UHGV virus genome: UHGV-0125199 | Strand: one strand, 5' to 3' | Length of the DNA: 64,000 nt | From: a virus | In this document: positions 1 through 64,000 of the stretch, piece by piece | How the letters are laid out: each line of letters opens with the position of its first letter | Numbering within the stretch: the first letter of the stretch is position 1 | Program-made: the position numbers and the translations under genes | The notes under the pieces: model-generated | What the model saw: only the letters and a program-made list of their open reading frames with translations | The model's database searches: none | What the model was told of the DNA's origin: nothing

Positions 1-10
1 TAATAATCCA

Positions 11-982
11 GTGATGGTTAAATATGCCGAAATTTGTTATAGAGATTTTCCAACCATTGTTAATGATCTCAAAGAAAGCGGAATCACATACAAGAATACA
101 TTATTAGAATATGCACGTATGGATAATAAATTTTCTAAATCCAGAATTGGCATTGGCTATTCCAGTAATCTTGCACAATTAGCCTTGACTTATTATTGGA
201 CAGAGTTGCAAAAGGATAATCCTAATGAAGAACGATTGCATGAGTTATATGATAATTTTGTGATTTTATCTGTTCTTGCTCAAGTTATAATTGATGGATG
301 TAAAAGGGAATACGAAATTGATGGAATGAAAGAAATCGACAGGATCAGCAAAATGCCATGTATGAAATTAACAAAGCAAGTAGTTGATGAAAACGGTAGA
401 ATTAAAAGTGTTAAATTTGATTTTCCGAAGTTTATGAAATATACAAGAGCTATAAAAACAACAAAAAACGGGAAAGAAATTCCACAAAAGGAAATACACG
501 AAAAAAAAGTGAAATTGAAAAATAGAATCAACCCATCTCTTGTTTGCCCTATGAATTGGTTAGAGGAATGCTTAGACACTATCAAACCTGCGGCAAATTC
601 ACACTCAACCCCTATTAGTGATTTTTTTATAAAAATGCCTGGCAAACCTAATAACAGACAAATGACAAAAATTAGGAGTCTTATTGAAGAATATGACTTA
701 TTTGTTAAAAATTTACATATAACAAATGACGATGACGATATAATAATCGAAGAAATGATTTCTAAATCCGAAAAATTATTAGACAGCCTATGCAAAATTA
801 AAGTTGGAAATATAGTAACTATAAATAGAATGATAGAGGTGGCTCTAGGTCTCGATAAAGGAATCGGAAATGGATCCAAAACGAAGAACATAAACTTAAA
901 ATATTCAAGAAAAATTTTAAATTATTTACACAAAATGGACAAAGATAAATTTTTATTGAATTTTAAACCAAAACAAATTTAG
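11..982 (+). CDS. hypothetical protein (323 aa); start probably the ATG at 14
   Basis: Long ORF, the only one in this stretch, at the window edge just after a TAA. No motif I recognise. Confidence 0.5.
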   Translation: MMVKYAEICYRDFPTIVNDLKESGITYKNTLLEYARMDNKFSKSRIGIGYSSNLAQLALTYYWTELQKDNPNEERLHELYDNFVILSVLAQVIIDGCKREYEIDGMKEIDRISKMPCMKLTKQVVDENGRIKSVKFDFPKFMKYTRAIKTTKNGKEIPQKEIHEKKVKLKNRINPSLVCPMNWLEECLDTIKPAANSHSTPISDFFIKMPGKPNNRQMTKIRSLIEEYDLFVKNLHITNDDDDIIIEEMISKSEKLLDSLCKIKVGNIVTINRMIEVALGLDKGIGNGSKTKNINLKYSRKILNYLHKMDKDKFLLNFKPKQI

Positions 983-1190
983 TGTTTATGCACAAAAATT
1001 GCCGAATTATTTTGTCAAAAGTTACTAAACCCCTTGTAAATAGTGGGTTTTCAAGAAATCAACTTCGTCCGTAATATGGAAGGATGAGAGTTTTGCTTAT
1101 ATTCAAAATTCTTGAGATGAAATCAAGACTCTTAAGACGACAAACGCTATTGCCAAAGCGTTTAATAAATATGGAGATATATCTATAATA

Positions 1191-1220
1191 AAGCCCCTAT
1201 TGAAAGGGGCTTGGGCTTTG
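1191..1220 (+). terminator. hairpin AAGCCCCT..AGGGGCTT after ORF 11..982
   Basis: 8-bp GC-rich inverted repeat directly downstream of the stop, but only a weak U-tract. Confidence 0.35.
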
Positions 1221-1925
1221 CCCAATATAAGCACTTGCTTATAAATACAAATAACTCAGTGCAGATTGGCTTGTCACCATGCTGAGAATATATGAATAGT
1301 GAGTTGCGGTATAATACGATAGTTTTATACTGCAGCTTCTGGAATGATGTGAATCATAAACAGAAAGACGGAAACCGTCAAAACTAAATATATGTACAAT
1401 AATATATTGCCGTAAAACGCAATTGCCAGATCGCTGACATAATAGACGACTCCAGTGGAGTAATAATCGTGATGCCTGTATCGGTGGAATGTTACAGAGA
1501 GATAAGTAGCGAAAATCCAAATAAGTCAGTTGCGTCGTTGATCGGAAGAAATTCCAGTATAAGATCTGTCGAATGTACGAGTAGCCCAAAGTGACGTGAG
1601 ATTAATACATAAAGAACAAAAAAATTAAATCTTATTATGAATTTTCTTAATACGCTGAATGACATGGGTGAAAGTTTCTCGTAATCAGTCGAGGCTACAA
1701 TTGCTGTTTATCAGATGTAAAGGAAGTCTAAGGGTAGCTCCCTTATTCTCAGCCCTTTACAAGTAGTGGCGGAATATTATGACGATATATTTGAGTAGGA
1801 AGAAGTTCCATTTGTATTTATAATCAAGTGCTTATGCGCGCACTTGACGATTTCTAATCTCCTTTTCAGTTAGTAATAGCATTGCTGTTCTGGTAGTGCT
1901 GTTGCTAACATCTTAGGAGTATTTT

Positions 1926-1997
1926 AGCCCCATCGCCAAGCGGTAAGGCACAGGACTTTGACTCCTGCATTCAGTAGTTCGAATCTACTTGGGGCTG
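1926..1997 (+). tRNA. tRNA-Gln (anticodon TTG)
   Basis: Manual fold. Acceptor AGCCCCA/TGGGGCT (7 bp), anticodon stem CAGGA/TCCTG with loop CTTTGAC, T-arm AGTAG-TTCGAAT-CTACT, discriminator G, 72 nt. Confidence 0.85.
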
Positions 1998-2181
1998 CTA
2001 TCATCCGAAGTGTTGCGCTGACCGTCAATCAGTGGCGCATAAAAACCTATCCCAGTATAAATCCAGGTGACACTGGCTTATATGAAGATACGCTCTAGGT
2101 TTACTACGTTTTATATAACTATTCACATAACAATTATTTTGTCGTCCTTGTGGATGGGTGTTTTGGACGAGCAAACAATAA

Positions 2182-2272
2182 GCTGCATTAATCCTCTGTG
2201 GTAAGGGGTCGATCTTGAAAAATCGATAGTAGCCACTTATGCGGTGTCTAAGTTCAAATCTTAGGTGCAGCG
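2182..2272 (+). tRNA. type II tRNA, most likely tRNA-Ser (TGA); apparent 8-nt anticodon loop
   Basis: Acceptor GCTGCAT/GTGCAGC (one G-U pair). Anticodon stem TCGAT/ATCGA with loop CTTGAAAA. About 21-nt variable arm. T-arm CTAAG-TTCAAAT-CTTAG. 91 nt. Confidence 0.65.
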
Positions 2273-2278
2273 TTATAT

Positions 2279-2351
2279 GCAGGCGAGTGGAACGGATTAC
2301 TACGTCAGACCCATAATCTGAAAATACTGGGTTCGACTCCCAGGCTCTGCA
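2279..2351 (+). tRNA. tRNA-like with CAT anticodon (Met or Ile2); imperfect acceptor and D-arm, possibly degenerate
   Basis: Perfect anticodon arm TCAGA-CCCATAA-TCTGA and T-arm CTGGG-TTCGACT-CCCAG at canonical spacing (T54/T55/C56). Acceptor pairs only 5 of 7, and the D-stem is weak. Confidence 0.45.
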
Positions 2352-2628
2352 ATACTCTCCCACTGTGGAGAAATATACAACGAAAGGAATGTTTTATCAT
2401 AGTTCTTATTACAGACAAAGAATGTAAATTTTTGTTAATCAAAGGATGGAAATGGAGAGATCATATTCATCGCACTGTATCCGGAGCAAACAAAAAATAT
2501 GCAACAGAAAATTATCGATTGATGCAAGATTTAGAAAATTTTAGATCACAGTCGATTAAAGAAACAATTCAGATTAAAAAACGTAAAAAATAACTAGAAT
2601 TAAACTAGAGGAAAGGTGGTTCACCTTA

Positions 2629-3876
2629 TTGGAATGCACATTATTCCTTGATACGAATGCATTACTTAGTCTCGGCGAAAATGCATTTAAAGAAAAATTT
2701 ATTATTGCACAAAAGACACTTGAAGAGATCGAGAATATCAAAGTGTCTAATTCTAAAGATGGAGAAGTAAAATACAAAGCCAGACAAATTTCAAGACTAT
2801 TGGATAAACATGATGGCGAATATGATGTGGTTTTATACTCTCCAAAAATTAAAGAAATAATTGATAGTTATTTCTTATCTGAAACGCCAGACAACATTAT
2901 CTTGGCTTCTGCTTATTATTACAATTCAAATGTATCGGAAGTACTTGTATGTTCTGATGATTTAAATTGCAAATTCATATCTCGTAATATTTTTGGACTT
3001 CCTACAAAGGGAGTTTCGGATATTAACCTTGTCAAAAATCTTGACGAATATCTTGGATATAAAGAATTAACATTGTCTGATGAAGAAATGAGTTACTTCT
3101 ATTGTCATACAAATGAAAACATTTATGATTGTATTTTGAACGAATATCTCATTATTAAAAAATCAGATGGAGAAGTTGTTGATTATAGAAAGTGGGACGG
3201 TTTTGAATATAAAGCTGTATGTGAAAAAACAGTTCGCTCTACTATTTTTGGAGATAAAATTAGACCGAAAGATTCATATCAAGCCTGTGCTATTGATTCA
3301 ATTTTTTCAAATACAATGACAGCTATTACCGGACATGCAGGTAGCGGGAAATCATTGATATCACTAATATCTATGATGAGTCTTATTGAAAATGGAGAAT
3401 ATGATAGAGTGATCATTATGTTTAACCCTAATAAAGCAAAGGGTGCTGCAGATATGGGTTTCTATTGTGGTAATGCTACTGAAAAGGCACTTCAAAATTC
3501 TATAGGTTCCATGTTAACTACAAAATTTGGTGATAGATTTGCTGTTGAAATGTTGTTGCAGCAAGATAAAATTCGATTAGTATCTATGGCAGATGTACGA
3601 GGAATGGAAGTAAGGGATAATGAAATTTTATACATTAGTGAAGCGCAGAATACATCAATCGAATTATTAAAGTTGTGTTTATCAAGAGCAAGTAGCGGAT
3701 GTAAAATTGTTATCGAAGGTGATTATGATAGCCAGGTTGATTCTTATTTATTTGAAGGAAATTCAAATGGTTTTAAACGCGCAATTGATGTGCTTCAAGG
3801 TGAATCAGAATTTGGATATGTACATCTTCCGAATGTTTGGAGAAGTAAAATTGCAATGTTAGTGGATAAATTATAG
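2629..3876 (+). CDS. PIN-domain plus PhoH-like ATPase (YlaK/PhoH2-like)
   Basis: TTG start after GGAGGAAAGGTGG. N-terminus 'LDTNALL' is PIN-like. Walker A 'TGHAGSGKSLI' is typical of the PhoH family. Confidence 0.7.
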   Translation: MECTLFLDTNALLSLGENAFKEKFIIAQKTLEEIENIKVSNSKDGEVKYKARQISRLLDKHDGEYDVVLYSPKIKEIIDSYFLSETPDNIILASAYYYNSNVSEVLVCSDDLNCKFISRNIFGLPTKGVSDINLVKNLDEYLGYKELTLSDEEMSYFYCHTNENIYDCILNEYLIIKKSDGEVVDYRKWDGFEYKAVCEKTVRSTIFGDKIRPKDSYQACAIDSIFSNTMTAITGHAGSGKSLISLISMMSLIENGEYDRVIIMFNPNKAKGAADMGFYCGNATEKALQNSIGSMLTTKFGDRFAVEMLLQQDKIRLVSMADVRGMEVRDNEILYISEAQNTSIELLKLCLSRASSGCKIVIEGDYDSQVDSYLFEGNSNGFKRAIDVLQGESEFGYVHLPNVWRSKIAMLVDKL

Positions 3877-3881
3877 AGAGG

Positions 3882-4097
3882 ATGTTTGTTATAAAAGCTA
3901 AACCTATTTTTAATAGTTTTAATATAAATAACAAAACATTAAACCTTGGAACGTTTGCTAAAATTGAAGATGCAATTGAAGCGAGAAAATCAGCAGAAGT
4001 AAAATATTTTGGTGAATTTAGATTTGATATGTCCAACAAAGATATTATAAATGAAGCTAATCTGGAAGATCATTTAATTTATAAAAAATGCAGTTAA
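3882..4097 (+). CDS. small AP2-domain protein (stand-alone DNA-binding domain of the type fused to HNH homing endonucleases)
   Basis: 'GTFAKIEDAIEARKSAEVKYFGEF' matches the AP2/ERF-like pattern I recall from phage HNH endonucleases. Confidence 0.45.
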   Translation: MFVIKAKPIFNSFNINNKTLNLGTFAKIEDAIEARKSAEVKYFGEFRFDMSNKDIINEANLEDHLIYKKCS

Positions 4098-4115
4098 TTG
4101 CAAATTCGAGTCTAA

Positions 4116-4412
4116 AAATTACAATTTAAATTTTATATTGCAGGTAACGCATATGAAAAAAATAAAACATTATTATCATATATATTAGGTGCATGTACAA
4201 TCGTAATATTTCTTCCAATTGTAGAAGAAATAGTTAATGTAATTCTGTCTTGGATTGAATATCTGAAAATTCTTCCGGGAAAACTTGTTATAAAAGGCAA
4301 TGCAGAATTACAAGAGTTGCAGTCGGATTTTGAGGTTGAATCGACAGATACATGCGCTATCGGGTTTCATTATGAACCAGAAACTGAAGAATATTATGAC
4401 GAGGAAGAGTAG
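4116..4412 (+). other. 98-codon start-less ORF (TM helix plus acidic tail), preceded by an out-of-frame 11-codon ATG ORF (4153) and bridged by an A7 run (4156..4162)
   Basis: AGGTAA sits 6 nt before the ATG at 4153, and that frame stops after 11 codons. The -1 frame is open from 4116 to 4412 with no ATG/GTG/TTG. An A7 run allows -1 slippage or a homopolymer indel. Confidence 0.3.
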
Positions 4413-4457
4413 TCTAATACTGCTCTTCTATTTTTAGTTTAAAGGAGATAATTAGAA

Positions 4458-4661
4458 ATGATTAAAATTACAAAAACAAAAGAAAAATTAACGCCGGCAA
4501 AACAGAATATCCAATTAGATGGTATTTATGTAAAAGATCTAAAATTTGTAGATGAAACAGGTGATATTACACAGCAAGTTATTGAAGCTCTTCCGGAAGG
4601 AACGGAACAGGTTGGATTTAAAATCACTGTGGAATTACCACTGGACTCTGAAGAAGAATAG
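4458..4661 (+). CDS. hypothetical acidic protein (67 aa)
   Basis: ATG 7 nt after AAAGGAG. Confidence 0.5.
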   Translation: MIKITKTKEKLTPAKQNIQLDGIYVKDLKFVDETGDITQQVIEALPEGTEQVGFKITVELPLDSEEE

Positions 4662-4668
4662 AGAGTAG

Positions 4669-5868
4669 GTGGACGATATAGTACATAACTATAAAAGATT
4701 TGATGGTGAAAGTGATGATGAACTCATCCTGAGAATCTGTAATGATAAAGAAAATATCGGTACATGGAATGATGTTGCTGCAGTTCTAAACTCTCTTCTT
4801 GACTGTAACTACACTGAATCGGCATATAGAAAGAAAGTACAGTATTTCCGAAAGGTTCTTGATGCTAATCAGTCTAAATTCACAGACGGTGCAGCACAAT
4901 TAAAAGAACTAAAGGAAGAGCGTATTCTTTTAGAGAAAGAACGTGTCAAAACTCGTGATGAACGAAATGAGTATCGTAGATTGATTCGTGAAGAAGCACG
5001 TAAGGAATCTTATAAAGAACAGATTTTAAGATCCATTTCAGAATATCACGGACAACCATTAGATTATGATAAAAGAAAACAGTTTAATGGAATTTTAAAA
5101 TCAGATAATGATTTAGTAATTTCTGTAACAGATATTCATGCAGGAATTGAAATTGATAACTGGTTTAATAAATACAATACAGAAGTTATGTATGATAGAT
5201 TTAGACAGTACCTGGATAAAATTTTTGAAGTCTATTTACGGCACGGTTCTGAAAATATCTATGTAATTATAAGTGAGTTGGTCTCAGGATTGATTCACAA
5301 CTCACTTCGGATTGAAAGTAATCAAAATCTAATTGAGCAATTCTTATCCGTATCGGATTGTATTTCACAATTTTTATCTGAACTTAGTTATAAATTTAAT
5401 GAAGTTCATGTTTATGTTTGTCCTGGAAATCATTCTAGGTTACATGCAAAAAAGGAAGAATCTTTAAAAGGTGAAAATATGGACTGTCTTGCTATTCCAT
5501 TTTTGCAAGCCAAATTGCAGAACTTTAAGAATATCGAATTTCACGAAAATAAAATTGATGAATCAATTGCAATGTTTTCTGTTAGAGGAACGAAAATTTT
5601 TGGAGTCCATGGAGACAAAGATGACCCTAAAACGGTTGTGCAGAAACTATCGCTTATGACACAAATACGTCCAAATATTTTATATATGGGTCATCGTCAT
5701 GTAAATGCGATGTCTACTGTTTATAATGTGAAAATTTTACAATCAGGTTGTATTTCTGGAACAGATAACTATTGCTTGGATAACCGATTGCAAAATAAAC
5801 CAGAACAATTAATTTCAGTTATTAATAATGATGGATTAGATTGTGTGTACGATGTTAGGTTTCACTAG
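4669..5868 (+). CDS. calcineurin-like metallophosphoesterase (SbcD/Mre11-type nuclease-like) with an N-terminal coiled-coil region
   Basis: Ordered phosphoesterase motifs 'DIHAG', 'GNHS', 'GVHGDKDD', 'GHRH'. Confidence 0.55.
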   Translation: MDDIVHNYKRFDGESDDELILRICNDKENIGTWNDVAAVLNSLLDCNYTESAYRKKVQYFRKVLDANQSKFTDGAAQLKELKEERILLEKERVKTRDERNEYRRLIREEARKESYKEQILRSISEYHGQPLDYDKRKQFNGILKSDNDLVISVTDIHAGIEIDNWFNKYNTEVMYDRFRQYLDKIFEVYLRHGSENIYVIISELVSGLIHNSLRIESNQNLIEQFLSVSDCISQFLSELSYKFNEVHVYVCPGNHSRLHAKKEESLKGENMDCLAIPFLQAKLQNFKNIEFHENKIDESIAMFSVRGTKIFGVHGDKDDPKTVVQKLSLMTQIRPNILYMGHRHVNAMSTVYNVKILQSGCISGTDNYCLDNRLQNKPEQLISVINNDGLDCVYDVRFH

Positions 5869-5879
5869 AGGAGATTGTT

Positions 5880-6023
5880 ATGGAATATAAAGACGGATTA
5901 CCAGTATTAAACTTTGAAGAACTGGTTTCTTATATCATGGAGGAAAGTCAATATCCCAAAACAGATATTGAGAGAATTCTGGATTTAGAAACAGAATATA
6001 TGGAAAAAATTGGAATTATTTAG
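5880..6023 (+). CDS. small hypothetical protein (47 aa)
   Basis: ATG 6 nt after GAGGAG. Below the ORF-track length cut-off. Confidence 0.35.
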   Translation: MEYKDGLPVLNFEELVSYIMEESQYPKTDIERILDLETEYMEKIGII

Positions 6024-6351
6024 AAAGAAGGATATCGGCTATCTGAAGTGTAGAAAGAACTTTTAACGAGAGAGTTCAATCCGCGGCTCAGGATAAGCAG
6101 ATTTACAGATTACCTATGTGGCAATCTACGCCAGTGCTCACGTACATGTTCCCACTTATTAAAGCGGAATCTGTCGTATGCACTAACATGTACAGGAGTT
6201 TCTATAGAATAAAAACTTGCCATACGTATCACCTGCCTTCCAAAATAAACTGCATCATCTTGGAGAACCGATATCCTAGAATGTGGAGAAATCCACGAAA
6301 TAAATTATAAAAATTTACAAATTAGTTGATAGAAAAGGAGACATTTTAAAA

Positions 6352-6630
6352 ATGACAAGATCAGATTTAATTAAAACAATTGCAGAAAAAGTAGACGGAG
6401 TAACACAGGAAAAAGCAAAAGAGATTGTTGCTGTAACTCTTGATTCAATTGCAGATGCGCTTACCGCTGGAGATAAAGTACAGTTCGTCGGATTTGGAAG
6501 TTTTGAAGTAAGAGAAAGAGCTGGAAGAACTGGACGAAATCCACAGGATGGAAGCGAAATTTATATTGAGCCATCTAAAAATGTAAAATTCAAAGCAGGA
6601 AAAGAATTAAAAGATAAAGTAAACGCTTAA
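6352..6630 (+). CDS. hup: HU/IHF-family histone-like DNA-binding protein
   Basis: 'GFGSFEVRERAGRTGRNPQDGSEIYIEPSKNVKFKAGKELKDKV' is the HU beta-arm signature. ATG 8 nt after AAAGGAG. Confidence 0.9.
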   Translation: MTRSDLIKTIAEKVDGVTQEKAKEIVAVTLDSIADALTAGDKVQFVGFGSFEVRERAGRTGRNPQDGSEIYIEPSKNVKFKAGKELKDKVNA

Positions 6631-6648
6631 GATTGGCGGTGTGTCTAT

Positions 6649-7272
6649 TTGAAAAAAGAAATGATTAAGAAAACATATGATAATATCTATGAATTATGTG
6701 AAGATGTTGTGGATACATATGACGTACTAGAATCAAATTATGACAATAATATTGTTTCTATTATTGCTAAATACGATGAGGCAAGTCTCATTGTTTCGGA
6801 ATTATGTACAATGGACTTCTCCATTTTTTCATGCGAATTACACGATCCGGAGTTTGCTGGATATACTGATGAATATTTGATTGAGATTATTGAAGATAAA
6901 ATCTTTTGTGAGCCAGCAAAACGTAACGGTGATTACATTGGTTCTGGCAGTTCTATTGTATATGTATTAGACGACTGCAATTCGAAAGTCATCTCTAAAT
7001 TTGAAGCAGACTATGCATATGAAGTACATTTGTATGATGAGAATGATGAAGATAATATGGAATATGATTGTGATGGATGTATCTTCTGTGATGAGTGCGA
7101 CGAGTATGATGAGTATGGTTTTTTGTTGGATGATTGTGTAGATAACAAAGACATGCATGGATTTTCTGCCAGCAAGAGTGATGATTATGGTTATCACTCC
7201 GTATCATTTTATTCAACAGAGCGAGTTAATCATGATGATATGATGGATTTACTTCGTATTTTTGGATTATAA
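6649..7272 (+). CDS. acidic Cys-rich hypothetical protein
   Basis: ORF with CxxC pairs ('CDGCIFCDECDEYDEY') and a high D/E content. Confidence 0.5.
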   Translation: MKKEMIKKTYDNIYELCEDVVDTYDVLESNYDNNIVSIIAKYDEASLIVSELCTMDFSIFSCELHDPEFAGYTDEYLIEIIEDKIFCEPAKRNGDYIGSGSSIVYVLDDCNSKVISKFEADYAYEVHLYDENDEDNMEYDCDGCIFCDECDEYDEYGFLLDDCVDNKDMHGFSASKSDDYGYHSVSFYSTERVNHDDMMDLLRIFGL

Positions 7273-7302
7273 ATTTTCTGTTATATATGTACATTTCAAA
7301 GA

Positions 7303-7336
7303 TCCGTAGGTGTCAAAACTTACGGGTCTATTTTTG
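7303..7336 (+). terminator. rho-independent terminator
   Basis: CCGTAGG..CTTACGGG hairpin followed by TTTTTGTGTT. Confidence 0.55.
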
Positions 7337-7543
7337 TGTTCTCAGTTAGGAGAATAAGAATTAGAAACATCAGCGAAAGGAATGTGTCGGGTAAGCTCCG
7401 ACCGCGCTGCATGTTCCAATGCAACATTGGATTTTCAGGAGAGATACGGTGGATTAGCTACCTACCGGATAAGTGTAACCTCATTCGCACTTCTCTCCTA
7501 TTTCTATGGAGTGAGGAGAAATAAAATATTTGAATAAAAGGAA

Positions 7544-8578
7544 GTGAGATTATTGAGTGAAGAAATTGCAAAGCGTTCAGAGGACATAACTGATGAGATT
7601 TGGAATCAGGTTAATGAATTCAATAGAGAAATGGTTCAGGATTATCTTGATAATCAAACTGACCTTTCACTAAAGACTCGTCCGGCGTATCGCTCTGGAT
7701 TAAGAGTCTTTTTTGTATATGTAAAAGATCACTTGAACAATAAAGATTTTACACAAATAAAGAAAAAAGAATTTCAAAAATATCTTAATTGGTTGACTAA
7801 TAGAGGTTTATCTGATTCAGCAATTAAATTTAAAAAATCATGTGTAAGTGCATTTTGTAATTATATAATGTTAATGTATGAAGAAGAATATCCTACATTC
7901 AGAAATTTTACTGTTGGATTAAAAGTAGTACAAACAGGATATGTTCATGAGAAAAACCCGCTGACACCGGAAGAATATTTAATGCTATGTAAAGAATTAG
8001 AAAAACGTGAAGAATGGCAAAAATTAGCATATTTAGTTTTTTCTTATAGCACAGGATGTAGACGAGCTGAGGCACGTCAACTTTTGAAAGAAGTTGTTGA
8101 GTATAAACCAAAAGAGAAAGAAACAAAAATTAAAGGTGAAGATGGTGTAGAGCATGTTGCAATTTCTCGCCAATACTTAACACATACAATTAGATGTAAA
8201 GGCGCATCGTTGGTTGGAAAACAACGTAAACTAAAATTCGGAGAAGATGCTATGTATTGGTTAAAAAAATGGATTGAAGCGCGAGGAGAAGATGAATGTC
8301 CTTATATGTTTGTTGTAAAACAAAGAAATGGAGAAACTCGTCAAGTTGGCGAGAATACGTTTAATGATTGGTGTAGTGGACTATTTACAGAAATAGTAGG
8401 TAGACGCGTACATCCGCACCTGTTTCGAGAAAGTCGCGCAACTAATCTAGTAGTTTACGAAAATAAATCTCCAGAAGTTGCTCAAAAACTTTTAGGACAT
8501 AACGATGTTAGTACAACTACAAATCATTACATAATCAGAAATGATGATTTTGACGAGTCTGATGAAGCATTCATCTAA
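7544..8578 (+). CDS. int: tyrosine recombinase / phage integrase (start more likely the TTG at 7553, after AGGAAGTGAG)
   Basis: C-terminal 'HPHLFRESRATNLV…LLGHNDVSTTTNHY' carries the R..H..R…Y catalytic residues. N-terminal SAM-like core-binding region. Confidence 0.85.
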   Translation: MRLLSEEIAKRSEDITDEIWNQVNEFNREMVQDYLDNQTDLSLKTRPAYRSGLRVFFVYVKDHLNNKDFTQIKKKEFQKYLNWLTNRGLSDSAIKFKKSCVSAFCNYIMLMYEEEYPTFRNFTVGLKVVQTGYVHEKNPLTPEEYLMLCKELEKREEWQKLAYLVFSYSTGCRRAEARQLLKEVVEYKPKEKETKIKGEDGVEHVAISRQYLTHTIRCKGASLVGKQRKLKFGEDAMYWLKKWIEARGEDECPYMFVVKQRNGETRQVGENTFNDWCSGLFTEIVGRRVHPHLFRESRATNLVVYENKSPEVAQKLLGHNDVSTTTNHYIIRNDDFDESDEAFI

Positions 8579-8669
8579 CCATCTTTAATTTCCCATAATT
8601 TACCAGATCAATACTCTTCTATTCTGTGTTATACTGTTTCCGAGAATCATAGCACCGGAGGTTTATAGA

Positions 8670-9020
8670 ATGGAAAGACTGGTAAAAACAGGATACGTCA
8701 AAATGATTGCAATTGATGTTCATGATTTGGAGTCAAAAATCTTAGATGAACGGAATACAAATTTTCTGTGTGATATAGAAAATTTTCAGAATAAGTATTC
8801 TAATATATCTACAGTAAAATGTGTGTACATACATATGGACGATAATTATGATATCACTTTCTTAGATTATAAGAAAGTCCATCCACATATACATCCATTT
8901 GATTATATGAGAGACATCGTCAAAAAGCATGATGGAAAGTTAATCAAGGGAAGTGATTATTTGCGGATCACACACGAAGATGATTATGTAGAATTAATCG
9001 AAATAGATTTGAGAGATTAA
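8670..9020 (+). CDS. hypothetical protein (116 aa)
   Basis: ATG 7 nt after ACCGGAGG. Confidence 0.5.
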   Translation: MERLVKTGYVKMIAIDVHDLESKILDERNTNFLCDIENFQNKYSNISTVKCVYIHMDDNYDITFLDYKKVHPHIHPFDYMRDIVKKHDGKLIKGSDYLRITHEDDYVELIEIDLRD

Positions 9021-9021
9021 T

Positions 9022-9050
9022 GGAGAGCTGTGCTGCTCTCCTATTTTTGT
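9022..9050 (+). terminator. rho-independent terminator
   Basis: GGAGAGC-tgtgct-GCTCTCC hairpin followed by TATTTTTGTATTT. Confidence 0.7.
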
Positions 9051-9054
9051 ATTT

Positions 9055-9126
9055 GGCTCCATGGTCAAGAGGCTAAGACATCGCCCCTTCACGGAGGTAA
9101 CACTGGTTCAATTCCAGTTGGAGTCA
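9055..9126 (+). tRNA. tRNA-Glu (TTC), with a C at position 33 and a G/A mismatch in the anticodon stem
   Basis: Acceptor GGCTCCA/TGGAGTC. T-arm ACTGG-TTCAATT-CCAGT. Anticodon arm TCGCC-CCTTCAC-GGAGG. Confidence 0.6.
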
Positions 9127-9203
9127 TTATTATATTCCGGCTTTCAAAAGAAATGCCGGTTTCATATCGGCAGAAAATAGAAAAAAGAAAGCGAGGGAAA
9201 ATA

Positions 9204-10121
9204 ATGGTAACATTACAGAAAATTGGTGGTGACATGAATCGTAATGTATTAGAGATTACTGGATTATCTACAGACGAAAAACCTGTTGAATTTATCGAAA
9301 CAACATACATTACCAATGGAAGCACATATGAAGAAATTGATACTGGTACAGTGTATAAATATAACGAATCTGGCAAGAAATGGATAGAGCAACCTGCAAT
9401 TGGTGGTTCAGGCGGAAATATTTCTCTTGATTATACTGCATTAACAAATAAGCCACAAATTTCCGGAATTGAATTAACTGGAAATAAAACCTTGGATGAT
9501 CTTGGTATTCAGAAAAAAGGTACTTATATTACAAAAGAAACTGATCCAACTGTACCGGCATGGGCGAAAACTGAAGCAAAACCGACATATACCGCAGACG
9601 AAGTTGGAGCCTTACCAAAAACTACGACTACACTTCCAAATCCTAAAAAGATTAAATTTACAGGTGCAGTAACAGATGAGTATGACGGTTCTGTCGAAAA
9701 AACAATTAACATTCCGACAGGAAGTTCTTATACTCTTCCACAGGCAACTGATCAGGTTCTTGGTGGTGTGAAAGCAAAAGCAAAGACAAACGAAACCGTA
9801 GAAGTTGCAATTGATACTACAACAGGCAAATTATTCGTCCCGGCTTATCCAACTGGTGCAGGAGCTGAACTTGACAAAACACTTGCTGTGGAAGGAAAAG
9901 CTGCGGATGCAAAAGCTGTTGGAGATGCATTGAAAACTAAGATTGGATCCGATGCTCTTGCACCATATATGAAGACAGTTGATGCAGATAAAAAGTATGC
10001 ATTAAAAACTGAATTACCACAAAAGGGAGTTGCTGTCGCAGACGCTGGAGATGCAGATGTCAAAGATAAATTAAATGCTTTGTTGGCAAGTCTCAGAACT
10101 GCTGGGATTATTGCTCAGTAA
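9204..10121 (+). CDS. structural (fibre-like) protein with a 'LGGVK' motif and a C-terminal 'L.ALLASLRTAGIIAQ' tail
   Basis: ATG 7 nt after GCGAGGGAAA. The ORF-track extension back to 9030 overlaps the tRNA and is rejected. C-terminus is paralogous to ORF 23411. Confidence 0.55.
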   Translation: MVTLQKIGGDMNRNVLEITGLSTDEKPVEFIETTYITNGSTYEEIDTGTVYKYNESGKKWIEQPAIGGSGGNISLDYTALTNKPQISGIELTGNKTLDDLGIQKKGTYITKETDPTVPAWAKTEAKPTYTADEVGALPKTTTTLPNPKKIKFTGAVTDEYDGSVEKTINIPTGSSYTLPQATDQVLGGVKAKAKTNETVEVAIDTTTGKLFVPAYPTGAGAELDKTLAVEGKAADAKAVGDALKTKIGSDALAPYMKTVDADKKYALKTELPQKGVAVADAGDADVKDKLNALLASLRTAGIIAQ

Positions 10122-10134
10122 ATATGTATAAAAC

Positions 10135-10160
10135 AGGACGGTGCTACTGCCGTCCTATTA
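10135..10160 (+). terminator. hairpin AGGACGG..CCGTCCT downstream of 9204..10121
   Basis: 7-bp GC stem with a weak U tract. Confidence 0.4.
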
Positions 10161-10161
10161 T

Positions 10162-10231
10162 GCTTGGATAGTTTAATGGAAAACGATTGACTTGTAATCA
10201 ATTGTTCCCAGTTCAAATCTGGGTCTGAGCT
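10162..10231 (+). tRNA. tRNA-Thr (TGT)
   Basis: Acceptor GCTTGGA/TCTGAGC (2 G-U pairs). Anticodon arm ATTGA-CTTGTAA-TCAAT. T-arm CCCAG-TTCAAAT-CTGGG. Confidence 0.65.
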
Positions 10232-10272
10232 TTTATTGATATATAAATTAGTTGAGAAAGAAGGGATAAATT

Positions 10273-11313
10273 TTGTCAGAAGAAAAATCAACAAGAAGTC
10301 TAACGATAACAACACCAAAAGACACGACCTCTGTTAAAAAAATACGATATTCCAAAACAGATGAACCAGATTTTTATAAATGTACAGTTTGTGGGACACC
10401 GTATAAAAACTTAGATGGCAATTTTCCTGCATCTCAAAGCGAATTATACTCTGGATGGGATTATCATATTTCAACATGTAGAAAATGTCTTGACAGATTG
10501 TTTGAACATTATACCGAAGCTTATGGTGGAGATGAAGATATGGCAATACGTATAATTTGTCAAAAATATGATATTTATTACGATGTAAGCCTATTAAACG
10601 CAAGTAGAAAAATTACAAAAACAAGATCTCGAATCCATAATTACATTTCGAAATCTAACTTACGACAGTATGCGGGAAAAACTTTTGATACAACATTAGA
10701 TGAAGAAAGAAAGGGCAATGTAATTGAAAACATTGATGATTTAAAAGAAAATAAATCAAAAATAAGAATAAAGACTGTAAAATTTTGGGGAACAGGTTTT
10801 ACAGATGATGACTATGATTATTTGCAAGAGCAATATGACGATTGGACAAGTCGTCATGAGTGTAAAACTAAAACACAAGAAGAAGTATTTAAAAGAATTT
10901 GTTTCAAACAGCTAGAGATACTAAAAACCACTCGTGCAGGAAAAGATACAAAAGAACTTGATAAAACATTTCAAAATTATCTTGATACAGCTAATCTAAA
11001 ACCATGTCAGAACACGAATGCATTATCAGATGCACAAACTCTTGGAACGTTAATCCAAAAATGGGAAAATGAAAAACCTCTTCCGGATATTGATCCAGAA
11101 TTAGAAGACGTAGATAAAATTGGATTATATATCGATGTATTTTTCAAAGGTCATTTAGCAAAAATGATGGGATTAAAAAATGGATTATCTAATTTGTATA
11201 ATAAATTTATGAAAAAATATACCGTTGAAAAACCAGAATATAAAGATGACGAAAATAATGAAGCACTTTTTGATGCTATTTTCGGAAATGATGAGAAATT
11301 TGAGGATTTTTAA
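10273..11313 (+). CDS. hypothetical zinc-ribbon protein; small-terminase role possible only from its position
   Basis: TTG start after AAGAAGGGA. 'CTVCGTPYK…CRKCLDRL' zinc ribbon. Lies immediately upstream of the terminase large subunit. Confidence 0.5.
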   Translation: MSEEKSTRSLTITTPKDTTSVKKIRYSKTDEPDFYKCTVCGTPYKNLDGNFPASQSELYSGWDYHISTCRKCLDRLFEHYTEAYGGDEDMAIRIICQKYDIYYDVSLLNASRKITKTRSRIHNYISKSNLRQYAGKTFDTTLDEERKGNVIENIDDLKENKSKIRIKTVKFWGTGFTDDDYDYLQEQYDDWTSRHECKTKTQEEVFKRICFKQLEILKTTRAGKDTKELDKTFQNYLDTANLKPCQNTNALSDAQTLGTLIQKWENEKPLPDIDPELEDVDKIGLYIDVFFKGHLAKMMGLKNGLSNLYNKFMKKYTVEKPEYKDDENNEALFDAIFGNDEKFEDF

Positions 11314-11538
11314 ATGGCTACATTGAGAAAAATGACAGAACAAGAAGTTGCAAATGAGAAAGCAGAAAGGTTAATGAACGGTATTGCTTATTGGGCAGCT
11401 TTTTACAGAAAAAACCCACAACGTTTTTGTAAAGATTATTTAAATATAACTCTCAAATTATTCCAAAAGATATTGCTATATGCAATGATGTGCAATAATT
11501 ATTTTATGTATATTGCCTCTCGTGGACAGGGTTTGTAA
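11314..11538 (+). CDS. terL: terminase large subunit, exon 1 (functional exon probably ends at 11532, after '…ASRGQG')
   Basis: '[23 protein letters not shown]' is the N-terminal P-loop region of terminase ATPases. The stop comes 2 codons after GQG. Confidence 0.8.
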
Positions 11539-12563
11539 AAATATCACGAGTGGAGGAAATAACAAATGAGTAAATATGTTTACAATAAAGATTATTTCGA
11601 AAAAATTAACACATCAGAAAAAGCATATTGGCTAGGTTTTTTATATGCAGATGGATGTATTACAAGATTTTATAAGGGAGAAGTATTAAAATCTATGTCT
11701 TTAGAAATTACTTTAAAAGACGCAGATTGTGAACATCTTATTAAATTTAAAAACGCTTTAGAAAGTAATATTCCTATTCAACATAGAATTATTACCGGGA
11801 AATATAAAGCAGATAGAATAGTTGTTAATTGCACAAAAATATGTAATGATTTAATCAAATTAGGTTGTACTCCGACTAAAAGTCTAACATTAGAATTTCC
11901 TATAAAAGATATAATACCTCAAGATTTTATAAGAGACTTTATTAGAGGTTATTTTGATGGAGATGGTGGTGTATCTTATACTGAAGGTAAATATTATAAT
12001 AATGCTAGAAAAAAATATTACAAACAGCATCACTATCGATGCTATTTTTGTGGAAACATACAATTTTTAACTGAATTAAAAAAAATATTGAATTCTAATG
12101 GAATTAAAACATCTGATCTAAAAAAAGACAATAGAAGTAATGCAATTAATATTTATATATATGGAAGAGAAAATATAGAGAAATTTAAAAATTATATATA
12201 TACAGAGGGGTGTGTGAACTTATCAAGAAAATTTGATAAGTTCTTTTTTATTTCCCACAATAGCGATCTTCATATAAATAGATAACGCCATGTTTAGCCC
12301 TGTCTAAATTGGGGAAAATCGGTGAAGACTAAATTTATTTAAAATATAAAATAAATATGTTAATACCGAGATAACTTAATAGATTTCGTAAGGCTATTAA
12401 GCATTGTAGAGAGTAGAGATTGAATAAATATAATATCTCCAAGAGTCCCCAACTACATTATTGTAGAAAATGTACTCCAAGCTGAGTTGGAAATGACCAA
12501 CTGATGAAAATGAAGGAAACTTCCAGAGCATAGGATAAAAAACCTATGGTTAATAACATACTG
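11533..12563 (+). mobile_element. group I intron in terL
   Basis: Last exon nucleotide is U (11532) and last intron nucleotide is G (12563). R-like 'GAAGACTAAAT' and S-like 'AAGAGTCC' elements lie downstream of the HE ORF. Splicing gives GQG|KTWLTALF. Confidence 0.65.
11566..12285 (+). CDS. LAGLIDADG homing endonuclease (two motifs), intron-encoded
   Basis: 'LGFLYADGCI' and 'FIRGYFDGDGGV'. ATG 7 nt after GGAGGAAATAAC. Confidence 0.85.
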   Translation: MSKYVYNKDYFEKINTSEKAYWLGFLYADGCITRFYKGEVLKSMSLEITLKDADCEHLIKFKNALESNIPIQHRIITGKYKADRIVVNCTKICNDLIKLGCTPTKSLTLEFPIKDIIPQDFIRDFIRGYFDGDGGVSYTEGKYYNNARKKYYKQHHYRCYFCGNIQFLTELKKILNSNGIKTSDLKKDNRSNAINIYIYGRENIEKFKNYIYTEGCVNLSRKFDKFFFISHNSDLHINR

Positions 12564-14096
12564 AAAACATGGCTTACTGCTCTATTCTGCGTCGTTCGTT
12601 GCATATTATTCCCAGGAAGCAAGATATGCATTGCTTCTTCAACAAGACCACAAGCGAATCAAGTCCTTTTGAAAATAACCGATGATTTTTGTAAAAACTA
12701 TGGATGGGGTTCAGATAATTTGAATAATGAAATAGGGTACAAATCAGTTGGTGCGAATAATGCGGTGATTGAATTTAAAAATGGGTCATGGATAAGAGTT
12801 GTAACTGCATCTGACAGTGGACGAGGCGCACGTGCAAATATTCTAATTGTAGACGAATTTCGTATGGTTGATTTAAATGTTATTAATACTGTTCTTAGAA
12901 AATTCTTAACAGCTCCGCGCACCCCAGGATATTTAAATATAAAAAAATATTCTCATCTAACTGAGCGTAATAAAGAAATATTTATGTCCAGCGCATGGTA
13001 TAAATCTCATTGGTCATTTGAAAAAGCGAAAGCATATGTCGTGAATTTTTTAGATAATAGTAAAAAATATTTTATTTGCGGACTACCGTATCAAATAGCA
13101 ATCAAAGAAAATTTATTATCAAAAGAACAGGTTGAAGATGAATTTTCTGAGCAAGACTTTGATCAAACATCTTTTGATATGGAGATGGGATGTTTATGGT
13201 TTGGTGATACGGACGGTTCGTTTTTTACATTTGATGATTTATCTAAATGTAGAAAAATAAAAACACCGATGGAGACACATTTTTTCAAAAATAAAAAAAT
13301 ACCAGACTTAGCCCTTAATGAAAAAAGAATTATGTCTGTAGATATTGCATTAATGGGTTCTAGTAAATCAAAGAATAATGATGCAAGTTCAATTTTAATT
13401 AATAGTGCTCTTCCAACAGAAAGCAATGAGTACATTTCAAATATTGTATTCTTAGAAAATCATGAAGGACTTACAACTGACGAATTAGGAATTATTGTCA
13501 TGAGATTGTTCTATAGGTATAAATGTACAGATTTGGTAATCGATACAAATGGAGCCGGTTTAGGTGTATATGATTTTATTATAAAGAATCAGTTAGATCA
13601 AGAAACAGGTGATGTGTATAAAGCTCTTACTTGTTGTAATGATAAAGACATGGCAGAAAGATGTAAAGTCGAATCGGCAAATCCATGTATATGGTCGATA
13701 AAAGCCAATGCTGCTTTTAATAACGAGATGTGTGTTATGCTTCGTGCAGGAATACAAAATGGGAAGATCAATCTTCTTGTATCAGAATTTGAAGCAGAGG
13801 AAATATTAAGAGACAAGATTAAGTCATATTCAAAGATGCAATCTTTTGAACAATTAAAATATAAAACACCATATATTCAAACAACATTGCTGATATATGA
13901 ACTCATAAATTTACAGCATAAGATAGAAGGAACAAACATTAAAATAAAGGAAAAATCTGGTATGAGAAAAGATAGATATAGTTCTTTGGGATATAATTAT
14001 CACATATTAAGAACATTAGAAAAAAATCTTAACACAGATTCTTATTCTTCAGATTTTTCAAATTTTACCCCATGTATTTCTTCTATATCATTTTAG
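12546..14096 (+). CDS. terL: terminase large subunit, exon 2 (true exon start about 12564; the ATG at 12546 lies inside the intron)
   Basis: 'KTWLTALF…ILIVDEF' gives the rest of Walker A and the Walker B motif, followed by the nuclease domain. Frame is open from 12534 after a TAG. Confidence 0.85.
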   Translation: MVNNILKTWLTALFCVVRCILFPGSKICIASSTRPQANQVLLKITDDFCKNYGWGSDNLNNEIGYKSVGANNAVIEFKNGSWIRVVTASDSGRGARANILIVDEFRMVDLNVINTVLRKFLTAPRTPGYLNIKKYSHLTERNKEIFMSSAWYKSHWSFEKAKAYVVNFLDNSKKYFICGLPYQIAIKENLLSKEQVEDEFSEQDFDQTSFDMEMGCLWFGDTDGSFFTFDDLSKCRKIKTPMETHFFKNKKIPDLALNEKRIMSVDIALMGSSKSKNNDASSILINSALPTESNEYISNIVFLENHEGLTTDELGIIVMRLFYRYKCTDLVIDTNGAGLGVYDFIIKNQLDQETGDVYKALTCCNDKDMAERCKVESANPCIWSIKANAAFNNEMCVMLRAGIQNGKINLLVSEFEAEEILRDKIKSYSKMQSFEQLKYKTPYIQTTLLIYELINLQHKIEGTNIKIKEKSGMRKDRYSSLGYNYHILRTLEKNLNTDSYSSDFSNFTPCISSISF

Positions 14097-14111
14097 AAAG
14101 GACGGTGAATA

Positions 14112-15797
14112 ATGTCAGATAATATTAACGAATCACAAGTTGATGACATTAAAAACTATAAAATATCTTTCGCATCAGATATTAAAGACAGCATCAGTTC
14201 TGACGATGAAACCGTCATTGTATCAGGATTTGATGTTCAGCTATCAGAACAAGAGACAAATTGGATGCGCGACGCATTGCAGAGATTTGACAAAGGTGGA
14301 AGTCAATATTCTGTTGTGTTAAACGAAGAATCATCATCCGGAACAGCAAAAACCACAACATTAGATGATATTGATGATTTAGCTTTTAACGCGCAAAGTG
14401 ATATTTCAAAAATACAAAAAATAAATGCATTAGTACGGCAAGCATCAAATGAAGATGATATAATTGGAAAAGTTCATGAGGCTGTTGAATCAAACCTTAA
14501 TTCTAACGTAAGAATATCTTTTGATACACTCCCATCAGACTATGACGAAGGAATAAAACTCGAAGCAGAATCAGAAATTGAACGTTTTCACAAAGAGATA
14601 AATGTAAATGACATCGTAACTATTGCAATTACTACAACATATGATGAAGGTAATTGTATACAATACTTGAGATCAAAAAAATCTAAAGGTATTTATCATC
14701 ATGTTGTTGATAGATATCCATTAGGAGTTGCTTTAATAAGCGACTATTCTATGAACACAATTCCTTACGTGTTGATTGACACATCCGAGCTAACAAACAG
14801 ACTGCAGAAAACAATGCTAAAAAGCAAAAAGAATAAACCTTTATTTTTCAAAAATACTGCAGAAGAGATCAAAAATAATTATCCAAAAGAAGTTACGAAA
14901 GCTTACACATCGAAAGAAAAATACGCCATTCTTGATGTTCAAAGGACTGGAGTAAATCGATTTGGCAATATGAATCGTAAATATGGAATTTCGCCAGTTT
15001 TTAAAGCGTTGAAGCCTAAAATTATGCTTGATACATTTGATAAAACAGACAATGTTAATGCTAAAGCAAAGGCAAAAAAAATAATTGCCCAATATCTAAA
15101 AAAAGAAGTTTTAGGACAGCGTGGCGAAAAAAAAGGACTTGAGGATATGGCATATGCCCATGATTGCCTTGTACAGGCTTTTAAAAATAAAACTGTGCTG
15201 TATACTCCACCAGGCAGCGTTGAAAAGATTGAGTATGTAGAACCAAAAGTAGAAATGACTAATACAGAAACGATTACACAATATAGGTCTAGGGTTACAT
15301 CTGCATTAGGCATATCATTTTTGAACACTGACGGAAAACAAACTGTAAGCACAGCAAATATTTCTATTAAACAACTCATGAAAACAATTAACAAAATTGC
15401 AGAAAGACAGGAAAAAATTTTGCAACGTTGGTATGAAGTTGTCTTATCTGAAGCAGGTATACCAATAGAGTATTGCCCTACTCCACATATTTTAGATTCA
15501 GAAATGTTAGAGTTTGAAATCAAAAAGGATCTTGTAGAATTCCTATTTTCAAAACTCAATTGCTCATATCAAACAGCGTATGAATTTCTTGGCATGGATT
15601 TTGATAATGAGGTTGTTCGTAGAAAATCCGAAAAAGAGAATGGTTATGATTTAATACTGACTCCTCATCCAACTTCTTACAATACATCTGGCTCAGATGA
15701 AATTGGTGCAGGTCGACCAATGGGAGGAACAAACGAGGATAATGATGTGAATGAGAAAAAACAGGAATATGATAAAAATTATCGAGAATCTAAATAG
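14112..15797 (+). CDS. putative portal protein, judged from position and size
   Basis: 561-aa ORF directly after terL, ATG after AAAGGACGGTGA. No motif recognised. Confidence 0.4.
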   Translation: MSDNINESQVDDIKNYKISFASDIKDSISSDDETVIVSGFDVQLSEQETNWMRDALQRFDKGGSQYSVVLNEESSSGTAKTTTLDDIDDLAFNAQSDISKIQKINALVRQASNEDDIIGKVHEAVESNLNSNVRISFDTLPSDYDEGIKLEAESEIERFHKEINVNDIVTIAITTTYDEGNCIQYLRSKKSKGIYHHVVDRYPLGVALISDYSMNTIPYVLIDTSELTNRLQKTMLKSKKNKPLFFKNTAEEIKNNYPKEVTKAYTSKEKYAILDVQRTGVNRFGNMNRKYGISPVFKALKPKIMLDTFDKTDNVNAKAKAKKIIAQYLKKEVLGQRGEKKGLEDMAYAHDCLVQAFKNKTVLYTPPGSVEKIEYVEPKVEMTNTETITQYRSRVTSALGISFLNTDGKQTVSTANISIKQLMKTINKIAERQEKILQRWYEVVLSEAGIPIEYCPTPHILDSEMLEFEIKKDLVEFLFSKLNCSYQTAYEFLGMDFDNEVVRRKSEKENGYDLILTPHPTSYNTSGSDEIGAGRPMGGTNEDNDVNEKKQEYDKNYRESK

Positions 15798-15836
15798 TCA
15801 AATCTAACTTATATTTAAATATATGAAGGTGAAAAA

Positions 15837-17420
15837 ATGGTTAATAAAACAGAAATATTTTCTAGTTCACCTATTTCTATTGCAAGTCATGACAATTATA
15901 AAGAGGCAGTTTTTTTAATTAGCGTCTTAGACCAGCCAGACAGGATAAATCGTATTATACCTGTCGAATCAGGTAAAAAATACCATAAAACAATAATTGG
16001 ATATCCGCTTGTTGCAAAACTAAAAAAAGCAACTTCTGATTTTGGCGGTCATGAAATGAAAATAACAAAAACAAAAAAAGGAAAAAAGTTTTCTTTTGAT
16101 ACATTCCCTATTGGAAGCATCACAGATTCGTGGATTGAAGAACGTGAAGTTGATGGATATGACGGAAAACAAAAATGCATCCTAGCAAAAACCAAATTAT
16201 GGACAAGTAGATTTCCTGAATATTTTAAAGTGTTCGATAAATTATGGGATGATGGAGAATTGTCTTCTTCTTGGGAGATGACGGTAACTGACTCAGAAAA
16301 AGATGGTGACTGCACAATTCTTAAAGTGTTTGAATTTATTGGAAATGCATGTTTGGGAAGACTTAAAACTCCATGCGTTCCAGGCGCTGGTGTCATAGAA
16401 TATGCTGAACTAGAAAAAGATATTGATACAGAATTAGCCGAGGCTTTAGAAAAGGACTTGGTTAATTTAGATATAGAAGAAAATGATGTAAAGGAGGATA
16501 TAGGCTTGGCAGAAAATACAAAAAAGAAAATAGAAAACGAAGAGACAGAAGATACAAAAACTTCTGTCAAAGAGACAGATGATAAAGAAAAAAAGACAGA
16601 AGAAACTGCCTCTTGTGGATCAGATTCTACAAAGAAAAAGACAAAAGTTGCAGAAGAAACAAAAGAGATCTCAGAAGAAAATGCTGAAGTAACAGAAATT
16701 GCATCTCTGACTCAATGGGATCTTGAAAGTAAAATCAGGAAAGCTTGTGACGAAAAAATTGGGAAAAGAGTTTATGGATATGTCGCATTTTGGTTCCCAG
16801 AAGATAATACTGTTTGGTATAAAACAGATGATAGCGAAAACCAACTTGATTACAAATTATTTACATATAAAGTTTCTGGAGATGAAGTTTTTGTTTCTGA
16901 ACCAGTAGACGTTAAGCTTACAGTTGCAGTAAAAGATGTAAATATGGAAATTGCAAGTAAAGATGAAGAGATTGGAAATCTAAAAGCTGAATTAGATATT
17001 AAAAATGATGCTGTGATCAACGCAGGTAAAACAATTAATACCTTAAAAACCAAAATTGCTGAATTGGAACCTTTTAAAGAAAAGGTAGAAAAGGCAGAAC
17101 AAGAAAAAATTGAAGCAGAAATTGCTGAAGAAAAAGATGCTCTTAGATGCAAGATGTTAAAAGGTAATTTGTTTACAGAATCTGAAATTGCCGAAACAGA
17201 AATTGCTGAATTAATTGAATCAAGAAATGTTTCAGAAATCAATAATTTAATTGCTGAAAGATATATTGAGCGCATTGATAATGCTGCAGCAGAAGTCGCA
17301 GAATTCGAGGAAACATCAAATGAAGAGTCTGTCGCAACAGCTAGTTTAGAAACTGATGACATTGCAGATGATTCTGTGTCATTTATGAGCAAATTTTTAA
17401 ATGGTAGAAAACATAATTAA
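15837..17420 (+). CDS. acidic coiled-coil protein, putative scaffold/prohead protein
   Basis: C-terminal two thirds are E/K-rich with heptad character. Lies between the portal-like and capsid-like genes. Confidence 0.4.
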   Translation: MVNKTEIFSSSPISIASHDNYKEAVFLISVLDQPDRINRIIPVESGKKYHKTIIGYPLVAKLKKATSDFGGHEMKITKTKKGKKFSFDTFPIGSITDSWIEEREVDGYDGKQKCILAKTKLWTSRFPEYFKVFDKLWDDGELSSSWEMTVTDSEKDGDCTILKVFEFIGNACLGRLKTPCVPGAGVIEYAELEKDIDTELAEALEKDLVNLDIEENDVKEDIGLAENTKKKIENEETEDTKTSVKETDDKEKKTEETASCGSDSTKKKTKVAEETKEISEENAEVTEIASLTQWDLESKIRKACDEKIGKRVYGYVAFWFPEDNTVWYKTDDSENQLDYKLFTYKVSGDEVFVSEPVDVKLTVAVKDVNMEIASKDEEIGNLKAELDIKNDAVINAGKTINTLKTKIAELEPFKEKVEKAEQEKIEAEIAEEKDALRCKMLKGNLFTESEIAETEIAELIESRNVSEINNLIAERYIERIDNAAAEVAEFEETSNEESVATASLETDDIADDSVSFMSKFLNGRKHN

Positions 17421-17434
17421 GGAGGATTGGCTAC

Positions 17435-17920
17435 ATGTTAAGAGATATTCGTAGAAATGGCGCACAGCCAAAAGACACAATGCACAAAGCAAAAGTTGCA
17501 ATGGTAACTGGGATGGGTGTAGTAAAAGAAGATACAAAAAATACAAAAGAGGTAAAGTTGCCTACTGCTGAGACAACAACAAATATCTACCTTGTAACAA
17601 AAGAAAGAATTCCTACAGGAATTAATGCAGCAAGACAGGAAATGTCTGATTACGATGATGATTTTACATCAGTAAAAATCGGAGAGTTTGTTGGTCTGGA
17701 AGTCTATACAGATGGAGAAAAATTTGGAACAGACCAGTTTAAGGCTGCTGATTTTGGAGACGAAGCGGAACCAGGATTCGCAATGTCTGTTGGAGCAGAT
17801 GGAAAATGGCAAAAAGCAACAAAAGGAACTTCAAGATATGTATTTGCAGGAACAATGAAAGATAACGGTCATAAACTTGTGCTCGTAGAAGTTGTTGCTG
17901 ATGCAGTATCTGTTGCGTAA
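17435..17920 (+). CDS. hypothetical head-module protein (161 aa)
   Basis: ATG 6 nt after AAGGAGGA. Confidence 0.45.
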   Translation: MLRDIRRNGAQPKDTMHKAKVAMVTGMGVVKEDTKNTKEVKLPTAETTTNIYLVTKERIPTGINAARQEMSDYDDDFTSVKIGEFVGLEVYTDGEKFGTDQFKAADFGDEAEPGFAMSVGADGKWQKATKGTSRYVFAGTMKDNGHKLVLVEVVADAVSVA

Positions 17921-17944
17921 ATAAAATAAGGAGGACTTGATAAG

Positions 17945-18937
17945 ATGGCTATTAGAACAGAAATCGCAGAACTCATGGATAAAGATGGTGTTCTGTTTGA
18001 AGTTGCTGAAAAGGTAAATTATAAAAGAGAGCTTAACTCTGAAGAAAAAGAAATTGCTGAAATTTCCGATGCATGGGCAAGAGAAATCGGTAAAACAGGA
18101 AAGGATCCTAATTGCGAAATCGCAGAGTTTGTAACTAGAACTGTACAGGAAGAAGTGTACAACGCACCGGACGAACTTCTTGATCAGATTTTTGAAAGAG
18201 GTTCTGTTGGAGAGTTTGATGATTTAGAAGGAACAAAGGAGCCAAAAAATACACTTGTAGCACATGAAGCTGCAAAAGGCGGTAATGTAGATCGTTCTTA
18301 CATTGATATTGAAACTGTAAAACCTACATGGAAAAATCGTCAGGTTGAAACTGATATCTCATATGTAGATTTAAGAAAAAATGGTTTTAAATCCATCGCA
18401 ACCTTAACTACATTTATGAAAGAAGCTTGTCAGAATGCGTTATTTTACGATGCACTTTCTATGGCGGATAACGCGGTTACAGGGGGAGAAGCTCTTATTG
18501 AAGTTACAGGAGCAACACCTACTCTTGAGGCTATGGATAAATTATCTCTTTATCTGAATGATAGGGGTGATGATAATGTTATTGTTACTTTGAATAAATA
18601 TGCTCAGGCAATTAGACGTATGCCTAATTTTGCTCAGTATTTGTCAGGAGCTATGAAAGACGATTTTAACAGATATGGTTTAGTAAAAACATATGATGGA
18701 ATTGGCATTGCAGGTATTTCAGGAGCAAAGAAAACTGGAACTGGACAGCTTCTCCTGCCAGACAAGAGGATCTATGGTATCGCAGATAAAATCGGAACAC
18801 TGGATATGAAAGGTGAAATTCACGTATATCAGGATATGAATAATCAAGGTGAAAAAGTTCATATTATGTTGAAAGATTTTACATACGGCTTTATGCTCAC
18901 ACATATCGAAAACTTTGCAAAGGTTACTTTGAAATAA
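17945..18937 (+). CDS. putative major capsid protein, judged from position and size
   Basis: 330 aa with a strong RBS AAGGAGGA. Follows the scaffold-like gene. Confidence 0.45.
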   Translation: MAIRTEIAELMDKDGVLFEVAEKVNYKRELNSEEKEIAEISDAWAREIGKTGKDPNCEIAEFVTRTVQEEVYNAPDELLDQIFERGSVGEFDDLEGTKEPKNTLVAHEAAKGGNVDRSYIDIETVKPTWKNRQVETDISYVDLRKNGFKSIATLTTFMKEACQNALFYDALSMADNAVTGGEALIEVTGATPTLEAMDKLSLYLNDRGDDNVIVTLNKYAQAIRRMPNFAQYLSGAMKDDFNRYGLVKTYDGIGIAGISGAKKTGTGQLLLPDKRIYGIADKIGTLDMKGEIHVYQDMNNQGEKVHIMLKDFTYGFMLTHIENFAKVTLK

Positions 18938-19012
18938 GGTAGTCTTTTTTTATTGTTTAAATTTCTATCGGAGGGATTCCTTCGATAGAAATTATGAAGA
19001 GGAGGAGATTTT

Positions 19013-19663
19013 ATTAGTAGTAAATTTGGAATCACAAAACATTTTCAGGTTTTAAATTATAATGAACATTCTGTATGCATTACAATTGCGCCAGGTAAAA
19101 CATGTGTAATTGAATCCGCAGTAGATGGATCACCAACTACTCTTCCGCTTACGTGGGATGAAATTGTATACGCAAATAACAGTAACGTATTTAAAAGCGG
19201 ATCACTTGAATTCCAAGGAGATGTCGAAAATGATATCTATAACGAATTAGGAATTGTAAAAGAAAATGTTTTAAAATATGAAGAAATAAAAGAAATTTTA
19301 CTTCATCCAGACAAGGATGGACTGAAAAAAATTTTAAAAATAAAAACGCTATCAGATTTTGATAGAGTTCGTGAAATTTTTCAAAAATTAAAATTTGAAG
19401 GTTATTCAATTACTCTTGATGTAAATAATCTTGTAAAAAAAAGAACAGAAGAATTGTTTATGGGAAAATCATCTTCTTCCATTTTTGTTGATGACCCAGA
19501 AAATACATCTTCAGATTCTAAGAAGGTTAAAGACTTGGAAAAACAGCTTGAGGAAATGAAGGCAATGATGGAATCTTTGCTTAAATCAAATGACACGGTG
19601 AAAACTGATTCTGTCGAAAATACTCAGGTTAAAAAAACAGGAAGACCGAAAAAGTCTGATTAG
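19013..19663 (+). CDS. hypothetical protein whose likely start is ATT at 19013 (the canonical-start fragment is 19454..19663)
   Basis: Frame is open for 217 codons from the TGA at 18995. GGAGGAG at 19001..19007 sits 5 nt before ATT. No ATG/GTG/TTG occurs until 19454. Confidence 0.4.
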   Translation: MSSKFGITKHFQVLNYNEHSVCITIAPGKTCVIESAVDGSPTTLPLTWDEIVYANNSNVFKSGSLEFQGDVENDIYNELGIVKENVLKYEEIKEILLHPDKDGLKKILKIKTLSDFDRVREIFQKLKFEGYSITLDVNNLVKKRTEELFMGKSSSSIFVDDPENTSSDSKKVKDLEKQLEEMKAMMESLLKSNDTVKTDSVENTQVKKTGRPKKSD

Positions 19664-19684
19664 ATAACAGGGAGGTAATTTGGC

Positions 19685-20188
19685 ATGAAGTCAAATTCTT
19701 ATACTCCATTTAGTGAAATTTGTGATAGATTCTATGATCGATTAGAAAAGGATGATAAATTTTTTAATTATTATAACGTAGATGAATTAGAAGCAATTCA
19801 AATTGCACATGAAAGGTCTAAAAGATATCTTATTGAATCATTAGATGACTTAACATCTCTTGGAAATATGCAAGTAGATTTTTCTGATTATGACACAGAA
19901 ATTGAACGTATAAACTTCGAACTATTACCAAAAGAAATTAAAATCATTGTTGATATGATGTTTATTAAATACATGGAAAGAGATTTAGCATTGTTACACG
20001 CTATGGAAATAAATTTTGCACCATCTGATTTAACTGTGTTTTCTCCAGCAAATGAAAGAACAAGTTATCGCAATTTTATTGAAACACTAAAATTAAATTT
20101 GCAAGATGAATTGGCTAATTATCAAGACAGGGATAGAAAAACAGGCAAATTAAAAGCGGTACTTGATTATTCTTTATATGACGAGTGA
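19685..20188 (+). CDS. hypothetical head-tail-joining-region protein
   Basis: ATG after CAGGGAGGTAA. Confidence 0.55.
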   Translation: MKSNSYTPFSEICDRFYDRLEKDDKFFNYYNVDELEAIQIAHERSKRYLIESLDDLTSLGNMQVDFSDYDTEIERINFELLPKEIKIIVDMMFIKYMERDLALLHAMEINFAPSDLTVFSPANERTSYRNFIETLKLNLQDELANYQDRDRKTGKLKAVLDYSLYDE

Positions 20189-20198
20189 GGTGATAAAA

Positions 20199-21212
20199 AT
20201 GAATTTGAATTATTTCAGAAAAATTCAGAATAGTTATCGTGTATCGTCAAAGAAAGAACAACAACTTAATATAATCAACAAGGAATCTGAAAAGCATTGG
20301 AATAATATTGATTGCGAAGATGTTGTTATAAATGGTGAAAATAGAAAATTAATGGTGGTAAAAGACACCGATAATAATGCCTCAAAAAAGAAAATTAAAT
20401 CAATACATAGTGAGCCATTTAATCTTGGAGATTATATATACTGGAATAACCAAGTATGGATTGTAACAGTATTAGATCCTAATGAAAAGGCGTGGCATTC
20501 TGGATATATGTATTTATGTACACTATTGCTAAATACAATAGATGAAAATGGAAGGCTTGTTCAAAAATGGTGCTATTCAGAAGATTTTACTAAGTATTCT
20601 TCTGGCGAAACAGGGAATACAAGTATCAAAGTCGGGGATTATCAATATGGATTGACATTGCCTGTTGATAATGACACCAAACGTTGGCGGCGCGACAAAA
20701 GATTTTGCATTGATTTTGATGATTCGATTGAGCCAGACACATATCGATTAACAAATAGAAAATTGTTTTTATCAGATAATTCATATTTTAATCGAGGTGG
20801 TCTTATTCAACTTACACTTTCTCTCTCGTCATTTAACAAAGAAACAGATGCGCTTGTTGACTTTGATGGAAAAAAGTATTGGATAGCGGATTATATTAAA
20901 TCAGATGTTTCTCAAGAAAAAAATAACACGTGCAAGATTTCTTATAATGGCAAAAACCAAGTTGGTGTTGGCGATATTGAAAAGAAATTTTTGGGCGAGT
21001 TTTATTCTGGAAATGAAAAGATAGAGAACAAAGTTGGAAAATGGTATTTGAGCGATAACGTAAAAGATAAGGTGCATTTAAAAACAGAAAACAACACTGC
21101 GTTTATATGGATAGAAACAGAACAATTTGATCTAATTGGTGAAAAATTTAATTTATTTTTCGGTGACGATTTAGTTACAACAAATATAGAGCTTGAAATA
21201 GTTTACTTATAA
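20199..21212 (+). CDS. hypothetical structural protein (the ORF track starts at 20163; the ATG at 20199 after GAGGTGA is preferred)
   Basis: RBS-supported internal ATG. Confidence 0.55.
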   Translation: MNLNYFRKIQNSYRVSSKKEQQLNIINKESEKHWNNIDCEDVVINGENRKLMVVKDTDNNASKKKIKSIHSEPFNLGDYIYWNNQVWIVTVLDPNEKAWHSGYMYLCTLLLNTIDENGRLVQKWCYSEDFTKYSSGETGNTSIKVGDYQYGLTLPVDNDTKRWRRDKRFCIDFDDSIEPDTYRLTNRKLFLSDNSYFNRGGLIQLTLSLSSFNKETDALVDFDGKKYWIADYIKSDVSQEKNNTCKISYNGKNQVGVGDIEKKFLGEFYSGNEKIENKVGKWYLSDNVKDKVHLKTENNTAFIWIETEQFDLIGEKFNLFFGDDLVTTNIELEIVYL

Positions 21213-21224
21213 TGAGGTGTCATT

Positions 21225-21710
21225 TTGTGGGATAAAAATATAAAAGATCTTGGGACAGTATTATCAAAAGTTATTTCAGCATTCAAGCATTCTGATGAAA
21301 TCCGAGATGTACTGTTTGGCAGTCAAATTAATGAAAATGATTTTGATTTACAAAAGGCTTATGAGGATTGTATATGGGATTGTCTTTATATAAAAGGAAT
21401 TCAAACAGAAGCAAAAACATATATTTGTGCAGATACAACAGTCTCACGAATAAATTCTAGCACAAAAAATGTTAAGCTCATTATACAGGTTTTTTGTGAA
21501 AAGTCGTTACTTAAGTATTCCAAAAAGGGATATGTTGGGAACAGACCTACTATCCTGGCAGAAATAATTGAGGAAATATTAATTAAAGACGAAGAATTTT
21601 CGAGAAATTTTGGCATAGGAAAATTAGAATTGAATAATGTAAACATTTTTACAAATGGCGAAAACCATTATGGTAAAACATTGGAATTTACCATTACAAC
21701 TTTTAGATAA
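21225..21710 (+). CDS. hypothetical protein
   Basis: ORF with a TTG start after GAGGTG. Confidence 0.5.
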   Translation: MWDKNIKDLGTVLSKVISAFKHSDEIRDVLFGSQINENDFDLQKAYEDCIWDCLYIKGIQTEAKTYICADTTVSRINSSTKNVKLIIQVFCEKSLLKYSKKGYVGNRPTILAEIIEEILIKDEEFSRNFGIGKLELNNVNIFTNGENHYGKTLEFTITTFR

Positions 21711-21721
21711 GGATTTTAATT

Positions 21722-22501
21722 ATGAAATTAGATTATTTTGATCTAATCTCCCCTCTCCCACTTGATCTTGTTGGAATTGGAAGAATTAAATCTCCAAAGC
21801 TCATTGAGATTGCTGACATATCTTATTACGTCTATGCACAATATGTGTCGTGTCTAAGAATGACTCCAAGTGATTATATTGAAGATTTTAAAATAGAAGA
21901 TCCAGATATTAATTTGTATACAAAATTTGACCTTATTTTGTATGATTCAAATTTTAGAAATATGATTAAAAATGCTCTCAATTTTTTCTTTGTAGAGGAT
22001 TTCGAATGGTTTGATGAATATAAATCATTTCTATACACAGAGGAAATTGTTAGAGAAAATGACGATACTGAACTTCTAGCAAAAGGAATTATAAATTCTA
22101 AAAATTATTATGATGTGTTGGATATAATTCTTCAACGAGTGCATATTACACCGGACAATACAGAAGTGACTGATATTACAAAGATCAAAAATAAACGTGG
22201 ATTAAAAATATACAAGAGGTTGCAAAAGGTAAAACGTGAATTCAAAAAAACTTCTGGCGGAAATCCAGATATGTCTTTACCTAACATCATATCGTCCGTT
22301 GCTGTAAGAAGTTTATCATTAAACTGGATAAATATATGGGATATTACAATTTATCAATTATTCAATGAATTTGAAAGGCTTCAGATAATTGATCAATATG
22401 ACATTGCTTCTACACAGGTGTCTGTATGGGGAGATAAAGAAAAGAAATTCAAGTTTGGTGCTTGGAGTTCAAATATATATAACAAAAATGACGCTGAGTA
22501 A
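21722..22501 (+). CDS. hypothetical protein
   Basis: ATG after AAGGATTTTAATT. Confidence 0.5.
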   Translation: MKLDYFDLISPLPLDLVGIGRIKSPKLIEIADISYYVYAQYVSCLRMTPSDYIEDFKIEDPDINLYTKFDLILYDSNFRNMIKNALNFFFVEDFEWFDEYKSFLYTEEIVRENDDTELLAKGIINSKNYYDVLDIILQRVHITPDNTEVTDITKIKNKRGLKIYKRLQKVKREFKKTSGGNPDMSLPNIISSVAVRSLSLNWINIWDITIYQLFNEFERLQIIDQYDIASTQVSVWGDKEKKFKFGAWSSNIYNKNDAE

Positions 22502-22554
22502 TTCAGTGTCTTTTTTATTGCAAAAAAAACAAATCTTATATAGGAGGAATTAAA

Positions 22555-23322
22555 ATGGCAAATCAATTTGGAAAACAGATGGCAAACCGAGAAGTCTGTG
22601 ACATGGTGTTTGTAGATTATAAAACAAAAGAACCATTTCTTTTCTGTGATTACGCAAATACATCAAGTCAGGAATTGACAGGTGAAAACGTATTTGCGTA
22701 CGGTGGGAAAGGTCATCCAAAGAAAATTACATTCTCTGGAGAACGTGCTGGTACTCTTACGATTGAAACGCAGATTCAGACACCTAAGCTTTGGGAGCTG
22801 ATGACTGGAGGTAAGAGTTCTAAAACAGCAGAAATTATGAAGAGAGTCAAGGTAAAAGTTGGCGAAAGCAATAAAGTTAGTATTACTGACACAAAAGTTA
22901 CTCTCACAAAAGAAAATGTATGGGTTTATGACGGAGCAGATTCTAACATGGAAACAAAACTTGGGGTAACTACTGTTTCTGGTCAGGACATTACATTGAA
23001 AGATTCAAAGGCAGAAGGAACAGAAGTTGTTGTATTCTACCTTGCTACTAGAAATGATGTATACAATATCAGTATTAGATCTACTGACTTCCCGAAAGCG
23101 TTTACTGTTTACGGCGATACATATATGAAAACAACAGATGAGGATGTGCTTCCATATCTGTTCAAGGCATATAAAGTAGTTCCGCAGGCTAATATGTCTC
23201 TGTCTTTTGCAAGTTCCGGAGATCCGGGTACTGTAACACTTACTTGTGACATGATGGTTGACGATGATGGAAACATGCTTGACCTGACTCTGTTACCGGA
23301 CGAGGACGAACCGGGGGAATAG
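22555..23322 (+). CDS. putative major tail (tube) protein
   Basis: ATG after TAGGAGGAA. Its size and its position ahead of the tape-measure block fit this role. Confidence 0.4.
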   Translation: MANQFGKQMANREVCDMVFVDYKTKEPFLFCDYANTSSQELTGENVFAYGGKGHPKKITFSGERAGTLTIETQIQTPKLWELMTGGKSSKTAEIMKRVKVKVGESNKVSITDTKVTLTKENVWVYDGADSNMETKLGVTTVSGQDITLKDSKAEGTEVVVFYLATRNDVYNISIRSTDFPKAFTVYGDTYMKTTDEDVLPYLFKAYKVVPQANMSLSFASSGDPGTVTLTCDMMVDDDGNMLDLTLLPDEDEPGE

Positions 23323-23410
23323 AACCCCCTGAAGATCTCGCCTTGATAGGCAGGGGGAAAATCGGAAAGGCAAAAGTCGGAAAATCAGAATGAATAAGGA
23401 GTGAGTAAAA

Positions 23411-23818
23411 ATGGCATATACACCAACGACATGGAGCGATGGAGATGTTATTACTGCTGAAAAGATGAACAAGCTGGAGCAAGGTGTAAAAAATGAACAG
23501 GTTGGCGCACCTGGAGCAGCCGCAGGATTCGGAACACCAACTGCAACGGTTGACGCAAATACTGGAGTTCCATCTGTAACTGTAACAGCAAGTGGAGCAA
23601 ACACAGCAAAGGTATTTAATTTTGCATTCAAAAATTTAAAAGGAGCAAAAGGAGATCCTGGTGCGACATACACTCTTCCGGCTGCGAATAAAACAACACT
23701 TGGAGGCGTAAAACAGTCTACTTTGGTTCCTGAAGCTGCAGGAGAAAATGTCACAAAGGCTGAGTTCAAAGCTTTGCTGGACGCTTTGAAAGCAGCCGGT
23801 ATTATGGCTACATCTTAA
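23411..23818 (+). CDS. small 'LGGVK'-motif structural protein, paralogous to the C-terminus of ORF 9204
   Basis: 'TLGGVKQST…FKALLDALKAAGIMATS' versus ORF 9204 'VLGGVKAKAK…LNALLASLRTAGIIAQ'. Confidence 0.5.
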   Translation: MAYTPTTWSDGDVITAEKMNKLEQGVKNEQVGAPGAAAGFGTPTATVDANTGVPSVTVTASGANTAKVFNFAFKNLKGAKGDPGATYTLPAANKTTLGGVKQSTLVPEAAGENVTKAEFKALLDALKAAGIMATS

Positions 23819-23851
23819 AATAACGAGTGATAGATATTTAGTGTGAAGAAA

Positions 23852-23891
23852 GGGGTAAATATCTATTATCGGTATTTACCCCATTTTTTTA
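23852..23891 (+). terminator. rho-independent terminator
   Basis: GGGGTAAATA..TATTTACCCC hairpin followed by ATTTTTTT. Confidence 0.75.
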
Positions 23892-23906
23892 CTCTGCTCC
23901 GAATAA

Positions 23907-24098
23907 GTGAGGAGTGAACTCGAAATTAGAAAGTTAGACAATGAATACCGTACAGAATCTTCTCACGAAGTCTGTTATTTATCAGAATACGGAATTAAAT
24001 ATACATTTGTAAAAAAAGAAGATGGTGTGACGGTATGGAAGTACAAAAAGAGTAAAGAACTTGGACTTGCTTTAGCTAAGTTCTGGGAACAAAAATAA
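23907..24098 (+). CDS. hypothetical small protein
   Basis: ORF-track call with weak start context. Confidence 0.3.
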   Translation: MRSELEIRKLDNEYRTESSHEVCYLSEYGIKYTFVKKEDGVTVWKYKKSKELGLALAKFWEQK

Positions 24099-24222
24099 AA
24101 TAGGTTGTTCAAGATGATGAATATAAAGGTGGGTGTCATATTTTTGAGCGTAGTGTCACGCAGTACACAGGCAATAGTATTAAAGGACTACCACTCTCCT
24201 ATTTGTATGAAAGGAAAAAATT

Positions 24223-24492
24223 ATGGAATTTTTGAATGAATTTATGATGCCGGTCGTACTTGGCATTTGCCTTTGCGTCGGATATATTATCAAGAAATGG
24301 ATTAAAGATGTCGATAACAAGTACATCCCAACAATCTGTGGAGTATTGGGCATTGTGATAGCTGCATGGATTAATGGTTTTGCATTTAGCCCAGAAATTG
24401 TTTTAAGCGGTTTGATTAGTGGTCTTGCATCTACAGGTTTGCACCAGGCACTTACACAATTTATCGAAAAGAAAGAACAGAAAACTGAATAA
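24223..24492 (+). CDS. small membrane protein, putative holin (phiLC3/LL-H-like)
   Basis: Two predicted TM helices ('VVLGICLCVGYII', 'ICGVLGIVIAAWINGF') and a charged C-terminus, as in class II holins. Confidence 0.45.
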   Translation: MEFLNEFMMPVVLGICLCVGYIIKKWIKDVDNKYIPTICGVLGIVIAAWINGFAFSPEIVLSGLISGLASTGLHQALTQFIEKKEQKTE

Positions 24493-24494
24493 AT

Positions 24495-25196
24495 ATGGAA
24501 TATTTAGAAATGTTTTTTGAGCTAGATTTTGTTTCTATTATTCTCGCAATTGTTACCATACTTCTTGCATGGCAGTTTTTAGACAAATTGCTTGTATGGT
24601 TTTGGGAGAAAACAGGAATTGAATTTAGACATATCAGAAAAAGACGAGAAGAGCATGAGCTTCTTGTAAAAACCGCTGAAAATTTATCAAAACTACAAGA
24701 ACAACATCAAGAAGACGTGGAACGTGTTACTCAAAATGATAGGAAAATGCAACAGGAATTTTCAGAATTTGTCGAAGAGTTAAAGTCTGCTCTTACTGCT
24801 CAACGAGAACAGATGGATATTTATGCTAAAAATAGAATTAACGATAGAGAAAAATCACGAGAAATTCAGAGAGATTTTAATGAATCTCAAAAAAAATTAT
24901 CCGAATCCGTTGCTGTTATTTCAAAAAAATTGGATGATATGAAGGCTGAAACAGATATGCGTTTCCACGCCAATGAAGAAAAACAAAATAAAAAAGAGCA
25001 AGCAAAAATAAAGGCTGAAATTAGTAATCGGTACAGTATCTATCACGAAAGAAAGTGTATTACTGATATTGAGTTTGAAGCATTAGAAGGGCTTATAGCT
25101 ACCTATGAATCGTTCGGGGGGCTGAATAGCTTTGTACATAGTGTTGTCCAAAAAGAAATGTTTACATGGAAAAAAGTTAACGAAAAAGAAGATTAA
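24495..25196 (+). CDS. membrane-anchored coiled-coil protein
   Basis: N-terminal TM helix ('VSIILAIVTILLAWQF') followed by a long charged coiled coil. Translationally coupled to ORF 24223. Confidence 0.5.
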   Translation: MEYLEMFFELDFVSIILAIVTILLAWQFLDKLLVWFWEKTGIEFRHIRKRREEHELLVKTAENLSKLQEQHQEDVERVTQNDRKMQQEFSEFVEELKSALTAQREQMDIYAKNRINDREKSREIQRDFNESQKKLSESVAVISKKLDDMKAETDMRFHANEEKQNKKEQAKIKAEISNRYSIYHERKCITDIEFEALEGLIATYESFGGLNSFVHSVVQKEMFTWKKVNEKED

Positions 25197-25243
25197 TAAA
25201 TGGAGAAGTTACTAGTTGGTGACTTCTCTTCTTATTTAAAGAG

Positions 25244-25693
25244 GTGATAAAAATTACAAGATCAAAATTTAATGTAGATAAAGACAAAAGTAAACGAACA
25301 CATAATGGAATCGTATTTGATTCTGTATTAGAAATGAAATACTATCGCGACGTTCTTTGCCCTGCAGTGGAGAGTGGTGATGTGGTTAGTTATGAATTAC
25401 AAAAACCATATGAATTACAACCAAAGTTTCGTCATGATGGAAAATCAGTTCAGCCAATTAAGTATGTGGCTGACTTTTTTATTGTTTATAAAGATGGGCA
25501 TGAAGAAGTTGTTGATACTAAAGGATGTCCAGATTCAGTCGCACTATTAAAAAGAAAATTGTTTTGGCACAAGTTTCCAGAAGTTGATTATAAATGGGTT
25601 ACTTGGGTGGAAAAATTTGGAGGCTGGATCGAATATGAAGAATATAAACGACTCAAACGAGAAGAAAAGGAAAATAAAGTTTCTGATATTTAA
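25244..25693 (+). CDS. DUF1064-like protein
   Basis: 'NGIVFDSVLEMKYY…GDVVSYELQKPYEL…YVADFFIVYKDGHEEVVDTKG' resembles the DUF1064 pattern. Confidence 0.45.
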   Translation: MIKITRSKFNVDKDKSKRTHNGIVFDSVLEMKYYRDVLCPAVESGDVVSYELQKPYELQPKFRHDGKSVQPIKYVADFFIVYKDGHEEVVDTKGCPDSVALLKRKLFWHKFPEVDYKWVTWVEKFGGWIEYEEYKRLKREEKENKVSDI

Positions 25694-25788
25694 TTATTAA
25701 TTTTGTCAAAATATGCGTAACAAAATATCTTTACTACTCTTCTATTCAGTGATATGCTTGTATTATATAATATAAGGAGGCACAAGTC

Positions 25789-26082
25789 ATGGAAGAAAAA
25801 AGAAGAGGAAGACGTAAAAAAGTTGTAGAAAAGAATTACGATGTTTTGATTCAGCAGTGCAACCAAGAAATTTTAACCATCCAAAATAAAATGGATGAAT
25901 TAAAAGTTCAGATGAAAGAAAAGAAAATTGAAATCAAGAAACTTGAAAAAGAAAAAGCTATCTATGATGAGATGAAAGCTGAACAAGAAAAATCTGAACG
26001 TATTCGTGAACTCGCGGAAATGATTGATAAATCAGAATACACTTTGGATGAAATTAAGGAATTATTAAATCATAAAAACTAG
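25789..26082 (+). CDS. small coiled-coil protein
   Basis: ATG after AAGGAGG. Lys/Glu heptad repeats. Confidence 0.5.
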   Translation: MEEKRRGRRKKVVEKNYDVLIQQCNQEILTIQNKMDELKVQMKEKKIEIKKLEKEKAIYDEMKAEQEKSERIRELAEMIDKSEYTLDEIKELLNHKN

Positions 26083-26121
26083 AATTATAAATTACATCTA
26101 AATCATAAAATGTTAATTAAT

Positions 26122-26147
26122 AGAGTCGGTTAACCGGCTCTTTTTTG
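26122..26147 (+). terminator. rho-independent terminator
   Basis: GAGTCGGTTAACCGGCTC palindrome followed by TTTTTTGATG. Confidence 0.8.
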
Positions 26148-26288
26148 ATGCAAAAATTCAAATCAAATTTCGCTTTCATTTAGAAATGAAAAGAGAATAA
26201 GAGATATGGTGCTACTAAAATAGTAACATCATAATGGAAATGAGTTGATGATTTGATAAGCATCGCCAACATTATTGTACCAATCTTA

Positions 26289-26480
26289 TCACTTGGTACT
26301 GTTCTCACTTGCAAATTCGCAATTAACTTCTACAAAACCTTCCTTAAAGTTAGTAATAGCATGAAGTGAAGTCGGATTGTTTTGCAGAACCATCCATACT
26401 ATTCCAAGAACAGTCATGGACAAAAAGGTAAAGATGATTGCGAGTTTTGCAAGTCTGAACGAATTTTTGCTGTCTGTCAT
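26289..26480 (-). CDS. small single-TM membrane protein (63 aa), antisense to the main operon
   Basis: Minus-strand ATG preceded by GGAAGGGAGGTGAAAAA. Contains a hydrophobic helix. Confidence 0.55.
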   Translation of the reverse strand: MTDSKNSFRLAKLAIIFTFLSMTVLGIVWMVLQNNPTSLHAITNFKEGFVEVNCEFASENSTK

Positions 26481-26743
26481 TTTTCACCTCCCTTCCGATT
26501 GTATAGTAATCAACTATCATGGGGAGATCAGAATGAGCAGATCGCTCAGAATTGTATAAACTTCTGATGACTTTCACCTATCTTTCTGACTTATTATATA
26601 GTCGTGGTGATTGGTTTGTAGGTTCCTTGTATGTAGGAGCGTAACAGCCGTGGTTACGCACACGCCTTCCTGCATATAGATATTATACTACTCATAGAAA
26701 ATAAAAACATCCAGAACATTTGTTTTAAAGGAGATAGAAAATC

Positions 26744-27445
26744 ATGAAAAAAGAAAATATGAAAATTAAAGAAATTATTACATTCGAAGATAAAGCAAAC
26801 GCTATTGAATATATTTGTAACAGTTTATTTGATTTTGGAGAAAATGGTGAAATTACCGACTACTCCCCTTATTATATTGAGCCAGCGCAGGTTTGTGCTA
26901 TTATGAATTACTTTGTAGATGGAATTGAATTTGAAGATGGAGAATCTGTTTACGATGTTGCAATTGCAGACAAAGAAGTTAATGATATTGTAAATCAGTT
27001 TTTCATCAAGAATACTACAACAGCAAAAAATCCAAAATTAACATATCCACAGGAGATTATGAAATTCGTCATGTCTCATGTTGTAGAAAAAGTTGAATAT
27101 ATGAAACAGAAAGCTATTCATGCTCCATCATATAGAAAAGATATGGTTGGAGAAGCTCTTGTTGATTTGATCAACGTATTGTCTTCAAAGGCAGAAGAAT
27201 TAAATGTATCCGAGGCGAATAAATTTATCGAGAAGTATAACTCACCAGACAAATCTATGGAAGATATTGCGAAGCAGTTTATGAAAGAGGAATTTGAAAA
27301 ACGTACTGCTGAACTCGAAAATGCAAATACACAACCAATTTATAAGCCGGATAATGAAGAAAAGGCTACTAAAAATGAAAAGATGAGAGAGATGCTTAAA
27401 CGCGCAATGGAGATTCATGAAACAGCCGAAAATCTTCCTTATTAG
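26744..27445 (+). CDS. hypothetical protein (233 aa)
   Basis: ATG after AAAGGAGATAGAAAATC. Confidence 0.55.
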   Translation: MKKENMKIKEIITFEDKANAIEYICNSLFDFGENGEITDYSPYYIEPAQVCAIMNYFVDGIEFEDGESVYDVAIADKEVNDIVNQFFIKNTTTAKNPKLTYPQEIMKFVMSHVVEKVEYMKQKAIHAPSYRKDMVGEALVDLINVLSSKAEELNVSEANKFIEKYNSPDKSMEDIAKQFMKEEFEKRTAELENANTQPIYKPDNEEKATKNEKMREMLKRAMEIHETAENLPY

Positions 27446-27456
27446 AAGGTGTTGCT

Positions 27457-27858
27457 ATGGCAAAAAAAGTTGTTTCCAGTTTTTTGGAAGTTAAAGGATT
27501 GGTTGAAAAAGATGTGCACTCTGGTATGAATGATGCAAGGGATGAAGTTGAAATAAAATTAGAAGATAATGTAATGGGATATTATGACATTGGAAATCCG
27601 GTAAAATACGAAAGAACAGGAACATTATTGGAATCTCCTAACACTACTCCTGTTTCTGGTGGAGGAAATCATTTTGAATTTAAAGCAGAAATGCAAGACA
27701 ATATTTCTTATCATACTGGAACTTACACTGGGGCACAAGTAATTGATGCAACAGAGCAAGGACATTCTGGAACTCTTGGTAAACATGGATATTTTGCAAA
27801 GACAGAAGCGGAAATTCCTGAAATTGTGGATAGGAATATGTCGAAGTATTTGAAGTGA
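27457..27858 (+). CDS. hypothetical protein (133 aa)
   Basis: ATG after AGAAGGTG. Confidence 0.55.
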   Translation: MAKKVVSSFLEVKGLVEKDVHSGMNDARDEVEIKLEDNVMGYYDIGNPVKYERTGTLLESPNTTPVSGGGNHFEFKAEMQDNISYHTGTYTGAQVIDATEQGHSGTLGKHGYFAKTEAEIPEIVDRNMSKYLK

Positions 27859-27867
27859 AAATAATTA

Positions 27868-27892
27868 CCCAGGATGCGGCTAACATCCTGGG
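27868..27892. terminator. bidirectional hairpin between convergent genes
   Basis: CCCAGGATG-cggctaa-CATCCTGGG. Confidence 0.45.
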
Positions 27893-27948
27893 GTCGTAAA
27901 AAGGAAACTATTTAAATGACATATATGCAGAATTAATTAAATGATTTT

Positions 27949-28122
27949 TTACCTACGGTTCTTACGTAATGACAATGAGTATTCAAATTTTATATATTTG
28001 GAGAATTGAATTTTACATTTCGCGTTTTTAACATCCTTAGAAAATGTATTAAACGTAAAAACAAGAATAATTAAAAGAACTAATGCAATAACAATAAGAC
28101 TTAAAATTATAATTGTTGTCAT
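27949..28122 (-). CDS. small single-TM membrane peptide (57 aa), absent from the ORF track
   Basis: Minus-strand ATG preceded by GAAGGGTGGTGAAAAA, nearly identical to the RBS of the gene at 26289..26480. 'TTIIILSLIVIALVLLIILVF' is a TM helix. Confidence 0.45.
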   Translation of the reverse strand: MTTIIILSLIVIALVLLIILVFTFNTFSKDVKNAKCKIQFSKYIKFEYSLSLRKNRR

Positions 28123-28443
28123 TTTTCACCACCCTTCTGTACTTTGATATACAGAACGGGAGTGTTTGCGAAAGAAATCCGCAGAGATATGATGTATAGA
28201 AATGATACATATAATAATTAATCACCTTTCTGCCATATGTACTGTTTTCATTTCGTATACAAGATGTATACTTCCACAGACGCTTCTGCCAGATACATAC
28301 CCGTGGCAACGGATTGGTTGTGGTAGATCCAATCGATATGTATCCAATTTCATTATAACAGAATTTCACTGGAATTAAATATAGATTTTCTCCGTTTCGT
28401 ATAGTATGATAATAACAAACTATTATGAAACGGAGAAATTATT

Positions 28444-28584
28444 ATGTGTGAAAATTCAAGAAACCGTGAACCTATTAGATGGGAAATATCAAGTAAGAAT
28501 CCGTCGAGAGGTGATGCTCCATCTCCTATCGATATTTTCAATCAAGATATTTCTATGAATCAGGAAGGGGAAAACGAAGATTAA
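28444..28584 (+). CDS. possible 46-aa ORF whose RBS lies in the 3' arm of a 9-bp inverted repeat (28390..28435)
   Basis: ATG after ACGGAGAAATTATT. CTCCGTTTC…GAAACGGAG can sequester the SD. Confidence 0.25.
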   Translation: MCENSRNREPIRWEISSKNPSRGDAPSPIDIFNQDISMNQEGENED

Positions 28585-28612
28585 TATAAATATCAATGAG
28601 TTATTATACCAA

Positions 28613-29164
28613 ATGCCGCTCCTACTGGAATTCTTAGTTCCTGGTTTTATATTTATGACAATGTTTAATTATTTCACATCGTCAAAAATAGAACATTCAA
28701 TTCTATGGAGCGTTGCAATAAGCTACATATTAAAAGCATTATGTAGTTTTTTACACGAGTTCATTTTTAAAGATGTTATTTTCAAATGGAATGAACGTGT
28801 TATAATTCTTGTTTTAATATCAATTATTTTAACGATAATTCTAATTCGATTTTACGAGTCAGAATGGTTGCATAAAATATTCAAATTTATCAATTTCAAA
28901 ACCCAACATGATTGTATTTGGAATGATGTAATTGATATGAAAAGAGGAACAACATTAAAAGTTATTTGTAATGACACAACTTATATAGGAATATTGTATA
29001 TGTTTGAAGAACATGGAAAAGATTCTTGGTTTGTGTTATCAGATTATATTATAGAAGAAAATGGGAATGCTTATGATTCAAGTAAATCAAATTTTCCATG
29101 CAAAATTGCAATTAATTTGAATGATGCAAAAAGAATAGAATTATATTATGGAAACACAGAGTAG
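28613..29164 (+). CDS. membrane protein, paralog A of ORF 45325
   Basis: N-terminal TM helices followed by a soluble domain. Aligns along its length with ORF 45325 ('VPGFIF','IWNDVIDMKRGTTLKV','FEEHG','DAKRIEL'). Confidence 0.6.
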   Translation: MPLLLEFLVPGFIFMTMFNYFTSSKIEHSILWSVAISYILKALCSFLHEFIFKDVIFKWNERVIILVLISIILTIILIRFYESEWLHKIFKFINFKTQHDCIWNDVIDMKRGTTLKVICNDTTYIGILYMFEEHGKDSWFVLSDYIIEENGNAYDSSKSNFPCKIAINLNDAKRIELYYGNTE

Positions 29165-29196
29165 ATTTATTTCTCTCTGTGTTTATTTATTTACTA

Positions 29197-29224
29197 CTGC
29201 TCTCCTTTCGTGAGGGCTTTTTTG
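29197..29224 (+). terminator. rho-independent terminator
   Basis: GCTCTCC..GAGGGC hairpin followed by TTTTTTGATG. Confidence 0.55.
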
Positions 29225-29256
29225 ATGTCCAAATTTGAGAGGAGTGATTTTTAAAA

Positions 29257-30471
29257 ATGAGTGAATATGAAGTACGCGTTGACACGAATGTAGACACAAG
29301 TGAACTCGATTCCGCACAGAAAAAATTAGATAGTTTAGTTAAAAATGGAAAACATATTAAAGTTGATTTTGATATTCAGGGAATGAAGAACCTGAATAAG
29401 ATCAATGGTGTCTTAAAAGGAATCGAAAAAAATAATAAGATCAGTGTAAAAGCTGATATGGATACATCCGGAATTAAAAAAGGATTATCTGATATTGAAA
29501 AAGCGAAACGAAGTGTTTCTACTTTAAAGATTGATGCAGATGTTTCAAAAGCGAATGCAGATTTTAAAAAGTTTGAATCTCTTACGACAAAATCCGCGGA
29601 AAAGGCTCGAAAGTTATTATCTGACATCAATAAAGATATTAATAATGTGAAATTGGCTCCAAATGATTCCATTATGGAAATTAATTTTAAAAAACTTACC
29701 AGTGATTTAGAAAAGTACAGGAATCAGATTAAGGTTGTACAAAATGAGCAAAAAGCTCTTGGTAATTCTATTACATCTGTATCAAAATCATTTAGTAAAA
29801 TTGATGCAGTAACTGCCTCTAACAAGACCTTAACGTGGTTAAAAAACAATAGTCGCGCTGCAAAAGTATATGGCGATCAACTAAAAGAAATTGCAGAATC
29901 TCAGAGAAAAGCAACATCAGATTCAGAGCTAACTTCACTAAATAAAGATTTCAACAAAACTGTATCTGAGGCAAAATTACTTGGACTTACTGGTAAAAGT
30001 TTTACAGCGGAATTTAAACGTGCATTTTCTCAAATTGCACAGTTTACGCAAATTTATGGTGGAATTGAAAATGTAATTCAGACTATTCAAAACTCTGTTA
30101 TTGAATTAAAAAATGTTGATTCTATTTTAACAGAAATTTCTAAAACATCTGATATGACAACAGATCAACTTACAAAACTTGGAGAAACATCTTTTGATTC
30201 CGCAAGCAAGTGGGGAAAGAAAGCAAGTGATTACCTACTTGGTATCCAAGAAATGAGTAGATCTGGCTATTATGGCAAACAGGCTGAACAAATGGCTGAA
30301 ACAAGTATTCTTGCTCAGGCAGCCGGTGATTTAAATTCAGATGTTGCAAATAGTTATCTTTTGGCATCGAATGCCGCATATCAATATTCTGGAAATGTTC
30401 AAAAACTTAATGCATTGCTTGATGGACAAAATATGATTAATATAGTGGTCATGCTATATAGAAATATATAG
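29257..30471 (+). CDS. tail tape-measure protein, segment 1 (TP901-type core, N-terminal part)
   Basis: 'DYLLGIQEMSRSGYYGKQAEQMAETSILAQAAGDL…ANSYLLASNAAYQYSGNVQKLNALLDGQNMIN' is tape-measure core-like. The in-frame tail 'VVMLYRNI*' looks like intron read-through. Confidence 0.8.
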   Translation: MSEYEVRVDTNVDTSELDSAQKKLDSLVKNGKHIKVDFDIQGMKNLNKINGVLKGIEKNNKISVKADMDTSGIKKGLSDIEKAKRSVSTLKIDADVSKANADFKKFESLTTKSAEKARKLLSDINKDINNVKLAPNDSIMEINFKKLTSDLEKYRNQIKVVQNEQKALGNSITSVSKSFSKIDAVTASNKTLTWLKNNSRAAKVYGDQLKEIAESQRKATSDSELTSLNKDFNKTVSEAKLLGLTGKSFTAEFKRAFSQIAQFTQIYGGIENVIQTIQNSVIELKNVDSILTEISKTSDMTTDQLTKLGETSFDSASKWGKKASDYLLGIQEMSRSGYYGKQAEQMAETSILAQAAGDLNSDVANSYLLASNAAYQYSGNVQKLNALLDGQNMINIVVMLYRNI

Positions 30472-31639
30472 CTTCATAGTTGGCTTTTATCCCGGAAACT
30501 CCAGAGATGGACAATCGGGAGGATAAGTTAAATAAAATACGGTAGAAAGAGGATATTATAGAAATAAAATTAAAATCATGGCAAACTCTCGCAAACTGTA
30601 AATTTTGTAATAAAGAGTTTGTAACTACTAAATATAAGGTTAATAATAATAAAAATGGTGTTTTTTGTAGTAGAAGTTGTTATGCTGACTACAAAAAAGA
30701 AACGATGACAGGTTCACAAAATATAAATTATAAAGAAAAGGTAAAGGTTCATTGCGATAATTGTGGTAAGGAAATTGAAAAAATACCATCTTTAACACAT
30801 AATATAAACAAACAAGGAGAAAACCATAACTTTTGTTCTTATGAATGTTATTGGGAATTTCGTAAAAAATATTATGTCGGGGATAAATTATATAATACTG
30901 GAAAAAAGATGGACGAAATTTTTTGCAATAAGGTAAGAGAAGCAACATTAAAACAATATCAAGATGGTATACTTGATAGACAAACAATACCACAAAAGAT
31001 AGTTAATAGTATATTAGAAAAAAATAATATTAATTATATCAATGAAAAAACTTTTAAATATTATTCTGTCGATAATTATTTAATAGAACATAATTTAATT
31101 ATTGAAGTTATGGGTGATTATTTTCATGTGAACCCTTTAATTTATACAGATTCAAATGAGATGAATAATATGCAGAAAAAGGATATTGATAGAGACAAAA
31201 GTAAACATACATATATAAAAAAATATCAGGATGTTGAAATTTTATACCTATGGGAATCCGATATAAAAAATAATCCTTTATTATGTGAAGAATTAATAAA
31301 AAAATATATAGAATCAAATGGCAAGTTGGAAGAATATAATTCTTTTAACTTTTCTTTTTGTGATAACAATTTAAAATTAAATAACAATATTATTAAACCG
31401 TATTTTATTTAACCCCCTAACGACTAAGTTGTAATATGGTAACATATTGCACACGCCGACTTCGATAGATATAGTCTATCCGTTACCTATAAGTCCGTAG
31501 GAACGCCTAACGTAAAACGAGGGAAAAGATATAGTCTAGTCTCACGCTATAATCTAAAAATGAAACGTGAGAGGTAGGATTAACGTCCTATCCGCTTTAT
31601 TGTTATTTAACAATAAAGTCCAATGCTTTGTCCTGGAAG
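30447..31639 (+). mobile_element. group I intron in the tape-measure gene (boundaries within about 10 nt)
   Basis: Non-coding flanks around the HE ORF. R-like 'ACGACTAAG' and S-like 'AAGATATAGTCTAG' elements after the ORF. An ATAGT pentamer is shared at both exon edges. Confidence 0.6.
30705..31412 (+). CDS. EDxHD/Vsr-like homing endonuclease with N-terminal zinc ribbons (the frame is open from 30546, so the real start may be upstream and non-canonical)
   Basis: 'EVMGDYFHVNP' carries the E-D-x-H residues, followed by 'DIDRDKSKHTYIKKYQDVEILYLWESDI'. Several CxxC zinc-ribbon pairs ('CDNCGKEI…CSYEC', 'CKFCNK…CSRSC'). Confidence 0.6.
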   Translation: MTGSQNINYKEKVKVHCDNCGKEIEKIPSLTHNINKQGENHNFCSYECYWEFRKKYYVGDKLYNTGKKMDEIFCNKVREATLKQYQDGILDRQTIPQKIVNSILEKNNINYINEKTFKYYSVDNYLIEHNLIIEVMGDYFHVNPLIYTDSNEMNNMQKKDIDRDKSKHTYIKKYQDVEILYLWESDIKNNPLLCEELIKKYIESNGKLEEYNSFNFSFCDNNLKLNNNIIKPYFI

Positions 31640-32393
31640 CATAGTAATAGAACAAACTAACAGGAACAGTGTATCCATGCAGGATATGGCAGAAGCCACA
31701 ACTCAAGCAGCTTCAATGGCATCAGAATTGGGGGTTCAAGAAAATCAACTTTCTGCGATGATTGGAACAATTGAGTCCAGAACAAAAGCAGGTGGCAATG
31801 AGGTTGGTAATGCGATCAAATCATTGTTGATAAACGTTCAGAATGTAAATAACTCAAAAATTGCAGAAACGTTTAAAAAAGCTGGCGTTGCTCAGACAGA
31901 GTTTGTAAACGGTGTAGAAAAAATGCGTAATCCAATTGAAGTATTGGAGGATCTTGCGAAAGTATTTAATCAATTAGAAGAGTCAGATCCACTGCGTACA
32001 GAAATTCTTACAAATATTGGACAGAAATACCAAGCGAACAAACTAAGTGCTTTATTATCTGGATGGTCTGACTATGAAAAAATGCTTGTAGATTATTCTG
32101 AGGGTACAGGAAGTGCTGCAAAAGAAGCAGAAAAATCTGCAAATAACTGGGAAGGATCTCTAAATAAATTATCAAATACTTGGACTGGATTTATTCAGAA
32201 TTTCGCTAATTCCAACATGATTACTTCTGGATTACAAGGACTTACTGGAATAATTAAAATAATCGACACAGTTGTTTCAAAAGCAGGAACACTCGAAACT
32301 GTTATGGGAGTTTTAGGTGGAGGATTAGCGAGTAAAACAGGATGGGGTAAAACTATCGTAGTTTATAATGCCCCTTTCTATAAGGTTGCATAA
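31623..32393 (+). CDS. tail tape-measure protein, segment 2 (continues the core)
   Basis: 'SVSMQDMAEATTQAASMASELGVQENQLSAMIGTIESRTKAGGNEVGNAIKSLL' continues the TP901 tape-measure core. No RBS before the ATG, and an in-frame TAA lies 3 codons upstream. Confidence 0.8.
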   Translation: MLCPGSIVIEQTNRNSVSMQDMAEATTQAASMASELGVQENQLSAMIGTIESRTKAGGNEVGNAIKSLLINVQNVNNSKIAETFKKAGVAQTEFVNGVEKMRNPIEVLEDLAKVFNQLEESDPLRTEILTNIGQKYQANKLSALLSGWSDYEKMLVDYSEGTGSAAKEAEKSANNWEGSLNKLSNTWTGFIQNFANSNMITSGLQGLTGIIKIIDTVVSKAGTLETVMGVLGGGLASKTGWGKTIVVYNAPFYKVA

Positions 32394-32899
32394 TAACGCC
32401 ATGCAATTAACGTAGAGAGTGTTCATATTATATATCGTAGTGTAATATGACCATCCTTGGAAATATAGATTTTCTAAATTGTCGAATATCGGGGGAAGCC
32501 GTAAGCCTATTTATATAGGTACCGGAGCGATGCAATAAAAGCGTATTATTATATAGAAGAAATACGTTCGTGAAGGAATAAGCATTTAATGCGAAAATGG
32601 TAGTCCCGACGCACTATAACTAAAACATGGAAGTGTAGTTCCATATATAGGGCGCGAGAGACTGACAAGACATGACGTGATACAGGCGTAATTGTATCAT
32701 ATGGTACACAACATACAGTCCGTACCTGGGGAAAGCCCAGGGTAGTCAATATGAGATACGGCAGTATACACTACTGCTCTATTGATGCAAACTACACAAC
32801 CTGTTGCTGACTTGCAAAAACAGGACAGGATTATACGGCGTATCTCTCGTCGTTTTCTAATAGAGATAAAAAAATAGACACAAATTGTTTACATTCTAC

Positions 32900-32927
32900 T
32901 TGACTTAATACAAGAAGAATGTATAAT
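32900..32927 (+). promoter_or_regulatory. sigma70-type promoter: TTGACT, 16-nt spacer, TATAAT
   Basis: Exact consensus hexamers. Confidence 0.6.
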
Positions 32928-32970
32928 AATACATGAGTTAAAAAATATAGCTCGAAACACCACGATGTAA

Positions 32971-32998
32971 GGACAGGGGATTACCTCCTGTCCTTTTG
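32971..32998 (+). terminator. rho-independent terminator
   Basis: GGACAGG-ggattacct-CCTGTCC hairpin followed by TTTTGTT. Confidence 0.6.
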
Positions 32999-33140
32999 TT
33001 ATGTTGTGGAAACAAATAAATAGAATAATTTTTTCTTTCCAAAAACACAAGAGATATTTTAAATATAGAGAAAACAACTATATATAGGAAAAATTTATAT
33101 AATTAGTGTGTTTTTTATTTTTCCGCACTATATCTAGCGG

Positions 33141-33169
33141 TTGAACAAATTTAATAAAAAATGTATAAT
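33141..33169 (+). promoter_or_regulatory. sigma70-type promoter: TTGAAC, 17-nt spacer, TG-TATAAT
   Basis: Near-consensus -35 hexamer with an extended -10. Confidence 0.6.
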
Positions 33170-33271
33170 AAGATACACAAAAAATAGTCTAATTTATTTC
33201 TCACGTTATATTTCGACATTTTGTTTAATTTTTTTGATGTATAATTGCTTCAAATACCAAGGGGTGATTAT

Positions 33272-33484
33272 ATGAAGTTAGGTAAAAAAGGATCCATACA
33301 TACAAAAGAGGAGGTAAGACATATGGCAGTCTCAATGGCAGTTGTACCGTTATTAAAAGGGGAAGCGGCTACTAAAATCGTAGATGATTTTAAAAGCAGC
33401 AAATTAAAACCATTTACAGACGATCAACGTAAGAAGACTAATGCTAAAGTAGCTGAGATACTCAAAGGTAAACGTAATGGATAA
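33272..33484 (+). CDS. small basic protein (70 aa), putative antitoxin-like partner of the downstream GNAT gene (the ORF track starts it at 33245)
   Basis: ATG after AAGGGGTGA. Its stop overlaps the GNAT gene start (ATGGATAA). Confidence 0.45.
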   Translation: MKLGKKGSIHTKEEVRHMAVSMAVVPLLKGEAATKIVDDFKSSKLKPFTDDQRKKTNAKVAEILKGKRNG

Positions 33485-34034
33485 CACAGAAAACTTTCAA
33501 TATAAAGAAGAGTTACTAAGCAAAGAGTCATTAAGACATTTTATGTTAGTAGGTGATTTTTGCTGTGGTGCAGACAATCCATTAAATACTTTCTTATCAG
33601 ATGATGCATTTGATTATGCAGAAGAAAAGCAAGGACACACATACATTTTAATGGACAACGAATACACTTGTATACTAGCATTTTACACAATTAAGGCTAA
33701 TGCAATTCATACATTTAATATAGATACAAACGAATATATGGCGTTGCCTGTTGTGGAAATAGCAAGAATTGCTGTAGATTTTGACTTCCAAGGGAATGGT
33801 TTAGGGAAAATATTATTTTATGATTATATAATACCTAAAATAAAAAAAGTAAGTAAGATTATTGCAATATATGGTATCATTGTATTTGTAGAATCGGAAA
33901 ATGGTCAAGGAATACAATTTTATAATTCACTAGGATTTAAAAGAGCCAATAATGAAATACAAAAAGCAGTTGGTGATTCTTATAACGAAAAATGTGAATT
34001 GTATGTGCTGAAATTAGATGATATAAAAGAGTAG
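33477..34034 (+). CDS. GNAT-family N-acetyltransferase (possible AtaT/TacT-like toxin)
   Basis: Acetyl-CoA motif A 'FQGNGLGKILF'. About 185 aa. Translationally coupled to the small upstream ORF. Confidence 0.65.
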   Translation: MDNTENFQYKEELLSKESLRHFMLVGDFCCGADNPLNTFLSDDAFDYAEEKQGHTYILMDNEYTCILAFYTIKANAIHTFNIDTNEYMALPVVEIARIAVDFDFQGNGLGKILFYDYIIPKIKKVSKIIAIYGIIVFVESENGQGIQFYNSLGFKRANNEIQKAVGDSYNEKCELYVLKLDDIKE

Positions 34035-34056
34035 GGAGTAATCCTACTCTTTTATT
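34029..34056 (+). terminator. rho-independent terminator
   Basis: GAGTAGG-gagtaat-CCTACTC hairpin followed by TTTTATTAT. Confidence 0.6.
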
Positions 34057-34159
34057 ATATTGGCTGATGTTTTTATTTTATAGAAACATATGTTCAGACT
34101 ACTCTTCTATTCATTATTGGTATATAATGGAAATACTAAAGATGAATAGGAGTAATATA

Positions 34160-34969
34160 ATGCCGAAATTTAAAGCCAGTTCTGTTATTTCGATGCTGAA
34201 ACGGTTTACAGATGAAGAAAAAAATAAAAAAACTCAGTCTTGTCCGGAATTGAAGAATGAGATTAAAAATGTATTAGACGATACAAAGATCATTCTATAT
34301 AAACAATCCAGAGAGGACGCGATTAAATATATTTTATGGCAAGGATTATTGAATAGATATGGGATTTTTGGGAGCAACAGAAGACAACACCGCTTATTTG
34401 GTCAAGATAAAACAGATTATTATGCTCAAGAGTACCAACATGGAGATATTGTAAGTATAGACTTCGGAACATCGAATATTGGAAGCGAATTTTCGTTTAC
34501 TCATACCGCACTTGTTTTGCATGAATTTACTGATTTTTTAATTGTTATACCTATTACTACTGCTAAAGATGGTAGATTAGAGAATAAGCCATTGGATGAA
34601 CAGGAATCAACATTTGTAATACATAAAAGTGATTTTTCGTTTATAGAAGCTGATTCATATGTATTAATATACCAGATAAAATCTATTTCAAAAAATAGAA
34701 TCACGAAAAGAATTGGGAATATAACAGGGTCAAAGTTTTTGTGTGACGTTGATAGCGAAGTGTTTAACATACTATTAGATCCGCTTTCAAAAAAAATATC
34801 AGAAGAAATAACAAACCTAAATATAAAGATATCAGATTATAAAAATATGATTGAAGAAAAAGATGAAAAAATAAGAGAATTAAATTGCTTGGTGGAAAAT
34901 TTAAAACAAAATATTAAAAATAATGATAAAAATGTGTTGACAAATCTGGATTTCCATGATACCATATAG
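34160..34969 (+). CDS. MazF/PemK-like domain protein with a C-terminal coiled coil (the ORF track starts it at 34067)
   Basis: ATG after AGGAGT. 'HGDIVSIDFGTSNIGSEFSFTHTALVLHEFTDFLIVIPITTAKDG' matches the PemK/MazF 'GDIv.vdf…G.E…RPalVl…V.PiTs' pattern. Confidence 0.45.
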   Translation: MPKFKASSVISMLKRFTDEEKNKKTQSCPELKNEIKNVLDDTKIILYKQSREDAIKYILWQGLLNRYGIFGSNRRQHRLFGQDKTDYYAQEYQHGDIVSIDFGTSNIGSEFSFTHTALVLHEFTDFLIVIPITTAKDGRLENKPLDEQESTFVIHKSDFSFIEADSYVLIYQIKSISKNRITKRIGNITGSKFLCDVDSEVFNILLDPLSKKISEEITNLNIKISDYKNMIEEKDEKIRELNCLVENLKQNIKNNDKNVLTNLDFHDTI

Positions 34970-35010
34970 GCATAAAAGATAGATATTTTTAGCAATGGCT
35001 ATTAAATATA

Positions 35011-35050
35011 ACTACATGGAGAGGTCTTTACGAATAAACGTAAAGACCTT
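35011..35050 (+). terminator. rho-independent terminator
   Basis: GGTCTTTACG-aataaa-CGTAAAGACC (10 bp) followed by TTCTTACTATTT. Confidence 0.55.
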
Positions 35051-35074
35051 CTTACTATTTAAAAATATATTTAC

Positions 35075-35108
35075 GTTTTAATTAAAAAAGACTGGGTTAT
35101 CATACCTA
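35075..35108. terminator. bidirectional terminator (it serves the minus-strand gene 35201..35638)
   Basis: AGACTGGG..CCTAGTCT hairpin flanked by A-runs and T-runs on both strands. Confidence 0.55.
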
Positions 35109-35200
35109 GTCTTTTCTCATGTATATTTTTAAATTCCAACTACTCTCCTCCCCACTAAAAATAGCTCTTACAGTTATTACGCTTCCACTGTTTACCGATA

Positions 35201-35638
35201 TTATTTTGGTATATTATTGATAATTGCACTAATGTATTCCGGATCATTTATTATTGCATTAAAAATTGTACTGGCGAGTGACATAATTCCATGAATAGAC
35301 GCAACCCCCATTTTCTTCGCAGATTTTTTCGTTGCATTCCATATTGTCTCTGGTCTAACCGTATTTATAAAATTATGACCGCTCCATGAAATGTCATCAA
35401 CATGACCTGATAATTTTCTGTCTTTCCCATTATAATTTTTATATCCAGTAATATAGCCAGCGCTCATTAATTGTGTCAGTGTATATGCAACATCTTCTTC
35501 GGAATATTTATTGTCTTGTGATAGTTCATTTATTATCGTTTTAAAAGAAATACCTTTTATAGAAAAATATTCACACATCACAAGATTATCCTCTAAATAT
35601 ATTAATGTGTCTCTTACACATTCAGGATTTAGTTTCAT
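35201..35638 (-). CDS. hypothetical protein (145 aa)
   Basis: Minus-strand ORF with an ATG after GGAGGTATAAC (reverse complement). Confidence 0.55.
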   Translation of the reverse strand: MKLNPECVRDTLIYLEDNLVMCEYFSIKGISFKTIINELSQDNKYSEEDVAYTLTQLMSAGYITGYKNYNGKDRKLSGHVDDISWSGHNFINTVRPETIWNATKKSAKKMGVASIHGIMSLASTIFNAIINDPEYISAIINNIPK

Positions 35639-35668
35639 AAGTTATACCTCCAAGAAAGGAATGATTAA

Positions 35669-35890
35669 ATGAAAGATATTACTATTCATTATAAAACAGA
35701 TGATGAAATGACAAATAAAGATAATCCTCTTTATGATCTACGCAGCCGAATAGCGGTTCTAGTCGATGGAAAACCAATTGAAAGATTAAAAAGGTTCTCA
35801 ATTGATTTTGATGTTAACGACATAGAACCAACTTATTGTGTGGAGCAATATATGGATTTTCCCAATAACGATCAAGACTATACGATATAA
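35669..35890 (+). CDS. small hypothetical protein (73 aa)
   Basis: ATG after AAGAAAGGAATGATTAA. Confidence 0.35.
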   Translation: MKDITIHYKTDDEMTNKDNPLYDLRSRIAVLVDGKPIERLKRFSIDFDVNDIEPTYCVEQYMDFPNNDQDYTI

Positions 35891-35906
35891 GTCTATCACT
35901 CTCCTC

Positions 35907-36386
35907 TCACGGTTTCCATGTATGACCACAGTTAGAACATCTATTGACTGTTTTATTACTTCCTAAGAATCCAGTCAGGATTGAGTAGCCTTTTTGCCCG
36001 GCGGTAATTGATGTAGATCCACATTTCGGACAACGTGGTTTAGATTCCTCTGCTTTCTTACGTTCTTCCTCTGCTTCTTTGGCTTGAACTTGTGACCGGA
36101 ATTGCGACATTTTTAATTCATATTCTATGATATCGTCATCGTGTAATTTTATCATTGCATCGTAGAAATCTGTGGAATCTGAGATTTTTGACAGAATAAT
36201 AAAATCATCATCCGGCATTGATGTCATGATTATTGGATGACCATATGGGCATTCTGTAGCAGTGTCTTCATAGAAATACACATAACCATTTCTATAAATT
36301 CCATCTTGTATTTTTTCTTTTTTGCATGTTGGACATATTTTTAAATGATTAACCATATTTATCCCCCTATATATTTTTAATTGCAA
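35907..36386 (-). CDS. zinc-ribbon protein (159 aa)
   Basis: Two CxxC…CxxC ribbons ('CPTCKKEK…CPYGH', 'CPKCGS…CSNCGH'). RBS GGGGGAT precedes the ATG (reverse complement). Confidence 0.55.
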   Translation of the reverse strand: MQLKIYRGINMVNHLKICPTCKKEKIQDGIYRNGYVYFYEDTATECPYGHPIIMTSMPDDDFIILSKISDSTDFYDAMIKLHDDDIIEYELKMSQFRSQVQAKEAEEERKKAEESKPRCPKCGSTSITAGQKGYSILTGFLGSNKTVNRCSNCGHTWKP

Positions 36387-36510
36387 GTTATTTATATATA
36401 GTTTATCAGAACAATAGACGATTGTAAACTACGACTCTGATGCGGATAAATTCACATCTATTTTTGACAATTTTAAAAAGAAAACAAAACCTAAATTTAA
36501 TCAAGATACA

Positions 36511-39500
36511 TTGGATTTTGCAAAAGAATTCAATAAGCTGGGTAAGAATTCAAATATTGATAATATAGTTTCTCAATTTAAAGAGGTGGATTCTAGTGTT
36601 GTTGATATGGCAAAGTCTGTAAAAGATGGTTCTATGTCAATGGATGAGTTCATTGAAAAATCTACAAAAGCTACAACTACCTCTTCTAAATTCAGTAGAA
36701 TGGCAAAAACTGCTGGTACCGCACTGAAGTCAATTGGTGCTACTGCTCTGAATATGTTTGGTGGTTTTCTTATTGCTGAGGGGCTTAGTCTTGCAATAAA
36801 AGGAATTTATAATCTTATAAACGCAGACAAGATTGCAATTGAAAATGGGGAAAAGGCTCAACAGGAAATTAAGGAAGTATTTGATACTTACAACGGAAAA
36901 GTCGATACGATTAAAACGCTAGGAAAGAAATTTGCCCAAGATGCAGATTCAATCAAGACCACAGGTGATGCCGTAGAATCACTAACTAAAAAATATGCAG
37001 AACTTAGAAAAGGTGTCAGTTCAGATAATACAAATCTTACTCTTTCTGAAAAGGAATACCAGGACTATCTTGACATAAGCAATCAATTAGCTGAATCATT
37101 CCCATCACTTGTATCTGGTAGTGATGCAGCCGGAAATTCTATTTTAAATTTAGGTGACAATGCGTCTGTTGCCGCTGACAAAATGGAAAAACTGCAAAAA
37201 ACACAAATGACGTTGGCTCATAATGATATTGTTGATAAATCAAGAGATACATTTAGGGGTGCATTTGAAAAAGCAGACAATATTGAAGATGAGATAAAAT
37301 CATTAAAAGGTCAAGAAAAACAATTAAAAGAATCTGCTTCTCAAATATCTTTAAGCCGAGATGAAATCAGAGAACAGCTTAAAAGTGGACATCTTATCTT
37401 CAAGGATATGTCTAAAACCGACGCAGACAAGATGGAAAAGGCACTTGGAGCATATGTCGGGAAAGAATTGGGTCGTGTCAGACGGTCTGACGTATCTTTG
37501 GATGGTCACACTATTGACAGAATCGAATTTACAATTGATCCTGTAGTAGATGAGAACAAACTTAATGAAGCAACTGATATGATTGAGGCTAGAGTTTTAG
37601 CTGGAGAAGATGAGATTGCAGCTAAAAAAGGTGAAATACAATCCAATATTAAAGCACAAGAACAAAAGCAAAAAGAAGTCTGGAATAGTTTTGCTGAAAG
37701 CACAGTAAAACCTTATCTTGAAACATCTGCTGCTATTTCTGATATGCCTGTTGAATTACTTAATGCAGTAGAAAGTAATTTACAGAATTTAGATTGGAAA
37801 AAACTTTATAAAGAATACGGCGGAGATGCCGATCAGATGCTTTTGGATGAATTAGTTTCGCCGCTAAACAGTCTAGAAAAACCGGCACAAGAAGCTTTGA
37901 CAAAGGCTCTTAGTTTAGACCCATCAACAATGTCTATTGCTGAATATAATAAAGCTATTGACTCTGCTTTGAAGGAAGTTTCTGATAACAAAGCAACCAG
38001 AAAAGAATGGAAAAATAGATTCTTTAAATCTGCTATCGATTCTGCAACTGAAGATGCTAATGCATTAAAAGAGCAGTTTAAAGGCATAGATAAAGAGATC
38101 GACAACTTAAGCGGAGAAGACAGGGAGTTAGCATACCAAATTGCTATTGAGGATGAGGATTTCGACGGAACTTGGCAAGATGTAATGGACAAGATTAAGA
38201 CCATGAAAGAAGAAGCCGAAAATCCGATGACATTCAATCTTGGTACATTTACATCAGAAGTTGGAGATGCGATTGCTTTAATTGATACATTAAATGCTGC
38301 TCTTGCAAATAGTTATTCTGGAAAAGGATTAAGCGTATCTTATGAAGTAGACGAAGAAACTGGTGTTGTACAGTTAACTGGAGACATCGCAAATCTTCAA
38401 GCAGCTTATTCAGATTTAGAAGGATATGATCCATCTATTCTATTCGAAAGAACAGCAAATGGTGTACATATTAACAGAGAAGCTCTTAGACAATTACAGG
38501 CTCAAGAAGAAGCTTTGAACAAGTCTAAATGGCTCGAAGACGAAAAGAATCTTACAGATCAATTAGCAGTGGCTACCAACAAATTAGCAAATGCAAAGAA
38601 TTCTGGAAGTGAATCTGATGTTGCGTCCGCACAAGCAACCGTGGATTCATTACAACAACAGTTGGAGCAAGTTCAATTGTTGTCAGCTGCATATGACGGA
38701 GCCACTTCTGCATATCAGCAATGGATAAATGTACAATCATCTGGTGAAGATGGAGATATGTATAGAAACGTCTCTGAAACTATGAAAACAAGGGGCGATG
38801 CGTTATACAAAGAAGGTCGATATAATACAGAAGAATTTCGTGCAATTGCCGACTACTTCTCCAATGAAGATTTGTCTACTGCACCAATGGAAAAACTTGT
38901 TGCTGCTTATGAAAATGCTGCTAATGCAAGAGAAAGATACTTTACCGGGAATAAACAGGGTATTGATAATTTCATGGCTGATATGCAAAATGATGCAGAA
39001 TTAATGTCAAAAGGGATTGTCAAAACACTTGAAGACGGAACTATGGAATTCCAAACTGGTTCAGATAAAATATTGGCTGATAAATTCCATCTTAGCGAAG
39101 AAGCAATTCAATCTATTTTAAGAGCTGCATCAGAATATGATGATGGTATAAAAATAGGTAAAATTGACGGTTCAGAAGACTTTAATGCATCTATTGATGA
39201 AATGAAATCAAAAGCTGACGAAGCAAAAGGCAAACTTGAAGAATTAAAGAATGCTGGAAATCAGAGTCTGGATTTAGATTTTAATTTCGATAGTACAGAC
39301 TTAGAAGATTTAGATAGTCAGATTGAACGTGCAAAATCTAATCTTGATCAATTCAAAAATTCAGATGGTCAGATTGATTTAAATGTCGAAGGCGCTCAAG
39401 AAGCTGTTACAATTTTACAAACCCTTATTCAGCAAAAGATTATGGTGAGCCAGCCGGCAATTATGACAATTGACACGACTGGACTTGATGAAGCTACTGC

Positions 39501-42330
39501 TGATACGGTTTCTAAGTTGCAAGAATTTCAAGAGCAATTAAACACTGTTAATTCATTAGAGATGCAACAAGATTTTGGAATTCAAGTAGACACTAACCAA
39601 CTTGACGCTGCGAAGGCTAAGGCTCAAGAATTATTCTCAGAATTGCAAGGAAAATCAGAAGATGGTTCACTTGAAATTACACCAGATGTAAAAGTTGATA
39701 CAGGATCAATGGAGTCATTGGAGCAAAGTTTGTCTTCTATGACGCCTGAAATAAAAGCAAAAATTGTTCCAGATGGAAATGTATCTGATACTCTGGTTAC
39801 TGGTGATATTAAGGTTGAAGACCAGACTGCAAAGGTAGATTATGTAAGAGGAAGCCAAGAAGCTCCTGCTGACAGAACTGCTTCTGTTGATTATATTAAA
39901 AAGGGCACAACACAAATTGAACCTGCCGACAAGAGTGCTGCTGTAACTTATAGTAAGATTGGCGGAGAACAAGCACCTCCATCGGACAAGAACGCAAATG
40001 TTAATTATAAAAAAGGGGAACAAGAAGCACCGAGTAAGAAAAATGCAGTTGTCGATTATAAACGTGGATCACAAGAATTGCCTGATTCACCTAAAAGTGC
40101 AACTGTTAATTATACTCTTGGAAATGTTGCTACTCCACCAGACGCTTATGTAAAAGTACACTATGATACATCCGGAAAACCAAAAGGTAGTAGTCCAGCC
40201 AATGGTACTGCTCATTCACAAGGAAGTGCCAACTCTGGTCATGCATTTTCTAGTGGATCGTGGGGATTAAAACAACCTGAAAAGGGCGCTCTGATAAATG
40301 AATTAGGTGCAGAAATTATTGTCAGAAATGGACAGTGGTTTGTAGAAAATAATGGATATCCTACTATCACTAATCTCAAAAAGAATGATATCGTGTTCAA
40401 TCATGAACAATCCAAAGCTTTGTTAGAACGAGGATATGTTACTGGATCTCATGCTAAATTAGCATATGAAGGCAATTCTCATGCAAAAGGAACTGCATTT
40501 TCTGGGGGGTCTTGGACTTTTGGGAATACAGGTGGTGGAAACATTGGAGGCACCAACACTACTTCCAACAATCTCAACTCCGCATCAAATAATCTTGCCA
40601 AAGCTGCTTCTGATACTTCCAAAGCAGCATCTGATACATCCGAAGCTGCCGAGAAATTATCAGAAGCAGTATCCGGATACACGGACTGGGTTGAGGTGTT
40701 ATTCAAACGCTTAGAATCACAGTATGATTTGCTGATGAGTCAAATGGAGCGTATCGCACATCTCCCAGACAAGCAACAGAAACTGTATGAGGCAATGTCT
40801 AAGAACAGTGAACTACTGAATAGGACTCAGCAAGCAATTGGGACTTATCAAAGTCATTTTGATTCTATTGTACAACAGAGTGGAATAAACCCACTTATCG
40901 TACATCAGATTCAGAACGGGTCTATGGATATTTCAAAATACGACCAGGATACTCAAAAAATAATCAGTGAGTTGCAGTCTTATTATGATAAGCTCGTAGA
41001 CTGCAATAAACAGTACGATGACCTCTTAAATAAACAGAGTGAACTGGCGCAGACAGCATTGGATAATATTGAAGATTACATCGATATGATGACTGGAATT
41101 GAGTCCTCTGCTGTAGATTATCAGGAAGCATTACGTGAATTAGCAGCTGCAAAAGGAGAATCTGCATATTCCGATAATATGTATGGCTCTCTGCAAGAAT
41201 CTATTAAAAATCAACAGGACGTTGCAGGTAAATTACAGTCACAGATTAAATCATATCAAGATGAAATCAATAAACTCATGGCAAATGGGTATATGGCTGA
41301 ATACTCAACGGAATGGTTTGAAGCACAAGCTGCATTAAATGGATTCCGGCAAGAAGCTGCTGAAGCTGAGAAAACACTGATTGAATTACAAGATCAGTTA
41401 AGAGAACTTGATTTACTGAAACTGCAACAGGTTATTGATGAGTTAGACAGAACTGCAAAACGACTGGAAAACAATTCTGACCTTACAGAATCAAAAGGTG
41501 AACAGGTATCTGAAAAAGATTTACAGGCACAGCTTGACAATGCAAATGCACAGATTCAGGCAAATTACGATAAGCGGAATGAACTATTAAAGGATCAGGC
41601 AAAATATGATGTCGGTTCTGACAAATATAATGAAATTGCGGAAGAGATAGAAAAGCTCGATGACGCTATCTTTGATGCAATGGAGAACATTGAAGACCTC
41701 AAAAATAAAATCTGGGAAGTAAGATGGCAACCGTTCTTTGATGGACAGGAAGCATTAGGTGATCTGATTGACCAGACAGATGATTTAAGAGGACTTTTAA
41801 ATAGTGATGCTTTTCTTGATAAGAACGGCGGTTTAACTGTAGATGGTATTGCAAATTTGTCTTTGATTAGTCAGGGTATGAATGCTGCGAAACAGCAAAT
41901 CAAGAATTATCAAGAGGCATTGAAGAAGCTTGATGAGGATTTAAAGAACGGGAATATCTCAACAAGTGAATATAAGGAGCAGCAAAAAGAATTTCTCAAT
42001 CAGATTTCAAGCTCTGTTGGCGTTGTTGAAGACTACAAAGATTCTATTGTTGATCTCTATACAAAGATGCTTGAGCAAGAGAATGAAGTTGCTCAAAAAT
42101 CGATTGATAAGCAGAAGGAATTGTTGGATATCAAAAAGAAAAATGCTGATTACAATAAGACTCTGCGTAAACAGGCTAGAGATGTGAATACATTGAAAGC
42201 TCAGATTTCAGCACTCGAAGGCGTGAAGTTATTTGCGCGACTTCTATTTAATAGCGGGAAAGTCCCCACAACCCTATCTTGCTACAACGGAACTGGAAAC
42301 GGTAAACGTGAATGCGGTACGAGTTTATAA
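36511..42330 (+). CDS. tail tape-measure protein, segment 3 (frame open from 36418; the functional end is probably near 42208, with intron read-through after that)
   Basis: 1939-aa helical/coiled-coil protein with TM-like 'ALNMFGGFLIAEGLSLAIKG'. No RBS before the TTG at 36511. The terminal 'VKLFARLLFNSGKVPTTLSCYNGTGNGKRECGTSL' looks non-coding. Confidence 0.8.
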   Translation: MDFAKEFNKLGKNSNIDNIVSQFKEVDSSVVDMAKSVKDGSMSMDEFIEKSTKATTTSSKFSRMAKTAGTALKSIGATALNMFGGFLIAEGLSLAIKGIYNLINADKIAIENGEKAQQEIKEVFDTYNGKVDTIKTLGKKFAQDADSIKTTGDAVESLTKKYAELRKGVSSDNTNLTLSEKEYQDYLDISNQLAESFPSLVSGSDAAGNSILNLGDNASVAADKMEKLQKTQMTLAHNDIVDKSRDTFRGAFEKADNIEDEIKSLKGQEKQLKESASQISLSRDEIREQLKSGHLIFKDMSKTDADKMEKALGAYVGKELGRVRRSDVSLDGHTIDRIEFTIDPVVDENKLNEATDMIEARVLAGEDEIAAKKGEIQSNIKAQEQKQKEVWNSFAESTVKPYLETSAAISDMPVELLNAVESNLQNLDWKKLYKEYGGDADQMLLDELVSPLNSLEKPAQEALTKALSLDPSTMSIAEYNKAIDSALKEVSDNKATRKEWKNRFFKSAIDSATEDANALKEQFKGIDKEIDNLSGEDRELAYQIAIEDEDFDGTWQDVMDKIKTMKEEAENPMTFNLGTFTSEVGDAIALIDTLNAALANSYSGKGLSVSYEVDEETGVVQLTGDIANLQAAYSDLEGYDPSILFERTANGVHINREALRQLQAQEEALNKSKWLEDEKNLTDQLAVATNKLANAKNSGSESDVASAQATVDSLQQQLEQVQLLSAAYDGATSAYQQWINVQSSGEDGDMYRNVSETMKTRGDALYKEGRYNTEEFRAIADYFSNEDLSTAPMEKLVAAYENAANARERYFTGNKQGIDNFMADMQNDAELMSKGIVKTLEDGTMEFQTGSDKILADKFHLSEEAIQSILRAASEYDDGIKIGKIDGSEDFNASIDEMKSKADEAKGKLEELKNAGNQSLDLDFNFDSTDLEDLDSQIERAKSNLDQFKNSDGQIDLNVEGAQEAVTILQTLIQQKIMVSQPAIMTIDTTGLDEATADTVSKLQEFQEQLNTVNSLEMQQDFGIQVDTNQLDAAKAKAQELFSELQGKSEDGSLEITPDVKVDTGSMESLEQSLSSMTPEIKAKIVPDGNVSDTLVTGDIKVEDQTAKVDYVRGSQEAPADRTASVDYIKKGTTQIEPADKSAAVTYSKIGGEQAPPSDKNANVNYKKGEQEAPSKKNAVVDYKRGSQELPDSPKSATVNYTLGNVATPPDAYVKVHYDTSGKPKGSSPANGTAHSQGSANSGHAFSSGSWGLKQPEKGALINELGAEIIVRNGQWFVENNGYPTITNLKKNDIVFNHEQSKALLERGYVTGSHAKLAYEGNSHAKGTAFSGGSWTFGNTGGGNIGGTNTTSNNLNSASNNLAKAASDTSKAASDTSEAAEKLSEAVSGYTDWVEVLFKRLESQYDLLMSQMERIAHLPDKQQKLYEAMSKNSELLNRTQQAIGTYQSHFDSIVQQSGINPLIVHQIQNGSMDISKYDQDTQKIISELQSYYDKLVDCNKQYDDLLNKQSELAQTALDNIEDYIDMMTGIESSAVDYQEALRELAAAKGESAYSDNMYGSLQESIKNQQDVAGKLQSQIKSYQDEINKLMANGYMAEYSTEWFEAQAALNGFRQEAAEAEKTLIELQDQLRELDLLKLQQVIDELDRTAKRLENNSDLTESKGEQVSEKDLQAQLDNANAQIQANYDKRNELLKDQAKYDVGSDKYNEIAEEIEKLDDAIFDAMENIEDLKNKIWEVRWQPFFDGQEALGDLIDQTDDLRGLLNSDAFLDKNGGLTVDGIANLSLISQGMNAAKQQIKNYQEALKKLDEDLKNGNISTSEYKEQQKEFLNQISSSVGVVEDYKDSIVDLYTKMLEQENEVAQKSIDKQKELLDIKKKNADYNKTLRKQARDVNTLKAQISALEGVKLFARLLFNSGKVPTTLSCYNGTGNGKRECGTSL

Positions 42331-43702
42331 CTCAACAGTCTTCGGATAGAAACCATAAAAAACAGATAGGTCAGGGATAACCGGGTGTGCAAGTCACCCA
42401 GACGCAACGAACTTCCTAAGTCATATATGATTTATGATATGGAAGACGCTCAACGACTGGTAAGTCCTATATATTATAATATGTAGGCATAGGGTTACAA
42501 GCGATTGGTAACTCGAAAAATATAGACTATTTGAATAAGAAATGAAATGAACAATTAAATATGATATATGTTATAATTAAGATACATCTATGATGCACTT
42601 ATGAATACAAGAACGTATGTTTTGTATATATTTAACAATTGTAAACATATCACTTTGTTTGTATTTTGTGTAGAATTTTCTCCGTATATGGGATATAATA
42701 ATAACAAGAAAACAGCAGTGTTTTCTTAAATATATCTGGTGTGATGCAGCGTAATATGACTGCTATAAATAATCTTTGAAGTGTACGCCGGGTTAGGAAC
42801 CGGTTTACATGGAGATTTACAAAGGTGCGAGGATTTACCATAGCCTAACTAGGAACTATGTTCTGAAAGAAAGTCCTTGAATGAATAGAAGGGTCATCAC
42901 CAGTGACTCTTCTATTTTTATACCAAGGAGAAGTTATGGATAATATATCATTGGCACTAAATAATTTCAAAGAATTGATGAATTGCAATTATGATTTTAT
43001 AATAGTTTGTAATAAGCAAAAATCAGATATAAAACTTACATTTGAATCAAAAGATTTTTATCATTTAGTAGGGTTTCAATACTTAAAAGATATAGACATC
43101 CCTAAAAATGAAAAACAGTTATTTAAAAAAATAGAATCTCTTAAGATTACTGATGAGTATTTAGGCAAAAGTGTGTTTTATACAAAAGTGGATTACAGCT
43201 ATGCAAATGTAAAAGAACGAATTTCCGGATTTAAAGATGTTGATAAATTTATAGAAAACAAAAATATTATATGTAGATATATAAAAACTAATAACCCTTC
43301 ATCGGCTATAAAAGCGGATTATTTAATAAAAAGTACTTTATATAACAGAACGGCATATATGTTTTTGAGAAAAAGAAGCAAAGGAGATGAATATTGTATG
43401 TGTTCATTTTTTATGCAACCACAAAATGAATATATAGGTCAAAAAACATATTGGTTGTATAAAGCCAAAAAACGTATATCGGACAATTATGTTAAAATAT
43501 TGTTAGATAGAATATCGGAATCCACAGAGCAGTAACAGGTAATACTACTGCTCTTTTATTATGTCCAAAATCATTTCAAAAAAAATTCCAAATTATTCAA
43601 ATAGAAGGTATAGTCTCAACTTCTGAGGATAACTCAGAGAAGTTCATAAGAGAACTGCATAGCGTAGCGAACTATGTGAAGATAATTGAAATAATGCGAG
43701 TG
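42209..43702 (+). mobile_element. third intervening sequence in the tape-measure gene (intron-like; boundaries within about 25 nt)
   Basis: The coiled-coil reading frame resumes at 43690 with no start or RBS. GCTCAG is shared at both exon edges. Structured RNA-like flanks. An internal hairpin plus T6 at 42884..42918. Internal ORF. Confidence 0.5.
42936..43535 (+). CDS. intron-encoded protein of unknown family (candidate novel homing endonuclease or defence protein)
   Basis: ATG after AAGGAGAAGTT. No LAGLIDADG, GIY-YIG, HNH or EDxHD motif recognised. Confidence 0.55.
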   Translation: MDNISLALNNFKELMNCNYDFIIVCNKQKSDIKLTFESKDFYHLVGFQYLKDIDIPKNEKQLFKKIESLKITDEYLGKSVFYTKVDYSYANVKERISGFKDVDKFIENKNIICRYIKTNNPSSAIKADYLIKSTLYNRTAYMFLRKRSKGDEYCMCSFFMQPQNEYIGQKTYWLYKAKKRISDNYVKILLDRISESTEQ

Positions 43703-43755
43703 CTCAGGCTGAATTAAAGAGGTTAAAAGCACAACTCAGAGATACAGAAGAAGAA

Positions 43756-45102
43756 ATGCAAGACACCCGTGATGACCATGAATATGATGTGCGTCAGAAT
43801 GGTCTGGACGGTTTGAGTGAGGATCTCGATAAGCAGCTGGAGGAAACATTATACGATGTTACTCATAATGCTGAAAAGCAGGAACAAGTAATATCTGGAA
43901 TGTTAAACCGCGTTGTTGGAAACTACCAACAGGCTTATGACAAAATTCAGCAAATCATCAACAGTACAGGATTTGTACCGAATAAGGATTTATCCAATAA
44001 TCTTGGAAATCTTGGTACAAGTAATGGAGCGCAGAACCAGGTAGACAACAGTATGACTACTGCTCCTAATTATAGACCGGATGATTGGACGGATGTGAAT
44101 ACCGGTCAGATTCAGAACGGAACAACACAGGATAAGAATGACCAGATTCAAGGCGATATCAGCAAGAATCCAGACTTATCCAACAGACCTGTTGCAGAAA
44201 TTGTATTAAGTCCGGGGACGCTTTCTATACAGGAAGGTTCCACAGGTACAGTTTCAGCAACAATCAGACCAAATGATGCAAAAAATAAGAGTTTGCAGTG
44301 GGTGTCATCAAATCCAGATGTTGCTACGGTTGCAAATGGAACTGTTCATGCTGTCAAAGCAGGTAGTGCTACTATTAGTGCAATTGCAACAGATGGTGGA
44401 GGTGCTACTTCAACAAATAGTTGTGCAGTAACTGTCACACCAAAACCAGAACCGCCAAAACCAACTACACCACCACCGAGTAATAATGGTGGAGGAGACG
44501 GAGTACCGAATGTTGGAGACAAAGTAATATTCGCAAGTGGAGATTACTACTACTCTTCTGACGGTCAGTCCCCTGCTGGAAATGAAATGCGTGGTCAGGA
44601 AGTATATATTACCAGTGTTAATAATGCTAATTGGGCACAGAAGAAATATCATATTAGTAGAACACCTCGTTTCGGAGAGCGTGACCTTGGTTGGGTAAGT
44701 CTTGACCAGTTAAGAGGTTATGCGTCTGGAACAAAGAAATTTGTAAATGGTTCAGAAATTGTTCGCATCAATGAAGGAAATAATCCTGAAATGATGGTTA
44801 GGCGTGGTGCATTGACAGGAACAGCTACGACAATTACTTATGGTGATGCTGTTGTAAATGCAAGACTGTCAAAGAACATTATGGATCTTGGTGAACACAA
44901 AGATGATATTTATAGTTCATTGAACATTGCCAACAGCCTTGGTGAAAGACCTAATGTAACAAATAATTACTATGACAAGATGATAGAAGTTCAAGGAAGT
45001 ATTGACAAGGAAACTTATCCAGGCATGAAGAAAGTAATTGAAGGAGTTACAAAGGAATTTACCAAAGAGGCAAAAAGAGCTGGTGTACACAGATCATTTT
45101 AA
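43756..45102 (+). CDS. tail tape-measure protein, segment 4 (frame open from 43690): coiled coil, a Big_2 Ig-like domain, and a C-terminal domain
   Basis: 'ASAQAELKRLKAQLRDTEEEM…' continues the coiled coil of segment 3. 'LSPGTLSIQEGSTGTVSATIRPNDAKNKSLQWVSSNPDVATVANGTVHAVKAGSATISA' is Big_2-like. Confidence 0.55.
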   Translation: MQDTRDDHEYDVRQNGLDGLSEDLDKQLEETLYDVTHNAEKQEQVISGMLNRVVGNYQQAYDKIQQIINSTGFVPNKDLSNNLGNLGTSNGAQNQVDNSMTTAPNYRPDDWTDVNTGQIQNGTTQDKNDQIQGDISKNPDLSNRPVAEIVLSPGTLSIQEGSTGTVSATIRPNDAKNKSLQWVSSNPDVATVANGTVHAVKAGSATISAIATDGGGATSTNSCAVTVTPKPEPPKPTTPPPSNNGGGDGVPNVGDKVIFASGDYYYSSDGQSPAGNEMRGQEVYITSVNNANWAQKKYHISRTPRFGERDLGWVSLDQLRGYASGTKKFVNGSEIVRINEGNNPEMMVRRGALTGTATTITYGDAVVNARLSKNIMDLGEHKDDIYSSLNIANSLGERPNVTNNYYDKMIEVQGSIDKETYPGMKKVIEGVTKEFTKEAKRAGVHRSF

Positions 45103-45106
45103 AAAT

Positions 45107-45134
45107 AAGCGGCGGGATTTATTGTCCTGCCGCT
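45107..45134 (+). terminator. hairpin AGCGGCGGGA..TCCTGCCGCT
   Basis: 10-bp GC-rich stem with a weak U tract. Confidence 0.45.
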
Positions 45135-45324
45135 TGTAATAAATATACACATATGATAAAATATATCAAAATATTGTGTATGGAGATAATTATATGTGTA
45201 GTAAAAATGAAATTTCTAATCGTAACGTCATTGTAGAAATATCTTCTACAGAACGTAACGAGTTTACTAATAACATAAAAGGATGGATTCAGCAAGAATC
45301 ATCTAATCAAGAAAATCAAGAGGA

Positions 45325-45921
45325 GTGATCAGTATAAACTGGATTACTGAAATTATAAATCAATTACCACAAATTCTTTCTTATATTGTTCCTGGATATA
45401 TATTTTTAACTATATATCAATGGACAAGATTTAGAGATGGAGATTCTCTAAAAAATATTGTATTGAAAAGTATTGTGGTATCATATGTTATTAAAATTCT
45501 TTTAAACATATTATTTAAAGAATTACATATTGCAATAAATGATGAGATCATATTTGTAGGGATATGTATCATAATTGCAACAATTTCTTCTATATTGTTA
45601 AGCATAATTATATCATCTCGTAGATATAATAAAATACTGCGGATACTAAATATAAGTCGCACAACAAACAAAAACATATGGGATGATGTATATCAAAATG
45701 GCACCGCATTAAAGATATATCAAAGCGATGGAACATTTTACGCCGGTCATTTAAGATTTTGTGAAGAGAATCAGAGAGAGCCACTTGTTGTATTATCAAG
45801 GTATGGTCTGTTTGACGAGAATAATAATATCCTCATGGACAAAACAGAGGATAGTTCAGAAGAAATAATGCTGAATACAAAAGATTTTAAAAAGATAGAG
45901 ATTAAACATTTTAAAAAATAA
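45325..45921 (+). CDS. membrane protein, paralog B of ORF 28613
   Basis: Aligns with ORF 28613 ('VPGYIF','IWDDVYQNGTALKI','FCEENQ','DFKKIEI'). Start codon context is unclear. Confidence 0.55.
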   Translation: MISINWITEIINQLPQILSYIVPGYIFLTIYQWTRFRDGDSLKNIVLKSIVVSYVIKILLNILFKELHIAINDEIIFVGICIIIATISSILLSIIISSRRYNKILRILNISRTTNKNIWDDVYQNGTALKIYQSDGTFYAGHLRFCEENQREPLVVLSRYGLFDENNNILMDKTEDSSEEIMLNTKDFKKIEIKHFKK

Positions 45922-46105
45922 ATCATATTATTACTGTGACCGTATAAATTGTTTGACTCTGTTCTCTAACTAATATTAGAAATAATTTGGAATATTCTGT
46001 CAAACGGATATTCCTGTCATTTATGAATAACGAATACACGAAGAGTTGAGAATTTTCTCAGCTCTTTTTTGATATAAAAATGAAAGAAAGTTGAGGTGAA
46101 TTATA

Positions 46106-47179
46106 TTGATTCTAGTATGTAAAGATTTTGAATTTGATGAGCAAACTTTGAAACAACAGAATCTTTCTTCTGTTAATTTTGATGACGATACTTCCCTTCC
46201 ATCAACTATTGTGAGGGAAATGGAATCTACTACAATGAATAAATATCGACCAGAGGTGACTGGATTTGGAACAACATATACAGAAACACTTGTATTTGAA
46301 ATACATATCACAAAGGATTACGAGGTAAATACATCTCAGGAAGAATTAGAATTATCTACAGAAGAATATGAGGAAACGGTTTCATGGCTCACATCACCTC
46401 AAGAACATAGATGGTTAAAAATCACAACACAGCAAGAAGAAGTTGTAAAAGTAAAGGGTTACTTCTCTTCTGTTACCCCATATGAAAATTGGGGAATTTG
46501 TTACGGTCTCCGCTGCACATTTACATGTAACTCTCCATTTTCTTATGTAGAAAAACAAGATCAACAAATCATTACACGTAGTAAAAACTTTATGTTGCAG
46601 AATACAAGCAGCGACAAATACGGATATGTATATCCAGTTATTAATATACATCCGAAAGCCACAGAACAAATCTATATCCATAATCTGTCAGACAGTAAAA
46701 CACTTGAATCTGGCACAATCTCACTACAATCCACAAACAAATTGACGTTACAATTATTGATGAATAAAATTGAAAATTACGCAAAAATGAATGGGTATAC
46801 TCTTGAATATGTATATGACAAAGATAGTCATGTGGTATCTGTATGCAACAACACTGCTATCCTATTCTATCTTACCGATTCTTACGGAGTGAAGAATAAG
46901 TATGGCGCGTACTATATTGAAAACGGGCAGTATTATATTTTTCAGGGAGGATTTTTCTACTGCCAGGTGCAACGAGACTTACAGTTAAAATTGGATTGCA
47001 AAAATCTTGCATTATATGATGAACTTGGACGACCAGTCGTTTTTGAACGTGTTGGGATTCAAGCAGAGGATAATATTTATTGGATTAGATTAATCAATGG
47101 ATATAATACAATCAGGGCGTTTGGAAATGTTACTTTAGATATAACTTACTTGGAACCAAGGAAAGGAGCGCTGATTTAA
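46106..47179 (+). CDS. putative distal tail protein (Dit-like), judged from position
   Basis: TTG after GAGGTGA. First gene after the tape-measure block. Confidence 0.4.
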   Translation: MILVCKDFEFDEQTLKQQNLSSVNFDDDTSLPSTIVREMESTTMNKYRPEVTGFGTTYTETLVFEIHITKDYEVNTSQEELELSTEEYEETVSWLTSPQEHRWLKITTQQEEVVKVKGYFSSVTPYENWGICYGLRCTFTCNSPFSYVEKQDQQIITRSKNFMLQNTSSDKYGYVYPVINIHPKATEQIYIHNLSDSKTLESGTISLQSTNKLTLQLLMNKIENYAKMNGYTLEYVYDKDSHVVSVCNNTAILFYLTDSYGVKNKYGAYYIENGQYYIFQGGFFYCQVQRDLQLKLDCKNLALYDELGRPVVFERVGIQAEDNIYWIRLINGYNTIRAFGNVTLDITYLEPRKGALI

Positions 47180-50100
47180 TTGCATTTTAATTATGATATA
47201 TACGGAAAGCACGAAAAAACAGTCGCTTACCTTGCCACGCCAAGCAGAGTCATCTTGTGTGCTATAAATGGAATTGATGAATCAACTGGGAGTTTTGAAG
47301 GAGTTTGTAATGATGTGTCTACTATCGCATTTGACGTGAATCGATATATCGAAACTGATGATGGTAAGATGACAGAATCAAATGCGTATAACTGGTTGTC
47401 CAAATATATGAAGATGTATATATCTGGATTAGGCTGGTTTATTATGGATAGCCCGGAAATACATGGAATCGGAACAAAAGAATATAAAAGCATAACGGCG
47501 AATTCCGCTCAAGGAGAGTATGGACAAATACCATTGGACGGATGGAAAGTTAATTGCGGAACAACTGATTCTTTAGAAATGTTGGTAGATGGAAATGTAG
47601 AAGAAATTGAAGGTGTTGAATTTGCAAAGGAACAAATTAAATTCTACAACGAAAAAACTCCTCAATTAAGTCTGGTTAATATTTTAGTAGATAAAGTACC
47701 TGGATGGAAGGTCGGATATATCGATAATATTCCAAAAGAATATGAAACGATTGAAAACGGCGAGGTTAAAAAGAAAATTGTTTACTTAAAAGACGAAATC
47801 GGAACATTCAATATTGATTACAATGATGTGTACAGTTTTATCACACAGGATTTTGAGAAATTTTTTAGCTGTATTGTTGAATTCGATTATAAAAATCTTG
47901 TTGTTAATTTTTATCGTGTAGAGAATTTTGGAGAAGAAACGAACGTCACAATAGGATATCGAAATGTGCAGAACTCACACGATATTACTGTAGATGATGA
48001 AAATGTGTATACAAAATATCGAGTGTCTGGAGCAGATGATTTAGGAATTGAACAATGTAACGGTGGAAGTAACACACTCTTCTATCTCGATCCATTCTGG
48101 CTCAACAATAAATATCTTAGCAATTCTACGATTGAAAAATATAAAGCTTGGTTCAGTTTCTGCGAACAGGCTAGAGTTGACTATTCAAATATGTCTAAAG
48201 AATGGAATACACTTCAGGACAAAATAACTGAAATTTATATTCGCATACCGACCGGAGACTGCGATCCAGATAATTGGCATAGCTTGTCCGATACTGCTCT
48301 CGAAGCTTTAAAAAAGGACTATGAGGCGCAGAAACTTGGATATGAAAAAATATATGTAGACGAGGACGGAAATTTTGATATCGATGCTCTTAATGCATCT
48401 CCCGATGCAAATATGTATCATCAGATTGTGGATACGATTCTTCCTAATATCCAGATTGAATTTGATAATCGAAAATTACCAACATCGGAAGGTGAAAAGG
48501 ATTATATTGAAGACTATGAAACAACATGGAAATATTATGGTATCAATGAACTTGAAGTAAAGTTAAAATCTTATCAAGATCAGGCAAAGTTATTAGCCAA
48601 AAGCCATTATGATTTGACATGGGAAAGGTATCAGGAACTCACAAAAGAAGATCCGGAAAAATATCCGGCTTTAACCGAGGACGGATTTAAAGACAAACAT
48701 GAACTCTATGAAAAAAATGCATATCAAACAGACGAAAATAATTCTGATTCATGTGCTGCTGCTTTAAAAGAGCGTAGAGAAGAAGCTAAAACAGAGGAAG
48801 ATAAACAAAAAAAACTCGGAAAGAAGCGCGCTTCTCTTGGACAAGATATGGCATTAGAATCTTGGACAAGTGATACTCTAGGTGGTTTTGAAAAGGAAGA
48901 ATTGGCGGAGCTTTATCACATAACAAACCCTACTCCATATACGAATGAAAATATATTTGTAGGAAGTCAAGATTCTCTCACAGATATTGTAACTGTACAA
49001 ACAGAATTATGTAGGATTGCAATGGAAGAATTAATGGCATCTTCTGTTCCTCAAACAACATATTCTACTGATGTGGATAATTTACTTTCTGCAATAGGAT
49101 CTGAGCTACACGCTCTGTCTTTAGATTTTGGAAACTTCATTTGGTTAGGAATTCGTGATGACTATTTTGTCAAATTGAGGGTCATGACAATTTCATTTAA
49201 TCCATTTCTTTTTGATAATAATTTTTCTATTACATTCTCCAACATGATAAAGTCCAGATCGAAAAGAAATGACTTTATTTCAATTCTTGGTTCAGGATCA
49301 AACCTTGGTGGATCAGGCGCTCGAAATAATTATGTCGGAAATCTGCAACTTACAGACGATAATATTTATCAAATCTTACAGAAGATACTTCAGTCATCAT
49401 CATTCACTAATAAAGTGCAAAATATTGTAAATGGATCTGGAGGAAGTATTATTGGAGGTTCTGGTGGAAATTACATCACACCAGGAACCCTTGAAGCAGA
49501 AATGATTAAATGTATTAATATACACGCTGAAAATGGATTCTTTCAATATTTACAAGCTGAACTTATTTCTGCTGGACAAATCGTTGCTCAATCTGGTGAT
49601 TTCAAAAAACTTGCTGCTTATGTTGCGAATATTGATAACTTGATCTCCGGTAATGTTTCGGCAGAACTCGGTCACATTATCAATTTGACAGCACAAAATG
49701 TGATAATTGATGAAGCTGTTATTAAAGATTTGATTGCAGCACAGATTACAGTATCAATGTTAAAAGCAGGTACTATTTCTGCAGATAAATTTCAGATTGA
49801 ATCTGATGACGGTGGAATGGCAATTGCAGGAAATACAATGCAATTCAAAGACAAGAACGGAACAGTTCGTATTCAAATAGGAAGAGATTCAAACAATGAT
49901 TTTACGTTCTGTCTGTATGACGAAACTGGAAAAGGTGTTCTTATTGATTCTACTGGAATTAAAGAATCTGCAATTGAAGATGGTTTAATCAAAAATGACA
50001 TGATTGCAGATTCCACAATTGCTAAAGAGAAATTAGCTTTTCAAGCTGTAGAACAAGATAACGATGGGAAAATACATGTGTCTGATGTTGTTATTAATGG

Positions 50101-50482
50101 ACAAGGTATCAACGCATCATTCACTACTATCGAAAACAAATTTTCTAATATGCAAACACAGATTGATGGAATTAAAGTGTCTACTCCGTACACAATGAAT
50201 ATCTATTCCTCTAACGGAACGATGTTCAGACCCGGAATGATAAATACTACTCTCTCACCGACGTTATATCTTGGTCAGAGCAATATTACAGATATGTACG
50301 ATGAGACACATTTTATATGGACAAGACAATCTCCAGATTCTGATGGGGATCATTACTGGAACACAGCACATGCAAACGGAACGAAAGGTTTGCATATTAC
50401 AAACGAAGATGTATTCGGAGGAGCAAGTTTTACTTGTTCCTTTTTTAATGAAGATAAAGAACTCGCAAGAGCAGTTTTTTAA
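47180..50482 (+). CDS. putative tail-associated/baseplate hub protein (Tal-like, 1100 aa)
   Basis: Large ORF immediately after the Dit-like gene, with a start overlapping its stop. C-terminal Gly-rich 'GSGGSIIGGSGG' and a fibre-like region. Confidence 0.45.
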   Translation: MHFNYDIYGKHEKTVAYLATPSRVILCAINGIDESTGSFEGVCNDVSTIAFDVNRYIETDDGKMTESNAYNWLSKYMKMYISGLGWFIMDSPEIHGIGTKEYKSITANSAQGEYGQIPLDGWKVNCGTTDSLEMLVDGNVEEIEGVEFAKEQIKFYNEKTPQLSLVNILVDKVPGWKVGYIDNIPKEYETIENGEVKKKIVYLKDEIGTFNIDYNDVYSFITQDFEKFFSCIVEFDYKNLVVNFYRVENFGEETNVTIGYRNVQNSHDITVDDENVYTKYRVSGADDLGIEQCNGGSNTLFYLDPFWLNNKYLSNSTIEKYKAWFSFCEQARVDYSNMSKEWNTLQDKITEIYIRIPTGDCDPDNWHSLSDTALEALKKDYEAQKLGYEKIYVDEDGNFDIDALNASPDANMYHQIVDTILPNIQIEFDNRKLPTSEGEKDYIEDYETTWKYYGINELEVKLKSYQDQAKLLAKSHYDLTWERYQELTKEDPEKYPALTEDGFKDKHELYEKNAYQTDENNSDSCAAALKERREEAKTEEDKQKKLGKKRASLGQDMALESWTSDTLGGFEKEELAELYHITNPTPYTNENIFVGSQDSLTDIVTVQTELCRIAMEELMASSVPQTTYSTDVDNLLSAIGSELHALSLDFGNFIWLGIRDDYFVKLRVMTISFNPFLFDNNFSITFSNMIKSRSKRNDFISILGSGSNLGGSGARNNYVGNLQLTDDNIYQILQKILQSSSFTNKVQNIVNGSGGSIIGGSGGNYITPGTLEAEMIKCINIHAENGFFQYLQAELISAGQIVAQSGDFKKLAAYVANIDNLISGNVSAELGHIINLTAQNVIIDEAVIKDLIAAQITVSMLKAGTISADKFQIESDDGGMAIAGNTMQFKDKNGTVRIQIGRDSNNDFTFCLYDETGKGVLIDSTGIKESAIEDGLIKNDMIADSTIAKEKLAFQAVEQDNDGKIHVSDVVINGQGINASFTTIENKFSNMQTQIDGIKVSTPYTMNIYSSNGTMFRPGMINTTLSPTLYLGQSNITDMYDETHFIWTRQSPDSDGDHYWNTAHANGTKGLHITNEDVFGGASFTCSFFNEDKELARAVF

Positions 50483-50494
50483 AGGAGGTATTTT

Positions 50495-52984
50495 ATGGCT
50501 TTAGCAAAAGCATATAGTTCTATTACAATTACTGATGCTACAGATGTTGGTCGAATTAGCTTGTATATCACAAGTAGCTTACCACAGACTGTCATCGAAA
50601 ATCCGAATGAAGCTACGACTGTATATACTCCAGATTGGAGTAAAACAAATTTGGTTCTTACACCAATTATGTATTTTAATGATCAACAGCTTACACTGCC
50701 AAAAACAGGTCTTACTGTAACATGGAAAAGACAAGAGGGATCATCTGCTCCAACGGATTTAAAAACAGGAGAAACTGTAAAAGATGGAGTTCTTACAGTT
50801 TCACAGAATTTTCTTGGGACAATTCAAAGCGGAATCCTTACATATATTGCAAATGTACAGTATACAGACCCAAGCACCAATGTAACATTAGAGACACAGG
50901 CTCAGATGACTTTTTCACTGTCTAAGCAAGCAACTGAGGCAAAATATTGTTCAGTTTCTGGAGAGTCTGTATTTTTATATAATTCAAATCAGACTTTAGT
51001 AGGTGTTGATACTATTGTGTTAACTGCTACTTGTACAAACGTAAATATTTCACAGTGGCAATATAAAAATGCAAATGGTTCATTTGTTGCAATGCCAACG
51101 ACAAACAATCCATCCATTAACGGAGCTACTATCAATATTAAAGCATCGGAAAATATTTTATTTAATAATGATGTGGCAGTAATTAAGTTGGTAACAAATG
51201 ATTCATCTGTATATGACTTACATACAATCACAAAAATCAGAGATGGTGCTGCCGGAAACAGTACCGTAGCAGTTGTATTAAGTAACGAAAGTCATACCCT
51301 TCCTTGTAATTCAAGTGGTGTTGTTAATCCAGACACTGGTTATAAAGGAGCAGAAACAACTGTAGGCGTATTTGAAGGTGGTGTTGATGTAACATCTAAA
51401 TGGACTATCAGTGCAGTTCCAAGTGAAGGAATTACAGGTACGTTTGTAGGCAATAAATACACGGTAACAAAAATGGATAATAATATTGATGTTGGTCATG
51501 TTGAATTTTCATGTGTGTCAAAAGCAACAACTTTGAAAAAGAGATTTTCATTAATTAAACAGCGTGCCGGTGTTGATGGGTCTGATGCGGTTATTTATTC
51601 TGTTGAAGCATCTACACTTTCTATGAATCTTGGAAAGAATAATGTATTTGCACCAGCTAATGTAACATTTTCAGGAATGAAGCAAGTTGGAGCAGCAACA
51701 ACACAAACCGTATATAATGGTAGATTTGTTATTTTAGAATCAACGGATGGTTTAAATTTCGGAACAGCTAAATATACATCCTCAACAGATGAGCCTAGTA
51801 AAGTATACACACCGTCCAACACAACTGTAAGAGCAATTAAATGTGAGTTGTATGCGTCAGGTGGAACTACAACAAAATTGGACTCACAGACTGTAATGGT
51901 TACAAGAGACGGTACTGATGGTGGAAATGGTAAACCGGGTGAAGATTCTATTTCTGTAATTATGGGTAATGAAGCAGAGGTCATCCCATGTAATGCAAAT
52001 GGTACTGTTAAGATTTCAAGAGATATCAATATCCCATTTTATGCATATAAGGGATTAAGCAGAGCTGCAGTAACATGCACTCCTGGAACTTTACCATCTG
52101 GAGTTACTGTAAAAACAAACACAGCCGGTACAACATCTAATGATGGATTGCTGATTATAAATGTTCCTGCAGGAAATAACCTCGGTTCTGCTTCTGATTT
52201 ATCAGGAACATTCTCTCTTACTTTCACTGTAGGTGGTGTTTCTGTTGTTAAAAAATTTGGTTGGACAAAGAGTATTCAAGCAACGAATGCGGTACTGTTA
52301 CAGATTTATGCTCCGCAAGGTGATGTAATCGTAAATGGTGGTAATAATGTCGTATTAGAAACTCAACTTTCTGACGGAAGTACAATTATCGCTTCAGGCA
52401 TTACATATAAGTGGGCAAAATTCAAAAGTGGAAATTACGAAATTATTGAGGGGCAGACAACAAGTAAATTAACAGTTACTCCAGTGATGGTAGATTCTCT
52501 CGCTTCATTTAAATGTACAGCGACATATGGCGGGAAAGAATATATTGCATATTGGACTGTGACCGATAAAAATGACCCGCTTGATTTACAAGTGTTATGT
52601 TCTGTAGGTACACAACTTACAAATGAAACAACTTTTGGAGCGGTGTATACTTTAGCATATTTAAATGGAGAAGAAGTTGATCCAATTAAATCAACTACAT
52701 TCTCTACAGAAGCTCCAAAGTCTCCTCATACAGGAGACTTCTATTATCATATTGATAAGGTAAAAAAAGAAGTTGTTCTCAAGAAATATAATGGATCCGC
52801 ATGGGCTGATGCTGTAGAAAGTGATTTACCAACTGGAGTTTATAAGTATTACAGACGGCAAAATGGAGTCGAGCTTGACACAGACAAAGAATGGAAAACA
52901 GGAAAAGTTATTTTTGTCGATAGAGAACTTGTGAATAAGAATCTGGTGATTAATTGCGAGGCAGAAATTTCTTTAACAACATAA
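50495..52984 (+). CDS. tail fibre/receptor-binding-type protein with about 190-aa internal tandem repeats
   Basis: Repeats share 'TFSG…GRF(V/I)I…G..F.T…S…IKC.L.ASG..T.KLD.QTV.V..DG' with ORF 53047. Confidence 0.55.
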   Translation: MALAKAYSSITITDATDVGRISLYITSSLPQTVIENPNEATTVYTPDWSKTNLVLTPIMYFNDQQLTLPKTGLTVTWKRQEGSSAPTDLKTGETVKDGVLTVSQNFLGTIQSGILTYIANVQYTDPSTNVTLETQAQMTFSLSKQATEAKYCSVSGESVFLYNSNQTLVGVDTIVLTATCTNVNISQWQYKNANGSFVAMPTTNNPSINGATINIKASENILFNNDVAVIKLVTNDSSVYDLHTITKIRDGAAGNSTVAVVLSNESHTLPCNSSGVVNPDTGYKGAETTVGVFEGGVDVTSKWTISAVPSEGITGTFVGNKYTVTKMDNNIDVGHVEFSCVSKATTLKKRFSLIKQRAGVDGSDAVIYSVEASTLSMNLGKNNVFAPANVTFSGMKQVGAATTQTVYNGRFVILESTDGLNFGTAKYTSSTDEPSKVYTPSNTTVRAIKCELYASGGTTTKLDSQTVMVTRDGTDGGNGKPGEDSISVIMGNEAEVIPCNANGTVKISRDINIPFYAYKGLSRAAVTCTPGTLPSGVTVKTNTAGTTSNDGLLIINVPAGNNLGSASDLSGTFSLTFTVGGVSVVKKFGWTKSIQATNAVLLQIYAPQGDVIVNGGNNVVLETQLSDGSTIIASGITYKWAKFKSGNYEIIEGQTTSKLTVTPVMVDSLASFKCTATYGGKEYIAYWTVTDKNDPLDLQVLCSVGTQLTNETTFGAVYTLAYLNGEEVDPIKSTTFSTEAPKSPHTGDFYYHIDKVKKEVVLKKYNGSAWADAVESDLPTGVYKYYRRQNGVELDTDKEWKTGKVIFVDRELVNKNLVINCEAEISLTT

Positions 52985-52997
52985 AATTGTCATTCAC

Positions 52998-53028
52998 GGA
53001 GAGTAGGAAGCACTACTCTCCTATTTTA
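52998..53028 (+). terminator. rho-independent terminator
   Basis: GGAGAGTAG-gaagca-CTACTCTCC hairpin followed by TATTTTAAT. Confidence 0.75.
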
Positions 53029-53046
53029 ATATAAGGATGGTGAAAT

Positions 53047-55488
53047 ATGAAAGCATATGGACAAATTACACTAACTGTTGTGAATGATGGCGAACAAGGA
53101 AATCCCGGAACACCCGCATTAAATGTAGTAGTTGCGAATGAATCACAGTCGATCCCATGTACGAATGCAGGACTTGTAAGCAAACAAATGCTGCTTGAAA
53201 TACCTTTCACTGGATATGAAGGCTTTACAAAAATTGCGTGTGAGGTTACAGTTGGTGAATTGCCATCCGGAATATCTCATACCGTTGAAAATGCAACACC
53301 TGAGAAGGACGGAAAAGTTATTTTAAATGTTGCTAAAAATGCAACTCTTGGTGGAGCCGATATTTTGAACGGTGTTATTAATCTAACATTTACGCTAAAA
53401 GGACAGTCTGTTGTAAAACAATTCTCTTGGACAAAAACGAAAGATGGGGCTAATGGTTCTGCGCGAGTATATATGTTACAACCATCTACTTTAATTGTTA
53501 AGAAGCTTTCTGGTGATAAGTTTTCACCAGAAGCTGTTACATTTTCTGGTTTTTATAAAGATGGAAATGCGGCGGCTACAAATGAATATTCGGGTCGTTT
53601 TATCATAGAAAGAAGCATAAATGGAACAACGTTTGAAACAGTATATACCTCTTCAAAAGATGAAGCAATCTCCATATATAAAGTACAAAAAGACGATGCT
53701 GCAATTAAATGTACTTTATGTGCAAGTGGAAGTATTACTAATAAATTGGATTATCAGACTGTTACTGTCTTGAATGACGGAAGCAATACAAATTCTGGAG
53801 GAGTAAATCTTGTAGAAGAAACAAACAGGGGAGATAAAAATTGGCGATGGAATATGGAAGTTGGCGATTATACTACTTCTGCCGAATCTTCAAATAAAAT
53901 AAATTGTGCAAAACTAACGCGAGGGTCTTTGGCACAAACTGGATGGTCTTACATTTTGTATAGTAAAATCATGCCTGAAAAATACAAGCCTAATGAAGAT
54001 TATATGATTTCTTTTGATGTGAAATCTAACGTTACTACTTCTATTAATGCGTATTTATGCGATGAAAACAGTATTAAGAATACCAATGATCTTGGAGAAA
54101 CATATACTGCAATCAAAAATGAGATTGTGAAAGATGAATGGAAACAATGTATTTTTCAGGTGAGAACAAAGAAAGCTATTCCTGATACTAGGCAACAAGT
54201 ACTGTATCTCACTGATATGGATTCAAAACCGAATACATATTATATGTTTAAAAATCTTCAAATTGAACGAGGAACAATTGTTACGGACTGGAAGCCTGCC
54301 CCAGAAGATATTAGTAATGGAATGTCTTCATTGGAAGAAACAATTATTACAAAGATTGGATTAGAGGTCGATAACTTAAATAAAAAGATTAGTGCGAAGG
54401 TTGACCAGACAAAATTCAATCAGTATGTTGGAGAAAATGGAGAAATAATAACAGGCATCAATGATAAAGTAAATGATGTCCAAATTGGATTAGATGGCAT
54501 CAATACAAAAGTAAGCGAAGTTCAATCCACGCTTGACAAGAAAGCTGATGGAAGTACAGTACAAACATTAAGTCAAGAATTTTCTGAATTCAAACAATCG
54601 ACAGAAGGATTTCAACAGACAGTTGTAAAGGACTATGTTACCAAAAAAGGACTTAGCGAAGAATTAAAAAAGAATGCTTCCTTTACTATTTCTCTCACAA
54701 ATGATGACCATACAATCCCAACAGATTCTCAGGGAAATAACGGAAATTATGCAGGGTGCGAAACCATAGTTGCAGCAACATTTGGTTCAGAAGATGTAAC
54801 GAAAGATTGTTCATTTACACAGTCTCCGTCAGAAGGTGTGACAGGAACATGGAATTCTGGCACATTCACGTATACAGTTACAAATATGACAACTGATACT
54901 GGATATGTGGATATTACAGGAAATTATACTGTCACTATTGATGAAAAGCAACAAGTCAAAACCAGTACCAAACGTTTTGTGCTGTCTAAGCGAAAAGATT
55001 CTAATGCAGAAAATGCTATAGTATATATTCTTCAAGCATCTGACACAATCATTAAGAAATTAACTGAAACTACTTTTGATCCTGCAAAAATTACATTCTC
55101 TGCATTTTGTAGAGAAGGAGCATCTGCACAAAAGAAATTTAAAGGTGTGTTTAAGATATCAGAAGCTGAAGGAAATGGCTCTTTCATTGAAAAATATTCA
55201 TCTCAAGTTCTTGAAAATGAAGTTGTATATACTCCAAAATCTAAAAGCGTACAGAAAATACAGTGCATACTTTATAAAGATTTAAACAGGACGGAAGAAT
55301 TAGATAGACATACAATTACTGTTGTGTCAGATGCAACCGTAGATATTGGTTGCAGAAACTTAATCCGTAATTCCAAAACAATGTTGTTTGACGCATACGG
55401 ATTTGTTAATGCTCCGAAAAATATTTACGCAACCGATCAGGACGGTTATAGATTAACAGATGAAAATGGAAATAGACTCATATATTAA
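53047..55488 (+). CDS. tail fibre paralog with the same internal repeats; contains the 'WKPAPEDI' motif
   Basis: Aligns with ORF 50495 over several repeat units. Confidence 0.55.
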   Translation: MKAYGQITLTVVNDGEQGNPGTPALNVVVANESQSIPCTNAGLVSKQMLLEIPFTGYEGFTKIACEVTVGELPSGISHTVENATPEKDGKVILNVAKNATLGGADILNGVINLTFTLKGQSVVKQFSWTKTKDGANGSARVYMLQPSTLIVKKLSGDKFSPEAVTFSGFYKDGNAAATNEYSGRFIIERSINGTTFETVYTSSKDEAISIYKVQKDDAAIKCTLCASGSITNKLDYQTVTVLNDGSNTNSGGVNLVEETNRGDKNWRWNMEVGDYTTSAESSNKINCAKLTRGSLAQTGWSYILYSKIMPEKYKPNEDYMISFDVKSNVTTSINAYLCDENSIKNTNDLGETYTAIKNEIVKDEWKQCIFQVRTKKAIPDTRQQVLYLTDMDSKPNTYYMFKNLQIERGTIVTDWKPAPEDISNGMSSLEETIITKIGLEVDNLNKKISAKVDQTKFNQYVGENGEIITGINDKVNDVQIGLDGINTKVSEVQSTLDKKADGSTVQTLSQEFSEFKQSTEGFQQTVVKDYVTKKGLSEELKKNASFTISLTNDDHTIPTDSQGNNGNYAGCETIVAATFGSEDVTKDCSFTQSPSEGVTGTWNSGTFTYTVTNMTTDTGYVDITGNYTVTIDEKQQVKTSTKRFVLSKRKDSNAENAIVYILQASDTIIKKLTETTFDPAKITFSAFCREGASAQKKFKGVFKISEAEGNGSFIEKYSSQVLENEVVYTPKSKSVQKIQCILYKDLNRTEELDRHTITVVSDATVDIGCRNLIRNSKTMLFDAYGFVNAPKNIYATDQDGYRLTDENGNRLIY

Positions 55489-55500
55489 GGGAGGGAAATT

Positions 55501-56298
55501 ATGGCAGATAAAAAATTAACTGACGTTGATGTGGTGTCCTCTGCGGATGATTCCGATAATTTAATTTTGATTAAGGGAGGTGTTGCAAAAGCGGTTAGAC
55601 AAATTGCTATCTCCTCTCTTAATTTAGGAGGTGGAACATCCGGAACTATTATAGCTGTGGAGCTGCAAAAAACTGGAGATAAAGTACAATGGCGAGCAAA
55701 AATGGAAGATGGACGCTTTAGTAGTTGGAAAGATTTGTTTAGTCTGACGGATGTAAAGGGGAATCCTGGCGATCCTGGAAAAGACGGGACAAGTCCAGTA
55801 ATTTCTATTGGTACAGTTGAAACAGTTGAAAACAACATACCTGCTGCCGTTACTAAAACAGGAACAAGCGCCAGTCCTATCTTTAACTTTAAAATTCCAA
55901 AAGGCAAAAACGGGACAGGTTCTGGTGACGTAACCACAGAAATGCTTAATGCTACAATCAAAACAAATGTAACAGACAAGAATTTCTTACAGCAATCTCA
56001 AGCAGAATCTACTTATTTGAAGATAACTGAAGCAAACAACAAATACCAGACTATTTCTGGAATGTCTAATTATGTGACAAACAGTGCATTGAATAGCAAA
56101 GGATATTTAACACAGTCTACAGCGGATAGTAGGTATATGACACAATCTCAATCCAGTAATTTTCTTACAACTTCTCAGGCATCTAGTACTTATGCCACAA
56201 AAGTAAGTGTTCCTTTTAACTTTGAAGAAATATCACAGGATGACTATGACAGACTTTCTCAAAAAGACAGCAACACAGTTTATATGATTGTGGGGTGA
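55501..56298 (+). CDS. tail fibre-like protein with a short collagen-like stretch 'GNPGDPGKDGTSP'
   Basis: ATG after AAGGGAGGGAAATT. Confidence 0.55.
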   Translation: MADKKLTDVDVVSSADDSDNLILIKGGVAKAVRQIAISSLNLGGGTSGTIIAVELQKTGDKVQWRAKMEDGRFSSWKDLFSLTDVKGNPGDPGKDGTSPVISIGTVETVENNIPAAVTKTGTSASPIFNFKIPKGKNGTGSGDVTTEMLNATIKTNVTDKNFLQQSQAESTYLKITEANNKYQTISGMSNYVTNSALNSKGYLTQSTADSRYMTQSQSSNFLTTSQASSTYATKVSVPFNFEEISQDDYDRLSQKDSNTVYMIVG

Positions 56299-56302
56299 TT
56301 GA

Positions 56303-56929
56303 ATGGGTATGGAAAAGGATGACAACACACTCAATGATGATTATGAGAAGGCAAAAACATGGACTATTACATACAATGCAAATGGTGGAACGAATGCACC
56401 ACCATCCCAGACTGTAAATGTCGGAGAATATATTACGATCACATCGTTAGAGCCTACCAGAAAAGGATATACTTTTTTAGGTTGGTCTACATGGAATGAA
56501 TCGCCAGAACCTGAAGCAATGTTTACGCCGGGATATTCTTATAAGTCTGATTATAATTTAACTTTATATGCAGTGTGGAGGGAAGTACCCAAAAAAACAT
56601 TCACCATTACATATAATAAGAACACTATTGATACCGTTATTGGAATGCCAACAAATCAAACAAAAACAGAAGGAATCGGAATTTCTCTTTCAAAAGAAGT
56701 TCCAGTTAGAAGCGGATATGTATTTGTGCATTGGTCTGAGTCTTCTAGTGATAATGGAATTTCGTATAATCCAGGTGGCACATACACAAAAGACAACAAC
56801 ATGACATTATATGCAATATGGAAACAAGAACATGAAAATATGTACATTGGCTCATCTTCTGTTTCTTCTATATATATAGGTAGTAACAAAGTTTCTGCGA
56901 TGTATATAGGAACAACAAAAATATGGTAA
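56303..56929 (+). CDS. protein with two Listeria-Bacteroides (Flg_new-type) repeat domains
   Basis: Twice: 'T(I/W)TYN.N…G…T……G(Y/y)(T/V)F.(G/H)WS…Y.PG..Y…N.TLYA(V/I)W'. Confidence 0.55.
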   Translation: MGMEKDDNTLNDDYEKAKTWTITYNANGGTNAPPSQTVNVGEYITITSLEPTRKGYTFLGWSTWNESPEPEAMFTPGYSYKSDYNLTLYAVWREVPKKTFTITYNKNTIDTVIGMPTNQTKTEGIGISLSKEVPVRSGYVFVHWSESSSDNGISYNPGGTYTKDNNMTLYAIWKQEHENMYIGSSSVSSIYIGSNKVSAMYIGTTKIW

Positions 56930-56942
56930 AGGAGGCGATATA

Positions 56943-58658
56943 TTGTCATCTTTTGAATCAGTAAAAATGGACAATCCATATGGGATTGATGATGAAGTAT
57001 TAAAACTTACAATAGAATCAGAAGCAGATAGTTATCGTCTGCCTGATCTTGTGACAGAACCTGATAGTTACATATTCGTAATCTGGCATAAAACAGATAC
57101 CCCTTGTACTATCTCATTTGATATATTTGGTGAAACTGTTGAATCTGAATCAAGTTCTCAATGGACGAAACTAGTGAAAGTCAAAAAGATTTCTGACTTA
57201 ACAAATACTTCAATTGATATTACACCACCCACAAACAGCACCACATATTTCTATGAGGCATATCTAGCACGTGGAACAACGGATACATCTTGGACTCCTG
57301 CCCCAGAAGATAACATAGAAGATATTACCGGTCTAAAATCAGAAATCAAACAGACCGCAGAAAGAATTGATTTGGTCGTTGGAAACCTGAAAGGTCAAAT
57401 GGCAGAACTGTCTATACAGGCAGATAAGATTGCTCAGAGAGTTGAAGATGTAAATAGTGGGCTTTCATCACAAATTGAACAGACAGAAAAGAATATTACA
57501 CAAAGAGTAGATGATGTTGAAAATGGATTGTCTACTCAAATTGAACAGACGGAACAGGATATTATTCACTCTGTCGGGAAAACACATGTAACAGCTATTA
57601 GATATATTAGAGACTGGCTTAACGGAAGCAATTTAGATACGTCTAATAGATGGGCAGAATTAAATGTAATGTCTAATAATGTAGATATTGCTTCTGGAAA
57701 AATACCAGTATGTAAAAATGAAGAACATGAAGATGTGACTATATCTAACCCAGAATTGTATACTGACGGAGATACAACGAGATATATCGAAGCATCTGAA
57801 GGCTTAAAATATCTGGAACTTGATCTTGGAGATGTCAGAAATGATATAGACTCAATTACTGTATGGCACGAGTATCCGCTAACAAGTGGAGAAGAACAAA
57901 ACGGTAAAATTTTTAATCATAAACTGCAAGTATCATCAGATAAAAATATTTGGTTTACTTTATATGATTCAAAATATCAGCAAAGCGGAGGATATAAAGA
58001 GGATCCTAGTGGGAAAACTTATTTTATAAACGATACAATTATCAATGACAGCTTCTCTTCTGTTCAGCAGACAATTGATGGAATAAATACAACAATTCAG
58101 AATGTTGAAAATAATTTAAAGACAGAAATCAAAGAAACAGCCAATGGATTTAATGTAAACATTCAAAAAATTCAGAACGATTTAGAGAACGCCAAATCAT
58201 CTTTAAACAATGCAATCGACGCATTGAATACATCTTTTAACGTAGAGTTAGGGAAAATTTCTGGTGTTATTGAGGGTATAGATAAAGAAACAGACGAAAA
58301 GATTTCTTCTGCAATTGAGCAATCTGCTTCTGGGTGGCAAGGTGTTTTCAAAAAGTATGGAATGTTTAAGGATGGAACATCTGTAAAAGAGTTAAATGTT
58401 AATATCAATGGAGAGGGAATTGAAGTACTGAATCCAGGAACATCAAGAAGTACTAAAATGAACACGCAAGGTTTTGAAGGATGGTTTAACGGGAATAAAG
58501 TTTTCTGGATGCAGGAAGATGCTACGAAAACATCACGTGTGTATGCAGACAGAGGTATTGAGTTGCCTACGCTAAAAATGATTCCTTTGACAGTACAAGA
58601 CGGAAATAATATTACACGAAATGGAATCGCATTTGTAAAAACAGGTGGTTCAAGTTAA
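56943..58658 (+). CDS. tail fibre-like protein with coiled-coil repeats ('VEDVNSGLSSQIEQTE' twice) and the 'SWTPAPEDNI' motif
   Basis: TTG after AAAGGAGGCGATAT. Confidence 0.55.
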   Translation: MSSFESVKMDNPYGIDDEVLKLTIESEADSYRLPDLVTEPDSYIFVIWHKTDTPCTISFDIFGETVESESSSQWTKLVKVKKISDLTNTSIDITPPTNSTTYFYEAYLARGTTDTSWTPAPEDNIEDITGLKSEIKQTAERIDLVVGNLKGQMAELSIQADKIAQRVEDVNSGLSSQIEQTEKNITQRVDDVENGLSTQIEQTEQDIIHSVGKTHVTAIRYIRDWLNGSNLDTSNRWAELNVMSNNVDIASGKIPVCKNEEHEDVTISNPELYTDGDTTRYIEASEGLKYLELDLGDVRNDIDSITVWHEYPLTSGEEQNGKIFNHKLQVSSDKNIWFTLYDSKYQQSGGYKEDPSGKTYFINDTIINDSFSSVQQTIDGINTTIQNVENNLKTEIKETANGFNVNIQKIQNDLENAKSSLNNAIDALNTSFNVELGKISGVIEGIDKETDEKISSAIEQSASGWQGVFKKYGMFKDGTSVKELNVNINGEGIEVLNPGTSRSTKMNTQGFEGWFNGNKVFWMQEDATKTSRVYADRGIELPTLKMIPLTVQDGNNITRNGIAFVKTGGSS

Positions 58659-58719
58659 TAAAAATTTTATGTCGTGTGCAGCATGGCATCCTTTTATATA
58701 GATTGGAGAGTGATAAAGT

Positions 58720-61026
58720 TTGGCAAATTATGAAGTAGACTTTCAAGTCATAAGCCAAGTGAGAGATGAAGCAGCAAATGCTAGCAATGTAATAATTGCA
58801 TTAAGATTTAGGAGAACTGATTACTATTACGTTGGGTGGAATTATCTCGATCAAGAAAGATGGAGATTAAACGCAGAAAATTTTTCAAACCAAGACACTG
58901 GGGATGTCTCATGGGACTTAAATTACGGATATAATAATCCACTTCCGCAAAATCAATGGAGAGAAGTAGGAAGGAATAATTTTAGGTTGCCCCATAATGA
59001 AGATGGTTCTCTCTCAATCAATATATATGGAAAAATTTATTTTGGAGTAAATCCAGGAACGCTTGAAGCAAGGAAGACTATTACATGTACTCCTAACAAC
59101 AGAAATGTAAAGATTACTCAATTTGAAAAGAACGGAAGTACATATGGAACGACTGTTGGGTTTAATTGGTCTACATCTGATAATATTGACGCACTACACT
59201 TATACGACGGAGACACAAAGCTTAAAGAATTCTCTGTTTCTGGCAAATCCGGATCAATTACATATACAGTCACACCAAACAGAAATTATAGATTTCAAAT
59301 TCGTGTCAAAAAAACTGGAACAAGTTTATGGACAAATAGTGGATATATAGACCATACTGTCGGGTATCCATCTATTACAGGTGATTTTAACTTTAATATC
59401 AACTCTCCGATAAATTTATATTTTACTGGAACTACTCCAGCATCATCCGTATATTTATATGTAAATTCTAAGGATGACAGTAATTATATTGCTGAGAGAA
59501 CAAATATAACAAGTTCAAGCGTATCTATCAATTTAACCACGGAACAGAAAAATAAAATTTACCAGAAAGCTGGTCAAAAAGACTGGATCACAATAGTTGT
59601 TGTGCAGAACTTGCATTTGAATGGAGTTGAGACTCCGTATCAGCAGTATTCTGCAACAATGCAGCTTAATATATCTGGAACGGCACCAACATTTTCCAAT
59701 TATTCATACAGTAATAAAAACAGTACAATTTCAGGTATTCTTGGACAGAATAAAACACTAGCTAATGTAGAAGGTATGCAAGTTCAAATATCTACATCAA
59801 ATAAAGCATACTCTTCTGTTTCTACAATTAGTAAATACGTATGCACTATTTCCGGTGGCAACAACAATAGTTTTAGCAGAACATATGAAGCGCAGGAATC
59901 ACAATCAGATGTATTGATCGATCTTGGAGCGATTACTGAATATGGAAGATACTCTATATCTGTTTATGCTGTAGATGCGCGTGGAATATCTTCTTCGCCT
60001 GTAACGAAACAAAATGCTTTTGAAGTAATTGATTATCATGTTCCTCTTGCTACGACATTTGAACTGAAAAGGCAAGGGAATTTTGAAAAGGAAGTCAGCT
60101 TGAATGTTGTTTGTAATATCTCTAGGGTAAGCGGATACAACACTTCTTTTGCTGCCTATTACAGATATTGTAAAACTGGAACAAGTATGCCTTCATCATG
60201 GACTACTATAACAAATATTCAAAACGGAGGTACTAATGGTGACGATTATCGAAAAACCATAACAGATTCTAATTTCTTAATACTAGAAAAGGGAGAATCT
60301 TATGATTTCCAATTTAAGTTTAAAGACAGGTTTTCTGAAGTCATCATCAATCCATCTTTGTCTCAAGGTGTTGCGCCACTGTCTGTTTATGAAGATGGTA
60401 CTGTTGCTATAAATCGTGTCCCTGATTTTAATCAGACAGATAGGGCAAAATTGCAGATTGACGGAGATATCATGATAAACAGAAATAGTGATGATGAAGA
60501 GGTATTCGTTGCAGAATCTTTGGAGTCTATGAGCACAAAGCTTAGCACGATTGAAGAAAACAATTCACAAATATTGTCAAAACTTAATGGAAAGATAGAC
60601 CGGTCTGATATTGTTGATAATTTAACTTCCAGCTCGTCAACTGTTCCTTTAAGTGCAAATCAAGGACGAGTTTTAAAAGGGCAAATTAACAGTGTTCTTA
60701 CAGTCGAAACAAGGGATTTATACGGGCTGCCTTGGGGAAATTCTATGAATGTAAGATTAGCAAAACTTGGATCAATTTGTATATGTAATATTGTTTGGAC
60801 TGGTGCTACTGGCACTAGTAAATATGGAACTATATCCGAAATAACTATTCCTGATGGATTTAGACCTTATGGATCGGTTTATGCGACTACACAAAATGTC
60901 ACATCTAATTCTACATATGGCGCTTCAACACGAATTCAAATATCAAGCAATGGTAGGATTAGCTTTGTTACAGATAATACCGGGATGTTGGAACGACATG
61001 TTACATTCGCATACAGTACAGCTTAA
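58720..61026 (+). CDS. large tail/receptor-binding candidate protein (768 aa)
   Basis: TTG after GGAGAGTGATAAAG. Beta-rich, repeat-like composition. Confidence 0.5.
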   Translation: MANYEVDFQVISQVRDEAANASNVIIALRFRRTDYYYVGWNYLDQERWRLNAENFSNQDTGDVSWDLNYGYNNPLPQNQWREVGRNNFRLPHNEDGSLSINIYGKIYFGVNPGTLEARKTITCTPNNRNVKITQFEKNGSTYGTTVGFNWSTSDNIDALHLYDGDTKLKEFSVSGKSGSITYTVTPNRNYRFQIRVKKTGTSLWTNSGYIDHTVGYPSITGDFNFNINSPINLYFTGTTPASSVYLYVNSKDDSNYIAERTNITSSSVSINLTTEQKNKIYQKAGQKDWITIVVVQNLHLNGVETPYQQYSATMQLNISGTAPTFSNYSYSNKNSTISGILGQNKTLANVEGMQVQISTSNKAYSSVSTISKYVCTISGGNNNSFSRTYEAQESQSDVLIDLGAITEYGRYSISVYAVDARGISSSPVTKQNAFEVIDYHVPLATTFELKRQGNFEKEVSLNVVCNISRVSGYNTSFAAYYRYCKTGTSMPSSWTTITNIQNGGTNGDDYRKTITDSNFLILEKGESYDFQFKFKDRFSEVIINPSLSQGVAPLSVYEDGTVAINRVPDFNQTDRAKLQIDGDIMINRNSDDEEVFVAESLESMSTKLSTIEENNSQILSKLNGKIDRSDIVDNLTSSSSTVPLSANQGRVLKGQINSVLTVETRDLYGLPWGNSMNVRLAKLGSICICNIVWTGATGTSKYGTISEITIPDGFRPYGSVYATTQNVTSNSTYGASTRIQISSNGRISFVTDNTGMLERHVTFAYSTA

Positions 61027-61064
61027 TGACAGCCAATACAGACTGTTTTTTTATTTGAAACGAG

Positions 61065-61706
61065 GTGATTACAATTTACACAATAATTATGAATGACGAC
61101 AAATCTCTCACTGCTACTGTCGTCACAACACTATATCAAAGAGAAAAATTAGCAGATAAAATTCAAATTTTAATTCCACAGAAATATGGAGATTTAAACC
61201 TAATTGAATTTACCGCACTGTTAAAATATGTGGATCAGGCAAACGTTCCGCACGTAGAAATTCTACAAAAGGATAAAGACTTATATAAAGAACATATTCG
61301 TTATGTACTTCCTGTAGACACCAATCTTACTCAATACGCAGGAGATATTGCAATTAGAATTACATTGCAAAAGAATGATATGGAAGTGAGAAAAACGTAT
61401 GTAGTGCATACTGGAGAACTGATTATTAATATCAGTCCTTTAAAAGACTATTACACTTTTGTGCCAGATGAATCGTTGGAGTTTGTAGATCAGATTGTTG
61501 CAGATTTACAGAACAAGATTGAGGCACTGGATAAAGTAGCTGACACTTATGACAAAACAAAAGCGGATAATATTCAAATTAAGAATGGAAACGAAATACA
61601 ACTACTTTCAAACAAAGTTCCTATCGGAGACAAAATCACTGTCACAAATGGTGGTTCTGGTGGAGAAACCGGTGGAAGCTGTAGTTTTGAAATTGTTGAA
61701 TTTTAG
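61065..61706 (+). CDS. hypothetical tail-module protein (213 aa)
   Basis: C-terminal Gly-rich 'GGSGGETGGS'. Confidence 0.5.
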   Translation: MITIYTIIMNDDKSLTATVVTTLYQREKLADKIQILIPQKYGDLNLIEFTALLKYVDQANVPHVEILQKDKDLYKEHIRYVLPVDTNLTQYAGDIAIRITLQKNDMEVRKTYVVHTGELIINISPLKDYYTFVPDESLEFVDQIVADLQNKIEALDKVADTYDKTKADNIQIKNGNEIQLLSNKVPIGDKITVTNGGSGGETGGSCSFEIVEF

Positions 61707-61712
61707 AAATTA

Positions 61713-61743
61713 GGCGATAGGATCATTCCTGTCGTCTTTTTTA
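61713..61743 (+). terminator. rho-independent terminator
   Basis: GGCGATAGG-atcatt-CCTGTCGTC hairpin (2 G-U pairs) followed by TTTTTTAT. Confidence 0.7.
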
Positions 61744-61771
61744 TATATGAAAAATAAAGGAGGAACAAAAC

Positions 61772-62761
61772 ATGGCAGATTTAAATGTAAAATTTGCAAC
61801 AGGTGAAAAGGGCAAGATTGAAGAAGCAAAAACAGCCGGAAAGTTGGATGCGAATGATTTTGTTGTGACAAGCGACACAGATGAACTTGCATTCATCAAT
61901 AAAGACGGTGAGACAAAGTTTCTGAAATCTAAGTCTACAAAAGAGTATACACTGAAAGGAACTGATCTTGGTGCTCTTAAAGCCGGGCAGACTATCCCAA
62001 AAGAAATCGATATGGATGGATTACTGAACTTAATTACACAAAAATCTATTCCTGCAACATATACAAAACCGAGTGTTACTCTTACAAATAATGCTGGCTC
62101 TGCGGCGGGTAATGTTGAAGCAGGAACAAGCATTACTCCAAAATTGAGAGCCACATTTAACAAGAATGATGCAGGTGATTTGACAGCTATTTCTATTAAA
62201 AAAGGCGCTCAAAGTGTGAAAGATGGAACAGCATCTCCGCTTGATTACGCCGGAGAAGCAATCATTGTTGGAGATGAGACAGTTACATTTACTGCTTCTG
62301 CTACTTATAAAGAAGGAGCAATTAAGAATGATAACCTTGGTAATCCATCTCCAAACGGACATATTCTGGCAGGAACTGTTGCATCTAGTGGATATTCAAT
62401 TACCGGGAAAAGAAATCTGTTTTATGGAACCGGAGTTGGAAATTTGCCAGAATTAAATTCTGCAACTGTTCGTGGTTTGGCAAATAAACAGTTGAATCCT
62501 TCCAATGGTCTTTCATTCAACATTAATATTGCACAAGGACAGCAGTTTATTATTTTTGCATACCCAGCAACTTTAAGAGACGTTAATCAGGTAATGTACG
62601 TTGAAACAAATGATACCGGAATGGCTTCTAGCTTTACAAAAACACTCGTTGACGTTGCGGATGCAAGAGGTGGAGAAAACGGAAAAACATCATATAAAGT
62701 ATATAGTTACCGGATGTCTACACCCGCTGCTGCTGGAATGACTTTTAAAGTAACCATTTAA
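61772..62761 (+). CDS. hypothetical structural protein (329 aa)
   Basis: ATG after AAAGGAGGAACAAAAC. Confidence 0.55.
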   Translation: MADLNVKFATGEKGKIEEAKTAGKLDANDFVVTSDTDELAFINKDGETKFLKSKSTKEYTLKGTDLGALKAGQTIPKEIDMDGLLNLITQKSIPATYTKPSVTLTNNAGSAAGNVEAGTSITPKLRATFNKNDAGDLTAISIKKGAQSVKDGTASPLDYAGEAIIVGDETVTFTASATYKEGAIKNDNLGNPSPNGHILAGTVASSGYSITGKRNLFYGTGVGNLPELNSATVRGLANKQLNPSNGLSFNINIAQGQQFIIFAYPATLRDVNQVMYVETNDTGMASSFTKTLVDVADARGGENGKTSYKVYSYRMSTPAAAGMTFKVTI

Positions 62762-62780
62762 ATAAAGGAGGATTGTAATT

Positions 62781-64000
62781 ATGGCTATTGATTCTAAAAA
62801 TTTGCTCGTTGCTGTGAAGGCTTTTGCTCCTGCGAATCCACTTCCACTTGATTCACGTTCATTATGGGGTTCTCAAGGAGAAGCTGAAACGTATGCAAAG
62901 CAACCAAATGCTTACGCCGGACAAATTATCACAGCAAAGGTAAACGGTAAATATAAAGCATTTGTACTACAAGGAGAAAACGGAAACTGTACTCTCGAAG
63001 CAGTTGGAGCTGACCCATCTGCTTTAAAACAGTATGTAATCGTTGGAACAAGACCAGAATCCGGACAGCAACAGGGCGTTATCTATATTGATACAAATGT
63101 TGGTTACATTTGGGATGGTGCTAAATGGGTTAAGGTATTTGAAGATGTGTCTACATCTATCACTGATTTCCAGAAACGTATTACGAAATTAGAAAGTGAT
63201 ATTAACCTGAAAGCAAACATTGCAAATGCTAACTTTACAGGAACAGTAAAACTGGAAGGAAAAGATTTAGCAACGAAAGAGTACGCAGAATCTCTCGTTA
63301 ATGCTGCAAAATCTGAAGTTCCGATTGTAATTGACGAAGATCATCAATTCCCATCAGAAGCATATAAAGCTGGTCAGAAGTATGTTGTTGCTCTTGCCGG
63401 AACATACCTTGGACAGAAATGCGAAATCGGTGATTTGATTCTTATCGTAAAAGATTACAATGTTGAATCTGCATCTAATGCTGATGGAATCGTGTTGCAG
63501 TCTAACATTGACGGTGCCGTTACGAGTGCCGATCCTTCTGCTATTGAAGGCGAGATTGTTGTAATGAGCGGTGCTACCGGAAAGGTTATCAAATCTTCCA
63601 AAGTAAATATCTCTGCTCTGAATGAAGCAATCGCAAAAGCTCATGAACATGCAAATAAGGATAAACTTGACACATACACAAAGACTCAGGGAGAATTACT
63701 TGCGGCTGCTTCTGTTGATGCACAGAGCAAAGTAGACAAACTGAAAGAAACTGTAGATGGTAAGGCTGATAAAGCTACAACACTTGCAGGATACGGCATC
63801 GAGGATGCATACACAAAGACTGACATTGACGGAAAACTGAAAGTTATCAAAGATAATGTCAATACAAAAGTAGATGCTGCAACTGTTGATTCTAAGATTT
63901 CTGCTGCAAAACCAGGAATTTTATCTGAAGCTGCGCAGGCTGCCAATGAAGCCTTGAATACAAAAGTTGGCGATTTAGGTGAGTCTGGAACAGTTGTTGA
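62781..64000 (+). CDS. structural (fibre-like) protein, 3'-partial at the window edge
   Basis: ATG after AAAGGAGGATTGTAATT. The frame is open to the window end, so the gene continues beyond it. Confidence 0.55.
   Translation, partial: MAIDSKNLLVAVKAFAPANPLPLDSRSLWGSQGEAETYAKQPNAYAGQIITAKVNGKYKAFVLQGENGNCTLEAVGADPSALKQYVIVGTRPESGQQQGVIYIDTNVGYIWDGAKWVKVFEDVSTSITDFQKRITKLESDINLKANIANANFTGTVKLEGKDLATKEYAESLVNAAKSEVPIVIDEDHQFPSEAYKAGQKYVVALAGTYLGQKCEIGDLILIVKDYNVESASNADGIVLQSNIDGAVTSADPSAIEGEIVVMSGATGKVIKSSKVNISALNEAIAKAHEHANKDKLDTYTKTQGELLAAASVDAQSKVDKLKETVDGKADKATTLAGYGIEDAYTKTDIDGKLKVIKDNVNTKVDAATVDSKISAAKPGILSEAAQAANEALNTKVGDLGESGTVV

Follow-up and report, generated by a model that had tools for sequence, protein, structure and literature searches.

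The tape-measure protein (TMP) gene in the window, a stretch of 64,000 nucleotides of UHGV-0125199, is interrupted by about 4 kb of sequence that carries genes of its own, which raises the question of what this block is and how the gene could still give a continuous product. The open TMP frame comes to a stop at 32393 and reopens past a TAG at 36415-17. The first-pass annotation had placed a block at 32355-36420 within this frame; the interruption proved real, although its 5' edge lies 6 nt away, at 32349, giving a length of 4072 nt.

31656..32348, + strand: TMP exon, segment 2 (the uninterrupted TMP of relative L008 aligns to 31656..32318)
32349..36420, + strand: predicted whole group I intron (from P1/P10 pairing, exon selection and exon conservation)
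36421..42330, + strand: TMP exon, segment 3 (P10 target: its initial 12 nt, AUUGUAAACUAC)

We put a probability of about 0.82 on the reading that 32349..36420 is a single group I intron in the TMP gene of a large temperate Mediterraneibacter gnavus phage, an identification that relies on sequence logic and on comparison with relatives. Of the two origins proposed at first, an intron that a moron or defence cassette has colonised and an insertion that split the gene, the former is favoured by the undivided TMP of L008 and L009, the selection on the exons, the co-varying P1, P10 and core helices and the domains of the cargo proteins.

The comparison with related phages pointed to one ancestral gene. 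Thus, the TMP of L008 and L009 is a single uninterrupted protein of 2734 aa that can be aligned to segments 1, 2 and 3, and the TMPs of distant phages span the junction in one piece. Most of the ∼70 related TMP loci compared stop at the same site; an intron-less close allele and a spliced cDNA with the predicted junction were looked for and not found. Segment 3 has neither a start codon nor a ribosome-binding site at its conserved beginning, and on sequence inspection its first in-frame start candidate is TTG 36511, with no ribosome-binding site evident upstream. Its first 40 codons show dN/dS values of 0.08-0.10, indicative of purifying selection, and exon conservation in divergent relatives begins precisely at I(V/F)NYD (IVNYD or IFNYD). 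Since it also opens after a TAG, segment 3 must join upstream coding sequence. Its frame (1939 aa) is intact in several relatives.

The internal guide sequence (32358..32374, + strand) pairs with both exons. In P1, the exon strand GGGGU (32344-48) pairs with GCCCC, guide positions 32371-74 (CCCC) facing the exon GGGG and U32348 forming a wobble with G32370. L001, L004 and L006 carry a double change, with C at exon position -1 and A at the guide position; from published work, a C·A wobble can substitute for U·G at a group I 5' splice site. P10 comprises 12 bp between guide 32358-69 (GUAGUUUAUAAU) and exon 36421-32, and in four lineages guide and exon have changed together:

Window: exon AUUGUAAACUAC, guide GUAGUUUAUAAU, 12/12 paired
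L035: exon AUUGUAAAGUUU, guide AAACUUUACAAU, 12/12 paired
L058: exon UUGUAAACUAUG, guide CAUAGUUUACAA, 12/12 paired
L109: exon GUUUUCAACUAUG, guide CAUAGUUGAAUUC, 11/13 paired

Co-variation of the guide sequence was seen in L001, L002, L035, L058 and L109. The exon starts of L035 and L058 were predicted from their guides beforehand and both matched, and that of L109 matched its guide-based prediction at 10 contiguous positions. Such tracking of each host's exon 2 by the guide is sensible only if the pairing is in use. Each of the eight 3' ends seen has G as the terminal intron base. The junction deduced from P1 and P10 is GGU/AAAAC ... GACG/AUU; the predicted ligated-exon mRNA would join ...GGATGGGGT to ATTGTAAACTAC, and the deduced splice product, ...GGA UGG GGU/AUU GUA AAC, reads GWG/IVNYD in frame. 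The TIV codons pointed out earlier at both edges are indeed present (ACT ATC GTA and ACG ATT GTA) but have no role in this junction, so that the repeat appears to be incidental.

Structured, group I-like RNA had been suspected at the 5' end, and the fold was in agreement with this (minimum free energy of -139.8 kcal/mol, z = -3.0, equalled by 0 of 100 shuffles), with covariation in support. The putative ribozyme body (32349..32830, + strand) was defined by RNAalifold, pair counts with controls and the fold z-score, and contains the following predicted helices:

P2: 32374-91/32401-19
P3 (weak): 32479-82/32665-68
P4: 32489-94/32604-09
P5: 32498-502/32597-601, with P5 extensions
P6: 32610-18/32646-54
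P7: 32660-64/32716-20
P8: 32673-85/32692-708
P9: 32725-30/32736-41
Distal hairpin: 32800-05/32819-24

For the 99 pairs of the core, in a structure largely derived from the same alignment and with three of the seven sequences being close relatives, 95.0% of the cells were paired (34-47% with partners slid), 36 pairs had changed on both sides (2-7 with partners slid; 36 was reached in 0 of 500 shuffles) and the covariation score was 0.362 (0.04-0.09 in controls). The proposed helices P2 and P4-P9 are supported by the alignment; P3 has 3-4 bp, P3 and P7 are invariant, and P9 is poorly aligned (65% paired). Resemblance to the RF00028 consensus is visible in P3/J3-4/P4 and in the Q, R and S segments, and a search with that Rfam group I model gave no match at E <= 10 for either the window ribozyme or the compact homologue L025.

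Two further elements pair across the interior, and a third marks its border:

32810..32817, + strand: loop motif ACUUGCAA, pairing with the 3' tail motif
36357..36420, + strand: intron 3' tail, with UUGCAAGU at 36381-88 and the terminal G36420
32835..32869, + strand: ribozyme/cargo border, with two mutually exclusive hairpins and a conserved loop, GUCGUUUUCUAAU

The loop-tail pairing (8 bp, 32810-17 with 36381-88) co-varies in L058 and L035. The window version (ACUUGCAA/UUGCAAGU) was reached in 13 of 2000 shuffles, that of L058 (ACUUGGAA/UUCCAAGU) in 2 of 2000 and that of L035 (AUUUGGG/CCCAAAU) in 97 of 2000. In all three the tail motif lies 30-41 nt ahead of the terminal G, and the L035 motif was predicted from the loop of L021 and then found on retrieval. 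The border hairpins are ACGGCG/CGUCGU followed by a U tract and the alternative AUCUCU/AGAGAU; this motif is common to other ribozyme types in L007, L013 and L015.

According to the mechanism that we propose, transcription would run in cis through the whole cargo, and the first ∼480 nt would fold into a self-splicing ribozyme whose guide (32358-74) would hold the 5' exon via GGGGU/GCCCC, with the U·G wobble at the cleavage site. After step one, the guide would capture the 3' exon through the unusually long 12-bp P10, and the loop-tail pairing, with its tail motif 32 nt ahead of the terminal G, would close the ∼3.5-kb interior and bring the distant 3' splice site to the ribozyme core. Ligation would then yield ...GWG/IVNYD..., one continuous tape-measure protein.

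The interior contains six genes or open reading frames:

33272..33484, + strand: small ORF (conserved core from ATG 33323, 53 aa)
33477..34034, + strand: GNAT acetyltransferase, 185 aa, acetyl-CoA motif QGNGLG (Pfam, PDB, phrog_1758)
34067..34969, + strand: PemK/MazF-domain protein (domain at aa 125-223, C-terminal coiled coil)
35201..35638, - strand: DUF2513 protein, 145 aa (Pfam E 1.9e-19, phrog_585)
35669..35890, + strand: orf73, a forward 73-aa ORF missing from the first-pass list
35907..36356, - strand: ZnR, 149 aa, with a zinc ribbon at either terminus and a conserved helix, DIIEYELKMSQFR

The coupling described for the small ORF and the GNAT gene was confirmed, the stop codon of the former (33482-84) overlapping the start of the latter (33477). 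The proposed likeness to AtaR/AtaT or TacA/TacT pairs held for the acetyltransferase, which resembles the TacT, KacT and AtaT toxins: it matched phrog_1758 with an E value of 6.5e-26, and its 15 best matches among solved structures were acetyltransferases of ∼165-195 aa, aligned near full-length (E 2e-8 to 6e-4), KacT being named among them and the other entries corresponding to TacT, AtaT and ItaT, GNAT toxins throughout. It did not extend to the small ORF, which in family and structure searches matched no family or structure, DUF1778/RHH antitoxins included, and whose structure model is all-helical and of low confidence; this ORF is a candidate, unproven antitoxin. The MazF/PemK-like assignment was borne out (PemK_toxin, E 8e-10; PHROG "MazF-like growth inhibitor"). 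This protein, of 269-300 aa and without a partner gene, likely starts at ATG 34161, after AGGAG.

The two reverse-strand genes were also found as described, encoding DUF2513 and ZnR. A DUF2513 homologue occupies the same position in L058, and orf73, with no match in family searches, is 100% identical in L002 and L109. ZnR adjoins the 3' tail and splice site in every complete relative examined (L001-L003, L007, L030, L032, L035, L058 and L109) and thus appears as the constant 3' gene and constant partner of these introns, in which it may have a role in mobility, maintenance or regulation. For the island proteins, the PADLOC defence models gave no match and NCBIfam nothing specific. Domain searches revealed no integrase, recombinase or transposase domain in any island ORF, a repeat search revealed no terminal direct or inverted repeats flanking the island, and no recognisable endonuclease is present in the intron.

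The two promoters reported earlier, 32900-27 (11/12) and 33141-69 (10/12), are the two best promoter-like matches in the region, where the total of such sites, 32, is not above that in shuffles (26 ± 6). Four hairpin terminators had been listed; 32969-95, 35021-50 and the weaker 32835-53 were recovered computationally, and the fourth, 34026-52, was seen by eye. These signals are arranged as follows:

32900..32995, + strand: promoter-like site (32900-27), then ∼65 nt later a strong terminator hairpin (32969-95); 91% conservation in L013; may represent an attenuator or the gene of a small RNA
33141..33169, + strand: promoter-like site preceding the small ORF and its GNAT partner gene
34026..34140, + strand: terminator-like hairpin (34026-52) followed by a portable promoter/5'UTR cassette (34048-34140) common to cargo genes of L007, L001 and L015
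35021..35050, no strand assigned: hairpin where the PemK-like (+) and DUF2513 (-) genes converge (terminator scan)
36400..36428, - strand: ZnR promoter-like site (TTTACA-17-TAAACT with TG), overlapping the 3' splice site

Splicing would not depend on the interior, which would be built of self-contained cassettes equipped with promoter-like sites and terminator-like hairpins of their own: a putative small RNA, the small ORF with the TacT/AtaT-like GNAT, the long PemK-domain protein, and DUF2513 with orf73. The prophage would probably express this cargo as accessory genes of the toxin-antitoxin, exclusion or defence type, and recombination could exchange it between phages. Between the window and L109, 32334..36159 is 97.4% identical, their TMP exons being ∼30% identical, and L004, L007, L015, L025, L035, L058 and L093 have a smaller or dissimilar interior; judging from these comparisons, the interior is an exchangeable cassette. 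The ribozyme-plus-cargo block has evolved separately from the ZnR/tail/exon block.

Counting against the intron reading, three sense-strand terminator-like hairpins (32835-53, 32969-95 and 34026-52) and two convergent genes lie in the intron, so that an RNA polymerase transcribing the TMP operon would need to get past them. Hairpins right behind the ribozyme, with convergent genes further on, would suit bipartite (trans) splicing, in which one transcript with the 5' exons and ribozyme ends at 32835-53 or 32969-95, another begins within the island's 3' portion and supplies the tail and exon 3, and both associate via P10 and the loop-tail pairing before being ligated. The different histories of the two blocks and the unusual length and co-variation of these intermolecular-style pairings fit as well, and weak + strand promoter-like sites precede the tail (36102-31 and 36330-59). 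We nevertheless consider trans splicing unlikely: these sites score 9/12, chance level in AT-rich DNA, with no good or conserved + strand promoter before the tail; the long pairings would serve just as well to capture a distant 3' splice site in cis; and trans-splicing group I introns are not known outside organelles.

It is very improbable that the block is an insertion or a decayed intron, with segments 1-2 and 3 made as separate proteins or segment 3 unmade and the prophage defective. Purifying selection acts on segment 3 starting with its very first codon, even though its conserved beginning has no start codon or ribosome-binding site, its 1939-aa frame persists in several relatives, the guide follows each host's exon 2, the core helices stay paired through 36 double changes, and terminal repeats, recombinases and transposases were not found. 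Points in favour of the insertion are the absence of an Rfam group I match, the internal terminators, the failure to recover a spliced product or an empty site, and the presence of the sequence in M. gnavus chromosomal contigs, which would allow for a cryptic prophage. It is hardly credible that the island is excised as DNA ahead of late gene expression, through site-specific recombination of the two TIV-coding repeats, in the manner of developmentally excised elements. A similar 9-nt stretch does occur at both edges (ACTATCGTA and ACGATTGTA), but these repeats are short and imperfect (7/9), the repeat search yielded no flanking direct or inverted repeats, the island ORFs have no integrase, recombinase or transposase domain, and the P1/P10 junction lies elsewhere (GGU/...G/AUU).

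For the preferred group I intron, the closest precedent is the IStron: a 5' ribozyme followed by ∼3.5 kb of independently promoted genes and a splice site captured over long range is a layout known mainly from these transposon-carrying elements. IStrons are group I introns fused to an IS200/IS605 or IS607 element, such as CdISt1 of Clostridioides difficile, the Bacillus cereus IStrons and the C. botulinum IStron. Like them, the window intron has a 5' group I ribozyme and then kilobases of genes other than homing endonucleases, with the 3' splice site lying beyond this cargo. Unlike them, it lacks tnpA, tnpB, omega-RNA and transposon ends, carries as cargo several genes that lie on both strands and are independently promoted, toxin-antitoxin-like ones among them, has a conserved reverse-strand zinc-ribbon gene at its 3' end, and sits at one fixed site in a phage structural gene, its spread resembling recombination or homing at a homologous site rather than transposition. 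According to PMC10690162 (citing Braun 2000 and Tourasse 2014), IStron splicing renders an insertion in a coding gene phenotypically silent.

The intron also shares features with classical phage group I introns with a homing endonuclease (T4 td, nrdB and sunY, SPO1 DNA polymerase, Twort and the terminase introns), namely, the self-splicing architecture (P1, P10 and terminal G), an essential phage gene as host, and a patchy distribution among relatives with near-identical copies in divergent hosts. Classical introns typically measure ∼0.25-1.5 kb and have one sense-strand endonuclease ORF looped from a peripheral helix, whereas that of the window is 4.1 kb long, has five or six genes, some antisense, with their own promoters and terminators, no recognisable endonuclease, a 12-bp P10 and the extra loop-tail pairing. 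Introns have been reported in phage structural and tail genes (for example, PMC3706429), as well as in terminase and polymerase genes.

Compared with GNAT/RHH type II toxin-antitoxin systems (TacAT, AtaRT, KacAT and ItaRT), the window GNAT has a similar size and acetyl-CoA motif, and a small upstream gene overlaps its start; the product of that gene (53-70 aa), in contrast, matches neither DUF1778/RHH nor any other family. Similarly, the PemK_toxin domain is shared with MazEF and PemIK, whereas the window protein is longer (269-300 versus ∼110 aa), being extended at the N terminus and ending in a coiled coil, and its gene has no adjacent MazE/PemI gene and comes with its own portable promoter cassette.

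The gene encoding the tape-measure protein (TMP) is split in the window into three segments, and the block under study lies between the second and the third:

29257..30438, TMP segment 1
30439..31655 (+), first TMP interruption, containing an ORF at 30705..31412
31656..32348, TMP segment 2
32349..36420, block under study
36421..42330, TMP segment 3

Comparison with related phages pointed to a single ancestral gene rather than to separate genes for segments 2 and 3. Thus, two viral contigs (L008 and L009) carry an unbroken TMP of 2734 amino acids to which segments 1, 2 and 3 align in order, and the TMPs of distant GenBank phages pass over the segment 2/3 junction in a single alignment. The frame of segment 3 begins straight after a TAG (36415-17), and its first candidate start, a TTG, comes 30 codons later and is not preceded by a visible ribosome-binding site. 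The first 40 codons nevertheless showed dN/dS values of 0.08-0.10 in comparison with the related loci L001 and L002, and protein conservation in more divergent relatives starts exactly at I(V/F)NYD, irrespective of the upstream sequence. Taken together, these features indicate that the sequence from 36421 onward is translated as the continuation of an upstream one. In a set of about 70 related TMP loci, the frame mostly ends at the equivalent position, and three loci are uninterrupted; in at least 35 of the set, a homologue of ZnR, a double zinc-ribbon protein, is encoded 1.2-9 kb downstream on the reverse strand. Mediterraneibacter gnavus genomes contain near-identical annotated TMP pieces ending at the same ...GWGKTIVVYNAPFYKVA. 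A protein search across the segment 2/3 junction found no close uninterrupted homologue, and a search of metagenome and genome contigs for the predicted spliced or empty-site junction TGGGGNATTGTAAACTAYGA returned chance matches only. Neither the region nor its ribozyme matched any of 50,697 GenBank phages (megablast and blastn).

The limits of the putative intron were deduced from two pairings. In P1, the exon bases GGGGU (32344-48) pair with the internal guide sequence GCCCC (32370-74), forming a wobble between U32348 and G32370. This U·G wobble was present in 6 of the 7 aligned sequences. When L001 (which is in the alignment), L004 and L006 were read directly, the last exon base was C and the guide base was A instead of G; a C·A wobble can stand in for U·G at this site, as published mutagenesis of group I ribozymes has indicated. 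In P10, the 12 bases immediately 5' of G32370 (32358-69, GUAGUUUAUAAU) pair without a break with AUUGUAAACUAC (36421-32), which directly follows G36420. P10 co-varies in three relatives (L035, L058 and L109).

Predicted P10 pairings (locus; guide; exon start; paired positions)
Window; GUAGUUUAUAAU; AUUGUAAACUAC; 12/12
L035; AAACUUUACAAU; AUUGUAAAGUUU; 12/12
L058; CAUAGUUUACAA; UUGUAAACUAUG; 12/12
L109; CAUAGUUGAAUUC; GUUUUCAACUAUG; 11/13

For L035 and L058, the exon start was written down from the guide before the 3' end was fetched, and both agreed. A pattern search for the predicted tail and second exon of L010 gave two chance matches only; the 3' end obtained through a protein search (L109) agreed with the predicted sequence over 10 contiguous positions and departed from it at +2 and +3. 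The last intron nucleotide, G36420, would be the omega-G; a G is also found there in L001, L002, L007, L030, L032, L035, L058 and L109, and every 3' end seen finishes in this base. The P1/P10 model is supported by three independent observations: the C/A exchange, the guide tracking the exon, and the terminal G. According to these pairings, the intron would span 32349..36420 and yield the in-frame product ...GGA UGG GGU|AUU GUA AAC... (GWG|IVNYD), the joined exons being predicted to read GGATGGGGT|ATTGTAAACTAC. The same logic applies to L007, where this TMP site is occupied by a second type of ribozyme: the exon UAGAU pairs with the guide GUGG-GUCUA, and the second exon starts with UCAC.

Other placements were discarded. 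An initial P1 model placed the guide at GGUU (32383-86); it was dropped because these bases belong to the P2 hairpin, which co-varies among homologues. The first-pass annotation had placed the block at 32355-36420 and remarked on TIV codons at both of its edges. The splice site implied by those limits, ACU|AUC (32354/32355), gives a U-A pair instead of a wobble and no contiguous P10, and the TIV repeat straddles the splice sites, playing no part in the deduced GWG|IVNYD junction.

The structured, group I-like RNA that had been noticed at the 5' end of the block was borne out. Its first 522 nt fold better than 100 of 100 shuffles (z = -3.0), and P2, P4, P5, P6, P7, P8 and P9 occur in canonical group I order. 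Searching by BLAST with the conserved core retrieved homologues with 67-77% identity (L021/L035, L027/L037, L028, L025 and L058), and RNAalifold recovered P2, P4, P5 with its extensions, P6, P7, P8 and a distal hairpin from the seven-sequence alignment. In the tested core structure, which was partly derived from this same alignment and to which P1, P3, P7 and P9 had been added by hand before pair counting, standard pairs filled 95.0% of the cells, versus 34-47% when the partners were slid by 1-3 columns. Changes on both sides were observed in 36 pairs, versus 2-7 after sliding (0 of 500 shuffles reached 36), and the covariation score was 0.362, versus 0.04-0.09 for the controls. P3 comprises 3-4 bp and P9 is poorly aligned; since P3 and P7 never vary, covariation says nothing about these two helices. 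The segments UUGUCG-AAU-AUCGGGGG-AAG, GUAGUCCCGACGC, GAGAGACUGACAAG and AACAUACAGUCC can be aligned to P3/J3-4/P4, Q, R and S in the consensus of RF00028.

No group I match for this ribozyme type was obtained with Rfam at gathering or permissive thresholds (window, 700-nt ribozyme, L005/L007 and L025), and RF00028 itself gave no match at an E value of ≤10 for 32300-33000 of the window or for L025. A match to RF00028 was not treated as defining for group I membership, and by P1, P10, the omega-G and the core tests the block qualifies as a predicted group I intron. A different group I ribozyme with clear P/Q/R/S elements occupies the same TMP site in L005 (10778..11382) and L093 (10411..11590). 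The L005 intron scored 23 bits against RF00028 (E value, 0.064), below the gathering score, and in L093 a ZnR gene is again located at the 3' end on the reverse strand.

For the ribozyme of the block, the 3' splice site would be 3.6 kb away. The distal hairpin has a loop, ACUUGCAA (32810-17), for which the tail contains a complementary sequence, UUGCAAGU (36381-88), 32 nt before the terminal G. Similarly, the L021 loop AUUUGGG predicted a tail CCCAAAU, which was found in the full locus L035, 30 nt before the terminal G, and L058 combines the loop ACUUGGAA with the tail UUCCAAGU. Among 2000 shuffled tails, 13, 97 and 2 reached the loop-tail match for the window, L035 and L058, respectively. UUGCAAG is also carried by the tails of L030, L032 and L033, and identity between L032 and L033 begins exactly there. 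Together with the 12-bp P10, the loop-tail pairing offers a plausible means of bringing the 3' exon to the core, so that the distant splice site would be captured by a long P10 and a bridging loop-tail contact. Two long-range pairings considered early, GUCGUUUUCU with AGAACAAUAGAC and UCUAUUG with CAAUAGA, were rejected, as they were not conserved in L001 or L002.

The two near-consensus promoters described previously (32900-27 and 33141-69) are indeed the best sigma-70-like matches in the region, but the total number of such sites is at the chance level for AT-rich DNA. All four hairpin terminators of the first-pass annotation were recovered as terminator-like hairpins, namely 32969-95, 35021-50, a weaker one at 32835-53, and 34026-52, which straddles the stop codon of the gene for a GNAT acetyltransferase. 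Splicing in cis would have to read through these internal terminators and convergent genes; alternatively, the exons might be joined in trans from two transcripts. Excision at the DNA level between the TIV repeats was rejected, no flanking repeats and no recombinase being present. A cargo-carrying group I intron remains the most probable reading of the block.

Several regulatory-like segments were observed along the block. One of them, 32900..32995, combines a near-consensus promoter with a strong intrinsic terminator placed about 65 nt further on, and may represent a small RNA gene or an attenuator; in L013, where the preceding ribozyme is a different one, conservation of this segment is 91%. 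At the ribozyme/cargo border (32835..32869; about 11285..11325 in L007), two mutually exclusive hairpins surround a conserved GUCGUUUUCUAAU. Both still pair in L007 despite sequence changes, and the motif is common to at least two ribozyme types; it resembles a joint for recombination or regulation. A promoter/5' untranslated region cassette (...GTTCAGACTACTCTTCTATTCATTATTGGTATATAATG...) is found at 34048..34140 and in L007 (11354..11427), L001 (16051..16132) and L015. It serves as the PemK-like gene's own cassette in the block, and the same cassette precedes unrelated cargo genes in several loci.

The gene inventory drawn up for the block was correct, and an additional forward ORF of 73 amino acids was present:

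33477..34034, GNAT protein with a Pfam Acetyltransf_7/1 domain
34067..34969, PemK/MazF-domain protein (PF02452)
35201..35638, reverse strand, DUF2513 protein (E value, 2e-19)
35669..35890, forward strand, 73-amino-acid ORF between two reverse genes
35907..36356, reverse strand, ZnR, double zinc-ribbon protein

The suggested resemblance of the GNAT protein to the TacT and AtaT toxins was upheld, its best solved relatives over residues 16-160 being GNAT/RHH toxins (7ak7, 7ak8, 5fvj, 7f36, 5zgn [KacT], 5xun, 6gts and 6ajn; E values of 2e-8 to 2e-6). As in TacAT and AtaRT, a small upstream ORF overlaps the GNAT gene, but the DUF1778/ribbon-helix-helix antitoxin of those systems was not matched. 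The conserved core of the small ORF comprises 53 amino acids from the ATG at 33323; neither the single sequence nor a profile matched Pfam, NCBIfam, PHROG or PDB, and its AF2 model is helical and of low confidence (pLDDT, 62). The MazF/PemK-like domain was also recovered (PF02452, amino acids 125 to 223; E value, 8.1e-10; 39.3 bits versus a cutoff of 23.1). The protein shares this domain with the MazEF/PemIK systems but is 269-300 amino acids long, versus about 110 for typical members, with extra N- and C-terminal regions, and no MazE/PemI-like antitoxin ORF was present among the neighboring ORFs. No island protein matched any PADLOC defense-system model at an E value of ≤0.01. Given the toxin-like GNAT and PemK proteins on one hand and the unmatched small ORF, the missing PemK partner and the PADLOC result on the other, reading the cargo as toxin-antitoxin or defense genes is reasonable but unproven.

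Comparison among loci shows that the interior of the block is exchangeable cargo. L109 is 97.4% identical in nucleotides to 32334..36159 of the window, and the products of the small ORF, GNAT, PemK, DUF2513 and 73-amino-acid ORF are about 100% identical, whereas identity falls to about 30% in the TMP exons and to 52-62% in ZnR, and the guide sequence is different. Relatives with other cargo keep the TMP site and the ZnR gene. Thus, L035 contains two Panacea/DUF4065-like proteins (assigned by reading the sequences) plus four more ORFs, L015 contains an ORF with a HELAH metalloprotease-type motif, among others, L007 and L058 contain a membrane protein, and L093 contains little beyond ZnR. Membrane proteins without database matches also flank the TMP gene of the window (28613..29164 and 45325..45921; 30% identical; E value, 4e-17), and by eye they are similar to the intron cargo of L007 (11695..12219) and L058 (11554..12132). 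This family could represent exclusion or abortive-infection-type genes.

ZnR is a member of a large protein family that lacks annotation (at least 566 database clusters), an abundant, uncharacterized zinc-ribbon group tightly linked to intron 3' ends. It had no real match in the 50,697 GenBank phages, and its model, which is confident (pLDDT, 84), showed no resemblance to any solved fold. A promoter-like site of its gene overlaps the 3' splice site. In L032, a 61-amino-acid ORF (613..798) lying between tandem ZnR genes (55..546 and 800..1231) duplicates the beginning of TMP exon 2 (MIFNYDKDNG...), and this duplicated unit of ZnR plus exon start suggests recombination at the ZnR/exon 2 junction. 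In L111, ZnR is present in four copies.

The common view of group I introns is that of minimal selfish RNAs with at most a homing endonuclease; the IStrons showed that a transposon can be hidden in them as well. No description of group I introns with toxin or defense cargo was found in the literature. The nearest precedent of the block is the IStron, in which a 5' group I ribozyme is coupled to a transposon of the IS200/IS605 or IS607 type, with tnpA and/or tnpB, an omega-RNA and transposon ends (PMC10690162). The block shares the 5'-ribozyme layout but differs in that none of its ORFs matches a transposase or TnpB family, no terminal repeats are present, and its 3' part contains no Rfam RNA. 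A group I intron may thus hide, in an essential structural gene of a human gut prophage, a whole exchangeable island of accessory genes with their own promoters, putatively toxin-like, exclusion or defense-type. The TMP site would be a hotspot for such genes, and annotation pipelines may miscall it as several truncated TMP genes. The block would also be a natural example of a ribozyme reaching a splice site 3.6 kb away, which may help in engineering large-cargo or split introns.

A broader proposal, which we consider unlikely as a whole, is that docking ribozyme, ZnR factor and gated exon joining jointly define a distinct class of composite mobile elements in gut Firmicutes phages. Under this proposal, the group I ribozyme could be a "silent docking site" for an exchangeable multigene defense/toxin island in an essential tail gene, ZnR would represent a novel type of mobility or maintenance factor associated with introns, and either antitermination or two-transcript (trans) splicing, with P10 and the loop-tail contact holding the partners together, would gate the joining of the exons. 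Tail production would then be tied to how the island is being transcribed.

Other interruptions were observed in this gene. The first one in the window (30439..31655) has R/S-like group I motifs, and its ORF (30705..31412) has a zinc finger and weak HNH/homing-endonuclease matches; this ORF is 95% identical in L007, as against only 42-59% for the L007 exons. L005 and the M. gnavus protein P0010 lack the interruption, and these intronless alleles imply the junction QNMI|TNRN, with A and not G as the last base of the interruption. An extra insertion of about 1.9 kb is present in TMP segment 2 at amino acids 167/168 in L001 (3343..5234) and L006 (10504..12395), which the window lacks, and the contig of P0016 has yet another interruption, in segment 3. 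The segment 3 frame of the window has an odd C-terminal tail near 42330. Just beyond its end, and preceding a phrog_3446 ORF (42903..43535), a drum RNA was detected at 42771..42881 (+) (66.3 bits versus a gathering score of 43). This region might be a further TMP interruption; the alignment with the uninterrupted TMP of L008 stops at 41700 and so does not reach it. Elsewhere in the window, a full-length ROOL RNA (1231..1828, +; 340.9 bits; E value, 6e-78) adjoins a tRNA-Gln (1926..1998).
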